Part shown: piece by piece, positions 1 through 32,000 of the stretch
How positions within the stretch are numbered: position 1 is the stretch's first letter
How the letters are laid out: every line of letters starts with the position of its first letter
NCBI GenBank assembly: GCA_002421785.1
Contig: DIRZ01000001.1
Span: 1 to 32,000 of the forward strand
Length of the DNA: 32,000 nt
Direction: 5' to 3'
From: Candidatus Saccharimonadota bacterium
Lineage (GTDB): Bacteria; Patescibacteriota; Saccharimonadia; Saccharimonadales; Saccharimonadaceae
The notes under the pieces: generated by a model
Databases searched by the model: none
What the model saw: the letters and a program-made list of their open reading frames with translations, nothing else
Told to the model about the DNA's origin: nothing
Position numbers and translations under genes: made by a program

Positions 1-184
1 ATAAGTATGTATATAATCATGTACCGATAATAGCATAAATGCTGGTCCTTGTTGTTGTCAGGTGCTTTATACTTACGCTAGTCTATTATTAAGCAAAACC
101 ACGGATTCATATATATATAGCGTCAAAACTGAACTATATGCAAAAGAAGTTTTGAATAATTTATAGTATTATCCTTCTGGAATA

Positions 185-207
185 CATCCATTATTCCCAG
201 CCATAGA
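185..207 (+). repeat. Direct repeat copy 1 of a tRNA-3'-end-like motif (CATCCAttattCCCAGCCAtAGA)
   Basis: Shares CATCCA...CCCAGCCA(n)AGA with the copies at 396..417 and 913..934. It is immediately followed by the hairpin at 206..242. Confidence 0.5.
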
Positions 208-242
208 AAATGTCCTAGGTCTTTATGATCTGGGACATTTTC
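206..242 (+). terminator. Stem-loop, possible intrinsic terminator
   Basis: The arms gaaaatgtcctag and ctgggacattttc form a 13-bp stem with one G-U pair. The loop is 11 nt and the stem is followed by tatatctt. Confidence 0.4.
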
Positions 243-250
243 TATATCTT

Positions 251-414
251 GTGGGTGTGGGCGATTTGAACTCCCGAATGACTCGGCACTGCCGAGAACA
301 TTCGGGGTGAGGATTGCCAGTGGCAGTCCGCAAGGAAACGTTACAAATGAGCTATGCTCATTTGACTGACTTTCGCGCCAGCGGAACGCTGGTCGAATCC
401 CTCCACCCCAGCCA
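251..414 (+). ncRNA. GC-rich structured element of unknown class (candidate ncRNA or tRNA-derived fragment)
   Basis: This is a GC-rich block in AT-rich surroundings. It has nested helices at 273-280/299-306 and 282-286/292-296, an 8-bp hairpin at 345-352/356-363, and a 6-bp hairpin at 378-383/387-392. Its ends form imperfect inverted repeats (253-261 vs 400-408). The 3' end GTCGAAT-CCCTC-CACCCCA-G-CCA has the spacing of a tRNA T-loop, T-stem, acceptor, discriminator and CCA. A terminator follows at 430..456. No class could be assigned. Confidence 0.3.
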
Positions 415-417
415 AGA
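396..417 (+). repeat. Direct repeat copy 2 (AATCCctccACCCCAGCCAAGA)
   Basis: The 13 nt ACCCCAGCCAAGA at 405..417 are identical to 922..934, and there is an additional ATCC match upstream. Confidence 0.55.
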
Positions 418-429
418 TGCTTATGCTTA

Positions 430-456
430 GAGCTCCATTTCGGAGTTCTTTTCATT
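430..456 (+). terminator. Intrinsic terminator downstream of the structured element
   Basis: GAGCTCC (430-436) pairs with GGAGTTC (442-448) in a 7-bp stem with one G-U pair. It is followed by TTTTCATTT. Confidence 0.55.
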
Positions 457-475
457 TGGTGCTTGTTAATAAAAT

Positions 476-481
476 TATAAA
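476..481 (+). promoter_or_regulatory. Possible -10 box (TATAAA) 7 nt upstream of ATG 489
   Basis: The hexamer lies 7 nt before the start codon and there is no Shine-Dalgarno sequence between them. Confidence 0.3.
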
Positions 482-488
482 TTCTAGA

Positions 489-908
489 ATGAGCATTACG
501 ATGAAAAGTATCACACAAGAGTTAGAGTATGGTTGCGGCGTGGCTTGTTTTGCATTTGTCTGCAACATGAGTTTCAAGGACGCAATTACATTTCTCGGGA
601 GAGAATACAGTGTACATACCGGATGGAGGCCGAGCGATTTAACGGCTGAGTTAAATCGATTTGGACTCAGTTATAAGAACTGTTACGTGCGTAAGAGGTC
701 GGAATATGACTTTCCCCTAGGCTCGATTGTACTAATAGAGAAATCTGCGAACTACCCAGTAGGCCATTACTTGACTTTGACCTCCAAGGGATGGATGGAT
801 CCGTGGATAAATCTACCTCAAACGAAAGATATTCTTAAAGCAAAATCAGGATTTAGGAAAGAATTACCTGGAAAAGCCATGTACGCATTAGTGCCAATTT
901 CTTCTTGA
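489..908 (+). CDS. Stand-alone peptidase C39-like (papain-fold) cysteine peptidase domain protein
   Basis: This is the ORF listed at 417..908. I start it at ATG 489 (alternative 501) because a terminator hairpin lies at 430..456. The motifs Q-x5-C (ITQELEYGCGVAC), GHYLTL and WMDP match the Gln/Cys/His/Asp layout of C39-like peptidases. No ABC transporter domain is attached. Confidence 0.6.
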   Translation: MSITMKSITQELEYGCGVACFAFVCNMSFKDAITFLGREYSVHTGWRPSDLTAELNRFGLSYKNCYVRKRSEYDFPLGSIVLIEKSANYPVGHYLTLTSKGWMDPWINLPQTKDILKAKSGFRKELPGKAMYALVPISS

Positions 909-912
909 AACA

Positions 913-934
913 CATCCACTAACCCCAGCCAAGA
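913..934 (+). repeat. Direct repeat copy 3 (CATCCActaACCCCAGCCAAGA)
   Basis: See copies 1 and 2. This copy is embedded in the 5' arm of a long imperfect hairpin (about 923..977). Confidence 0.55.
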
Positions 935-936
935 AA

Positions 937-960
937 ACAGTCGGTCTCATGACCGGCTGT
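937..960 (+). terminator. Stem-loop / terminator after the C39-like gene
   Basis: ACAGTCGGTC and GACCGGCTGT form a 10-bp stem with one G-U pair and a tcat loop. Outer pairing can extend the stem to about 923..977. Confidence 0.5.
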
Positions 961-1036
961 TCTCGTGGCTTGGCCTGAACGCAAAAAACAAGTCAAATGG
1001 CTCCGATCGCCCTACTACTTCCACACATAATTATGA

Positions 1037-1068
1037 CAAACGCCCGGTCCATGCGGAGCGGGCGTTTG
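1037..1068 (-). terminator. GC-rich hairpin terminator of the 65-aa membrane protein gene
   Basis: CAAACGCCCG and CGGGCGTTTG form a perfect 10-bp stem just downstream (on the minus strand) of the stop at 1092. Confidence 0.6.
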
Positions 1069-1091
1069 CTCTACGCACGGAACGGGCGATA

Positions 1092-1289
1092 CTATCCGAA
1101 GAGACCGAGCGCCTCAGCCGCGCGATAAGCGGCGAGGAGTCCGATGCCTCCCGTGATGATGGAAGGGAAGAACAGGTCGTCTTCCTTCCTCATGAACTTG
1201 CTCTCGATGATCTTCATCGCCAGGAACACAGCCGTGCAACCAAGGGCGACGGCTCCGTAAACCCACCAGGGCTGTCCCAGTTGACCCAC
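1092..1289 (-). CDS. Small two-TM membrane protein (high-GC island)
   Basis: The GTG start at 1289 is preceded by GAGGTG 6 nt upstream. There are two hydrophobic helices. Codon position 3 strongly prefers G or C, unlike neighbouring genes. Confidence 0.55.
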   Translation of the reverse strand: MGQLGQPWWVYGAVALGCTAVFLAMKIIESKFMRKEDDLFFPSIITGGIGLLAAYRAAEALGLFG

Positions 1290-1536
1290 AATGACACCTC
1301 ACTTTGATAGGGGATTACTTAATTTATATTTTACAATGGTGTACTAATTTAGTCAATAGTAATCTTCGCAAAATAAGTCGGGGTATCCCCATGCTCCCCA
1401 AGCTCCACCCCATTGATTAATATGTAATAATATATTATAATTACATTACTCTCACGTTACTGCCTACTGTAATTGGCAGCGACCTGTTGAGCTCAGTAAA
1501 CCTGAGGCGAATGCCTCACGAGCCAAGGAGAAGCAC

Positions 1537-2214
1537 ATGCACATCGGCACAGTGGTCAAGTCGGACGACGGAGCGATCCAGGTCGGCATCTTGATCGGCG
1601 ACGCGCGCCAACCGCTCTACCGGCACAACGGCCGGACCTACGTCGCAGCCCGCCCAGGGCAGTCGTACTCGTTCGTCGTCGACAACAGCACCGGCGGACG
1701 CCTGGAGGTCATCACCACCGTCGATGGGCGGAACACGCTCAAGAACGAGCCCGGCGACAGCCAGGCCAACCACGGGCTGGTCATCGGCCCATTCGACAGG
1801 TACAACTTCGTCGGTTGGCGACTGGATGACTTCAGGGTCGGCGAGTTCGTGTTCGGCGATCCTGCGAGCAGCGTCGCAGCGCTGACGACCGACGACACAT
1901 CGAACGTCGGCGTGATCGGGATCGCGGCTTACCGTGAACGCGCAATGACGGTCTACCGTGACGGTGGCAACCTGGGCGGACCGGTGTACAAGGGCGGCGG
2001 GGCAACCCGTGGCGGCAGCGTCGGTACGGGCATGGGGACAATCCAGTCCAATTACGTTGGCGCCACTGCGTTCATCCGCAACGGCGATCCGGTCATCATG
2101 GCGGTCTACTACGACACCGAGGAAGTCCTTCGGGCACGAGGGATCATCGCACCGGCCGGGCCGAACCCATTCCCTGGCGCCGTTACCGGCTATGGCCGGC
2201 TGACTGAGCTCTGA
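1537..2214 (+). CDS. Hypothetical protein (high-GC island), no family recognised
   Basis: ATG 1537 is preceded by AAGGAGA. GC3 is high in this frame. The stop is followed by an 11-bp GC hairpin. The mirror ORFs on the minus strand are regarded as GC shadows. Confidence 0.75.
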   Translation: MHIGTVVKSDDGAIQVGILIGDARQPLYRHNGRTYVAARPGQSYSFVVDNSTGGRLEVITTVDGRNTLKNEPGDSQANHGLVIGPFDRYNFVGWRLDDFRVGEFVFGDPASSVAALTTDDTSNVGVIGIAAYRERAMTVYRDGGNLGGPVYKGGGATRGGSVGTGMGTIQSNYVGATAFIRNGDPVIMAVYYDTEEVLRARGIIAPAGPNPFPGAVTGYGRLTEL

Positions 2215-2226
2215 CAACATGAGAGA

Positions 2227-2252
2227 GGGGTGCTACGTTCGCGTAGCACCCC
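2227..2252 (+). terminator. GC-rich hairpin without a U-tract
   Basis: GGGGTGCTACG and CGTAGCACCCC form a perfect 11-bp stem with a 4-nt loop. No T-run follows. Confidence 0.55.
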
Positions 2253-2297
2253 AACTCAAATCACCCCTTTGGTATCATTCGTATTTTCAACAGCATT

Positions 2298-2318
2298 CGG
2301 TCATATGACCGTTTTTTT
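2298..2318 (+). terminator. Second, native-style intrinsic terminator (hairpin plus T7)
   Basis: The palindrome CGGTCATATGACCG is followed by TTTTTTT. No gene lies between it and the previous terminator. Confidence 0.6.
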
Positions 2319-2378
2319 GTATCAAGTAGGCGCAGACATGCTTGCGCGCATAGTTACTGCCCACCTAGAGAAATCTTT

Positions 2379-2387
2379 TGCTATAGT
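2379..2387 (+). promoter_or_regulatory. Extended -10 promoter (TGcTATAGT) 6 nt upstream of ATG 2394, predicting a leaderless mRNA
   Basis: The sequence shows TGn plus TATAGT, then aataat, then ATG. There is no SD. Confidence 0.45.
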
Positions 2388-2393
2388 AATAAT

Positions 2394-2960
2394 ATGCGTA
2401 CAGTCCTTCCACGGCGAGCAGTACTAATCCCTGATCATGCAGAGAAAGTGTTTAAGGGAATTATTTATGATACCTACCACTGGACACAGGAACTATACGA
2501 TGGAAGCACAGCTACTTTTGAGATGCTCAAGCGGCCCGACACGGTGAAAGTCATTGCTATTCATGGACAAAAGATTGTCATACTAGAGCAAGAGCAGCCA
2601 AATCAAAGCCTGTTCTACGACATTCCTGGCGGTATTCACGATCACGAGGAAGAAGATGAGCTTGTCGCCGCACAACGTGAGCTATTCGAAGAAACCGGCA
2701 TGAAGTTTAGCGATTGGAAACTTGTAAATATTTACCAGCCCCACAATAAAATAGAGCAGTTTGTATATATTTTCGTAGCTTCGGGCCTAATTAACCAAGT
2801 AGAGCAGCGGCTCGATGCAGGAGAGAGGGTAAGCATCAAACTTTTAGAGTTTGACGAAGCAAAGCAGTTACTAGATTCACCAATGGGCCGCTACCTTCCA
2901 AAGGAAATAGAAAAGAGCAACAATGTCGAAGACCTCCGTGCGCTACCTGAGTATATATAG
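2394..2960 (+). CDS. NUDIX hydrolase
   Basis: The Nudix box GGIHDHEEEDELVAAQRELFEETGM is present, including the REUxEExGU core. Confidence 0.85.
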   Translation: MRTVLPRRAVLIPDHAEKVFKGIIYDTYHWTQELYDGSTATFEMLKRPDTVKVIAIHGQKIVILEQEQPNQSLFYDIPGGIHDHEEEDELVAAQRELFEETGMKFSDWKLVNIYQPHNKIEQFVYIFVASGLINQVEQRLDAGERVSIKLLEFDEAKQLLDSPMGRYLPKEIEKSNNVEDLRALPEYI

Positions 2961-3054
2961 CTTTCCAAAGCACAGCTAATTGTCGCGAAATGGCGTATTA
3001 TCCCAGGCGGCTTTTGCTTGTTTCGGTTTTAACGGTGTGGTCTAATAAACAAAG

Positions 3055-3489
3055 ATGACTAAAGAATATCCTGAGATATACTTTGCCTGCTCGATACGCG
3101 GGGGACGCGATGACGCTGATTCATACGCTCAATTAGTGAACCATATAAAGACCCGAGCGACGGTGCTCACCGAAATCTTTGCGGATGGCAAGTTAACTTC
3201 CGCTGGAATGAACAAGCCAAATGACGAAATATGGAAGACCGATATTGACTGGATTCGACGTGCAGACGCAGTGATCGCCGAAGTAACCAATCCAAGCCTC
3301 GGCGTTGGGTACGAGATTGCAAAAGCCGAAGAATGGGGCAAGCCCGTACTTGCACTGTTTCGCCAGGACGGAACACGCCGGCTTTCTGCTATGATCGACG
3401 GCTCGCCACAAACCGAAGTATTCAACTATACCGAGCTCGATGAAGCAATCATCGCGATTAATGGCTTTGTTGTTAAGATTAAAGACTAG
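3055..3489 (+). CDS. 2'-deoxynucleoside 5'-phosphate N-hydrolase (DNPH1/Rcl-like), nucleoside 2-deoxyribosyltransferase superfamily
   Basis: IYFACSIRGGRDD, AVIAEVTNPSLGVGYEIAKA and LSAMIDG align end to end with the remembered DNPH1 pattern (YFCGSIRGGRED, VAEVTQPSLGVGYELG, LSAMIRG). Confidence 0.85.
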   Translation: MTKEYPEIYFACSIRGGRDDADSYAQLVNHIKTRATVLTEIFADGKLTSAGMNKPNDEIWKTDIDWIRRADAVIAEVTNPSLGVGYEIAKAEEWGKPVLALFRQDGTRRLSAMIDGSPQTEVFNYTELDEAIIAINGFVVKIKD

Positions 3490-3537
3490 ACAGTCTTAGC
3501 TACTCCGCTTACTTAGGCTCGGCCATGCAGTACGTAA

Positions 3538-3566
3538 TTGACAAATATATCATAATGTGGTAAAAT
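3538..3566 (+). promoter_or_regulatory. Near-consensus sigma-70 promoter (TTGACA-17 nt-TGgTAAAAT)
   Basis: The -35 TTGACA is at 3538-3543 and the extended -10 TAAAAT is at 3561-3566 with a 17-nt spacer. It lies upstream of SD AAGGAG (3592-3597) and ATG 3607. Confidence 0.6.
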
Positions 3567-3606
3567 CAATACATAGTAGTTACTTTTATTCAAGGAGTTT
3601 TAAATT

Positions 3607-3966
3607 ATGGCAGGTTTAAAAAGTGCAATGGATGTCATTGGCTTAGGCGTAACAGTCGCTTCAGCCGAAAAAAGAAGAGAGCGAGCCGGTAGGGTATTTG
3701 AAAAGAATGCTGTGCGACTTGCCTTGCGCGTAGAACGAGGATCAATCGACCCTCTACAAGCGGAGAGCGATTTATCTGACATGGGAACAGAAGCAGATAG
3801 GCTCAGGATCGGAAGGTTCGAGGTCCAAGACCACACGGGTGAGGCGCTGGAACGACTTGTTCTTGACGGGGCGATCGATCCAGTCGCGGCAGAAAACATG
3901 CTCGATAACTTTGGCATCGCCACCCTCACTACTGCGTCTAGCCTAAAGACTACCGACAGACGATAG
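3607..3966 (+). CDS. Hypothetical small protein with an internal sequence repeat
   Basis: It has a strong promoter and SD. The internal repeats are RGSIDPLQAESDLSDMG and DGAIDPVAAENMLDNFG. The overlapping minus-strand ORF 3600..3989 has no such signals. Confidence 0.65.
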   Translation: MAGLKSAMDVIGLGVTVASAEKRRERAGRVFEKNAVRLALRVERGSIDPLQAESDLSDMGTEADRLRIGRFEVQDHTGEALERLVLDGAIDPVAAENMLDNFGIATLTTASSLKTTDRR

Positions 3967-4096
3967 AACCGCTTCCCGATTCCGCTCAAGGAACGATCGG
4001 CCTAATTCGTGTTGCCAATACTGCCACGATTCGGCATACTTATAAGCGTCAACTAGTTTTTCATAACAACTATTTGCCGCTGAGGATAACCCCAGT

Positions 4097-5305
4097 ATGT
4101 TTGAGTCCGAACAAAACATTAGAGGTGAAGTCCAGCTATGGGTACGCAAGGCTCTTGGTTTGTTGACGACGTTGGCGGTTGCTATACCATCGACGTACGT
4201 AGAAGAGGTGAAACATGTTGCAGATGATACAAAAAATGTATCGTTTTTACTTGCACATAATGTTAAATCATTTGTTAACCCCCAAACGCCACCAGATTTT
4301 GAATCGTTCAGCGCTAAAGAAGCCGTAGATATGACTCAAGAAATGTTTCACGTTACTGATGGTTTGTACGCTGATAGTCTCGACGGTGCGACGTGGTTCG
4401 CTACGGTTTGGCACCATAGTCGCGTCCTAGACATGCTGAACATTGCTGCCTTAACGCAAGACGAAACCGACACCCATTACACCGACCTGCGCGACAAGGC
4501 AGAGGACGCCCTTGGGTACTACATGGACGACAATGCAGGCGATTTTCCTCCTGGTTACAATCCACATTACACTATTTTTGGCACGACGGACATAGAGCGC
4601 TTTGTCGATGACAACTTATGGCTGGCCCAGCACTATATGGATCGATATACCGAAACTCGCGAAGACACCTATATCAACAAGTCGAGAATAGCTGTAGACG
4701 TCGCGCTACATGAGCAAGAAGCTGATGGTGGAGTATTTTGGAAATCACAATTCGCCGATGAGCAAAATCAGGATAGGGTAGTGGTTTCGAACGCAACAGC
4801 TATCCCTCCGCTCGTTGACATGTATCTTGGCGGTTACGCGAACGATGAGTATATTGATTCTGCCGAGAGAATATACGAATGGTTGCAGCAACTAAAGGAT
4901 CCTAAAACGGGTCTTTATTTTGATAAGTTTTGGTCGAATGGCGAGATTGACGAGACATTTCATACCTATGTCCAGGGCAAGATGATAGAGGCAACAATTG
5001 CACTAAACAAGATAGACCCAGCTAGGTACCCATTGAGTACGGCCGTAGAGCTTGCCAATGCAAGTCTGGACTACTTTGGCAGAAGTGGTTATGGTGATGC
5101 GGCATTTGATTCAATATACTTCCAATCTGTTATGTCGCTCGCGAGTATTGTTCATGATGCTGATTTGGCTCGAAAGGTGAGCAACGGAATTGATAGCGCG
5201 AGAGGATTAGCATATCGTTCGAACAACGTGTCCCGAGTGGCGGGCGCAGCCTCGCTTGCGCTGCTTGACGAAATGGAGCTCGCGGAATGGTTCAAGCTAC
5301 GATAG
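4097..5305 (+). CDS. Membrane-anchored glycoside hydrolase family 76-like protein (putative alpha-1,6-mannanase fold)
   Basis: GAGGA lies upstream of the ATG and there is an N-terminal hydrophobic anchor (ALGLLTTLAVAIPS). The motifs FVDDNLWLAQHY, DGGVFW, VSNATAIP, YEWL..LKDPKTGLYFDK and HTYVQGKMIEA follow the GH76 motif order, including the adjacent Asp-Asp pair. Confidence 0.65.
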   Translation: MFESEQNIRGEVQLWVRKALGLLTTLAVAIPSTYVEEVKHVADDTKNVSFLLAHNVKSFVNPQTPPDFESFSAKEAVDMTQEMFHVTDGLYADSLDGATWFATVWHHSRVLDMLNIAALTQDETDTHYTDLRDKAEDALGYYMDDNAGDFPPGYNPHYTIFGTTDIERFVDDNLWLAQHYMDRYTETREDTYINKSRIAVDVALHEQEADGGVFWKSQFADEQNQDRVVVSNATAIPPLVDMYLGGYANDEYIDSAERIYEWLQQLKDPKTGLYFDKFWSNGEIDETFHTYVQGKMIEATIALNKIDPARYPLSTAVELANASLDYFGRSGYGDAAFDSIYFQSVMSLASIVHDADLARKVSNGIDSARGLAYRSNNVSRVAGAASLALLDEMELAEWFKLR

Positions 5306-5425
5306 GCCAACCCGCTGATTGGTGGCCAATCATGATATCGCACCACGACTGACCACCGCATTCATTGAATAGCCCTAGTGCTTACGCTATACTACAGACA
5401 AACCCTAGCAAGCAAAAGCGCCTCA

Positions 5426-6328
5426 ATGTTCAGTAAAAAGCAATCACAACGTGCGTTCACCATTGTCGAGCTACTCGTAGTGATTGTCGTAATCGCCGTG
5501 CTGGCTGTTATCACAATTGTGGCGTACAACGGCATTCAAAACCGCGCAACCGTGAGCTTGCTTACCGCCAAATTGTCTATGACCGCCAAGGCACTCGAAG
5601 CGGACCGTGCGGTAAACAACATATACCCAAGCTCGCTCGCAACGGCCAATAACGGAGCGGGAATTGCCACCGACCAGGGAGTTACGCTAGATTATACCTA
5701 CGACAATTCGGGTACAGAACCGGTATTTTGCTTAACCGCATACAACAATAGGGCATCCTACACCATAAGAAGTGGCTCAGCTAGTGCGACTGAAGGTGCG
5801 TGCGCCGGATCGACGGCGGGCGGACTCTATGTACCGCTCACCAATCTTGTATCGAATGGCGATTTTAGCGGCGGAGCGGCAGATTGGCCAACGAGTAATT
5901 CGGGTCCAGTAGCTGTCGTCGACGGTGCAGCAGTATTCACGCCGATAGGAAGCCCCGCATCAACGACGACTAGCCATCATATCTACAAGAGTGTTCCACT
6001 AGTAACGGGACAGGTATACTACCTGCGCGCAGACGTATATGGGAGCGCACGCATGTCGCTTACATCCTACACATACCCAAGCAATGCTGCGAATACATGG
6101 GGTAGCTATAGCGCACGGCAAGTCGCGACCGTCACAGCATCGCGGGCCTTTGGCGTACGCAGCACCCTTGCAAGTGCATGGACAGAGGTCAGATGCAAGA
6201 ACCTTTTGATAATCAACCTGACGACAGCTTTTGGCGCAGGCAATGAGCCTACCGCCGCACAGATGGATGCAATCATGCAACAATTTCCTGACAGATGGTT
6301 TAATGGTAGCGTATCGGCAAAACTTTGA
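5426..6328 (+). CDS. Type IV pilin-like protein (prepilin N-terminal methylation motif) with a large C-terminal lectin/CBM-like domain
   Basis: MFSKKQSQRA/FTIVELLVVIVVIAVLAVI is a class III signal peptide with the invariant Glu at +5. The listed ORF begins at GTG 5378, and I prefer ATG 5426. The C-terminal part begins NLVSNGDFSGGAADW. Confidence 0.8.
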   Translation: MFSKKQSQRAFTIVELLVVIVVIAVLAVITIVAYNGIQNRATVSLLTAKLSMTAKALEADRAVNNIYPSSLATANNGAGIATDQGVTLDYTYDNSGTEPVFCLTAYNNRASYTIRSGSASATEGACAGSTAGGLYVPLTNLVSNGDFSGGAADWPTSNSGPVAVVDGAAVFTPIGSPASTTTSHHIYKSVPLVTGQVYYLRADVYGSARMSLTSYTYPSNAANTWGSYSARQVATVTASRAFGVRSTLASAWTEVRCKNLLIINLTTAFGAGNEPTAAQMDAIMQQFPDRWFNGSVSAKL

Positions 6329-6437
6329 TCCCAGCAAGATTCTTCGAACGATTTTACCAGAGTAGGATAACCGCTAGTGATACACATAGCTACCTGGGGC
6401 CAGTGACCCATGCAACTACAATATATTGTTGAAATAA

Positions 6438-6467
6438 TTCAACGGACTGTGTTGTACTACATATAAT
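6438..6467 (+). promoter_or_regulatory. Possible promoter of the sigma factor gene (TTCAAC-18 nt-TATAAT)
   Basis: The hexamers are at 6438-6443 and 6462-6467, with the -10 box 20 nt upstream of ATG 6488. Confidence 0.3.
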
Positions 6468-6487
6468 GATACCTACGAAGATATTGT

Positions 6488-7048
6488 ATGCCATACACTA
6501 ATTCTGAAGACACCGACGAATCAATCGTCACGCGCACGGTAGCGGGTGATATTGACGCCTACGCCGAAATCGTACAGCGCTACGAAGCGAAACTGCACCG
6601 TTACGTCACCTACCTATGCCACAATCGCACGATGGCAGATGACGTCGTACAGGATACACTGATTAAAGCCTACCAGAACTTGAACGGGTTCAACCCGCAC
6701 TATAAGTTCTCGTCGTGGATATACCGTATCGCGCATAACGAAACGATGAACGCCATCAAAAAGATTCGCTATACAACAGACGACATCGACGAACTACCAG
6801 ACCAGCACTACGACCAGGGTGTCGAAGAGCTCATCGATAGCGATATACTGAAACAGCATGTCCGCGGCTGCCTGGACAAGCTGGACCCCAAGTATCGTGA
6901 AGTCGTGCAACTCATCTATTTTGAGCACATGAAATATGACGAAGCCAGTGATGTGCTACGCGTACCGACGTCCACAATCGGCGTGTGGCTGTCGCGGGCA
7001 AAGGCACAACTAAAGGAACTGTGTAGGCAGCAAGGAGTAAAGCGATGA
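6488..7048 (+). CDS. ECF-type RNA polymerase sigma factor (sigma-70 family, group 4)
   Basis: Region 2 (DDVVQDTLIKAYQNL...FSSWIYRIAHNETMNAIKK) and region 4 (YREVVQLIYFEHMKYDEASDVLRVPTSTIGVWLSRAK) are both present. Confidence 0.9.
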   Translation: MPYTNSEDTDESIVTRTVAGDIDAYAEIVQRYEAKLHRYVTYLCHNRTMADDVVQDTLIKAYQNLNGFNPHYKFSSWIYRIAHNETMNAIKKIRYTTDDIDELPDQHYDQGVEELIDSDILKQHVRGCLDKLDPKYREVVQLIYFEHMKYDEASDVLRVPTSTIGVWLSRAKAQLKELCRQQGVKR

Positions 7049-7527
7049 AAAAGCAAGCGACGACAACCAGCAGCCCCATCGGCAGGAGCGTGATGGATCA
7101 GATTAAGAGTGGCAAAGTACACATGAAACCACGCGCGTACTATTGGCTTCTGAGTCTCGTTACTATTAGCGCAGTCGTTCTGGCCGGAATCACCATGACA
7201 TACCTTTCGAGTATCGTGTTCTTTTGGCTGCGTGTCGTGACTGCAGACACGATGGCCTATGGCGCCCGAGCAAACCTGAATGATGCAATCGCATCGTTTC
7301 CATGGTGGGCCCTCATTGCCGCAGCCATCTTGCTCTACGTCGCTGTTTCGCTCGTTCGCAAACAAGGGCGCATGTACAAACACAAAACCAGCAGCATCGT
7401 TGCGGTGATTGTGGCGGGCGCGATTGTCCTCGGTTTTGTGCTGTCGCTCCTCAACATTGGCAACTCACACACACCAAATACCTTCAACAAACCAACCCCA
7501 GGCCAGGGGTGGCAGCGGAATCGTTGA
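7045..7527 (+). CDS. Polytopic membrane protein, putative anti-sigma factor (by position)
   Basis: Its ATG overlaps the sigma gene stop (ATGA). AAGGAG lies at 7032-7037. It has several hydrophobic helices. The function is inferred only from translational coupling to the ECF sigma gene. Confidence 0.7.
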   Translation: MKKQATTTSSPIGRSVMDQIKSGKVHMKPRAYYWLLSLVTISAVVLAGITMTYLSSIVFFWLRVVTADTMAYGARANLNDAIASFPWWALIAAAILLYVAVSLVRKQGRMYKHKTSSIVAVIVAGAIVLGFVLSLLNIGNSHTPNTFNKPTPGQGWQRNR

Positions 7528-7589
7528 AATAATTTTGCCCTCCTAGCTGTATCACACATGCAAACATAACGAATAAGGAGATTTGCATT

Positions 7590-8027
7590 ATGAAGAAATT
7601 ACTGACACTAGGAATCGCGACGCTCGCGGTGGCTGGCATCGCCGGCGCAAGCAGCCTGACGGTTTCCGCACTGAACAGCCCAGCCAACAGCATCAGCGCT
7701 CGCATGGGCGCAGGGCAGGGGAATGGTCGCCAATCGTCACTTGAATCACGAGCCGCCGTGCTCGGGATGAGTGCAGCTGACCTAGAAAAAGCCCTTGAAA
7801 CCAAAACCATGTCACAGATTGCTGTTGAGCGTGGACTCACCGAGGAAACGTTCCGGGCAAAAATGACCGAAGCAGCCAAAGCTAGGTGGGAAGCACGCGG
7901 GCTCAGTAGCGAAGAAATCGCCACGCGAATCGCTGAGCGTGAAGCACGCCACACTGCCAACGCAGCCGATCACGAGTTCGGCAGCGGTGACGGCAACCAT
8001 CAGGGTGGTTACGGTCGAAACCGTTAA
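7590..8027 (+). CDS. Secreted hypothetical protein (signal peptide, helical charged repeats)
   Basis: AAGGAG lies at 7575-7580. The N-terminal signal peptide is MKKLLTLGIATLAVAGIAGA. A terminator follows at 8044..8074. Confidence 0.75.
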   Translation: MKKLLTLGIATLAVAGIAGASSLTVSALNSPANSISARMGAGQGNGRQSSLESRAAVLGMSAADLEKALETKTMSQIAVERGLTEETFRAKMTEAAKARWEARGLSSEEIATRIAEREARHTANAADHEFGSGDGNHQGGYGRNR

Positions 8028-8043
8028 CCAAACCCTTGTACCT

Positions 8044-8074
8044 AAAAACCCTCTCACTAGCTGAGAGGGTTTTT
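8044..8074. terminator. Bidirectional intrinsic terminator
   Basis: AAAAACCCTCTCA and TGAGAGGGTTTTT form a stem with an A-run and a T-run on either side. It sits between convergent features. Confidence 0.7.
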
Positions 8075-8086
8075 GATAACCGCTCG

Positions 8087-8266
8087 CTACTCCATCTGCG
8101 AACTAATCTGAGCGAAGACGACAAACAGGCTCGTAAATACAACCGTCATCGCAATCGGCGCAGCCATCGACAACCAGTTTCGTCTACCAGGACGATAGGC
8201 ACGTAGCGTGAGGGAGTTCGTCACGACAGATATCGAACTGAGCGCCATCGCTAGCCCTGCCAGCCC
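8087..8266 (-). pseudogene. Remnant of a copper P1B-ATPase C-terminus (last ATPase TM plus an extra TM helix)
   Basis: [58 protein letters not shown]-stop parallels CopA residues ~911-969 ([58 protein letters not shown]). A 17-nt stretch is identical between the two (8235-8251 = 13631-13647). All upstream ATPase domains are missing. Confidence 0.7.
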
Positions 8267-8394
8267 GCCGGCGCTCGGAGCAGTCCTGATGTTGCCGTCG
8301 ACCATAACTGTAGCCATTAACTCACGGCTCTTGAGGCGCGTAGAACTCTCGTCGAAGTAGCCTGTACTAAGCACCGGCACCAAGACAGAGTAAA

Positions 8395-8423
8395 GTGACT
8401 TTCAACCCTATTTACGGTAAAAT
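8395..8423 (+). promoter_or_regulatory. Promoter GTGACT-17 nt-TAAAAT, with the -10 box 6 nt upstream of ATG 8430 (leaderless)
   Basis: The hexamers are at 8395-8400 and 8418-8423. There is no SD. Confidence 0.4.
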
Positions 8424-8429
8424 AGTAAT

Positions 8430-8798
8430 ATGGGAAGAGTTTTCTACAAAGCAGCAGCCATACTCGTACTCGCATTATTAAATGTGATGTCGTTAGGGAT
8501 GCATGCGGCAGCGGCCCTTCCGGTAAGCGCCAGGCATCCACAGAACACCCCTCATCATGCGGCGCCCGCTAGCTGTTCCGTATTATACTCAGTTGCACCT
8601 ACCGATGAAGTGGCTATTAAAGTGACAGATGAAGACGAGGATGACGAGCCCCAACCTCCGTATCATGCTCGAATCCAGAATTCCCCTCTCTTGGCGCTTC
8701 TTATTCGACATAATCAAGAGGCGCGATTTGCCAGCGCTCGAAATCCGCCGCCTAACAGCACACCCGCCTACATCAAACTGGCAGTATTCCGCACCTGA
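8430..8798 (+). CDS. Small secreted protein, paralogue of 18461..18823 (unknown family)
   Basis: It has a signal peptide (AAAILVLALLNVMSLGMHAAAA). With the 120-aa protein it shares His...Cys, an acidic-Pro core (EDEDDEPQPP..Y vs NEDKDEPTPPEAPY) and a hydrophobic C-terminus (YIKLAVFRT vs VILTVNLRI). Confidence 0.6.
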   Translation: MGRVFYKAAAILVLALLNVMSLGMHAAAALPVSARHPQNTPHHAAPASCSVLYSVAPTDEVAIKVTDEDEDDEPQPPYHARIQNSPLLALLIRHNQEARFASARNPPPNSTPAYIKLAVFRT

Positions 8799-8844
8799 AA
8801 TTCGCTATTTTCGATAACGGTAAATAGTTTATTAAGGAGTGGGT

Positions 8845-9498
8845 ATGAATAATAAGAACAAACGGGTACTTATCGTATCAGTAGTTGCAACATTACTCAT
8901 TGTAGGAGTTGCGGTTTTCGTGCTACGCGACTGGTTATTTAGAGGGGTATCAGAACAGTTCGTACGCGAAACGACGCAGGTAGATCGGTCTTCCGACACC
9001 TACAAGCAGTACGCGTTGATGACAGGTGAGATGTACGATCGTATGTTTATCGCCAATATGATTACCCATCACCAAGGCGCAGTCGATATGGCAAAGATGG
9101 CGCTTGAGAATGCCAAACACCAAGAGCTAAAAGACCTGGCAGAGGCCATTATTCTAGCCCAAGAGAAAGAAATTACAAGCATGACGGCATGGCAAAAAAA
9201 GTGGGGCTATCCATCCACCGAGGGTGATACTATGATGGATCATAGCTCGATGGGCATGATGCACAGCATGGACAGTATGAATGCCGAGCTTGCGGGTAGG
9301 ACGGGCGATACTTTCGACAAAGCATTCCTCGAACAGATGATTACACATCACCAATCTGCTATCGATATGGCCGCCCCCGGTGAAAAGAACGCCGAACACC
9401 AAGAGCTAAAAGATCTAACCAACGTTATTGTCACCAATCAAACAAAAGAAATTCAGCAAATGAAGAAATGGCAAAAGGAATGGGGGTATAAGAACTAA
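8845..9498 (+). CDS. DUF305 family protein (two-repeat, His-His motifs), membrane-anchored or secreted
   Basis: AAGGAG (8834-8839) precedes ATG 8845. The motifs ITHHQGAVDMA and ITHHQSAIDMA are each followed by HQELKDL...W(Q)KKWGY. Confidence 0.85.
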   Translation: MNNKNKRVLIVSVVATLLIVGVAVFVLRDWLFRGVSEQFVRETTQVDRSSDTYKQYALMTGEMYDRMFIANMITHHQGAVDMAKMALENAKHQELKDLAEAIILAQEKEITSMTAWQKKWGYPSTEGDTMMDHSSMGMMHSMDSMNAELAGRTGDTFDKAFLEQMITHHQSAIDMAAPGEKNAEHQELKDLTNVIVTNQTKEIQQMKKWQKEWGYKN

Positions 9499-9579
9499 GC
9501 CCTTGTTATTCGTACAGACAATACGGGTTTAGTACTGTCGTAATGTAACTGTTCGGACTACAGTAGTAAAAGGAGAAAG

Positions 9580-10212
9580 ATGCGGAAGATAGCAATAATG
9601 ATAATCGTCGTAGTGACATTTGGCGGGGTTGTCTCAGGCGTGTGGTTATTGCAAAATCAATCGCCTTCGTCACCTGAGGCGATACCCTCGTTAATTAATG
9701 GTAGTAAAAGGGTAATTAATCCAGATGAGCATAGCTATACTGACATAGATTTTGCACAGAAAATGATTGTTCATGATCAGCAGGGCATCCAGATGGCAGA
9801 TATAGCAACGCGGAACGCAGCGAATGAAGAGGTGCGCATCCTCGCAATGCGTATAAGCGAAGGGTTATCCCGCGACACCGATCAATACGCGAGCTGGTTA
9901 AAAGAATGGGACGAAAAGTATTTTAATCTTTCAGATTTCCCCGAAATGGATGGCCACGATATGTATCCGACTTTTTCCGGTATGGCAAGTTACGAGCAGA
10001 TGAGCGTACTTGCAACCGCATCTGGTAATGAGGCGGCCAAGCTGTTCTTGCAGATGGCTATAGTCCATCATGAGGGAGCTGCTGAAATGGCTAATAGTGT
10101 AGCATTTGAAAGTTTGCAGTTTGGTCAGATGGTCGATTTAAAGGCCAGTACACTTAGGCGACAGGCGGAAGAGATCCAGACGATGAAGCAGCTGCAAGCT
10201 AATATAGAATAA
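9580..10212 (+). CDS. DUF305 family protein (first motif degenerate: VHDQQGIQMA; second VHHEGAAEMA)
   Basis: AAAGGAG lies upstream. It has an N-terminal TM or signal sequence and the DUF305 repeat architecture. Confidence 0.8.
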   Translation: MRKIAIMIIVVVTFGGVVSGVWLLQNQSPSSPEAIPSLINGSKRVINPDEHSYTDIDFAQKMIVHDQQGIQMADIATRNAANEEVRILAMRISEGLSRDTDQYASWLKEWDEKYFNLSDFPEMDGHDMYPTFSGMASYEQMSVLATASGNEAAKLFLQMAIVHHEGAAEMANSVAFESLQFGQMVDLKASTLRRQAEEIQTMKQLQANIE

Positions 10213-10222
10213 GAAAGGTCAT

Positions 10223-10870
10223 ATGAAGAATAAGATCTTAATTACAATCATGGTCGTGCTTGCACTGGCGGCAAGTGTTATTTGGTATCTAGTAGCGACG
10301 CCCGACCAACAGCAGGTTGAGACAGCGCAGCTTGGCACGCCCTCCGCGACAAAACAAGAACCAGCCGTAAACAATAGTACATACGCTAGCTTAGAGGGAG
10401 ACGCACTTGATGAGGCGTACATTGCAGATATGCTTGCTCATCACGAGGCAGCGCTCAACATGGCGGAGCAGGCTCAAGCGGTAACGGCGCATAACGAGAT
10501 TCGCACGCTCGCAGGCAATATCATTCAGACCCAAAGCCAAGAGATGATGAACATGCGGACATGGCAAGTAGAATGGGGCTACGAAGCCACCACTAGTGGT
10601 GGACATATGAGTCACGGGGGCGGTGGTGCCGATATGGCCGGCGACATGGTCGAAATGCAGAATAAATTGCGAGATTTGACAGGAGAAGCTTACGATAAGG
10701 AGTTCTTGATACAGATGATTATCCACCATGAGCAGGCCGTTGAAATGTCGCGCTACGTAGCGACCAAGGCGCTACATCCAGAGCTCAAAGACCTTGCAAG
10801 CGCAGTTATAAGCGCCCAAACAGCAGAAATAAACCAGATGAAGCAGTGGCAAAAAGATTGGGGATATTAA
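10223..10870 (+). CDS. DUF305 family protein
   Basis: The motifs are LAHHEAALNMA and IHHEQAVEMS, with ...WQVEWGY and WQKDWGY. It has an N-terminal signal or anchor. Confidence 0.85.
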   Translation: MKNKILITIMVVLALAASVIWYLVATPDQQQVETAQLGTPSATKQEPAVNNSTYASLEGDALDEAYIADMLAHHEAALNMAEQAQAVTAHNEIRTLAGNIIQTQSQEMMNMRTWQVEWGYEATTSGGHMSHGGGGADMAGDMVEMQNKLRDLTGEAYDKEFLIQMIIHHEQAVEMSRYVATKALHPELKDLASAVISAQTAEINQMKQWQKDWGY

Positions 10871-11502
10871 GCCTTACCATCTCTTGCGGATGACTTCTCG
10901 AAATCTCGGACAACCTGAAATACAAGGCACGGTACCAAAACGATACCTAGTAGCCACCACCATAATGCAAAATAACCAATTTCCATACTAGTTCCTACGA
11001 CAAGGCCATGTATGAATATCGCAACCATGGCGATAGCTTGTGACACGCCGATATATGGCCACACACCGCGGGCAGTGAGCTGACGTCGAAAACGTCGGAA
11101 AACAGGGTAAAGCAAGAATGTCGCAAGTGCGGCCATCGCAAGTGCTATTGCCCAAGCACGAAGCGGCCCGACATAGCTCACATAGCTTTCCGGAGGAAGT
11201 AGCCCCGTGTCAAGAAAGCGCTGCGTGAGAAAAATACCAGGGTGTAGTATGATAAGCGAAAGGACAACTCGCCCCGTCCATCGAGAGAATCGTGCGTTAC
11301 TTCTCGCGCCGAATCTCACAGTAGTCGCTGTGACGCATTGCACCCACATCGTCACCCACGCAAGAATGCCGAGAATTGGGAAAAACTGATACAATGAACT
11401 AATTTCGCTCGATGATGTCAGCAGCCAGAGGGAAATACTGATGGCATAGACACCCCCGAGTAAAACCCAGTGCGAGTAATGTTTTGTGAAGTATTGTGCC
11501 AT
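10867..11502 (-). CDS. Six-TM integral membrane protein with His in TM3 and TM5 (ferric-reductase/MsrQ-like, putative heme b protein)
   Basis: There are six hydrophobic helices. Conserved-looking His residues occur in LIILHPGIF and IFIHGLVVG. Its stop overlaps the convergent DUF305 stop by 4 nt. The family assignment is tentative. Confidence 0.6.
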   Translation of the reverse strand: MAQYFTKHYSHWVLLGGVYAISISLWLLTSSSEISSLYQFFPILGILAWVTMWVQCVTATTVRFGARSNARFSRWTGRVVLSLIILHPGIFLTQRFLDTGLLPPESYVSYVGPLRAWAIALAMAALATFLLYPVFRRFRRQLTARGVWPYIGVSQAIAMVAIFIHGLVVGTSMEIGYFALWWWLLGIVLVPCLVFQVVRDFEKSSARDGKA

Positions 11503-11509
11503 ATGACTA

Positions 11510-11515
11510 ATTATA
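11510..11515 (-). promoter_or_regulatory. TATAAT (minus strand) 7 nt upstream of ATG 11502 (leaderless candidate)
   Basis: The minus strand reads cggTATAATtagtcatATG. There is no SD. Confidence 0.35.
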
Positions 11516-11537
11516 CCGAAGAAAGGAGTATAACGTT

Positions 11538-11936
11538 ATGAATAGGAAAACAGTCGCATTATTAGCAACCATCTTAATACTGAGCATAGCTATAGTAATT
11601 GGGGTCAGTGCCGGATTAAATCGTCAAGACCAAGAAACCACCCAGCAGGATGCACCGCAACCAACAAAGACGTTCACCGCAGAGGAAGTTGCCAGTCACA
11701 ACTCAAAGAACGACTGCTGGACAATCATATCCGGCCAAGTATACGATCTGACCGAGTACATAAATCGCCACCCCGGGAGTGATGAGATTCTTCGTGCCTG
11801 CGGAGCCGAGGCTACTACTCTTTTCGATGCCAGGCAGACGACAGATGGTAAGCCTGTCGGTTCCGGTGCGCCACATAGCCAAGCGGCTCGCGAGCAACTA
11901 GACCGACTTAAGATCGGGACACTAATAACTAATTAG
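11538..11936 (+). CDS. Membrane-anchored cytochrome b5-like heme-binding domain protein
   Basis: AAAGGAG lies upstream. The N-terminal anchor is VALLATILILSIAIVIGVSAG. The domain signature is FTAEEVASHNSKNDCWTIISGQVYDLTEYINRHPGS...TLFD...APHS. Confidence 0.85.
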   Translation: MNRKTVALLATILILSIAIVIGVSAGLNRQDQETTQQDAPQPTKTFTAEEVASHNSKNDCWTIISGQVYDLTEYINRHPGSDEILRACGAEATTLFDARQTTDGKPVGSGAPHSQAAREQLDRLKIGTLITN

Positions 11937-12188
11937 ATCGGTTTATTCGCGTAGAAATTTCTAGAACGCCACGTGGTTGACATGACAATACGTAACAAAT
12001 ACTGTCGTATTGGCATACCACTTGTAGCGCTGAAGCAATGAATCCAGGCTCTGTCTTTTATGTGGCAGAGCTAACTACTCATGCGTCAAATAAAAAAATT
12101 ACGAGAGCTCGATGATTTTATCATTTAAGTCCAATAACAAAAACCCATCATCTTTCGTGCGCGATTACTTCTGCTTGGTCCGGCGTTC

Positions 12189-12567
12189 TTGGCTGATATT
12201 GCGTATGATGATCAAAGGAACGTCATTCCCAGGGAGATATATCTCGATATCGATAGCGTACTGCCAGTGAATCAGTTAAGTGCAGCGAATTATACAGATG
12301 AATTCCTGCAAGCCATCCTAGAAAATATTCGTACACAACTCATTGGCTTACACCCCATAAGTGGCAGGGTAAAGATAGAGACAAGGATATACCAGCGCCA
12401 CACCTTAAACCCGAAACAGTGGTAGGGCTACTCGTTAAGGTTAAGCCGTCAGAATGGCACGACCTCAAAACAGATGCAATTGACTTTGAAAGCGATTTTC
12501 TATGGTTTGACGATGATCTTTGGCCGCAAGAACTGAAGGTACTTGAGAAGCACGAAGCAATCGAATA
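12189..12567 (+). pseudogene. Possible decayed HAD-like hydrolase gene (frameshifted)
   Basis: Frame A (TTG 12189..12425) contains EIYLDIDSVL, which resembles a DxDxV/T motif. Frame B (12409..12567) contains FLWFDDDLWPQELKVLEKH. There is no ATG, SD or promoter, and the two pieces are in different frames. Confidence 0.3.
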
Positions 12568-12715
12568 GCCTATCATTGTCGACCTCAATAAAGACCCTGA
12601 TATTCTACAAAAACTTACCCAAGTCATTAAGAGCTCATAGGCATCTAGTCTAATTCCACTTATATAGTCTGAGCAAACTTCTCATTTTACGGGCAAGGTT
12701 ACTTCAGCTAACTTA

Positions 12716-12743
12716 CCAAACCACGTCAGGAGCCGTGGTTTGG
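12716..12743 (-). terminator. Hairpin downstream of copA
   Basis: CCAAACCACG and CGTGGTTTGG form a perfect 10-bp stem 47 nt past the copA stop. The U-tract is weak. Confidence 0.45.
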
Positions 12744-12789
12744 TAATAATATATACGGCTAAGAGCACTAGGATCTAGCCTATCTCAAG

Positions 12790-15700
12790 CTAATCAGCAA
12801 CTACGAAACTCGCGTCGATAAAGTGCATAGTATCTAATGCGGTGTCAGTTTTTGGCAACGTATATACAATCGCATTGTTTCCAAAGAAGCCCTTGATGGT
12901 GTCGCCATCTTTCTTAAAAAGTTTGGCCTCTTTCATCATTTCGGCTTCGTTGCTACCGATATAAACAGGGTAATAGGTGCTGTTACCAATTTTCGCCGAC
13001 GATGTCGACTCAATCTTACCAGCCAGCTTTTCTGGTGTAGCGTTTTGGGTGAAGTAAAACAGCTTCGTGCTGCCATTCTCCTCTGCAACAACCTGCAAAC
13101 GAGCGGCCGTATTCAACTCAGCAAATACGCTAGGTGACAAGAAGTGGTATGAGTCAGCAAGTGTCCCAGTTGGCTTCAGTATACCGACCACTGTCACATT
13201 TTTTGCGCCAAAAAAGCTCGACAATACATCACCAACGTTCTTAAATAGCCCCTCTTCTTGCATCATTTTTGCTTCATCACTGCCAATAACCACGCCTCGA
13301 TTAGACATATCAGCGGAGCCACTACCTATGGCAAAATCGGCTGGCAATGTATTCACAGCGGCAAACAACTTTGGTGTACCGCCGTCAGCAAAAGCTACGG
13401 CATTATCTACACTAGCAAAGGTTTTGTTGATCAATTTGACACTCTCTTGAGAAACAAGGACGCCCCCCGCCATAGCTGTCTGCGATTCCATTTGAGAGCT
13501 AAGTTTAGCGAACGATACGAACAAACCGATAAATAACACGCCAATCGCGATAGGAGTTACCGTTGATACCCAGTTACGTTTTCCGGGGCGATAGCCGCGA
13601 AGCGTCAGCGAGTTTGTCACAACAGAGATTGAACTGAGCGCCATCGCAAGGCCAGCAAGTTCTGGCCGCAGTACCAACCCAGCAAACGCGAAGACGCGTG
13701 CTGCGATAGGTATACCGGCCACGTTATAAAACAAAGCAAAGAACATGTTTTGACGTATTTTACTGACAGTAGCTTTAGAAATGCGGATTGCTTCAACCAC
13801 ATCGCGCATATCGTTCTTAATGATAACGATACCGCCCGTTTCCATGGCAACATCTGTTCCACTGCCCATCGCAATACCCAGATCTGCCTGAGCGAGAGCT
13901 GGCGCGTCATTGATGCCGTCTCCAACCATGGCGACAACTTTACCCGAATCTTGGATGCGCTGAACATTCGAAGCCTTGTCTTCAGGTAACACTTCTGCAA
14001 GAACATTTGTAATGCCAACCTGAGCAGCAATCGCTCGGGCGGTTCGTTCATTGTCGCCAGTAATCATCCACGTTTCAATGCCACGTGCATGCAGTGCGTC
14101 AATTGCTTCTTTAGATGTAGCCTTTACGGTATCGGCGACGGCAATAACTCCAACGATTTCGGTTTCAGTCGATAAAATCATCGCGGTCTTACCACCAGCT
14201 TCTAGGCGCTCAATCTTCTTTTCGAGTCGCTCTAGTTGTATGCCGAGTTTTTCAACAATCAACCGACGGTTTCCAAAGTAATATACCCTGCCATCGACAC
14301 TCGCCTTAACGCCATGCCCTGGAATCGCTTCAAAGCCATTAATTTCTTGCAGCTTCACACCCTCTTCGTCGGCATAATGATAGATCGCCTCCGCAAGTGG
14401 GTGTTCGCTCTCACGCTCAATACTCGCTGCGATTTGCAGAACGTCATCTTCGTCATATGCTCCAAGGGCAACGATGTCGGTAACTTCAGGCTTGCCGTTG
14501 GTAAGCGTCCCTGTTTTATCAAATACGATTGCATTGACTTTACAGGCGATTTCTAATGGCTCGCCACCTTTAATAAGAATTCCGTGTTCAGCCGCTTTAC
14601 CAGTTCCTACCATCAGTGCGGTCGGTGTCGCGAGACCAAGCGCGCATGGGCAGGCGATCACGATAACGGCCGTAAAGGCCATTACAGAGAAGGCTAAGCC
14701 CGCTCCTAAGATAAAGAACCAGACGAGGAATGTAATGAACGCTATCCCAATAACCGCTGGTACGAACCATGAAGAAATTCTGTCGGCGAAAGCCTGAATA
14801 GGTGCTTTCGATCCTTGGGCGTTTTCGATAAGACGGATAATTTGAGACAGTGTCGTTTCGCTACCGACGCGCGTGGCGGTGAATTCAAAACTGCCCGTCT
14901 TATTGATAGTTGCTCCGACGACAGTAGCTCCGACGGTCTTTTCTACCGGCAAGCTTTCGCCGGTGATCATAGACTCGTCAAGCGCGGATGATCCTTTGCT
15001 TATCACACCGTCGACAGGAACCTTTTCACCAGGCCGAACTAAGATAGTATCGCCATTGGCGACCTGTTCGATCGGGATGTCTAATGTTTCGTCACCGCGT
15101 ATAACACGTGCTGTTTTCGCCTGGAGGCCCATCAGTTTTTTAATGGCATCTGAGGTTTTATTTTTTGCCCGTGCTTCAAGCCACTTACCTAAGATCACGA
15201 AGGTAATCAAGAAAGCAGCGGTCTCAAAGTAGAGTTCTGGAATTTTTAAACCATTCAGCCCAATTAACGACTGGTTTGAGATAGCAAATATCAGATAGTA
15301 CACGATGCTATACAGGAACGCCGTAGACGTACCAATAGCTATCAAGCTATCCATATTGAACGTTTTCATCTTCATACCCGACCACATGCCCTTATAGAAG
15401 CCTGCTCCGATAATGAATTGGACAGGAAGCGTGAGTATCAATGACACAATACCGAAGTACGGCGGAAGTATCTTACCGCCTGGCATGAATGGGAAAAAGT
15501 CGAGTAGCATAAAGTACAGCATAGGCAAGCTGAGTCCAAGGCTGACGAGGAACCTGTTACGCAAGCTAGTAATTGCTTTAGCTCGATTAGCTTTCTCATT
15601 CACTTCGGCTTCTTCATTATCAAGCGCCTCTGCGCGGTAACCAGCCCGCTTCACTGCCTTTAGCAGATCAGTCGTCTCCACGTTACCGTTCGTATTAACA

Positions 15701-16392
15701 AGCGCCTTCTCTGCAGAAAAGTTTACATTGGCCTTCTCGACACCCGGCACTTTTGAGAGTTGTTTTTCGATTAACCCAGCACACGAAGAACAATGCATGC
15801 CATAAATTGCAAGACGCGTCGTCGCAGCTTGTTTGCTAGATACCATCTCAGCATCATTGTTGCGTACAGGAGACGCGATGCTCTCAGTCTTGTTTTTGGG
15901 AACAAACACAGATGACAATGCCTGCACGATACTGGTTGCGGTCACTGCTTGGTTGGCAGATGCATAATCATTTATATTATGATCTTTTCCGTCAACAGTA
16001 ATCGACTTCGTGTCGCTCATTGTACCAGTAAAGGTCGGTCGGCCATTTGCATCGATACTTACGCTACCGTCGGCTACGGTCTGAAGCTCGACTCGAACGT
16101 GCTGCACCATACTAGGACTGTCAGTTTCTTTAGCATTTTTGGCTGTCTTGATAACGGCCTTTTCCTTGTCAGTCCCATCGACAAAGGTTGCATCGTATCC
16201 AGCAGATTTTACAGCAGTCAGTATCTCTTGTTCGCCTACTGCTTCCGTATCGAATGTGACCGTTCCACCTTTCTTGGGTTCGGATATTTCAAAGTCCTTA
16301 ATCCCTGGCAAGTCTTCAAACTCCGAGCCAATAAGTTTTTCGCAGGAGCTACAATGCATACCTGGAATTGATAGTTCGATTGTTTTGATCAT
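12790..16392 (-). CDS. copA: Copper-translocating P1B-type ATPase (CopA-like) with two N-terminal HMA domains and an unusual C-terminal extension
   Basis: The diagnostic motifs are GMHCSSC (twice), [16 protein letters not shown] (CPC), FDKTGTLT and [10 protein letters not shown]. After the normal end there is an extra TM helix and 231 further residues. Confidence 0.95.
12793..13485 (-). other. C-terminal extension of CopA (residues 970-1200) with two tandem ~60-aa repeats (13114..13296 and 12793..12969)
   Basis: The two repeats are [58 protein letters not shown] and [56 protein letters not shown]. The pattern is reminiscent of FtsX/MacB/LolCE extracytoplasmic domains. Confidence 0.55.
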
Positions 16393-16601
16393 CGTTTTTC
16401 CTCGGCGCGGTAATCACTGTCTGCAAGTACCGCATTAATCTCGTTAGTGGTGATTGGCCGTGCGGCATGTACAAGCGCTATCTTTGTTTCAAGATCGACA
16501 GAGGCGTCAAGTACGCCTTCAATCTTTTTGATACGTTTAGCAGATAATTTCGTACAAGCCTCACAATGCATGCCGTTTATAGTAAATGTCTGGTCGCTCA
16601 T
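16389..16601 (-). CDS. copZ: CopZ-like copper chaperone (single HMA domain)
   Basis: It contains GMHCEAC in a 70-aa ferredoxin-like HMA domain. GGAGGA lies upstream. Its stop overlaps the copA start (ATGA). Confidence 0.9.
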
Positions 16602-16614
16602 AGTTCCTCCTTCA

Positions 16615-18057
16615 TTATGTCGTTACCGTTATAGACCCACGTGGAATACCCATAGCACAGGCAATGGTGTACGTGCCGGGCTTGGTAGCGGTAAATGTTA
16701 GCTCTAACTTTTTACCCTTACGCAAGTACTGCGGTGTGTCATCAAGTCCAATGATCATGATCGTACTCATACACCCCGAACCATTATCTTGAACGTCAAC
16801 AACGAGCGTCGTCTTTTGTCCAACTTTTGCGGTAAATGTGCTTGGCACAATATCGGACTTCAATTTATATGTGGTGTTAAGGATGACCGATCCTTCTGAT
16901 GAAGCGGCCTTTTTAGACGTCGACGCAGATGTGGTTTTTGGTATCAGATCGTCCAAAGACAGTTTGATACCAGCAAGGTTGAAGCCGTTCGAGAAATTAA
17001 GCAAGGCCATCGCTATGACAACGACACCGACTATTCGGAAGAACCGTTGCGCAAACGCACCCTTGACTACCGAAGTGAGGCCGCCCAGGCTTAAAAGTCC
17101 AGGTGCAGTACCGATTGCAAATGCACCCATAATTATCGCAGCCTCAATCGGGTTACCGGTGCTTACAGCAAGAAGCTGCATCGCTTGCGTGAAACCGCAC
17201 GGTAAAAAGAATGTTGCCGCGCCCATCATGAACGCATTTTTATGACTGTATTCTCGCTCCTTACGCGAGGAGATGCCAAGTCTTTTTGCAATGCCACTTG
17301 GTAGCGTTAGGCCCTTAGTAATCCGCGGGAACAGCTCCGTTAACTGCAACCCGAGCACGAGCATGACGGCCCCAACCGCAATCGTTAGAAAACCAAGCAA
17401 CGTCCCCTTGAGGGCAAACGCCGACCCAATCGCTCCTATGACTGCCCCTAGCACGATAAACGATAGTATTCGTCCAAGGTTAAAGAATAGGTGCGGTTTA
17501 AATTTTTCAAATGGCGTTTGTGTTGGATGGTTTTCTGCGTACTTTGACGCGACACTGAGTACTAATCCGCCGATTAGCGCCATGCACGTTGAGAATCCAG
17601 CGGTCAAACCAATAATCAGCGCCATGGCTCCATTACTACCACCGCCACTCGTGGCTGAAGAGAGTATTTTATCCAGTCCTAAGACCTGAAATAGAAAGAC
17701 CAGCCCAGTAACGACAAAGAGGCCTATAAGGAAGTCTTTCCATATACGCTCGTTTCGGGTGAGCAGTGGCTTCTTTCCATCTTCCTCCCCGACTTCATAC
17801 CCCGCAGCCTCGACTGCATTTACGATTTGATCGTAATCGATCTTACTATTACTGGCAATCGTCGCAGAGTTAGTCTTCAGGCTTGCAGTTGCAGAGGTTA
17901 CGCCGGGGATTGATTCTAATTCGCTCGCAATTAACAGTTCACAAGAGGCACAGTGCATGCCTTTTATAGGGACTGTCCGTTCTTGAGCACGAGCTGTTTC
18001 ATTATCGTTTGGGTGTTGCATGTTTCGGTCCTTTCGGGATTTCTTATTTTTTGTCAT
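16615..18057 (-). CDS. HMA domain / 7-TM DsbD_2 (TauE-SafE-like) membrane domain / C-terminal cupredoxin-like domain protein
   Basis: The HMA domain contains IKGMHCASC. The membrane core carries the FSTCMA and FFLPCGFTQAMQ motifs. The C-terminus (TFTAKVGQKTTLVV...GTYTIACAMGIPRGSITV) resembles Cupredoxin_1. The listed ORF starts at TTG 18075; I prefer ATG 18057, with ATG 18021 as an alternative. Confidence 0.8.
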   Translation of the reverse strand: MTKNKKSRKDRNMQHPNDNETARAQERTVPIKGMHCASCELLIASELESIPGVTSATASLKTNSATIASNSKIDYDQIVNAVEAAGYEVGEEDGKKPLLTRNERIWKDFLIGLFVVTGLVFLFQVLGLDKILSSATSGGGSNGAMALIIGLTAGFSTCMALIGGLVLSVASKYAENHPTQTPFEKFKPHLFFNLGRILSFIVLGAVIGAIGSAFALKGTLLGFLTIAVGAVMLVLGLQLTELFPRITKGLTLPSGIAKRLGISSRKEREYSHKNAFMMGAATFFLPCGFTQAMQLLAVSTGNPIEAAIIMGAFAIGTAPGLLSLGGLTSVVKGAFAQRFFRIVGVVVIAMALLNFSNGFNLAGIKLSLDDLIPKTTSASTSKKAASSEGSVILNTTYKLKSDIVPSTFTAKVGQKTTLVVDVQDNGSGCMSTIMIIGLDDTPQYLRKGKKLELTFTATKPGTYTIACAMGIPRGSITVTT

Positions 18058-18211
18058 GGCTTGCTCCCATTCCAACCATCATTAACACCATCATGATGAT
18101 GCAAAAAAGCGGGGCTAGTACGAATAGGTACTTTGTATCGGTAAAGTAGGTGATGGCAAGCATCGCGACTACGCCGATAATCATCCATAGCATGTGCTTC
18201 TTGTGGTTCAT
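18044..18211 (-). CDS. Small two-TM protein, DUF2933-like (55 aa; below the ORF-track cutoff)
   Basis: Manual translation gives MNHKKHMLWMIIGVVAMLAITYFTDTKYLFVLAPLFCIIMMVLMMVGMGASHDKK. It starts 3 nt after the YHS gene stop and overlaps the next gene by 14 nt. The His-rich ends and Met-rich helix resemble DUF2933 proteins of metal-resistance operons. Confidence 0.6.
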   Translation of the reverse strand: MNHKKHMLWMIIGVVAMLAITYFTDTKYLFVLAPLFCIIMMVLMMVGMGASHDKK

Positions 18212-18214
18212 GGT

Positions 18215-18415
18215 CTATGCCTCATCCCAAACATAGCGCTCAGGATAGTCATCAAAGTGCTTTTGACATGGACTTGAGCAAAAATAGTACGTGCTCCCGC
18301 GATATTCACTCCGGTGCTTGCACTTTTCCTCGATTATATCCATCCCGCACACCACGTCGACGTTGGCGTGTTTACTAGTCGTATCAAAGACAGTGTCGTC
18401 TTGTAAAAATTCCAT
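18215..18415 (-). CDS. YHS (TRASH-type) domain protein
   Basis: It contains VVCGMDIIEEKCKHRSEYRGSTYYFCSSPCQKHFDDYPERY. AAGGAG lies upstream. Confidence 0.85.
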   Translation of the reverse strand: MEFLQDDTVFDTTSKHANVDVVCGMDIIEEKCKHRSEYRGSTYYFCSSPCQKHFDDYPERYVWDEA

Positions 18416-18460
18416 ATTAAACTCCTTTGTTCTATTAGATAACTAACAAAGAAGGATGGC

Positions 18461-18823
18461 TTAAATTCTGAGATTGACCGTCAGTATGACTATATCTGGC
18501 GGGACGAAAGACGATGACTCTATAAGATTAACCTTGGGCTTTTCGGGGTCAACTGGCGTTTTTAGGAAGGCCACAAAATACGGGGCCTCTGGTGGAGTCG
18601 GTTCATCCTTGTCTTCGTTTTCAAGTTGCTTAGTGTCCTTATTGATCGGAGCCGTAGGAGTTTGGTGGCGTTCTAAGCAGTTAGCGATATCTACCTTTGC
18701 ATGTCCCATGTCATCCATGGTCTGCGTGGCCGAAACAGTAGTTGCTGAAAAGGTGGGCGCCAAAAGGCTAGCGACAACTGCGCTCGAGAGGAGGATTCGT
18801 TTAATTATCAGTGATATATTCAT
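18461..18823 (-). CDS. Small secreted protein, paralogue of 8430..8798 and first gene of the minus-strand copper operon
   Basis: It has a signal peptide (ILLSSAVVASLLAPTFSA). The shared motifs are described at 8430..8798. AGGAA lies 10 nt upstream of the ATG. Confidence 0.7.
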   Translation of the reverse strand: MNISLIIKRILLSSAVVASLLAPTFSATTVSATQTMDDMGHAKVDIANCLERHQTPTAPINKDTKQLENEDKDEPTPPEAPYFVAFLKTPVDPEKPKVNLIESSSFVPPDIVILTVNLRI

Positions 18824-18911
18824 GAATCTATGTTCCTGCAGATAATATACAGCATAGAGAAGATATATTCAATAGTACGCATGTATTAATTTATTATGCT
18901 ATACTATTTAC
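18824..18911. promoter_or_regulatory. AT-rich divergent promoter region, including the extended -10 TGcTATACT (18897-18905) 6 nt upstream of ATG 18912
   Basis: This 88-nt spacer lies between the divergent copper operons. The plus-strand gene lacks an SD and is a leaderless candidate. The minus strand has TATATT upstream of the 120-aa gene. I found no convincing operator palindrome. Confidence 0.45.
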
Positions 18912-19385
18912 ATGAGCTCAGAACTGTTATCAATAGAGGAAGAAGTCTTCAAAGTACTCGCCAACCAAAAGCGGCTTGAGATTATATTGCTGCTCGAAAA
19001 CCGCGAGCTGAACGTCACTCAGATGGCGCAGATGCTCGGCTTGCGCCAGTCTAACCTTTCCCAACACCTTACCCTGCTGCGACAGCAAAAACTTGTTTCG
19101 GTGCGCAAAAATGGCCGTGAATCATATTATAAGCTCACCGACCAATCAATCGCAAAGGCTATCCGGACGATTCATGAAGTATTGCGCACCCAACACAGGA
19201 TAATGCTGCCACTCGATAGTAAGTCACTATTCCCGATTGTCACAGACCCAGTTTGCGGCATGCGCTTCAGTGCATCGCGGTCGATAGAGCATTTAACTGA
19301 CAGTGAGGGCGTGACTCATTATTTTTGCGCATCAGGCTGCAAACAGATGTATGAAATGACTAACCTCTCACCAGTGAATACATAG
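18912..19385 (+). CDS. ArsR/SmtB-family metalloregulator fused to a C-terminal YHS/TRASH domain
   Basis: The winged helix-turn-helix is LANQKRLEIILLL...NVTQMAQMLGLRQSNLSQHLTLLRQQKLV. The C-terminal domain is DPVCGMRFSA...THYFCASGCKQMYE. Confidence 0.9.
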   Translation: MSSELLSIEEEVFKVLANQKRLEIILLLENRELNVTQMAQMLGLRQSNLSQHLTLLRQQKLVSVRKNGRESYYKLTDQSIAKAIRTIHEVLRTQHRIMLPLDSKSLFPIVTDPVCGMRFSASRSIEHLTDSEGVTHYFCASGCKQMYEMTNLSPVNT

Positions 19386-19395
19386 GGAATAAATA

Positions 19396-21396
19396 ATGCA
19401 CCAGCACGACCATACTCAATACGGCGAACATACAAATCATAACAAGCACCAAGGGCATAGCCCCGGTCTTTTCAGGCGCAAGTTTTGGGTTGCGCTTACG
19501 TTGACAATCCCGACATTACTTTTTTCACCTGCAGTCCAGCAATGGATCAACATCAACTGGTCATTTAACGGCAGCGATTATATACCCGCAGTTCTCGGAA
19601 CAGCTATATTTATATACGGTGGGATTATTTTTCTAAAAGGTGCCTGGACTGAGCTAGCAATAAAACGTCCGGGCATGATGACTCTTATCTCCATGGCGAT
19701 AAGCGTGGCATTTGCCTATAGTGTGGCAGTGACATTCCGGCTGGTTGATGGAATGGATTTCTGGTGGGAGCTGGCGACATTGGTCACCATTATGCTCCTT
19801 GGGCACTGGTTAGAAATGGCCTCTGTTCAAAATGCACAAGGCGCTCTTGGGGAACTCGCCAAGCTTTTGCCTGATGAGGCTGAGGTGATTCATGGCGATG
19901 AAATTATGAAGATGCCAGTAGGCGAATTGGCTATCGGCAATCTCGTACTAGTCAGGCCCGGCTCGCAAGTTCCGGTTGATGGAGAAATTATTAAAGGTAA
20001 ATCTGATATTAATGAATCCATGCTCACCGGTGAATCAAACCCAGTCACAAAAAACATTGGCGCAGCGGTGATTGGCGGGACTATAAACGGTAGCGGCGCA
20101 CTGACGGTTAAGGTATTGAAAATAGGTTCAGATACGACACTTGCTGGAATTATGAAGCTAGTCACCGATGCGCAGGCTAGCAAATCAAGCACGCAAATCC
20201 TTGCCGATAAAGCAGCTGGCTACCTAACCTATCTTGCACTAGCTGCGGCGCTCACCACCTGGCTCGTGTGGTGGGCTGTTGGGGCAGAACCGGCATACAT
20301 ATTAGAGCGCGTCGTCACCGTGCTTGTCGTAGCTTGCCCTCATGCACTTGGCCTCGCGGTTCCGCTCGTTACTGCCATATCTACCACGCTTGCAGCAAAA
20401 AACGGCCTATTGGTTCGACAGCGCATGGCGCTCGAATCAGCTCGTAACATCGACGTAGTATTATTTGACAAGACAGGTACGCTTACCCAGGGAAAGCAGG
20501 GCGTTGCAGATGTGTTCGCTACTGATACTGCTCGAGTCCTAAGTATCGCTGCCGCACTTGAGCACGACTCTGAACATCCCATTGCCCGAGCTATCGTTGA
20601 GTATGTATCGAATCAAAGTCTGCCAAGCATTCCGGTTACAGATTTTTCCGCACTATCTGGCCGTGGTGTCCGCGGCAAAATCAATGATACATTTGTGTAT
20701 GCGGGAGGACCTCGGATACTAGAAGAGTTAAGTGCGATAGTTCCCACTGACATACAGTCGGCCGCTGACGTCGCCTCTGCTGATGGCAAAACTGTCATTT
20801 ATATTATCGAGGACACGAAAGCAATCGGAGCAATCATGCTGACAGACATTATCCGGGACGAATCCCGAGAAGCAGTTGCAACGCTACAATCGATGAACAA
20901 ACGCGTCGCGATGTTGACCGGTGATAACGAAGGCGTAGCAAAATGGGTAGCAAATGAATTAGGAATTACAGAATATTTTGCCAATGTCCTACCTGAGAAT
21001 AAAGCAGCTACAGTCAAACAACTCCAGCAAGATGGAAGCACGGTCGCAATGGTAGGAGATGGCGTCAATGACGCGCCCGCGCTGGTACAGGCAGACGTTG
21101 GCATAGCAATTGGGGCCGGTACGGATGTTGCCATTGAGTCCGCTGGAATTGTGCTGATGAGTAGTGATCCTCGCGGTGTTGCAAAAACGGTCAAACTGTC
21201 TAGATCTACGTATCGAAAAATGCTCCAGAACCTCGCATGGGCAACTGGCTACAATGTTGTCGCCATACCCCTAGCGGCAGGCGTTGCCTCTGGGCTCGGC
21301 GTTATATTATCGCCTGCCGTCGGAGCAATCCTTATGTCGCTATCGACCATTATCGTCGCTGTCAACGCCCAGCTGTTACGTAGTAGGCGGCTGTAA
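19396..21396 (+). CDS. copB: CopB-type (P1B-3-like) copper ATPase with a His-rich N-terminus and CPH motif
   Basis: The N-terminus is MHQHDHTQYGEHTNHNKHQGH. The diagnostic motifs are LTGES, VVACPHALGLAVP (CPH), FDKTGTLT and GDGVNDAPAL. There is no HMA domain. Confidence 0.9.
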   Translation: MHQHDHTQYGEHTNHNKHQGHSPGLFRRKFWVALTLTIPTLLFSPAVQQWININWSFNGSDYIPAVLGTAIFIYGGIIFLKGAWTELAIKRPGMMTLISMAISVAFAYSVAVTFRLVDGMDFWWELATLVTIMLLGHWLEMASVQNAQGALGELAKLLPDEAEVIHGDEIMKMPVGELAIGNLVLVRPGSQVPVDGEIIKGKSDINESMLTGESNPVTKNIGAAVIGGTINGSGALTVKVLKIGSDTTLAGIMKLVTDAQASKSSTQILADKAAGYLTYLALAAALTTWLVWWAVGAEPAYILERVVTVLVVACPHALGLAVPLVTAISTTLAAKNGLLVRQRMALESARNIDVVLFDKTGTLTQGKQGVADVFATDTARVLSIAAALEHDSEHPIARAIVEYVSNQSLPSIPVTDFSALSGRGVRGKINDTFVYAGGPRILEELSAIVPTDIQSAADVASADGKTVIYIIEDTKAIGAIMLTDIIRDESREAVATLQSMNKRVAMLTGDNEGVAKWVANELGITEYFANVLPENKAATVKQLQQDGSTVAMVGDGVNDAPALVQADVGIAIGAGTDVAIESAGIVLMSSDPRGVAKTVKLSRSTYRKMLQNLAWATGYNVVAIPLAAGVASGLGVILSPAVGAILMSLSTIIVAVNAQLLRSRRL

Positions 21397-21437
21397 TAAA
21401 TAAGCCGCCAAAAATAATCCAGGAAAGAACGTGAATC

Positions 21438-22067
21438 ATGAAAAAAATATTCATCACCATAGCCATCACAGTAAGTCTAATGATACTAACTGGTATTGCC
21501 ATATCGTCCAGCAATACTCGGAATTCAAGCAACTCTGTAGCCGAACCGGTTACGAATAGTGGCACTACGAACAGTATGTATGCAAACATATCGGGTGATG
21601 AATTCGACAAAGCATATTTATCTGACATGATCGCACATCATCAGGGCGCCCTAAACATGGCAAGCTACGCACGCACAGAAACAACCAGCGGCCGCATCAA
21701 AGCACTTTGCGAAAGTATTTTGGCATCCCAAACCACCGAAGTCCAACAAATGCTCGCATGGCAAAAAGAGTGGGGGTATATTGATGGCTCAGACCCTCAT
21801 GCTGGCCATGCAATGGAAGCGGGTGGTGGCATGAGCGCTGACATGGCGAGTATGGAAGCGCGACTCTACGACACGACAGGGACTGCGTTTGACGAGGAGT
21901 TTTTGAGCGTGATGATACTCCATCACCAACAAGCAGTTGAAATGTCTCGCTACGCCGCAACCAATGCAAAACACCAAGAGCTGAAAAACCTGGCTCAGGA
22001 TGTTATTCGTGAGCAGAATAAAGAAATTGCCGATATGCAACAATGGCAAAAGGAGGCGGGCAACTAA
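21438..22067 (+). CDS. DUF305 family protein
   Basis: The motifs are IAHHQGALNMA and ILHHQQAVEMS, with WQKEWGY. It has an N-terminal anchor or signal sequence. Confidence 0.85.
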   Translation: MKKIFITIAITVSLMILTGIAISSSNTRNSSNSVAEPVTNSGTTNSMYANISGDEFDKAYLSDMIAHHQGALNMASYARTETTSGRIKALCESILASQTTEVQQMLAWQKEWGYIDGSDPHAGHAMEAGGGMSADMASMEARLYDTTGTAFDEEFLSVMILHHQQAVEMSRYAATNAKHQELKNLAQDVIREQNKEIADMQQWQKEAGN

Positions 22068-22068
22068 T

Positions 22069-22716
22069 ATGCGGAGGTGGACTATGGTGCTAGCACTCGT
22101 AGTCACTAGTGCTGGTGTTGCGACCAGCGCCCCCGTCATCCGCTCGGTGTTTTTCCCGGCCGCTCCACGCGTCGTCACGCCCGCCACTTCAACGCCACCA
22201 CAAGGGCCAACAGAGCAGGACGTCAGCGCTGAGCACAATGTCTATGACAGCGATCTCGCCAAAAAGTTTGTTCTGTACCACGAGCTTGCCGCTCAGCTAG
22301 ACCAGCATACACTTGACGTCGCTGTGGAACCAGCGGTGCGCGAATTCGCTGCGCAACAATACCGCTACAACAACGAACAAGTTGCGCTATATAGCGCCTT
22401 ACTGCGTTCATTGAATGAGTCTTTTCCGCGGTTAGAGGATTATCCGAAGATTCCCGGAAGTAGCTGCGGCACCTATCCAACGTTTCCGGGAATGTTGCCG
22501 CATGGAGACGTTACTGCATTTCTGGAAACGACAGCCGATACCGTTGGCGCACCCTACCTGCGGCTCATCACCCAGCAACGTAATGACATCTTGACGACAA
22601 TTTCGGCTAACGAAGAATTTGCCAATTACAAACAGCTCTCAGATATCCGCAAGGAGTTCCTGGCGGCCAGGCGAGACAGCCTCAGGCAGCTACAACAACT
22701 GCAGCAACAAAATTAA
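22069..22716 (+). CDS. Divergent DUF305-like protein lacking the His-His motifs
   Basis: Compare [17 protein letters not shown] with MYPTFSGMASYEQMSVL of 9580..10212, and [11 protein letters not shown] in place of HHxxA. It has a signal peptide ([21 protein letters not shown]). The alternative start ATG 22084 has GGAGG 6 nt upstream. Confidence 0.6.
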
Positions 22717-23993
22717 CGACTAAACGGTCGGGCAAGCGTCAAGCTAGCATCTGACTCGGCAATACGAAGCAACTCGTTGTACTTCGCGATACGGTCAGTA
22801 CGGCTAAGTGAGCCAGTTTTAATCTGACCACAGCCCAGGCCAACCGCCAGGTGCGAGATTGTCACATCTTCAGTTTCGCCGCTTCGGTGGCTCATGACCG
22901 TGTTCCAGCCGGCCTGCTGCGCCATTTTGACTGCCTGAATTGTTTCGGTGAGGGAACCGATTTGGTTTGGCTTAATCAGAATTGCGTTGGCAGCTTTTTC
23001 GTCAATTGCGCGCTGCAATAGCTTTGTGTTCGTCACAAGCAAATCGTCGCCCACAAGTTGAAGCTTCGAACCAACTCGTTCGGTGAGTGCAGTCCAGCTA
23101 GCCCAATCATTTTCGTCCAGACCATCTTCGACCGACACGAGTGGGAATTCGCCAGCAATTTGGTCATACCATGCGCTGAGTTCCTGGGCGCTAACGGTGC
23201 GGCCTTCTGTGCGTAGGTTATATGTATCATTCTCAAACAACTCGCTCGCAGCAACATCGAGCGCAAGCGCAACGTCGGTACCAAGTGTGTAGCCAGCCGC
23301 TTCGACTGCCTGCTTGATGAGCTCAAGTGGCTCACGATTGCCGTTTTGCACCTTTGGCGCATAGCCACCTTCGTCACCAACAGTCGTGGCATAACCTGCG
23401 CTGCTGAGAATCTTTTTGAGGGCGTGAAAGACTTCTGTACCAATACGCAAGGTATCTTCAAACGTTGCGGCACCGGTTGGCATAATCATGTACTCCTGAA
23501 TGTCGGTACTACCAGCGGCATGCGCACCACCATTCATCACGTTCATCATTGGGAGTGGGAGACTAGGGGCGCTACCGGTCATATCGGCAACATAGCGCCA
23601 CAGCGGCACATTCTTTGCGGCGGCCACAGCTTTGGCAGCAGCCAAGCTAACTGACAAAATTGCATTCGCGCCAAGGTTTGCTTTGTTGTCGGTACCATCA
23701 AGCGCAAACATCGCTTCGTCGATTGCTTTTTGGTCGCCAGCATTGTGACCAACAAGCGCAGGAGCAATGACGTTGTTCACATTTGCAACTGCTTTATAAA
23801 CCGACTTGCCGCCCCAATGAGCGTCGCCGTCACGCAATTCCAAGGCTTCACCGGCACCGGTACTTGCGCCGCTTGGGACAGCCGCGCGGCCCATCGTGCC
23901 GTCAGTTAGTACAACGTCGGCTTCGACCGTTGGATTGCCGCGGGAGTCTATAATTTGTCGTGCTTTGATAGATGAAATAATGTATTCTTGCAT
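22713..23993 (-). CDS. eno: Enolase
   Basis: The similarity is full-length and canonical ([14 protein letters not shown]..., SHRSGETED). The start is set at ATG 23993 (MQEYII...) rather than the maximal ORF start at 24029. Confidence 0.95.
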
Positions 23994-23999
23994 CCCTAT

Positions 24000-24005
24000 A
24001 TTGTA
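24000..24005 (-). promoter_or_regulatory. TACAAT (minus strand) 6 nt upstream of the eno ATG (leaderless candidate)
   Basis: The minus strand reads cggTACAATatagggATG. There is no SD. Confidence 0.35.
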
Positions 24006-24049
24006 CCGCGAATTTGTCTTTCGGGGCAAATTACGCCATACTAAACACT

Positions 24050-24709
24050 ATGAACAGCACCCATACTCACAAAGGAATTCTTGTTATTAGCCGCCACGCC
24101 GAAAGCGAGTGGAACCTGCTCGGTAAGTGGACCGGCCTGACTGACGTCAACCTCACCGACAAGGGTCGACACGAATCGACACTACTTGGTGAGCTACTCG
24201 ACGACATTGACTTTGACGCCGTGTACACCAGCGACCTAAAGCGCACACACCAAACGCTGGAAGGCATTTTGGAAGGCAAGCCAGGCGAGCATACTCCACC
24301 CCACGTCAAACACGCGGCACTCAACGAACGTGATTATGGGGACTACACCGGACTAAACAAATGGGAAGTAAAAGACAAAGTGGGCGACGAGGAGTTCCAG
24401 GCAATTCGTCGTAAGTGGGACCACCCTGTACCAGGTGGCGAAACGCTCAAAGCCGTCCATGGACGCGCCATTCCATACTTTGATGACGAAATATTGCCAC
24501 GCCTCCAGGCTGGCGAGAACATCCTGATGGTGAGCCATGGCAACACTATCCGCGCTCTCATGAAGCACCTCGACGACATTCACGAAGACGACATGGCTGA
24601 AGTTGAAATGCCGTTTGGGACGCTGCTGATTTATCACTTCGAACCGAGCGCTGCGAAGCCAATCAAAAAAGACGTTCGCGCTATCGACATCGTTCCGCCA
24701 CACGCCTAA
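24050..24709 (+). CDS. gpmA: 2,3-bisphosphoglycerate-dependent phosphoglycerate mutase (short form)
   Basis: The motifs are RHAESEWN, LNERDYGDYTGLNK and MVSHGNTIRALMKHLD. It is divergent from eno. The start is set at ATG 24050, which is preceded by CATACT 7 nt upstream. Confidence 0.85.
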   Translation: MNSTHTHKGILVISRHAESEWNLLGKWTGLTDVNLTDKGRHESTLLGELLDDIDFDAVYTSDLKRTHQTLEGILEGKPGEHTPPHVKHAALNERDYGDYTGLNKWEVKDKVGDEEFQAIRRKWDHPVPGGETLKAVHGRAIPYFDDEILPRLQAGENILMVSHGNTIRALMKHLDDIHEDDMAEVEMPFGTLLIYHFEPSAAKPIKKDVRAIDIVPPHA

Positions 24710-24720
24710 CCAAGTAAAAT

Positions 24721-24742
24721 GCCCCTCGTGTCGCCGAGGGGC
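24721..24742. terminator. GC hairpin between convergent genes; on the minus strand it is followed by AUUUUAC
   Basis: GCCCCTCG and CGAGGGGC form a perfect 8-bp stem with a 6-nt loop. Confidence 0.6.
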
Positions 24743-24771
24743 GGGGCGCCGGCTACGCCGGATGGGAAGCG

Positions 24772-25068
24772 TCAGAGCCTGTGACGGGTCTCCGTGAAGA
24801 GCGGCGGCGGCAGTGGGCGGCCGCTGGCGTCGTGGTTGAGCAGCTCCTTGGCGCCGCCTAACATGTTGGCGATCATGAAGATGCCGAGAACGGCACCGCC
24901 GACGATGTCGACGATGAAGAACGAGGCGACACCCCACAGGAAGCCGTGGCTGAGCCCGACGACGATGGCGACGACGATGGCGACGATCGAGAGGACCATC
25001 ATGCCGATCATGATCATGCCGTGGCGGGCGAACATCTTACCGAAGCTGTCCATGCTGTAACCTTTCAT
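24772..25068 (-). CDS. Small two-TM membrane protein (second high-GC island)
   Basis: GGAGG lies 9 nt upstream of ATG 25068. GC3 is very high (atc gtc gcc ... codons). There are hydrophobic helices. The competing ORFs 24794..25060(+) and 24353..24937(-) lack start signals. Confidence 0.6.
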   Translation of the reverse strand: MKGYSMDSFGKMFARHGMIMIGMMVLSIVAIVVAIVVGLSHGFLWGVASFFIVDIVGGAVLGIFMIANMLGGAKELLNHDASGRPLPPPLFTETRHRL

Positions 25069-25073
25069 GTACG

Positions 25074-25094
25074 AAGCCTCCGGGCTGGAGGCTT
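25074..25094 (-). promoter_or_regulatory. 5'-UTR hairpin that sequesters the SD of the 98-aa gene
   Basis: The mRNA reads AAGCCUCC-agccc-GGAGGCUU with an 8-bp stem. Its 3' arm contains the GGAGG SD. Confidence 0.35.
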
Positions 25095-25156
25095 ACTCAT
25101 TACTATATTATATACCTTCGTTTTGATTTTGTCAATTCTATGTTTTTCTTTCACGG

Positions 25157-25165
25157 TGGTATTAT
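25157..25165 (+). promoter_or_regulatory. Extended -10 promoter (TGgTATTAT) 6 nt upstream of ATG 25172 (leaderless)
   Basis: The sequence reads TGgTATTAT-agggcc-ATG. There is no SD. Confidence 0.45.
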
Positions 25166-25171
25166 AGGGCC

Positions 25172-25936
25172 ATGACGAAGCGACCGGAAATCACCCCGAA
25201 CAACTATCAAGAAGTATATGACTACTATGAAACGCCCCGCCTCAAGCCGTTATTCAATGCTGCGTATTTTCACCTCTCGCATGCGTTGTATGCACCCGAC
25301 GTGCTCCTCGCGGATGAAACGAGGGAGCGGATCGAAGAACAACTAGCCCTTGGGAAAGGTGCAATTATCGCATCTAACCACCCGAGTGCCCAGGACCCAT
25401 TTGTAGCTGCGGCTGCTATGCAGGAAACAGGCATTCCACAGCTTCGTGAATTTACCGCCTATGCAAAGGACTCGCTATTCCATGGCATCACTCTGCCATT
25501 CTTTGAGTATACGGGCGCAATCCCAGTGTTTCGGCCAACCACCCATGACCATATCGATTCTCGTGAAATGATGCAGATAACCGAACGACTGTTCCGTGTA
25601 ACGGCAAGCCGGCTTCGACAGGGGAAAAACGTTGCAATCATGCCCGAAGGCAAACGCTCATCAACCGATGAACTTCGCTATCTAAAATTCCAAAGCATCC
25701 GTGGCGGCATCGCACGGGTTGCGCGGTACGCTACCGATGCGTCATCATTCATTATTCCACTTGGCATCCATTATCGGTCAGAGGATCCCCGCAGTCTCGT
25801 CATGCCAGCACACCATACGGCTGTGGCGTTTGGCAACCCCATTACGCGCTACCCTGGGGCAGTCTATGACCTACGGCGCGAGGTACACACAACCATGCAA
25901 AAAGCACTTAATGCTGCTGCCGAGATGCACGAATAA
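25172..25936 (+). CDS. Lysophospholipid (1-acyl-sn-glycerol-3-phosphate) acyltransferase family protein
   Basis: The acyltransferase motifs NHxxxxD (ASNHPSAQDP) and PEG (IMPEGKRS) are present. Confidence 0.75.
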   Translation: MTKRPEITPNNYQEVYDYYETPRLKPLFNAAYFHLSHALYAPDVLLADETRERIEEQLALGKGAIIASNHPSAQDPFVAAAAMQETGIPQLREFTAYAKDSLFHGITLPFFEYTGAIPVFRPTTHDHIDSREMMQITERLFRVTASRLRQGKNVAIMPEGKRSSTDELRYLKFQSIRGGIARVARYATDASSFIIPLGIHYRSEDPRSLVMPAHHTAVAFGNPITRYPGAVYDLRREVHTTMQKALNAAAEMHE

Positions 25937-25947
25937 CGCTAAGGTAA

Positions 25948-26352
25948 CTAGTGATGAACGATCTTTCGTAATTTCTTCGCTTGGGCAATATATGCTTCGA
26001 GCGTACTAATGCTAGGGACTTTAGTGGCGCCTGTGTTTTGCTCGGCATACGCCAGCAAATCGCGGCGCAAGCTATCGCTGTCGTGGTATGCCAGCTTCGG
26101 AACCGTACAAACTCCCACGGCACAAAGGAGCCCAGCAACCGCCGCGCCCACGCCGTCAATACGCATTAAGTCTGCCTGGTGCACCCATTTTTTCACCAGT
26201 TCATCGGTAAGCCTGGCTTCATCGGCAAGCCGCATTCTCCCAGTTGATGTTGCCCCCGCCTCAAGTAATTGGCTAGTTGTACGCACGCCTGCTTCCGCCA
26301 AAGCCTCTGCCTGCGCTTCACTTATTCCGTAAATATCTTTGACGCTTGCCAT
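25948..26352 (-). CDS. DUF4332-like (tandem helix-hairpin-helix) protein
   Basis: GGAGGA lies upstream of ATG 26352. The repeats are I.GISEAQAEALAEAGVRT..QLL and ADLMRIDGVGAAVAGLLCAVGVCTVPKLA. The maximal ORF start at 26454 is rejected. Confidence 0.55.
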   Translation of the reverse strand: MASVKDIYGISEAQAEALAEAGVRTTSQLLEAGATSTGRMRLADEARLTDELVKKWVHQADLMRIDGVGAAVAGLLCAVGVCTVPKLAYHDSDSLRRDLLAYAEQNTGATKVPSISTLEAYIAQAKKLRKIVHH

Positions 26353-26482
26353 AGGGTCCTCCACGCTTGCCTCAAACCATTGTATGGTTGTCATTATACA
26401 CCCCGCCGCGCATTTTGCCTGTGAATTAGATTGCCATAAGAGTATTTTACCCATAAGCGTTATGAGGTATACTAGGCGTAGT

Positions 26483-28885
26483 ATGAATAATCACGAAAAA
26501 CACTCGATGGGCCAGTACTTGCGTGCTGTCAACTATTTGACCGCAGCACAAATCTTTTTAGCAGACAATCACACGATGAAACGCGGCATCACGTTCGATG
26601 ATGTAAAGTCGCGCCTACTCGGCCACTGGGGCAGCGGACCCGGCATCAACTTTGCCTACGCGCACCTTAGCCGCTACGCCAAAAAGTATGACCAAGACAT
26701 GATGTTCGTGCTCGGGCCGGGCCACGGCTTCCCAGCGCTTCAGGCGAACCTGTTCCTTGAAGGCACGCTGACTCATTTTGATCCATCATTGCAGCTCAAC
26801 CTCGACGGAGTCGCGCGACTTTGCCGTCAATTTAGTTGGCCCTACGGCTACCCAAGCCACTCCAACCCAGAAACGCCAGGCGTTATCTTGGAAGGCGGTG
26901 AACTTGGCTACGCGCTGAGCACAAGTTATGGCGCCATCATGGACAACCCTAACCTTGTTGTGGCTTGCCTAGTCGGTGATGGCGAGGCAGAGACCGGACC
27001 AACCGCAGGTGCATGGCACCTCAACAAACTGGTTAATCCACGTAAGGACGGCGTCGTACTACCAATCCTTCACCTCAATGGCTACAAAATCAGCGCGCCA
27101 ACTATTTTTGGGCGCATGAGTAACTATGAACTAATGACACTCTTTAGCGGCTACGGCTATGAGCCACGGATTGTCGATACAACGTCGAGCACTATGAACG
27201 AGGCGAACGACAAAATGGCAGAAGCCCTCGACTGGGCACACGACTTGATTGAAGAAATCAAACAGAGCACCGATACTGTCGCACAACGTATGCCGATGAT
27301 CATTATGCGAACCCTGAAGGGTTGGACTGGCGTAAAAGAACTGAACGGCGACCGGGTAGAAGGGAACTGCCTTGCGCACCAAGTCGTGCTGAGTGAAGCT
27401 AAGACCGACGAAGCCCAATTGGCGCTCCTCAATGAATGGCTTGGCAACTACAAATTCGGAGAGCTTTTCAGCGAAGAAAATGGCTTCGGTAACTTTATCG
27501 AAGACATCATCCCTGAAAATCCCGCAAAACGCCTTGGCATGAGCAAACACGCGCATGGCGGCGATGCCGTTTACAAACCGCTTAACCTGCCACCCGTTGA
27601 GCAATTCGCAGAAGATGCCGTAGCCCCAGGCACCATGGGCAGTAGCAGCATGCGCCGCACCGGCCTTTACCTTGAAGAAGTATTCCGTCGCAACGCCGAT
27701 AGCAAAAACTTCCGCTTCATGAGCCCGGATGAGACCTACTCCAATAAACTTGATGATATCTTCAAAGCTACCAGCCGAAGTTGGCAATGGCCAATCACCA
27801 GCTGGGACAAAGATCTCAGCCAAGACGGGCGAGTTATGGAAATGCTGAGCGAGCATAACATGCAGGGCCTTATGCAGGGCTATGTACTCACAGGCCGCCA
27901 CGCAATGTTCGCTAGTTACGAAGCGTTCCTACAGGTTGTCAGCAGTATGGTTGACCAGTACGCTAAGTTCCTCACGCAGAGTCGTGGTGTCGAATGGCGC
28001 GGCACAATCCCAAGCATCAACTACATTCTCACCAGCAGTGGTTGGCGCCAGGATCACAACGGCTTCAGCCACCAGAACCCTGGCTTCATCGACGATTTGC
28101 TCCGTCGCCAAAGTAACTTTAGCGACGTCTATTTCCCTGCAGACGGTAACTGCACCCTTGTCGCGCTCGAAAAAATGCTGACCAGCGTCCGCCAAATTAA
28201 CGCGATCGTCGCAGGCAAAACCGTCGAGCCGCGCTGGCTGACCGTCGAAAAAGCGCGTCAGCAAATCGATGCAGGCTTAATGGTGTGGGACTTTGCCAGC
28301 CAGGAAAACCCACACATCGTGATGGCCGCTTGTGGCGACTACCCAACAAAGGAAACAATGGCCGCCATCGATATCATCCGCACCGAGCGCCCCGACGTCC
28401 GCATACGCTGCGTCAATGTAAGCAGCCTCACAACCATGGGCTTCGGTACGCTCAACAATACCGCCGACCAAAAAATGTTTGACCACATATTTACCGAAGA
28501 CAAACCTGTGGTGTTCAACTTCCACGGCTACCCGCAAACGGTCAAGTCGGTCCTGTTTAATTATGCCGTCGACAGTACGCGCTTTGACGTTCGTGGCTAT
28601 AAAGAAATCGGAAGCACGACGACGCCGTTTGACATGCACGTTCGTAACGAAACAAGCCGCTACGACCTCGCTATTGCCGCCTTTAGGCAGCTTGGTCACG
28701 ACGGTGCGATTCCATTCGAAGAAGCCGAGCACTTAGCTGCAAAATACCGCGGAAAGCTCGAAGCAAATACCGCCTACATCAAAGAAAACGGCATCGACTT
28801 ACCTGAGCTTGACGCATGGGTGTGGCCAGATGCACGTGGACTAACTAAAACAGAAGAAGAAGCCTGGCACGGCCAGACAAACTAG
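26483..28885 (+). CDS. xfp: Phosphoketolase (xylulose-5-P/fructose-6-P)
   Basis: The motifs are YLRAVNYLTAAQIFL, GHWGSGPGINF and EGGELGYALS, over about 800 aa. The start is set at ATG 26483, and TATACT lies at 26468-26473. Confidence 0.95.
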   Translation: MNNHEKHSMGQYLRAVNYLTAAQIFLADNHTMKRGITFDDVKSRLLGHWGSGPGINFAYAHLSRYAKKYDQDMMFVLGPGHGFPALQANLFLEGTLTHFDPSLQLNLDGVARLCRQFSWPYGYPSHSNPETPGVILEGGELGYALSTSYGAIMDNPNLVVACLVGDGEAETGPTAGAWHLNKLVNPRKDGVVLPILHLNGYKISAPTIFGRMSNYELMTLFSGYGYEPRIVDTTSSTMNEANDKMAEALDWAHDLIEEIKQSTDTVAQRMPMIIMRTLKGWTGVKELNGDRVEGNCLAHQVVLSEAKTDEAQLALLNEWLGNYKFGELFSEENGFGNFIEDIIPENPAKRLGMSKHAHGGDAVYKPLNLPPVEQFAEDAVAPGTMGSSSMRRTGLYLEEVFRRNADSKNFRFMSPDETYSNKLDDIFKATSRSWQWPITSWDKDLSQDGRVMEMLSEHNMQGLMQGYVLTGRHAMFASYEAFLQVVSSMVDQYAKFLTQSRGVEWRGTIPSINYILTSSGWRQDHNGFSHQNPGFIDDLLRRQSNFSDVYFPADGNCTLVALEKMLTSVRQINAIVAGKTVEPRWLTVEKARQQIDAGLMVWDFASQENPHIVMAACGDYPTKETMAAIDIIRTERPDVRIRCVNVSSLTTMGFGTLNNTADQKMFDHIFTEDKPVVFNFHGYPQTVKSVLFNYAVDSTRFDVRGYKEIGSTTTPFDMHVRNETSRYDLAIAAFRQLGHDGAIPFEEAEHLAAKYRGKLEANTAYIKENGIDLPELDAWVWPDARGLTKTEEEAWHGQTN

Positions 28886-28887
28886 CT

Positions 28888-30090
28888 ATGGCCGATACCG
28901 CTCAGTCACTTATACTCGTCGCCAACCCAGGTAGTGCGAGTCGCAAGTATGCACTCTACGATGGTGCACTGACTGAGCGGGCACAGCTTCATTTCGAACA
29001 TGTCGGCGCCGGCATTCATGCAACACTTCACCGTGGTGATGAATCGCATGATATCCCAGTGAGTTTTAGTGATATTGCCGAAGCGGGTCGCCATATAGAC
29101 GCCATACTACGCGACCAGAATATTGTTCAAGAAGGCGAGACAATCGATCGCATTGGGCTTCGGGTGGTTGCTCCTAGTGCTTACTTCATGAAGGACCATA
29201 TCATTAACGAGGACGTCGTTACAAAACTAGAAGAAGTTTCGTCGCTTGCGCCGCTGCACATAAGCGCCACTCTCAACGAACTCAAGCTACTCCGCGACAG
29301 TAATCAAACGGCACAGATTGTCGGTGTCAGCGACAGTGCGTTCCACGCGACCAAGCCTAACTATGCCTGGAATTACGGCATCAATATACAGGACGCTGAC
29401 CGGCTCGACATCAAGCGATTTGGCTATCATGGTCTATCTGTTTCTAGCGCCATCGAAGCGCTCTGGGATGCTGGCAAGCTCCCACCAAAGGTCATTGTCT
29501 GCCACCTTGGCAGCGGCTCATCGATTACCGGAGTATTCCACGGTCGCAGCATCGACACTACCATGGGTTTCACGCCGCTTGATGGTGTCATTATGGCAAC
29601 GCGGAGCGGCTCGATTGATCCAGGCGCTGTCCGCGCACTACAGCACGGCCTAAAGCTTGACGAGGAGGGGGTAGAGAACTACCTAAACAACAATTCCGGC
29701 CTACTCGGACTCGGCGGGAGTAATGATATTCGCCAGTTAATTCAGCGTGAAATCGATGGCGACCACGCCGCACATCTCGCACTGACGACGCTCATTCATA
29801 CTATCCATAAAGCCATTGGCAGCATGCTCGTTGCTATGAACGGGTGCGATTTATTGGTATTTACAGGAACCGTCGGCGAGCGCAGCGCAAACCTACGCAA
29901 AAGAATCGTGGCACACCTAGAGTTTACCGATTTCATTCTTGACGGCGAACTAAACAACGCGTGCACAAGCCCCGACAGAATGACGGCGCTCAACCAAAAG
30001 GGGAAGTCCCGTCCTATCTTTGTCATTCCCGCCAACGAGTCACGCGAGATCGCTAAGCATGTACTTAGCGCCACAAAAGACGTACAATAA
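28888..30090 (+). CDS. ackA: Acetate kinase
   Basis: The motifs are NPGSASRKY, SDSAFH, FGYHGLS and HLGSGSSITGVFHGRSIDTTMGFTPLDGVIMATRSGSIDPG. It starts 2 nt after the xfp stop. Confidence 0.9.
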   Translation: MADTAQSLILVANPGSASRKYALYDGALTERAQLHFEHVGAGIHATLHRGDESHDIPVSFSDIAEAGRHIDAILRDQNIVQEGETIDRIGLRVVAPSAYFMKDHIINEDVVTKLEEVSSLAPLHISATLNELKLLRDSNQTAQIVGVSDSAFHATKPNYAWNYGINIQDADRLDIKRFGYHGLSVSSAIEALWDAGKLPPKVIVCHLGSGSSITGVFHGRSIDTTMGFTPLDGVIMATRSGSIDPGAVRALQHGLKLDEEGVENYLNNNSGLLGLGGSNDIRQLIQREIDGDHAAHLALTTLIHTIHKAIGSMLVAMNGCDLLVFTGTVGERSANLRKRIVAHLEFTDFILDGELNNACTSPDRMTALNQKGKSRPIFVIPANESREIAKHVLSATKDVQ

Positions 30091-30118
30091 CCATCAACAA
30101 CGTAAACGGAATCATGCA

Positions 30119-31513
30119 ATGGCAAACCTGTACTCCTGGATAAATGACCTCGTAGGGAACCATGAAGCGAATAAGCAGGCACGCCTGCACGAACAAAATC
30201 TTGGTCGTGCTCGCAAGCATTATGGTAAATTTGGAAGGTTCGTCCGTGTTCTTGGTCCGGGTGTTGTTACCGGCGCAGCAGACGACGACCCAAGCGGCAT
30301 TGCGACGTACTCGCAAGCAGGTGCGGCCTACGGATACGGCCTCCTGTGGCTGTTTCCAATCATGTTCCCGCTGCTCCTGGCCGTGCAGGAAAGCTGCGCG
30401 CGCATTGGCGCCGTCAGCGGGGACGGACTTGCCGCCATTCTAAAAAAGCATTACAGCAAGAAGATTCTTTACTCAGCAGTGACGCTCGTTGTTGTGGCGA
30501 ATACCGTCAACATTGGCGCAAACCTTGCCGCAATGGCGGCAACCACCGAGCTGCTTGTTCCGGGTGCATCGGTGTCTGGGCTGGCGATTATGTTCGCCCT
30601 CATCTGTGTCGTCATGCAAATCGCCGTACCCTACAAACAGTATGCGCGCATCCTTAAATGGCTTGCAATCGCGCTGTTCGCCTATCCCGTTACGGCGTTT
30701 CTTGTAGGGCAACCATGGGGAGAAGTGTTCGCCAGCACACTCATTCCCGACTTTAGCATCATCAACAAAGACACTATTTACATTATGGTCGGTATCCTCG
30801 GCACTACTATTAGCCCCTATTTGTTTTTCTGGAATACAAGCGAAGTCACCGAAGACGAAGTCGAAACGCATCGAATCAAAACATCATCCGGGACGGGCAT
30901 ACCACGCATTAGTGCCCGGTTCATTAAAAGCATTCGGATTGACAACCTCGTAGGGATGACGCTCGCAAGTGTCTCTGCCTGGTTTATTGTTATCGCCTGT
31001 GCGTCAGTGCTCCACGCTAATGGCATCACCGAAATCAATAGCGCGCAGGACGCCGCAGCCGCGCTTGAGCCGCTTGTACAAGGATTCCCAAACTCTGGGT
31101 TTATCGCTAAGCTGCTATTTAGTGTTGGTATCGTCGGCATTGGGTTGCTCGCCGTCCCAGTTCTAGCCGGATCTTCAAGCTATGCGGTCAGCGAAGCACT
31201 CGGCCTGAAGGAGGGTTATTACCGTAAATTCAGCAAAGCCAAAGCATTCTACGGCATTATCGCGCTCGCCACCCTGGCTGGTCTTATCGTCAACTTTATC
31301 GGCATCGACCCTATCCAAGCACTCATCTTTACCGCCGTCTTCAACGCAGTCGCGAGTGTACCCTTGCTGTTCATGATTTATAAAGTGGGCAATAACCGGG
31401 ACGTTATGGGTCAGTACAAAAACAATCGATGGAGCAACGTTGGCGTCATGGCCGCATTCATCCTTATGGCCATCGCAACAGTCGTACTTTTCACCTCGCT
31501 CATTCCGCGGTAA
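30119..31513 (+). CDS. NRAMP-family divalent metal cation transporter
   Basis: The motifs are GPGVVTGAADDDPSGIATYSQAGAAYGYGLLW and GTTISPYLFFWN, with about 11 TM helices. The start is set at ATG 30119, after the ackA stop. Confidence 0.9.
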   Translation: MANLYSWINDLVGNHEANKQARLHEQNLGRARKHYGKFGRFVRVLGPGVVTGAADDDPSGIATYSQAGAAYGYGLLWLFPIMFPLLLAVQESCARIGAVSGDGLAAILKKHYSKKILYSAVTLVVVANTVNIGANLAAMAATTELLVPGASVSGLAIMFALICVVMQIAVPYKQYARILKWLAIALFAYPVTAFLVGQPWGEVFASTLIPDFSIINKDTIYIMVGILGTTISPYLFFWNTSEVTEDEVETHRIKTSSGTGIPRISARFIKSIRIDNLVGMTLASVSAWFIVIACASVLHANGITEINSAQDAAAALEPLVQGFPNSGFIAKLLFSVGIVGIGLLAVPVLAGSSSYAVSEALGLKEGYYRKFSKAKAFYGIIALATLAGLIVNFIGIDPIQALIFTAVFNAVASVPLLFMIYKVGNNRDVMGQYKNNRWSNVGVMAAFILMAIATVVLFTSLIPR

Positions 31514-31516
31514 TAT
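31511..31516 (+). promoter_or_regulatory. TAATAT 6 nt upstream of ATG 31523 (leaderless candidate); it overlaps the NRAMP stop codon
   Basis: The sequence reads TAATAT-agatag-ATG. There is no SD. Confidence 0.3.
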
Positions 31517-31522
31517 AGATAG

Positions 31523-32000
31523 ATGGCCTTTAAACCACTCCCTGTACTCTCCATCACACTTGACCGCATCGTTGGCGGGGGTCAGGCTATCGGCACGCTT
31601 GAAACTGGCAAAAAAGCCTTTGTTTGGAATGGGCTTCCCGGAGAAACCGTTTCGTTCCAAGTCACCAAAAAGAAGTCGCATTTTGTCGAAGGCATCGCCA
31701 CCGAAGTCCAAAACCCCAGCACCGAACGCACCGCACCTGACGACCCCGACAGCTACCTCAGCACAAGTCCGTGGCAAATGATGACCTTTGACGCTGAACA
31801 GCACTATAAAGCCGCGCTCATCGAGGAAGCGTTTGAGCTTCACGATATCGTGCTTCCGGAGACAATCGAAGTATATACTGATGGCCGCACGGCGCACTAC
31901 CGCAACAAAGTTGAATTCAGTTGGTATAGTGACACCGACGCCAGTACTGGTACCGAAACACTAGACCTAGCGTTCTTCCGGCGCGGAAGCAAGGGGAAGA
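31523..32000 (+). CDS. TRAM-domain RNA (uracil-5-)-methyltransferase, RumA/RlmCD/TrmA family (5' partial, continues beyond the window)
   Basis: Manual translation gives MAFKPLPVLSITLDRIVGGGQAIGTLETGKKAFVWNGLPGETVSFQVTKKKSHFVEGIATEV...HYRNKVEF. The frame stays open to the window end. It is not in the ORF track because no stop is present. Confidence 0.7.
   Translation, partial: MAFKPLPVLSITLDRIVGGGQAIGTLETGKKAFVWNGLPGETVSFQVTKKKSHFVEGIATEVQNPSTERTAPDDPDSYLSTSPWQMMTFDAEQHYKAALIEEAFELHDIVLPETIEVYTDGRTAHYRNKVEFSWYSDTDASTGTETLDLAFFRRGSKGK

Follow-up and report, generated by a model that had tools for sequence, protein, structure and literature searches.

Reverse-strand gene copA of the window (the whole stretch of DNA analysed, 32,000 nt of a Candidatus Saccharimonadota contig) encodes a copper ATPase that continues long after its conserved core has ended, which raises the question of where this additional C-terminal part is located and what a copper pump might do with it. 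The core itself is that of a P1B-1 Cu+-ATPase. Pfam located two HMA domains, an E1-E2_ATPase domain (residues 423–603) and a Hydrolase domain (620–837), and the NCBIfam models TIGR01511 (Cu-translocating P-type ATPase) and TIGR01525 scored 620.6 bits (cutoff 397) and 660.7 bits (cutoff 346), respectively, the former match ending at residue 932. The E. coli CopA equivalog model, NF007952, scored 684.7, under its cutoff of 1316. All P-type catalytic motifs (TGES477, DKTGT625 and GDGINDAP824) and the signature of the transmembrane Cu+ site (CPC581 in M4, YN889 in M5 and MALSS917 in M6) are in place, with CxxC at positions 14 and 201, confirming the original prediction of a complete CopA core within the 1200-residue ORF. 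The architecture as a whole is a variant: the polypeptide does not stop after eight transmembrane (TM) helices with a cytoplasmic C-terminus, but adds a ninth hydrophobic helix and then 238 further residues.

Features of copA and its upstream neighbours in the window
Feature	Residues	Position	Strand	Basis or remark
Whole ORF: CopA core, TM9 and tandem ectodomain module	1–1200	12790..16392	(-)	1200 aa
ORF stop codon		12790-12792	(-)	
Cu+ P1B-1 ATPase core, 8 TM helices	1–936	13585..16392	(-)	Pfam, NCBIfam, hydropathy, motifs including MxxSS
Two HMA domains of the core		16183-16392 and 15622-15819	(-)	
TM9 (21 residues)	942–962	13507..13569	(-)	hydropathy, positive-inside bias
KLSSxM linker after TM9	963–969	13486-13506	(-)	conserved
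N-terminal helix of module	970–994	13411..13485	(-)	AF2 models
Unit 1, alpha/beta, predicted Porter-like, distant MacB_PCD relative	995–1095	13108..13410	(-)	AF2, Foldseek, Pfam in homologues/consensus
Unit 2, duplicate of unit 1	1096–1200	12793..13107	(-)	identity to unit 1, AF2
Unit 1 motif E1040-A-K-M1043-M1044	1040–1044	13261..13275	(-)	E 95%, M 91%, M 97% (n = 222)
Unit 1 motif D1080-S-Y-H1083	1080–1083	13144..13155	(-)	D 99%, H 95% (n = 222)
Unit 2 motif E1149-A-E-M1152-M1153	1149–1153	12934..12948	(-)	E 96%, M 83%, M 97% (n = 222)
Unit 2 motif D1187-T-M-H1190	1187–1190	12823..12834	(-)	D 100%, H 94% (n = 222)
CopZ-type HMA chaperone gene	70 aa	16389..16601	(-)	overlaps copA start codon by 4 nt
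Gene for HMA, DsbD_2 membrane domain and C-terminal cupredoxin-like domain		16615..18075	(-)	Pfam; conserved upstream partner

The ninth helix, which had been proposed from the letters of the sequence, is as hydrophobic as the TM helices of the core (19-residue hydropathy peak, 2.16) and is preceded by a ten-residue segment on the cytoplasmic side. In CopA proteins the end of TM8 (M6) lies in the cytoplasm (PMC7558416). Lysine and arginine averaged 3.79 before TM9 and 1.37 after it, and this bias, together with an enrichment of acidic residues after the helix, recurred in 100 of 105 fused homologues; standalone homologues of the tail have an N-terminal signal-anchor helix. Because of the charge bias across helix 9, we predict an N-in/C-out orientation and an extracytoplasmic tail, in support of the proposal that the module lies outside the cell; the placement is a prediction from charge bias rather than the output of a dedicated topology predictor. 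Related CopA proteins retain TM9 and the KLSSxM linker in front of very different ectodomains, a beta-propeller in one case and an alpha/beta hydrolase or an unknown domain in others, suggesting a wider group of P1B ATPases, so far unrecognised, whose C-terminal domains lie outside the cytoplasm. Given this variety, a single copper-acceptor role shared by all domains that follow TM9 is not obvious.

The 231-residue extension itself (12793..13485) is present as originally described, and it is the product of an internal duplication. Its two units are 38% identical over 96 residues in BLASTP (E = 3e-14), and their Smith–Waterman score of 122 compares with 28 ± 4.8 for 1000 shuffles (z = 19), far beyond chance. 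The tandem repeat that had been noted is therefore real, while its period is about 100 residues rather than about 60, the two ~60-residue segments recognised earlier being the best-conserved cores of the longer units. AF2 models of the module were confident (pLDDT 80.6, and 93.8 for unit 1) and gave each unit the order alpha-beta-beta-beta-beta-alpha-beta-beta-alpha-beta. Both units carry the motifs E-A-x-M-M and D-x-x-H, in which the glutamate, both methionines, the aspartate and the histidine show 83–100% conservation across 222 sequences. Cysteine is absent from the module in 217 of these 222 sequences, and the only two histidines in the tail of the window's protein are the conserved ones. 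Adjacent methionines in a helix point different ways, and one of them may be just a core residue. The conserved aspartate of the module, which LolC and LolE share, may have a structural role.

A resemblance to the ectodomains of MacB- and FtsX-type permeases, part of the original prediction, was detectable by two independent routes, Pfam and Foldseek, at borderline significance only. The window's own tail matched no Pfam or NCBIfam family at E ≤ 1. Consensus sequences of the family matched MacB_PCD (PF12704), their only or top Pfam family, at 27.0 and 28.8 bits (GA 27; E = 6.6e-6 and 1.9e-6), with coverage confined to profile positions ~105–197 of 207, that is, the C-terminal ~90 positions; the consensus of the standalone family matched in two stretches. 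Of individual homologues, P0212 scored 27.1 bits and P0207 25.5 bits, and 3 of 30 members matched MacB_PCD at E ≤ 1. The top Foldseek matches in the PDB for both AF2 models were exclusively periplasmic domains of type VII ABC systems (YbbP, LolE, LolC, HrtB and 3is6), with E-values of 0.011–0.16, none reaching 1e-3 for either model, and probabilities of up to 0.98. In profile comparisons, hhalign against a thin LolE/LolC profile (Neff 2.4) brought the motifs into register without statistical support (E = 0.24), the alignment with three E. coli periplasmic domains was meaningless, and a PDB sequence search with the family profile A1 recovered only CopA TM5-6, through flanking columns, leaving the tail unmatched. 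Neither Pfam nor Foldseek returned a match to CusF, and the FtsX domain (PF02687) was found neither in the protein nor in its standalone homologues. The setting also departs from that of type VII ABC permeases, as a single TM helix precedes the module and the partner is a P-type ATPase instead of a 4-TM permease with an ABC ATPase. With ~100 residues, the units fall short of the ~200 expected for Porter plus Sabre subdomains. On these grounds each unit is predicted to be a distant, Sabre-less relative of the MacB/LolCE/FtsX-type periplasmic core, corresponding to its Porter-like part, where the absence of Sabre is deduced from length and secondary structure and not from superposition. The MacB/FtsX-type ectodomain would then extend outside ABC transporters.

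The architecture is not peculiar to the window. At least six independent assemblies encode the identical 1200-residue protein, and relatives of the module were found in at least 138 species genomes in a search of related loci that used CPR sequences only. In 76 of the 80 loci retrieved, the module continues in frame from an ATPase that has the DKTGT, CPC and GDGxND motifs (ORFs of 1014–1246 residues), with tails conserved in protein at 35–93% identity. A search of 1.84 billion proteins returned 107 representatives at E ≤ 1e-30, in which the module is joined to a P1B ATPase or makes up a protein of ~250–280 residues by itself, with an N-terminal TM helix. As the search alignment, A1, held CopA TM5-6 columns, part of the full list of matches is CopA-only, although the list was still of use. 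We found no Pfam or NCBIfam model of the tail architecture and no paper describing the design. It is accordingly not an already annotated CopA feature, being common in Patescibacteria yet unannotated, and apparently undescribed; the family so defined numbers over 100 clusters at the 50% identity level. None of the outcomes named beforehand as refuting the original prediction was observed. In one related locus, UGA apparently serves as a sense codon. Scans of the window for Rfam families and tRNAs returned nothing.

In DPANN archaea the same module exists as a separate membrane-anchored protein. In Woesearchaeota and Micrarchaeota, six of six contexts place the standalone gene within the copA operon, and the accompanying CopAs, which are 52–53% identical to residues 189–935 of the window's protein, end at TM8. 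The anchor helix of the DPANN proteins is dissimilar to TM9. Fusion in CPR bacteria and operon neighbourhood in DPANN archaea together form a Rosetta-stone link, which argues that pump and module work together, the module being on the side where Cu+ leaves; with CopA cores this similar, the gene cluster is a clear case of one common to CPR and DPANN. In the window, the copA operon encodes an ArsR-type regulator beside the CopZ chaperone. Across 54 related loci of at least 11 kb, a homologue of the DsbD_2-type partner was found in 50 and a cupredoxin domain in 33. All six DPANN clusters encode cupredoxin homologues, related to the C-terminal domain of the 16615..18075 product, so that a domain fused in the window is separate in DPANN, a sign of domain shuffling among the four components. 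The conserved neighbourhood of a membrane protein that bears a cupredoxin domain lends plausibility to a copper hand-off.

We propose, with a modest preference over all other readings combined, that the protein is a CopA with a ninth TM helix and an exit-side tandem module that acts with the pump and is a candidate Cu+ acceptor. The handling of Cu+ after its release is understood only for diderms, via CusF and CusCBA, and to our knowledge not at all for CPR bacteria and DPANN archaea, which are ultra-small and wall-less or monoderm-like. In the mechanism we envisage, the C-terminus would cross the membrane again through TM9 instead of ending in the cytoplasm after TM8, and would display two ~100-residue alpha/beta units on the outer face. 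Sitting over the Cu+ release site, the module could take Cu+ as the pump lets go, with E-A-x-M-M and D-x-x-H as the candidate ligands of each unit, a Met/His-type, cysteine-free chemistry like that of CusF. Cu+ might then be freed away from the membrane or, as the original prediction had suggested, passed to the co-encoded extracytoplasmic cupredoxin-like domain or to DUF305 proteins. The module would, by our inference, serve at the exit side either to accept Cu+ or for docking. A conserved, pump-tethered or operon-encoded module on the outer face is a concrete, testable candidate for Cu+ handling after CopA.

The periplasmic domains of type VII ABC systems, the only relatives found in sequence or structure, act through partner proteins (MacA, LolA and EnvC/PcsB). 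By analogy, the module could be a docking platform that binds no copper and holds a partner, such as the cupredoxin-like domain or a DUF305/CopM-like protein, at the pump exit, its conserved residues forming an interface or the fold core. The tight synteny with DsbD_2 and cupredoxin genes, the presence of cupredoxin homologues in every DPANN cluster and the shuffling of domains among the four components agree with such a role. However, no cupredoxin was detected in 21 of the 54 loci, and a near-invariant Met-Met pair with almost no Leu or Ile, combined with His and an absence of Cys, occurs more typically at Cu(I) sites than at interfaces; we take docking without copper binding to be a serious but unlikely explanation.

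We give a clearly smaller chance to a mechanical or regulatory cap, in which TM9 would pack on M5/M6 and the module, by MacB-like mechanotransmission, would gate the exit, block re-entry or mediate dimerisation, its tandem units mimicking the two periplasmic domains that are paired in a MacB dimer. The conservation of TM9 and the KLSSxM linker even where the ectodomain differs, the pseudo-dimer that tandem duplication creates and the mechanotransmission role of the relatives would all fit. Against it, DPANN archaea make the module as a polypeptide of its own, whose anchor helix is dissimilar, and covalent coupling to M6 is therefore not required.

FtsX ectodomains activate peptidoglycan hydrolases, and the carriers of the module belong to ultra-small, probably episymbiotic lineages, which together make a domain unrelated to copper conceivable, for the cell envelope or for host contact, either an FtsX-like hydrolase activator or an episymbiont adhesin. 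This is very improbable, as a link to copA, through fusion or a common operon, exists in CPR and DPANN alike, the archaea concerned lack murein, and no recurrent hydrolase or adhesin genes lie nearby. A wall-hydrolase activator was rejected as the leading explanation, since the tie to copA is just as close in the murein-less DPANN, and the contact with a host surface that had been suggested found no support. A frameshift, lost stop or assembly chimera by which copA would have run into the next gene downstream, an idea that the separate genes of DPANN archaea would fit, is ruled out for practical purposes by the recurrence of the fusion, in frame and with a conserved tail, across assemblies and species.

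Returning to the module as a partner of the pump and candidate Cu+ acceptor, a bolder form of this reading, which we offer tentatively and regard as doubtful, would make the protein the first P-type ATPase to carry a metallochaperone of its own, covalently attached at the exit side. A mechanotransmission domain of MacB type would have undergone duplication and acquired, through Met-Met/His sites, the new task of taking Cu+ from the release site of the pump; coupling to the E1–E2 cycle would run through TM9, and Cu+ would go to an outward-facing cupredoxin. CopZ, the HMA-DsbD_2 protein, CopA and the module/cupredoxin would then constitute a four-component export system that CPR and DPANN share across domains of life, and TM9 would be a general platform for ectodomains.

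With MacB_PCD the module has in common the motif register V-I-G..A..L/M....G-D....V-x-G-I-L..g..D and, as predicted, an extracytoplasmic alpha/beta domain straight after an N-in TM helix. It differs in having ~100-residue units without a Sabre-sized insertion, two of them in tandem within one chain, in lacking an FtsX-type 4-TM domain and an ABC ATPase partner, in its joining to a P-type ATPase or encoding alongside one, and in the E-A-x-M-M and D-x-x-H motifs, which are specific to the module family. With LpCopA, AfCopA and E. coli CopA, the protein has in common the catalytic core, the N-terminal HMA domains, the CPC/YN/MxxSS site and the CopZ/ArsR-type operon, whereas canonical CopA stops after its eighth TM helix, with the C-terminus in the cytoplasm, where the protein goes on to TM9 and the 231-residue module, predicted to be extracytoplasmic; the C-terminus of A. 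fulgidus CopA is a cytoplasmic HMA (PMC7558416).

CopA hands Cu+ to the periplasmic chaperone CusF, whose site consists of one His and two Met (PMC7558416). The proposed extracytoplasmic Cu+ acceptor resembles CusF and CopC/PcoC-type chaperones in being Cys-free and in its candidate Met-Met and His ligands, but the likeness is one of functional analogy only, since the fold is alpha/beta (AF2) instead of an OB-like beta-barrel and the OB fold with its Met2His(Trp) site is not seen here. CusF is furthermore soluble, not tethered, and feeds CusCBA in diderms. CupA of Streptococcus pneumoniae is likewise a membrane-anchored accessory encoded in the same operon as its CopA and dedicated to that pump, and it is a cupredoxin-like chaperone, a type of domain that also occurs within the present gene cluster. 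CupA operates at the entry side, in the cytoplasm (PMC7558416), whereas the module described here has a different fold and is predicted to lie on the exit side.

The 1200-residue copper pump encoded in the window joins a complete Cu+ P1B-1 ATPase (aa 1-936) to an extra ninth helix (TM9) and a 231-residue C-terminal module (aa 970-1200). This is an apparently new CopA domain architecture, and the module is probably a new, unannotated branch of a fold like that of MacB_PCD (PF12704, the periplasmic core domain). Pfam detected the E1-E2_ATPase, HAD hydrolase and two HMA domains, the Cu-translocating model TIGR01511 of NCBIfam scored 620.6 bits against a cutoff of 397 with its alignment ending at aa 932, and the catalytic and metal-site motifs were all present (TGES477, CPC581, DKTGT625, GDGINDAP824, YN889 and MALSS917), bearing out the full core of the original prediction. 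The additional hydrophobic helix that it described was recovered by a hydropathy scan at aa 942-962, as strong as the eight expected core helices. The ~120 aa between the two HMA domains lack a family match and may form an additional uncharacterised cytoplasmic domain; the related protein P0081 holds a similar insert.

Positions of the fused copA gene and neighbouring features in the window
Feature	Position	Strand	Remark
1200-aa ORF (CopA core, TM9 and module)	12790..16392	-	ORF translation
Tail after TM9	12793-13485	-	231 residues
Segment between the HMA domains	~15820-16182		aa 71-191
CopZ	16389-16601	-	70 aa; stop overlaps copA start
HMA - DsbD_2 (about 7 TM) - cupredoxin-like fusion protein	16615-18075	-	upstream of copA
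Metal island around fused copA	8839-10870, 21438-22067, 11538-11936, 18912-21396
Stretch from convergent cytochrome b5 gene to copA stop	11937-12789		~850 bp
Sole ORF in that stretch	12340-12627	-	95 aa
Unmatched ORF in or beside the metal island	10867-11502	-
Further unmatched ORFs in or beside the metal island	7045-8027, 8430-8798, 22000-22716

The halves of the tail are mutually homologous, 38% identical across 96 aa (BLASTP E 3e-14), and their Smith-Waterman score lies 19 SD above 1000 shuffles (z = 19). The predicted repetition is genuine, but its unit is ~100 aa long (unit 1, aa ~995-1095; unit 2, 1096-1200), and the two ~60-aa segments proposed as tandem repeats are its conserved cores. 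The proposed Pfam scan of the window's own tail came back empty, with no Pfam or NCBIfam model matched even at E<=1. AlphaFold2 confidently modelled each unit as a small alpha/beta domain (aa 940-1200, pLDDT 80.6, 80-94 in the domain part, pTM 0.72; unit 1 alone, aa 978-1095, pLDDT 93.8, pTM 0.87). The top Foldseek matches in the PDB were all periplasmic domains of type VII ABC permeases: 3is6_A, YbbP, HrtB, LolC and LolE for the whole tail, and for the single unit YbbP 9ge7_A (E 0.011, probability 0.98, TMq 0.53), then LolE 5udf_C (E 0.023), 3is6_A, 9ge6_A, 7ark_E and 9xro_E. Precomputed PF12704 matches were present on two homologues, and MacB_PCD was matched by 3 of 30 members (best E 5.2e-5), the related protein P0212 reaching 27.1 bits against a gathering score of 27 over profile positions 131-197 of 207. 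For consensus sequences emitted by the family HMM, built on 222 sequences, MacB_PCD was the only or top Pfam family; one scored 27.0 bits (E 6.6e-6), the other 28.8 bits (E 1.9e-6) in two stretches that we take to be one per unit. The predicted likeness to MacB/FtsX ectodomains is supported, at borderline significance, by two independent routes, the Foldseek ranking and consensus sequences at the gathering score, but neither the whole tail nor a single unit had a Foldseek match at E<=1e-3, and hhalign against a shallow LolE/LolC profile placed the motifs in register with a score below significance. We read each unit as distantly related to the C-terminal, Porter-like half of MacB_PCD, with no insertion the size of its Sabre subdomain.

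In a set of 222 non-identical sequences, both units retain G-x-x-E-A-x-M-M, G-D, F-G, T and D-x-x-H. Conservation reaches 95% at E1040, 91% at M1043, 97% at M1044, 99% at D1080 and 95% at H1083 in unit 1, and 96% at E1149, 83% at M1152, 97% at M1153, 100% at D1187 and 94% at H1190 in unit 2. Leu or Ile almost never replaces the conserved methionines, and the only two histidines of the window tail are both the conserved ones. The module is acidic, and it is Cys-free in 217 of the 222 sequences. CopA has eight TM helices, the last one ending in the cytoplasm (PMC7558416). TM9 is preceded by [10 protein letters not shown]; in 105 fused sequences the 15 residues before TM9 hold 3.79 K/R and 0.1 D/E, compared with 1.37 K/R and 1.6 D/E after it, a bias present in 100 of them. 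From CopA topology, this charge bias and the acidic, Cys-free composition, the module is predicted to lie outside the cell, in agreement with the placement originally proposed.

The identical 1200-aa sequence is recorded from at least six independent assemblies and in-frame fusions recur across loci, and an assembly or frameshift artefact was rejected on these grounds. A first, word-indexed homologue search yielded only 10 clusters, five of which carried CopA TM helices, extra helix and tail on one chain, whereas a profile search run exhaustively over 1.84 billion representatives yielded 107 at E<=1e-30. Scanning one genome per species found relatives in 138 species, the best 93% identical and from a Candidatus Saccharibacteria MAG, a match that places the window in that group. 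When ORFs were re-derived for 80 retrieved loci, the recurrence that the original prediction had left to be checked was found in 69 as an in-frame fusion with an ATPase that bears DKTGT, CPC and GDGxND (1014-1246 aa on complete contigs), and in four more with UGA read as sense (Gracilibacteria-type code); three were truncated with ATPase sequence already included, one was standalone (a Woesearchaeota genome) and three had no assignment. Record titles name Saccharibacteria, Peregrini-, Falkow-, Parcu-, Gracili-, Levyi-, Morani-, Shapiro-, Woese-, Collier- and Berkelbacteria; some others give Proteobacteria, Bacteroidota or Actinomycetota as nominal sources. The extension had been allowed to be a common, already annotated CopA feature; the fused architecture is common in Patescibacteria, but Pfam and NCBIfam hold no model for the module, and full-text literature searches and a recent review of bacterial copper homeostasis turned up no account of a P1B ATPase with an extracytoplasmic C-terminal domain.

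Some records call for caution. The UGA-dependent loci (L068, L076, L082 and L083) are continuous fusions only under a Gracilibacteria/Absconditabacteria-type code, with which the title of L083, Acetofilamentum (Bacteroidota), conflicts. The related protein P0024 has W at expected G positions throughout and looks like a translation-table artefact, and many TPA_asm titles (Gammaproteobacteria, Pseudomonadales, Bdellovibrionales) look doubtful.

The exhaustive search also revealed a second architecture, a protein of 245-285 aa in which an N-terminal TM helix precedes both units and whose source names are DPANN archaea (Woesearchaeota and Micrarchaeota). Its gene lay inside a copA operon in all six genomic contexts fetched, in the order CopZ, HMA-membrane protein, CopA, module, cupredoxin, or module, CopZ, CopA, HMA-protein, cupredoxin. 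CopA in these archaea (721-744 aa) stops exactly after TM8 and the module is a separate operon gene, a Rosetta-stone link that makes the window protein a fused version of this two-gene pair, with TM9 in place of the partner's membrane anchor. The window's own copper cluster is of this kind, with CopZ and the HMA-DsbD_2-cupredoxin gene upstream of fused copA. Cupredoxin has its own gene in DPANN archaea, homologous to the C-terminal domain of the DsbD_2-type fusion protein in the window. Beside fused copA, 50 of 54 long loci (>=11 kb) carry a homologue of that membrane protein, a candidate for copper or electron transfer across the membrane, and its cupredoxin domain is found in 33. The DPANN CopA cores (loci L001-L004 and L087-L091) share 52-53% identity with window aa 189-935, and synteny extends over the whole copper cluster, which suggests that genes moved across domains between CPR bacteria and DPANN archaea.

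Linkage of the module with copA is obligatory in two domains of life. Together with the predicted outside location, the conserved Met and His in a Cys-free module and the co-encoded outward cupredoxin and DUF305 proteins, this leads us to infer an exit-side partner of the pump. Instead of setting Cu+ free, CopA transfers it to periplasmic CusF, whose copper site comprises one His and two Met (PMC7558416). The module is most likely a tethered Cu+ acceptor with putative copper binding, which would take Cu+ at the exit side and then release it or pass it on. A pure docking platform for cupredoxin or DUF305 proteins is less likely, and a mechanical cap or dimerisation device less likely still. The absence of murein from DPANN archaea makes a wall-hydrolase role like that of FtsX unlikely. 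What is surprising is the architecture, with what it implies for copper hand-off; being common in Patescibacteria, it is no rarity.

Other P1B ATPases (the related proteins P0109, P0146, P0123, P0120 and P0081) share the ninth helix and an FA[KR]LSSxM linker, equivalent to window aa 930-969. P0109 carries a YncE/DUF5074-type beta-propeller and P0146 (Parcubacteria MAG) an S9/S33 alpha/beta hydrolase as C-terminal ectodomain; P0120 and P0123 have in common a His-rich domain of ~220 aa that matches nothing in Pfam (43% mutual identity), and P0081 ends just past the ninth helix. Ectodomains may be attached to CopA through TM9 as a general platform.

Of the four DUF305 paralogues in the metal island around fused copA, three are in tandem. 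The island also encodes a cytochrome b5-like protein anchored in the membrane, an ArsR/SmtB regulator whose C-terminal segment is YHS-like, and a second P1B Cu-ATPase (666 aa) with neither HMA domain nor C-terminal module. Between the convergent cytochrome b5 gene and the copA stop, G+C is lower (0.42) and no gene was recognised; the sole ORF has no family match, and no Rfam or tRNA match was found there. The unmatched ORFs in or beside the island have no Pfam or NCBIfam match; one of them, flanked directly by the DUF305 genes and the cytochrome b5 gene, encodes a multi-TM protein of 211 aa.

Periplasmic domains of type VII ABC permeases top the fold matches of the module, but it has neither an FtsX TM domain nor an ABC partner, and we therefore rejected membership in their architecture. 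The E-A-x-M-M motif of the module is absent from E. coli LolC, LolE and MacB. Its conserved Asp is also present in LolC and LolE.

Follow-up and report, generated by a model that had tools for sequence, protein, structure and literature searches.

The window analyzed here, 32,000 nucleotides of a Saccharibacteria (TM7) metagenome contig from a single-membrane, ultra-small cell type, carries a copper locus that is, on balance, probably a Cu(I) efflux system with acceptors tethered at the outer face of the membrane. Its six tightly packed genes run on the minus strand from 18823 to 12790 and lie between a promoter-like site that is conserved and a hairpin with a 13-bp stem. The preliminary description of six consecutive genes was borne out, coordinates included, by the list of open reading frames, and four of the junctions were seen in the sequence as reported: gaps of 45 nt with AAGGAG (genes 1/2), 3 nt (genes 2/3) and 13 nt with GGAGGA (genes 4/5), and an ATGA overlap (genes 5/6). 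The reported 14-nt overlap of genes 3 and 4 holds provided that the ATG at 18057 is the start of gene 4. For this gene the gene caller chose 18021 (468 aa), the alternatives being 18057 (480 aa) and 18075 (486 aa); we favour 18057 because homologues conserve the K/R-rich N-terminus. The hairpin past the last gene exists as well, with a 13-bp stem and an 8-nt loop at 12713..12746 (minus strand; earlier given as 12716..12743), a folding energy of -21.1 kcal/mol in RNAfold and no U-tract.

On the 5' side of gene 1, a consensus scan located a promoter-like site, TTGAAT-17-TATATT (18844..18872, minus strand), both hexamers of which are kept when the intergenic regions of 8 Saccharibacteria loci are aligned. 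Alignment of these orthologous regions also brought out an imperfect palindrome, AGTnnnCATAATA..ATATATGCGnACT, beside the -35 box in the divergent intergenic region (18824..18911). The divergent regulator (18912..19385, plus strand) combines an ArsR/SmtB HTH (NF033788, 84.2 bits, cutoff 55) with a C-terminal TRASH/YHS-like module (CGM…FCASGC), which is sub-threshold in Pfam (E 1.3e-3). Its position is kept in all Saccharibacteria loci. The operon is probably controlled by this ArsR-TRASH regulator, for which the conserved palindrome is a candidate operator, and regulation by copper may be presumed. Co-oriented with the regulator is a second pump, a P1B ATPase of the CopB type whose N-terminus is rich in His and which bears a CPH motif (19396..21396, plus strand; TIGR01525/TIGR01511 above cutoffs). 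The archaeal cop cluster (CopR, CopM/CopT, CopA) likewise combines a divergently encoded HTH regulator, ending in a TRASH-like metal sensor, with a small TRASH/YHS protein beside CopA (PMC7830388). In contrast to that cluster, the HTH here is of the ArsR/SmtB rather than the Lrp type, and the operon adds CopZ and extracytoplasmic modules.

Gene 6 (12790..16392, minus strand) encodes a 1200-aa P1B-1 Cu(I) ATPase CopA (TIGR01511, 620.6 bits, cutoff 397) with the motifs CPC, YN, MALSS (MxxSS) and DKTGT. Two HMA domains with a 100-aa insert between them and eight canonical TM helices are followed by a ninth helix, TM9 (13489..13575, minus strand; hydropathy peak 2.16, a long helix in AlphaFold), which is kept in relatives, and by an extension domain, Ext (12793..13413, minus strand). 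Ext is a tandem duplication (internal repeat 47% identical, E 1e-14), each repeat bearing the motif G..EA.MM..E…GD…FG…D..H. The conserved residues M1043/M1044/D1080/H1083 of repeat 1 and M1153/D1187/H1190 of repeat 2 occur in 76/76 sequences and M1152 in 72/76, the repeat-2 residues lying outside the search pattern. Since TM9 comes after a K/R-rich cytoplasmic linker and the stand-alone archaeal homologues start with an equivalent N-in signal anchor, Ext would lie outside in both forms. It is a conserved, previously undescribed domain predicted to sit on the outer face of the membrane, and its Met-Met/His/Asp clusters suggest a metal binder.

Ext had no Pfam match above threshold and no relative in a search of PDB sequences. 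Its AlphaFold model (pLDDT about 90) gave weak Foldseek matches to MacB/FtsX-type extracytoplasmic domains (E about 0.02, probability 0.7-0.9), and MacB_PCD matched 3/13 Ext relatives below threshold. This sole likeness in fold and sequence is to domains that are mechanical rather than metal-binding, which counts against our favoured explanation and raises the possibility that Ext is a structural or mechanical module, serving to anchor the pump in the envelope, to gate it or to make contact with the host cell, with Met and His in structural roles. The restriction of Ext to episymbiotic CPR/DPANN lineages fits such a function, which nevertheless seems unlikely to us: in Bacteria and Archaea alike Ext is strictly tied to CopA, as it is to CupA-like copper binders, and its invariant Met-Met plus His make up a ligand set typical of Cu(I) (as in the Met2His site of CusF, PMC9470648), standing where the MacB-type 'LAkkL' helix has Leu/Lys. 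Compared with MacB, FtsX, LolCDE and YbbP (type VII ABC transporters), Ext shares the beta-alpha-beta pattern 'vviG..lAkkL…GD…f.vvGvl' besides the weak fold match, but it lacks the FtsX 4-TM bundle and an ABC ATPase, is duplicated, has EA.MM in place of LAkkL and sits on a P-type ATPase.

The second outward-facing module is predicted in gene 4 (16615..18057, minus strand; Pfam), where an HMA domain, an extra TM helix, a six-TM DsbD_2 core, a linker and a CupA-type cupredoxin are fused. At least 4783 homologues are annotated as 'sulfite exporter TauE/SafE family'. Hydropathy and AlphaFold helices agree on the seven TM helices proposed earlier; the membrane core is poorly modelled by AlphaFold (pLDDT 65 overall), a point against the favoured explanation. 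The HMA domain (GMHCASC; 17794..17976, minus strand; Pfam HMA E 1.2e-12), with its CxxC motif in 53/53 relatives, is predicted to be cytoplasmic from the missing signal peptide and the K/R-rich sequence around TM1; given the positive-inside rule and seven TM helices, the cupredoxin tail should therefore be outside. The tail (Cys417, Cys455, Met457; 16624..16902, minus strand; Pfam Cupredoxin_1 E 1e-7) had been described as cupredoxin-like with unusual ligands. The Cys/Met motifs are real, GCMSTIM and CAMG being invariant among homologues, but the domain is not an odd cupredoxin and matches the known CupA type of Cu(I) chaperone. Its profile hit CupA (4F2E/2MRY, E 4.3e-8) with the ligand Cys and Met aligned, and Foldseek returned 4F2E as best match (TM 0.80; AlphaFold pLDDT about 90). 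Sequence and fold alike place it among CupA-type Cu(I) cupredoxins, as a homologue of S. pneumoniae CupA.

Relative to S. pneumoniae CupA and the CopA N-terminal cupredoxin (PDB 4F2E, 4F2F), the fold is homologous, Cys74/Cys111/Met113 align with C417/C455/M457, and a membrane-tethered domain is again found in a cop operon. However, the pneumococcal protein is a single-TM, cytoplasm-facing protein that acts on the cytoplasmic side and pairs with a CopA cupredoxin domain (PMC7558416), which speaks against an outer acceptor. Here, the domain is found at the C-terminal end of a 7-TM HMA-DsbD_2 protein, its predicted orientation is outward, and the accompanying CopA has HMA domains in place of a cupredoxin. 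Of the CxMxM motif, the second Met is missing in Saccharibacteria and kept in many CPR/DPANN copies. In favour of an outer location, archaeal CupA-like proteins have a K-rich N-terminus, followed by a TM helix and then a Ser/Thr stalk. A further argument against the favoured explanation is that thiolates exposed outside a monoderm cell are readily oxidised.

The DsbD_2 core (17002..17622, minus strand; Pfam DsbD_2 E 2.6e-34) contains exactly two invariant membrane Cys, one per half: Cys146 (STCM) and Cys275 (FFLPCGFTQ) in the 468-aa numbering, both in 53/53 diverse relatives. Together with its placement in the DsbD_2 family (LysE/DsbD clan), this allows a reading, possible though in our view less probable, in which the core carries electrons across the membrane by thiol-disulfide exchange, as DsbD, CcdA or ScsB do, and keeps the outer CupA-like Cys reduced, or drives reduction of Cu(II) to Cu(I) at the surface, while CopA alone moves copper. 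The bis-thiolate pair of the outer domain, a Cys-containing extracytoplasmic client as in those systems, needs reduction; CupA reduces Cu(II) in vitro (PMC7558416, PMC5646241), DsbD is the electron-carrier family within the LysE superfamily (PMC4608589), and the Scs thiol oxidoreductase system is tied to copper stress (PMC9470648). Unlike in DsbD, CcdA and ScsB, however, thioredoxin-like partners are lacking and the cytoplasmic partner is an HMA metal binder. Both membrane Cys also adjoin conserved Met/Gln (STCM, QAMQ) resembling a soft-metal site, and a search of PDB sequences found no relative of the core, the solved CcdA/DsbD chains included.

The same layout of HMA, membrane Cys and outer Cys mirrors the MerP-MerT-MerA thiol relay, and the NCBIfam MerTP and MerT/CopZ models weakly match the HMA part. 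The outer CupA-like domain might accordingly take up external copper that the core relays inward to the HMA domain, whether for sensing, to supply cofactors or to be routed on to CopA. The membrane potential, inside-negative, favours cation entry and opposes passive Cu+ export through DsbD_2, the latter a difficulty for our own explanation. Copper bound for cuproenzymes is also known to go by way of the cytoplasm before being exported to them (PMC9470648). Against uptake, few cuproenzymes are encoded by CPR genomes, and LysE-superfamily metal carriers are exporters (PMC4608589). Since gene 4 directly precedes copZ-copA in an efflux operon in about 50 genomes, uptake would create a futile cycle, and we consider it quite improbable.

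The remaining genes are small. Gene 1 (18461..18823, minus strand, an ORF) encodes a 120-aa secreted orphan protein with a signal peptide, invariant M-x-x-M(-G-H) and C-x3-H motifs and a conserved C-terminus, SxSFxPPDIVILTxxLRI; Pfam and NCBIfam searches gave no match, it has only 13 homologues, none of them named, and the gene is confined to Saccharibacteria loci. Gene 2 (18215..18415, minus strand) encodes a 66-aa YHS/TRASH-type metal-binding protein (CGM...FCSSPC; Pfam YHS E 1.1e-14, 54.5 bits, cutoff 30.3) without a TM segment by hydropathy, conserved in L002, L005 and L009-L015. Gene 3 (18044..18211, minus strand; ORF, hydropathy) encodes a peptide of 55 aa that has two TM helices, the second of them rich in Met (CIIMMVLMMVGMG), and ends in a His/Lys tail. 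L005-L007 and L009 have this gene, and L002, L004 and L010-L015 lack it. Its designation as DUF2933-like did not stand, the profile scoring below threshold (E = 1.7). The YHS gene, the 55-aa gene and the ArsR-TRASH regulator occur in Saccharibacteria loci only. Gene 5 (16389..16601, minus strand) encodes a CopZ-type 70-aa HMA metallochaperone (GMHCEAC; Pfam HMA E 1.6e-10), its matches to CopZ-family NCBIfam models all falling below cutoff. The view that most products are extracytoplasmic had to be corrected to three of six. Predicted topology agrees for the 120-aa protein, the cupredoxin tail and the CopA extension, each with conserved Met/His/Cys residues, but not for the YHS protein and CopZ, which are cytoplasmic, or the 55-aa protein, a hairpin of two TM helices whose ends are both predicted to be inside.

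The preliminary description had pointed to related genomes for a conserved neighbourhood, and one was found: the core trio of HMA–DsbD_2–CupA-like protein, CopZ and CopA–extension is present in about 50 species-level genomes from many CPR phyla. An HMA-DsbD_2 gene lies directly upstream in 52/58 fused CopA-Ext loci, 47/52 of them with the CupA-like tail. In DPANN archaea, the same parts are separate adjacent genes, and Ext is there a protein of its own, with one TM helix and a large domain outside; this pattern of fusion and fission argues that the parts work together. Within Saccharibacteria, the loci retain the gene order of the operon, with the extension domain 62-94% identical in L009-L015 and the fusion protein 75-81% identical in L002-L007; L004 lacks Ext, YHS and the 55-aa gene and retains the rest, which counts against the favoured explanation. 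Recurring in dozens of genomes, the arrangement is far beyond chance, and the comparison supports the operon genes behaving as one conserved unit. An ordinary copZA operon with unrelated neighbours and a CopA lengthened by assembly or gene-calling artefact, for which the standard copZ-copA ATGA overlap might speak, is hardly conceivable and was rejected on these comparative data: besides the conserved synteny, there are 65 independent full-length CopA-Ext fusions, and the identical 1200-aa product occurs on three separate contigs. As previously supposed, the combination appears uncharacterised, no description having been found in the literature searched.

In the favoured explanation of Cu(I) efflux, CopZ, the small YHS/TRASH protein and the HMA domains would bind Cu(I) in the cytoplasm and supply the P1B-1 ATPase CopA. 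The DsbD_2 core, with its two membrane Cys and cytoplasmic HMA domain, might move Cu(I) as a LysE-superfamily exporter, or service outer thiols, although the direction of transport, like the order of hand-off, is our inference; the superfamily includes metal exporters (PMC4608589), and HMA+DsbD_2 proteins occur in CsoR copper regulons (PMC4938975). At the outer face, the CupA-type Cys2Met cupredoxin of gene 4 would be a second, higher-affinity Cu(I) holder, and the secreted 120-aa Met/His/Cys protein, if it binds metal, a lineage-specific terminal acceptor. Similarly, the monoderm S. aureus CopB/CopX pump is co-encoded with CopL, a surface-exposed protein for which a role in binding extracellular copper and preventing its re-entry has been proposed (PMC10233261); CopL differs as a lipoprotein of another family that is not fused to the pump, and a Pfam search detected no homologue here. 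The single-TM DPANN Ext beside its pump also recalls the accessory single-pass subunits of P-type ATPases, Na,K-ATPase beta and Cdc50 of P4-ATPases, without homology and with physical association suggested by gene fusion only; the review consulted for this comparison gives no accessory subunit for P1B pumps (PMC10654040).

The likeness to periplasmic Cus/Pco components drawn earlier is upheld as a functional one and not as sequence homology. In E. coli, CopA passes Cu(I) on to the Met2His site of CusF, a periplasmic Met/His acceptor at the pump exit, and no free Cu(I) is thereby released (PMC9470648); the CopA described here has all P1B-1 motifs. In contrast to CusF, Ext is unrelated in sequence and fold, is covalently tethered via TM9 or encoded by a single-pass neighbour gene in archaea, and operates without outer membrane or CusCBA. 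Anchored at the outer face as CopA exports Cu(I), its two invariant Met-Met/His/Asp clusters would receive the metal directly at the pump exit, a role like that of CusF with a tethered acceptor.

The operon comprises six open reading frames on the minus strand, and reading them anew reproduced the coordinates of the preliminary description exactly. In order of transcription, they encode a secreted 120-aa protein (gene 1, 18461–18823), a YHS protein of 66 aa (gene 2, 18215–18415), a 55-aa peptide with two transmembrane (TM) helices (gene 3, 18044–18211), a fusion protein of 480 aa (gene 4, 16615–18057, with alternative starts at 18075 and 18021), the 70-aa chaperone CopZ (gene 5, 16389–16601) and the 1200-aa pump CopA (gene 6, 12790–16392). 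The junctions were also read as described: genes 1 and 2 are separated by 45 nt that include AAGGAG, and genes 2 and 3 by 3 nt; gene 4 overlaps gene 3 by 14 nt, gene 5 follows after 13 nt containing GGAGGA, and genes 5 and 6 overlap in ATGA. The hairpin 3′ of the last gene extends to 13 bp (12713–12746, ΔG −21.1 kcal/mol) and lacks a U-tract. An Rfam scan of the whole window gave no match. A promoter-like TTGAAT-17-TATATT precedes the operon. Both hexamers are kept in eight related loci, together with an imperfect palindrome, which lies beside the −35 box within 18824–18911. A metagenome contig of 200 kb in ENA encodes an identical 1200-aa CopA. Among the homologues of gene 4 are entries named Candidatus Saccharimonas, and the nearest genome loci belong to Candidatus Saccharibacteria.

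Pfam and NCBIfam place CopA itself among the P1B-1 copper ATPases and show two HMA domains in it (TIGR01511, 620.6 bits versus a cutoff of 397; TIGR01525, 660.7 versus 346); the E. coli-type equivalog NF007952 was not reached (684.7 versus 1316). The translation contains the signature motifs CPC of M4, YN of M5, MxxSS of M6 and DKTGT as well as two GMHCSSC motifs. A stretch of about 100 aa is inserted between the HMA domains (aa ~85–185, 15838–16140, minus strand); it contains TKSITVDG, has no Pfam match and occurs only in loci of Saccharibacteria. The protein departs from the canonical architecture of eight TM helices with cytoplasmic termini by a ninth helix (TM9, aa 940–968) and a 230-aa tail after M6, where a basic linker is followed by TM9 and a 207-aa domain at aa 994–1200, here called Ext.

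Ext is an internal duplication, with repeats that are 47% identical (E 1e-14). The window sequence has no Pfam match even at E ≤ 10, and neither sequence nor profile searches of the PDB returned a credible relative. The AlphaFold model of the domain is confident (pLDDT about 90), and its best Foldseek matches in the PDB, albeit weak (E about 0.02), are all extracytoplasmic domains of the MacB/FtsX type (YtrEF, YbbAP, HrtBA, LolCDE and 3IS6). MacB_PCD is likewise the sole recurring sub-threshold Pfam match among Ext relatives (3 of 13 at E ≤ 1; best 24.1 bits versus a cutoff of 27), and no FtsX-type four-TM domain was detected beside Ext. In an alignment of 76 sequences each repeat displays the pattern G..EA.MM..E…GD…D..H, and all 76 contain M1043, M1044, D1080, H1083, M1153, D1164, D1187 and H1190. 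Of these counts only those for repeat 2 are unbiased, since the search pattern itself included the repeat-1 motifs. The motifs recur in homologues recovered by an unbiased HMMER scan.

The second unusual component is the fusion protein, in which Pfam recognized HMA, DsbD_2 and Cupredoxin_1 domains. Hydropathy and the helices of the AlphaFold model agree on seven TM segments, one extra helix and a six-TM DsbD_2 core (119.3 bits versus a cutoff of 24.9). Because the whole-fusion model is poor in its membrane part (overall pLDDT 65), we used it only for the helix count and the cupredoxin domain. The K/R-rich loops at 160–176, 229–259 and 313–320 share a membrane side with the HMA domain and, together with the seven TM segments, predict the HMA domain inside and the C-terminal domain outside the cell. 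Two membrane cysteines, C146 (STC146M) and C275 (FFLPC275GFTQ; 468-aa numbering), and the CxxC of the HMA domain are present in 53/53 diverse relatives. Pfam found no thioredoxin-like domain in the protein, and sequence and profile searches of the PDB with the DsbD_2 core yielded no credible relative. The LysE superfamily includes both metal exporters driven by the proton motive force and the DsbD electron carriers (PMC4608589). The core may be a path for the metal, as suggested by the HMA domain fused to it and by the Cys-Met surroundings of the membrane cysteines, or it may carry electrons, in which case the pairing of these cysteines and the oxidation-prone thiols on the outer side would find an explanation. 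Proteins combining HMA and DsbD_2 (COG2836) have been noted before in CsoR copper regulons of gut Firmicutes and are uncharacterised (PMC4938975).

For the tail of the fusion protein, the preliminary description was right in noting Cys and Met but no His at the ligand positions. What seemed an odd cupredoxin is probably a CupA-type Cu(I) site, given its homology to CupA and the aligned Cys/Cys/Met ligands. The tail profile matches Streptococcus pneumoniae CupA (2MRY/4F2E, E 4.3e-8) and the cupredoxin N-domain of the CopA of that species (4F2F, E 2.5e-4), the counterparts of C417, C455 and M457 in the alignment are CupA residues Cys74, Cys111 and Met113, and the best Foldseek match of the tail model is again CupA (4F2E, TM 0.80). 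The ligands are highly conserved (C417 and C455 in 38/38, M457 in 37/38). The last Met of the motif Cys…Cys-x-Met-x-Met is retained by archaeal copies and some from CPR (CSMGMG, CGMNM), and Saccharibacteria have Ile or Val in its place. While the chemistry of such a site is known (PMC7558416), its setting differs: CupA has a single N-terminal TM anchor, faces the cytoplasm and is partnered by the cupredoxin N-domain of CopA, whereas the tail lies C-terminal to seven TM helices in a polytopic fusion and is predicted on the opposite face of the membrane. Moreover, the CopA of the window has only HMA domains according to Pfam, and no cupredoxin N-domain as in S. pneumoniae. Many HMA-DsbD_2 proteins of CPR bacteria (~590–640 aa) carry two CupA-like domains in tandem, as seen in the homologous loci L021, L024–L026, L034, L040, L054, L058, L061, L064 and L084–L088.

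Among the small genes, the YHS protein (54.5 bits versus 30.3, E 1e-14; CGM…YYFCSSPC) and the CopZ-type HMA protein (Pfam, with the CopZ-family matches in NCBIfam below their cutoffs) are as previously named. The assignment of the 55-aa protein to DUF2933 was rejected, as its score lies below the gathering threshold (PF11666, E 1.7, 9.2 bits versus 21) and the resemblance is one of composition only. The 120-aa protein has a signal peptide and only 13 detectable homologues, none of them annotated, in which M36, M39, C49 and H53 are invariant or nearly so and the C-terminus SxSFxPPDIVILTxxLRI is strikingly conserved; it is plausibly an extracellular copper binder, a role we infer purely from these features. 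Altogether, three of the six products are predicted to have extracytoplasmic parts, not most of them as first supposed.

A word-index protein search with Ext returned 11 fragments only. The rarity this implied was a sensitivity artefact, as an exhaustive HMMER search and a pattern scan showed. The HMMER profile gave 15,586 matches, most of them plain pumps, since about 95 positions of the ATPase C-terminus were still included; consequently, only matches spanning profile positions beyond about 100 were used. These comprised full-length CopA-Ext pumps and many stand-alone proteins of 250–290 aa that begin with an equivalent N-in membrane anchor. Because of the diversity of alignment A4, loci were scanned with a bacterial subset (A5), which biases the repeat-1 conservation counts. 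The pattern scan of GTDB species representatives detected 80 loci in Saccharibacteria, at least 12 other CPR phyla and DPANN, and, with eight earlier loci added, the census contained 65 full CopA-Ext fusions and 14 stand-alone Ext genes. An HMA-DsbD_2 gene lies directly upstream on the same strand in 52 of the 58 fusions with enough upstream sequence; 47 of these 52 genes encode one or two CupA-like domains, and a small HMA gene is present in 41/58 fusion loci. On contigs of Woesearchaeota and other DPANN, stand-alone Ext adjoins a CopA of normal length (719–741 aa), and the loci also encode a small HMA protein as well as a CupA-like protein that stands alone. The N-terminus of the latter is rich in K, and it has a single TM helix, a stalk of Ser/Thr/Asn, a C-x-M-x-M site and a Gly/Cys tail. 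It follows that the core of three genes is a module of wide occurrence. The repeated fusion and splitting of its parts is evidence of a classic kind for a functional link.

Some further features of these loci deserve mention. The Gly/Cys tail (…GGSCGAGGGGCGCGG) ends the archaeal CupA-like proteins of L065, L069, L074, L078 and L079 and also a separate secreted protein of 79 aa (L008:5719-5958). In the same woesearchaeal locus, the membrane partner (L008:2369-3274) is not of the DsbD_2 type but an HMA protein of 301 aa whose TM helices are extremely rich in Met, and thus another membrane module occupies the same slot. Several CPR-type CopA-Ext records are titled ‘uncultured Gammaproteobacteria’, ‘Pseudomonadales’, ‘Bdellovibrionales’ or ‘Methanosarcinales’ (L018, L023–L025, L029, L030, L032, L037 and others), titles that may be wrong.

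In the Saccharibacteria lineage the neighbourhood is conserved as the six-gene unit, and the 120-aa, YHS and 55-aa genes, like the ArsR-TRASH regulator, are restricted to these loci. Gene order is kept at 62–94% identity of the CopA extension domain (L009–L015) and at 75–81% identity of the fusion protein (L002–L007, with 68% for L004). L004 is a natural deletion variant: its CopA (971 aa, L004:9646-12561) stops just after TM9, and Ext, the YHS gene and the 55-aa gene are absent.

Divergently from the operon are transcribed a CopB-type ATPase (CPH, His-rich) and an ArsR/SmtB regulator (18912–19385; NF033788, 84.2 bits versus 55). The C-terminus of the regulator bears a TRASH/YHS-like module (CGM…FCASGC; YHS 19.1 versus 30.3, below threshold) as in archaeal CopR regulators. 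This layout resembles the archaeal cop cluster, in which an HTH-TRASH regulator and a TRASH chaperone are present (PMC7830388). The flanks may form part of a larger copper/redox island, which would span ~8.4–22.7 kb when the neighbours at ~8430–11936 and 21438–22067 are counted: four DUF305 genes, a secreted cytochrome-b5-like protein (11538–11936) and a 211-aa polytopic membrane protein without Pfam match (10867–11502). The island may be mobile: transposase and serine-recombinase genes lie beside it in relatives (L002:796-1928, L002:14790-17392, L004:16445-17431), and the GC content of the window falls to 0.42–0.43 at the operon edges (12–13 kb and 18–19 kb bins). Further downstream, genes for phosphoketolase, acetate kinase and an Nramp transporter (26339–31513) are ordinary fermentative Saccharibacteria context.

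The reading best supported by these predicted features is that the operon encodes a system for Cu(I) efflux whose acceptors are tethered at the outer face. CopA would be supplied by CopZ, the YHS protein and the HMA domains; Ext, held at the pump exit by TM9, would take Cu(I) via Met-Met/His sites, a step analogous to the Met2His hand-off from E. coli CopA to CusF (PMC9470648). The metal would then be held or taken away by the secreted protein and by the CupA-type Cys2Met site facing outward, a purpose that can be compared with that of CopL in Staphylococcus aureus (PMC10233261). The reverse direction, uptake through a relay like MerT/MerP, is less likely in view of the genomic context. The Cu(I) relay as originally envisaged is partly supported: the conserved gene unit and the predicted outside modules hold, whereas the DUF2933 member and the external location of most products do not. 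The analogy to Cus/Pco components stands as a functional likeness, but none of the six products matched a family of that system (CusF, PcoC/CopC, PcoE) in Pfam or NCBIfam.

The P1B-1 pump, HMA chaperone, CupA cupredoxin, DsbD-clan membrane protein and TRASH regulator are all of known kinds. As far as the searchable literature shows, the extracytoplasmic TM9 and Ext module on a copper pump, the predicted outward-facing CupA-type domain and the conserved association of the two across CPR and DPANN are new; searches on the CopA extension, on COG2836/PF13386 function and on CPR copper systems returned nothing specific. A more far-reaching reading, which we regard as possible rather than probable, is that Ext is an unrecognised extracytoplasmic partner of P1B pumps, a single-pass ‘beta-subunit’ in DPANN and a TM9-domain fusion in CPR, which receives exiting Cu(I) via Met2His-type sites and forms with outward CupA-type cupredoxins an outer-face relay specific to ultra-small single-membrane episymbionts of both domains. 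Cu(I) exit and its recipient have been worked out only for the transfer from E. coli CopA to CusF, and most transfers from ATPase to chaperone are uncharacterised (PMC9470648). A pump that carries its presumed acceptor by covalent linkage would lend itself directly to studying the structure and the transfer at the exit step, all the more so because it is conserved in many CPR phyla and, in DPANN archaea, encoded by two separate genes. If true, Ext would be the first extracytoplasmic domain or accessory subunit proposed for P1B copper pumps. To our knowledge, the CupA cupredoxin has been thought confined to a few streptococci, acting in the cytoplasm; the same reading would place it on the surface of cells that make up much of microbial diversity. 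For the biology of CPR and DPANN, this would point to copper handling at the host-contact surface.
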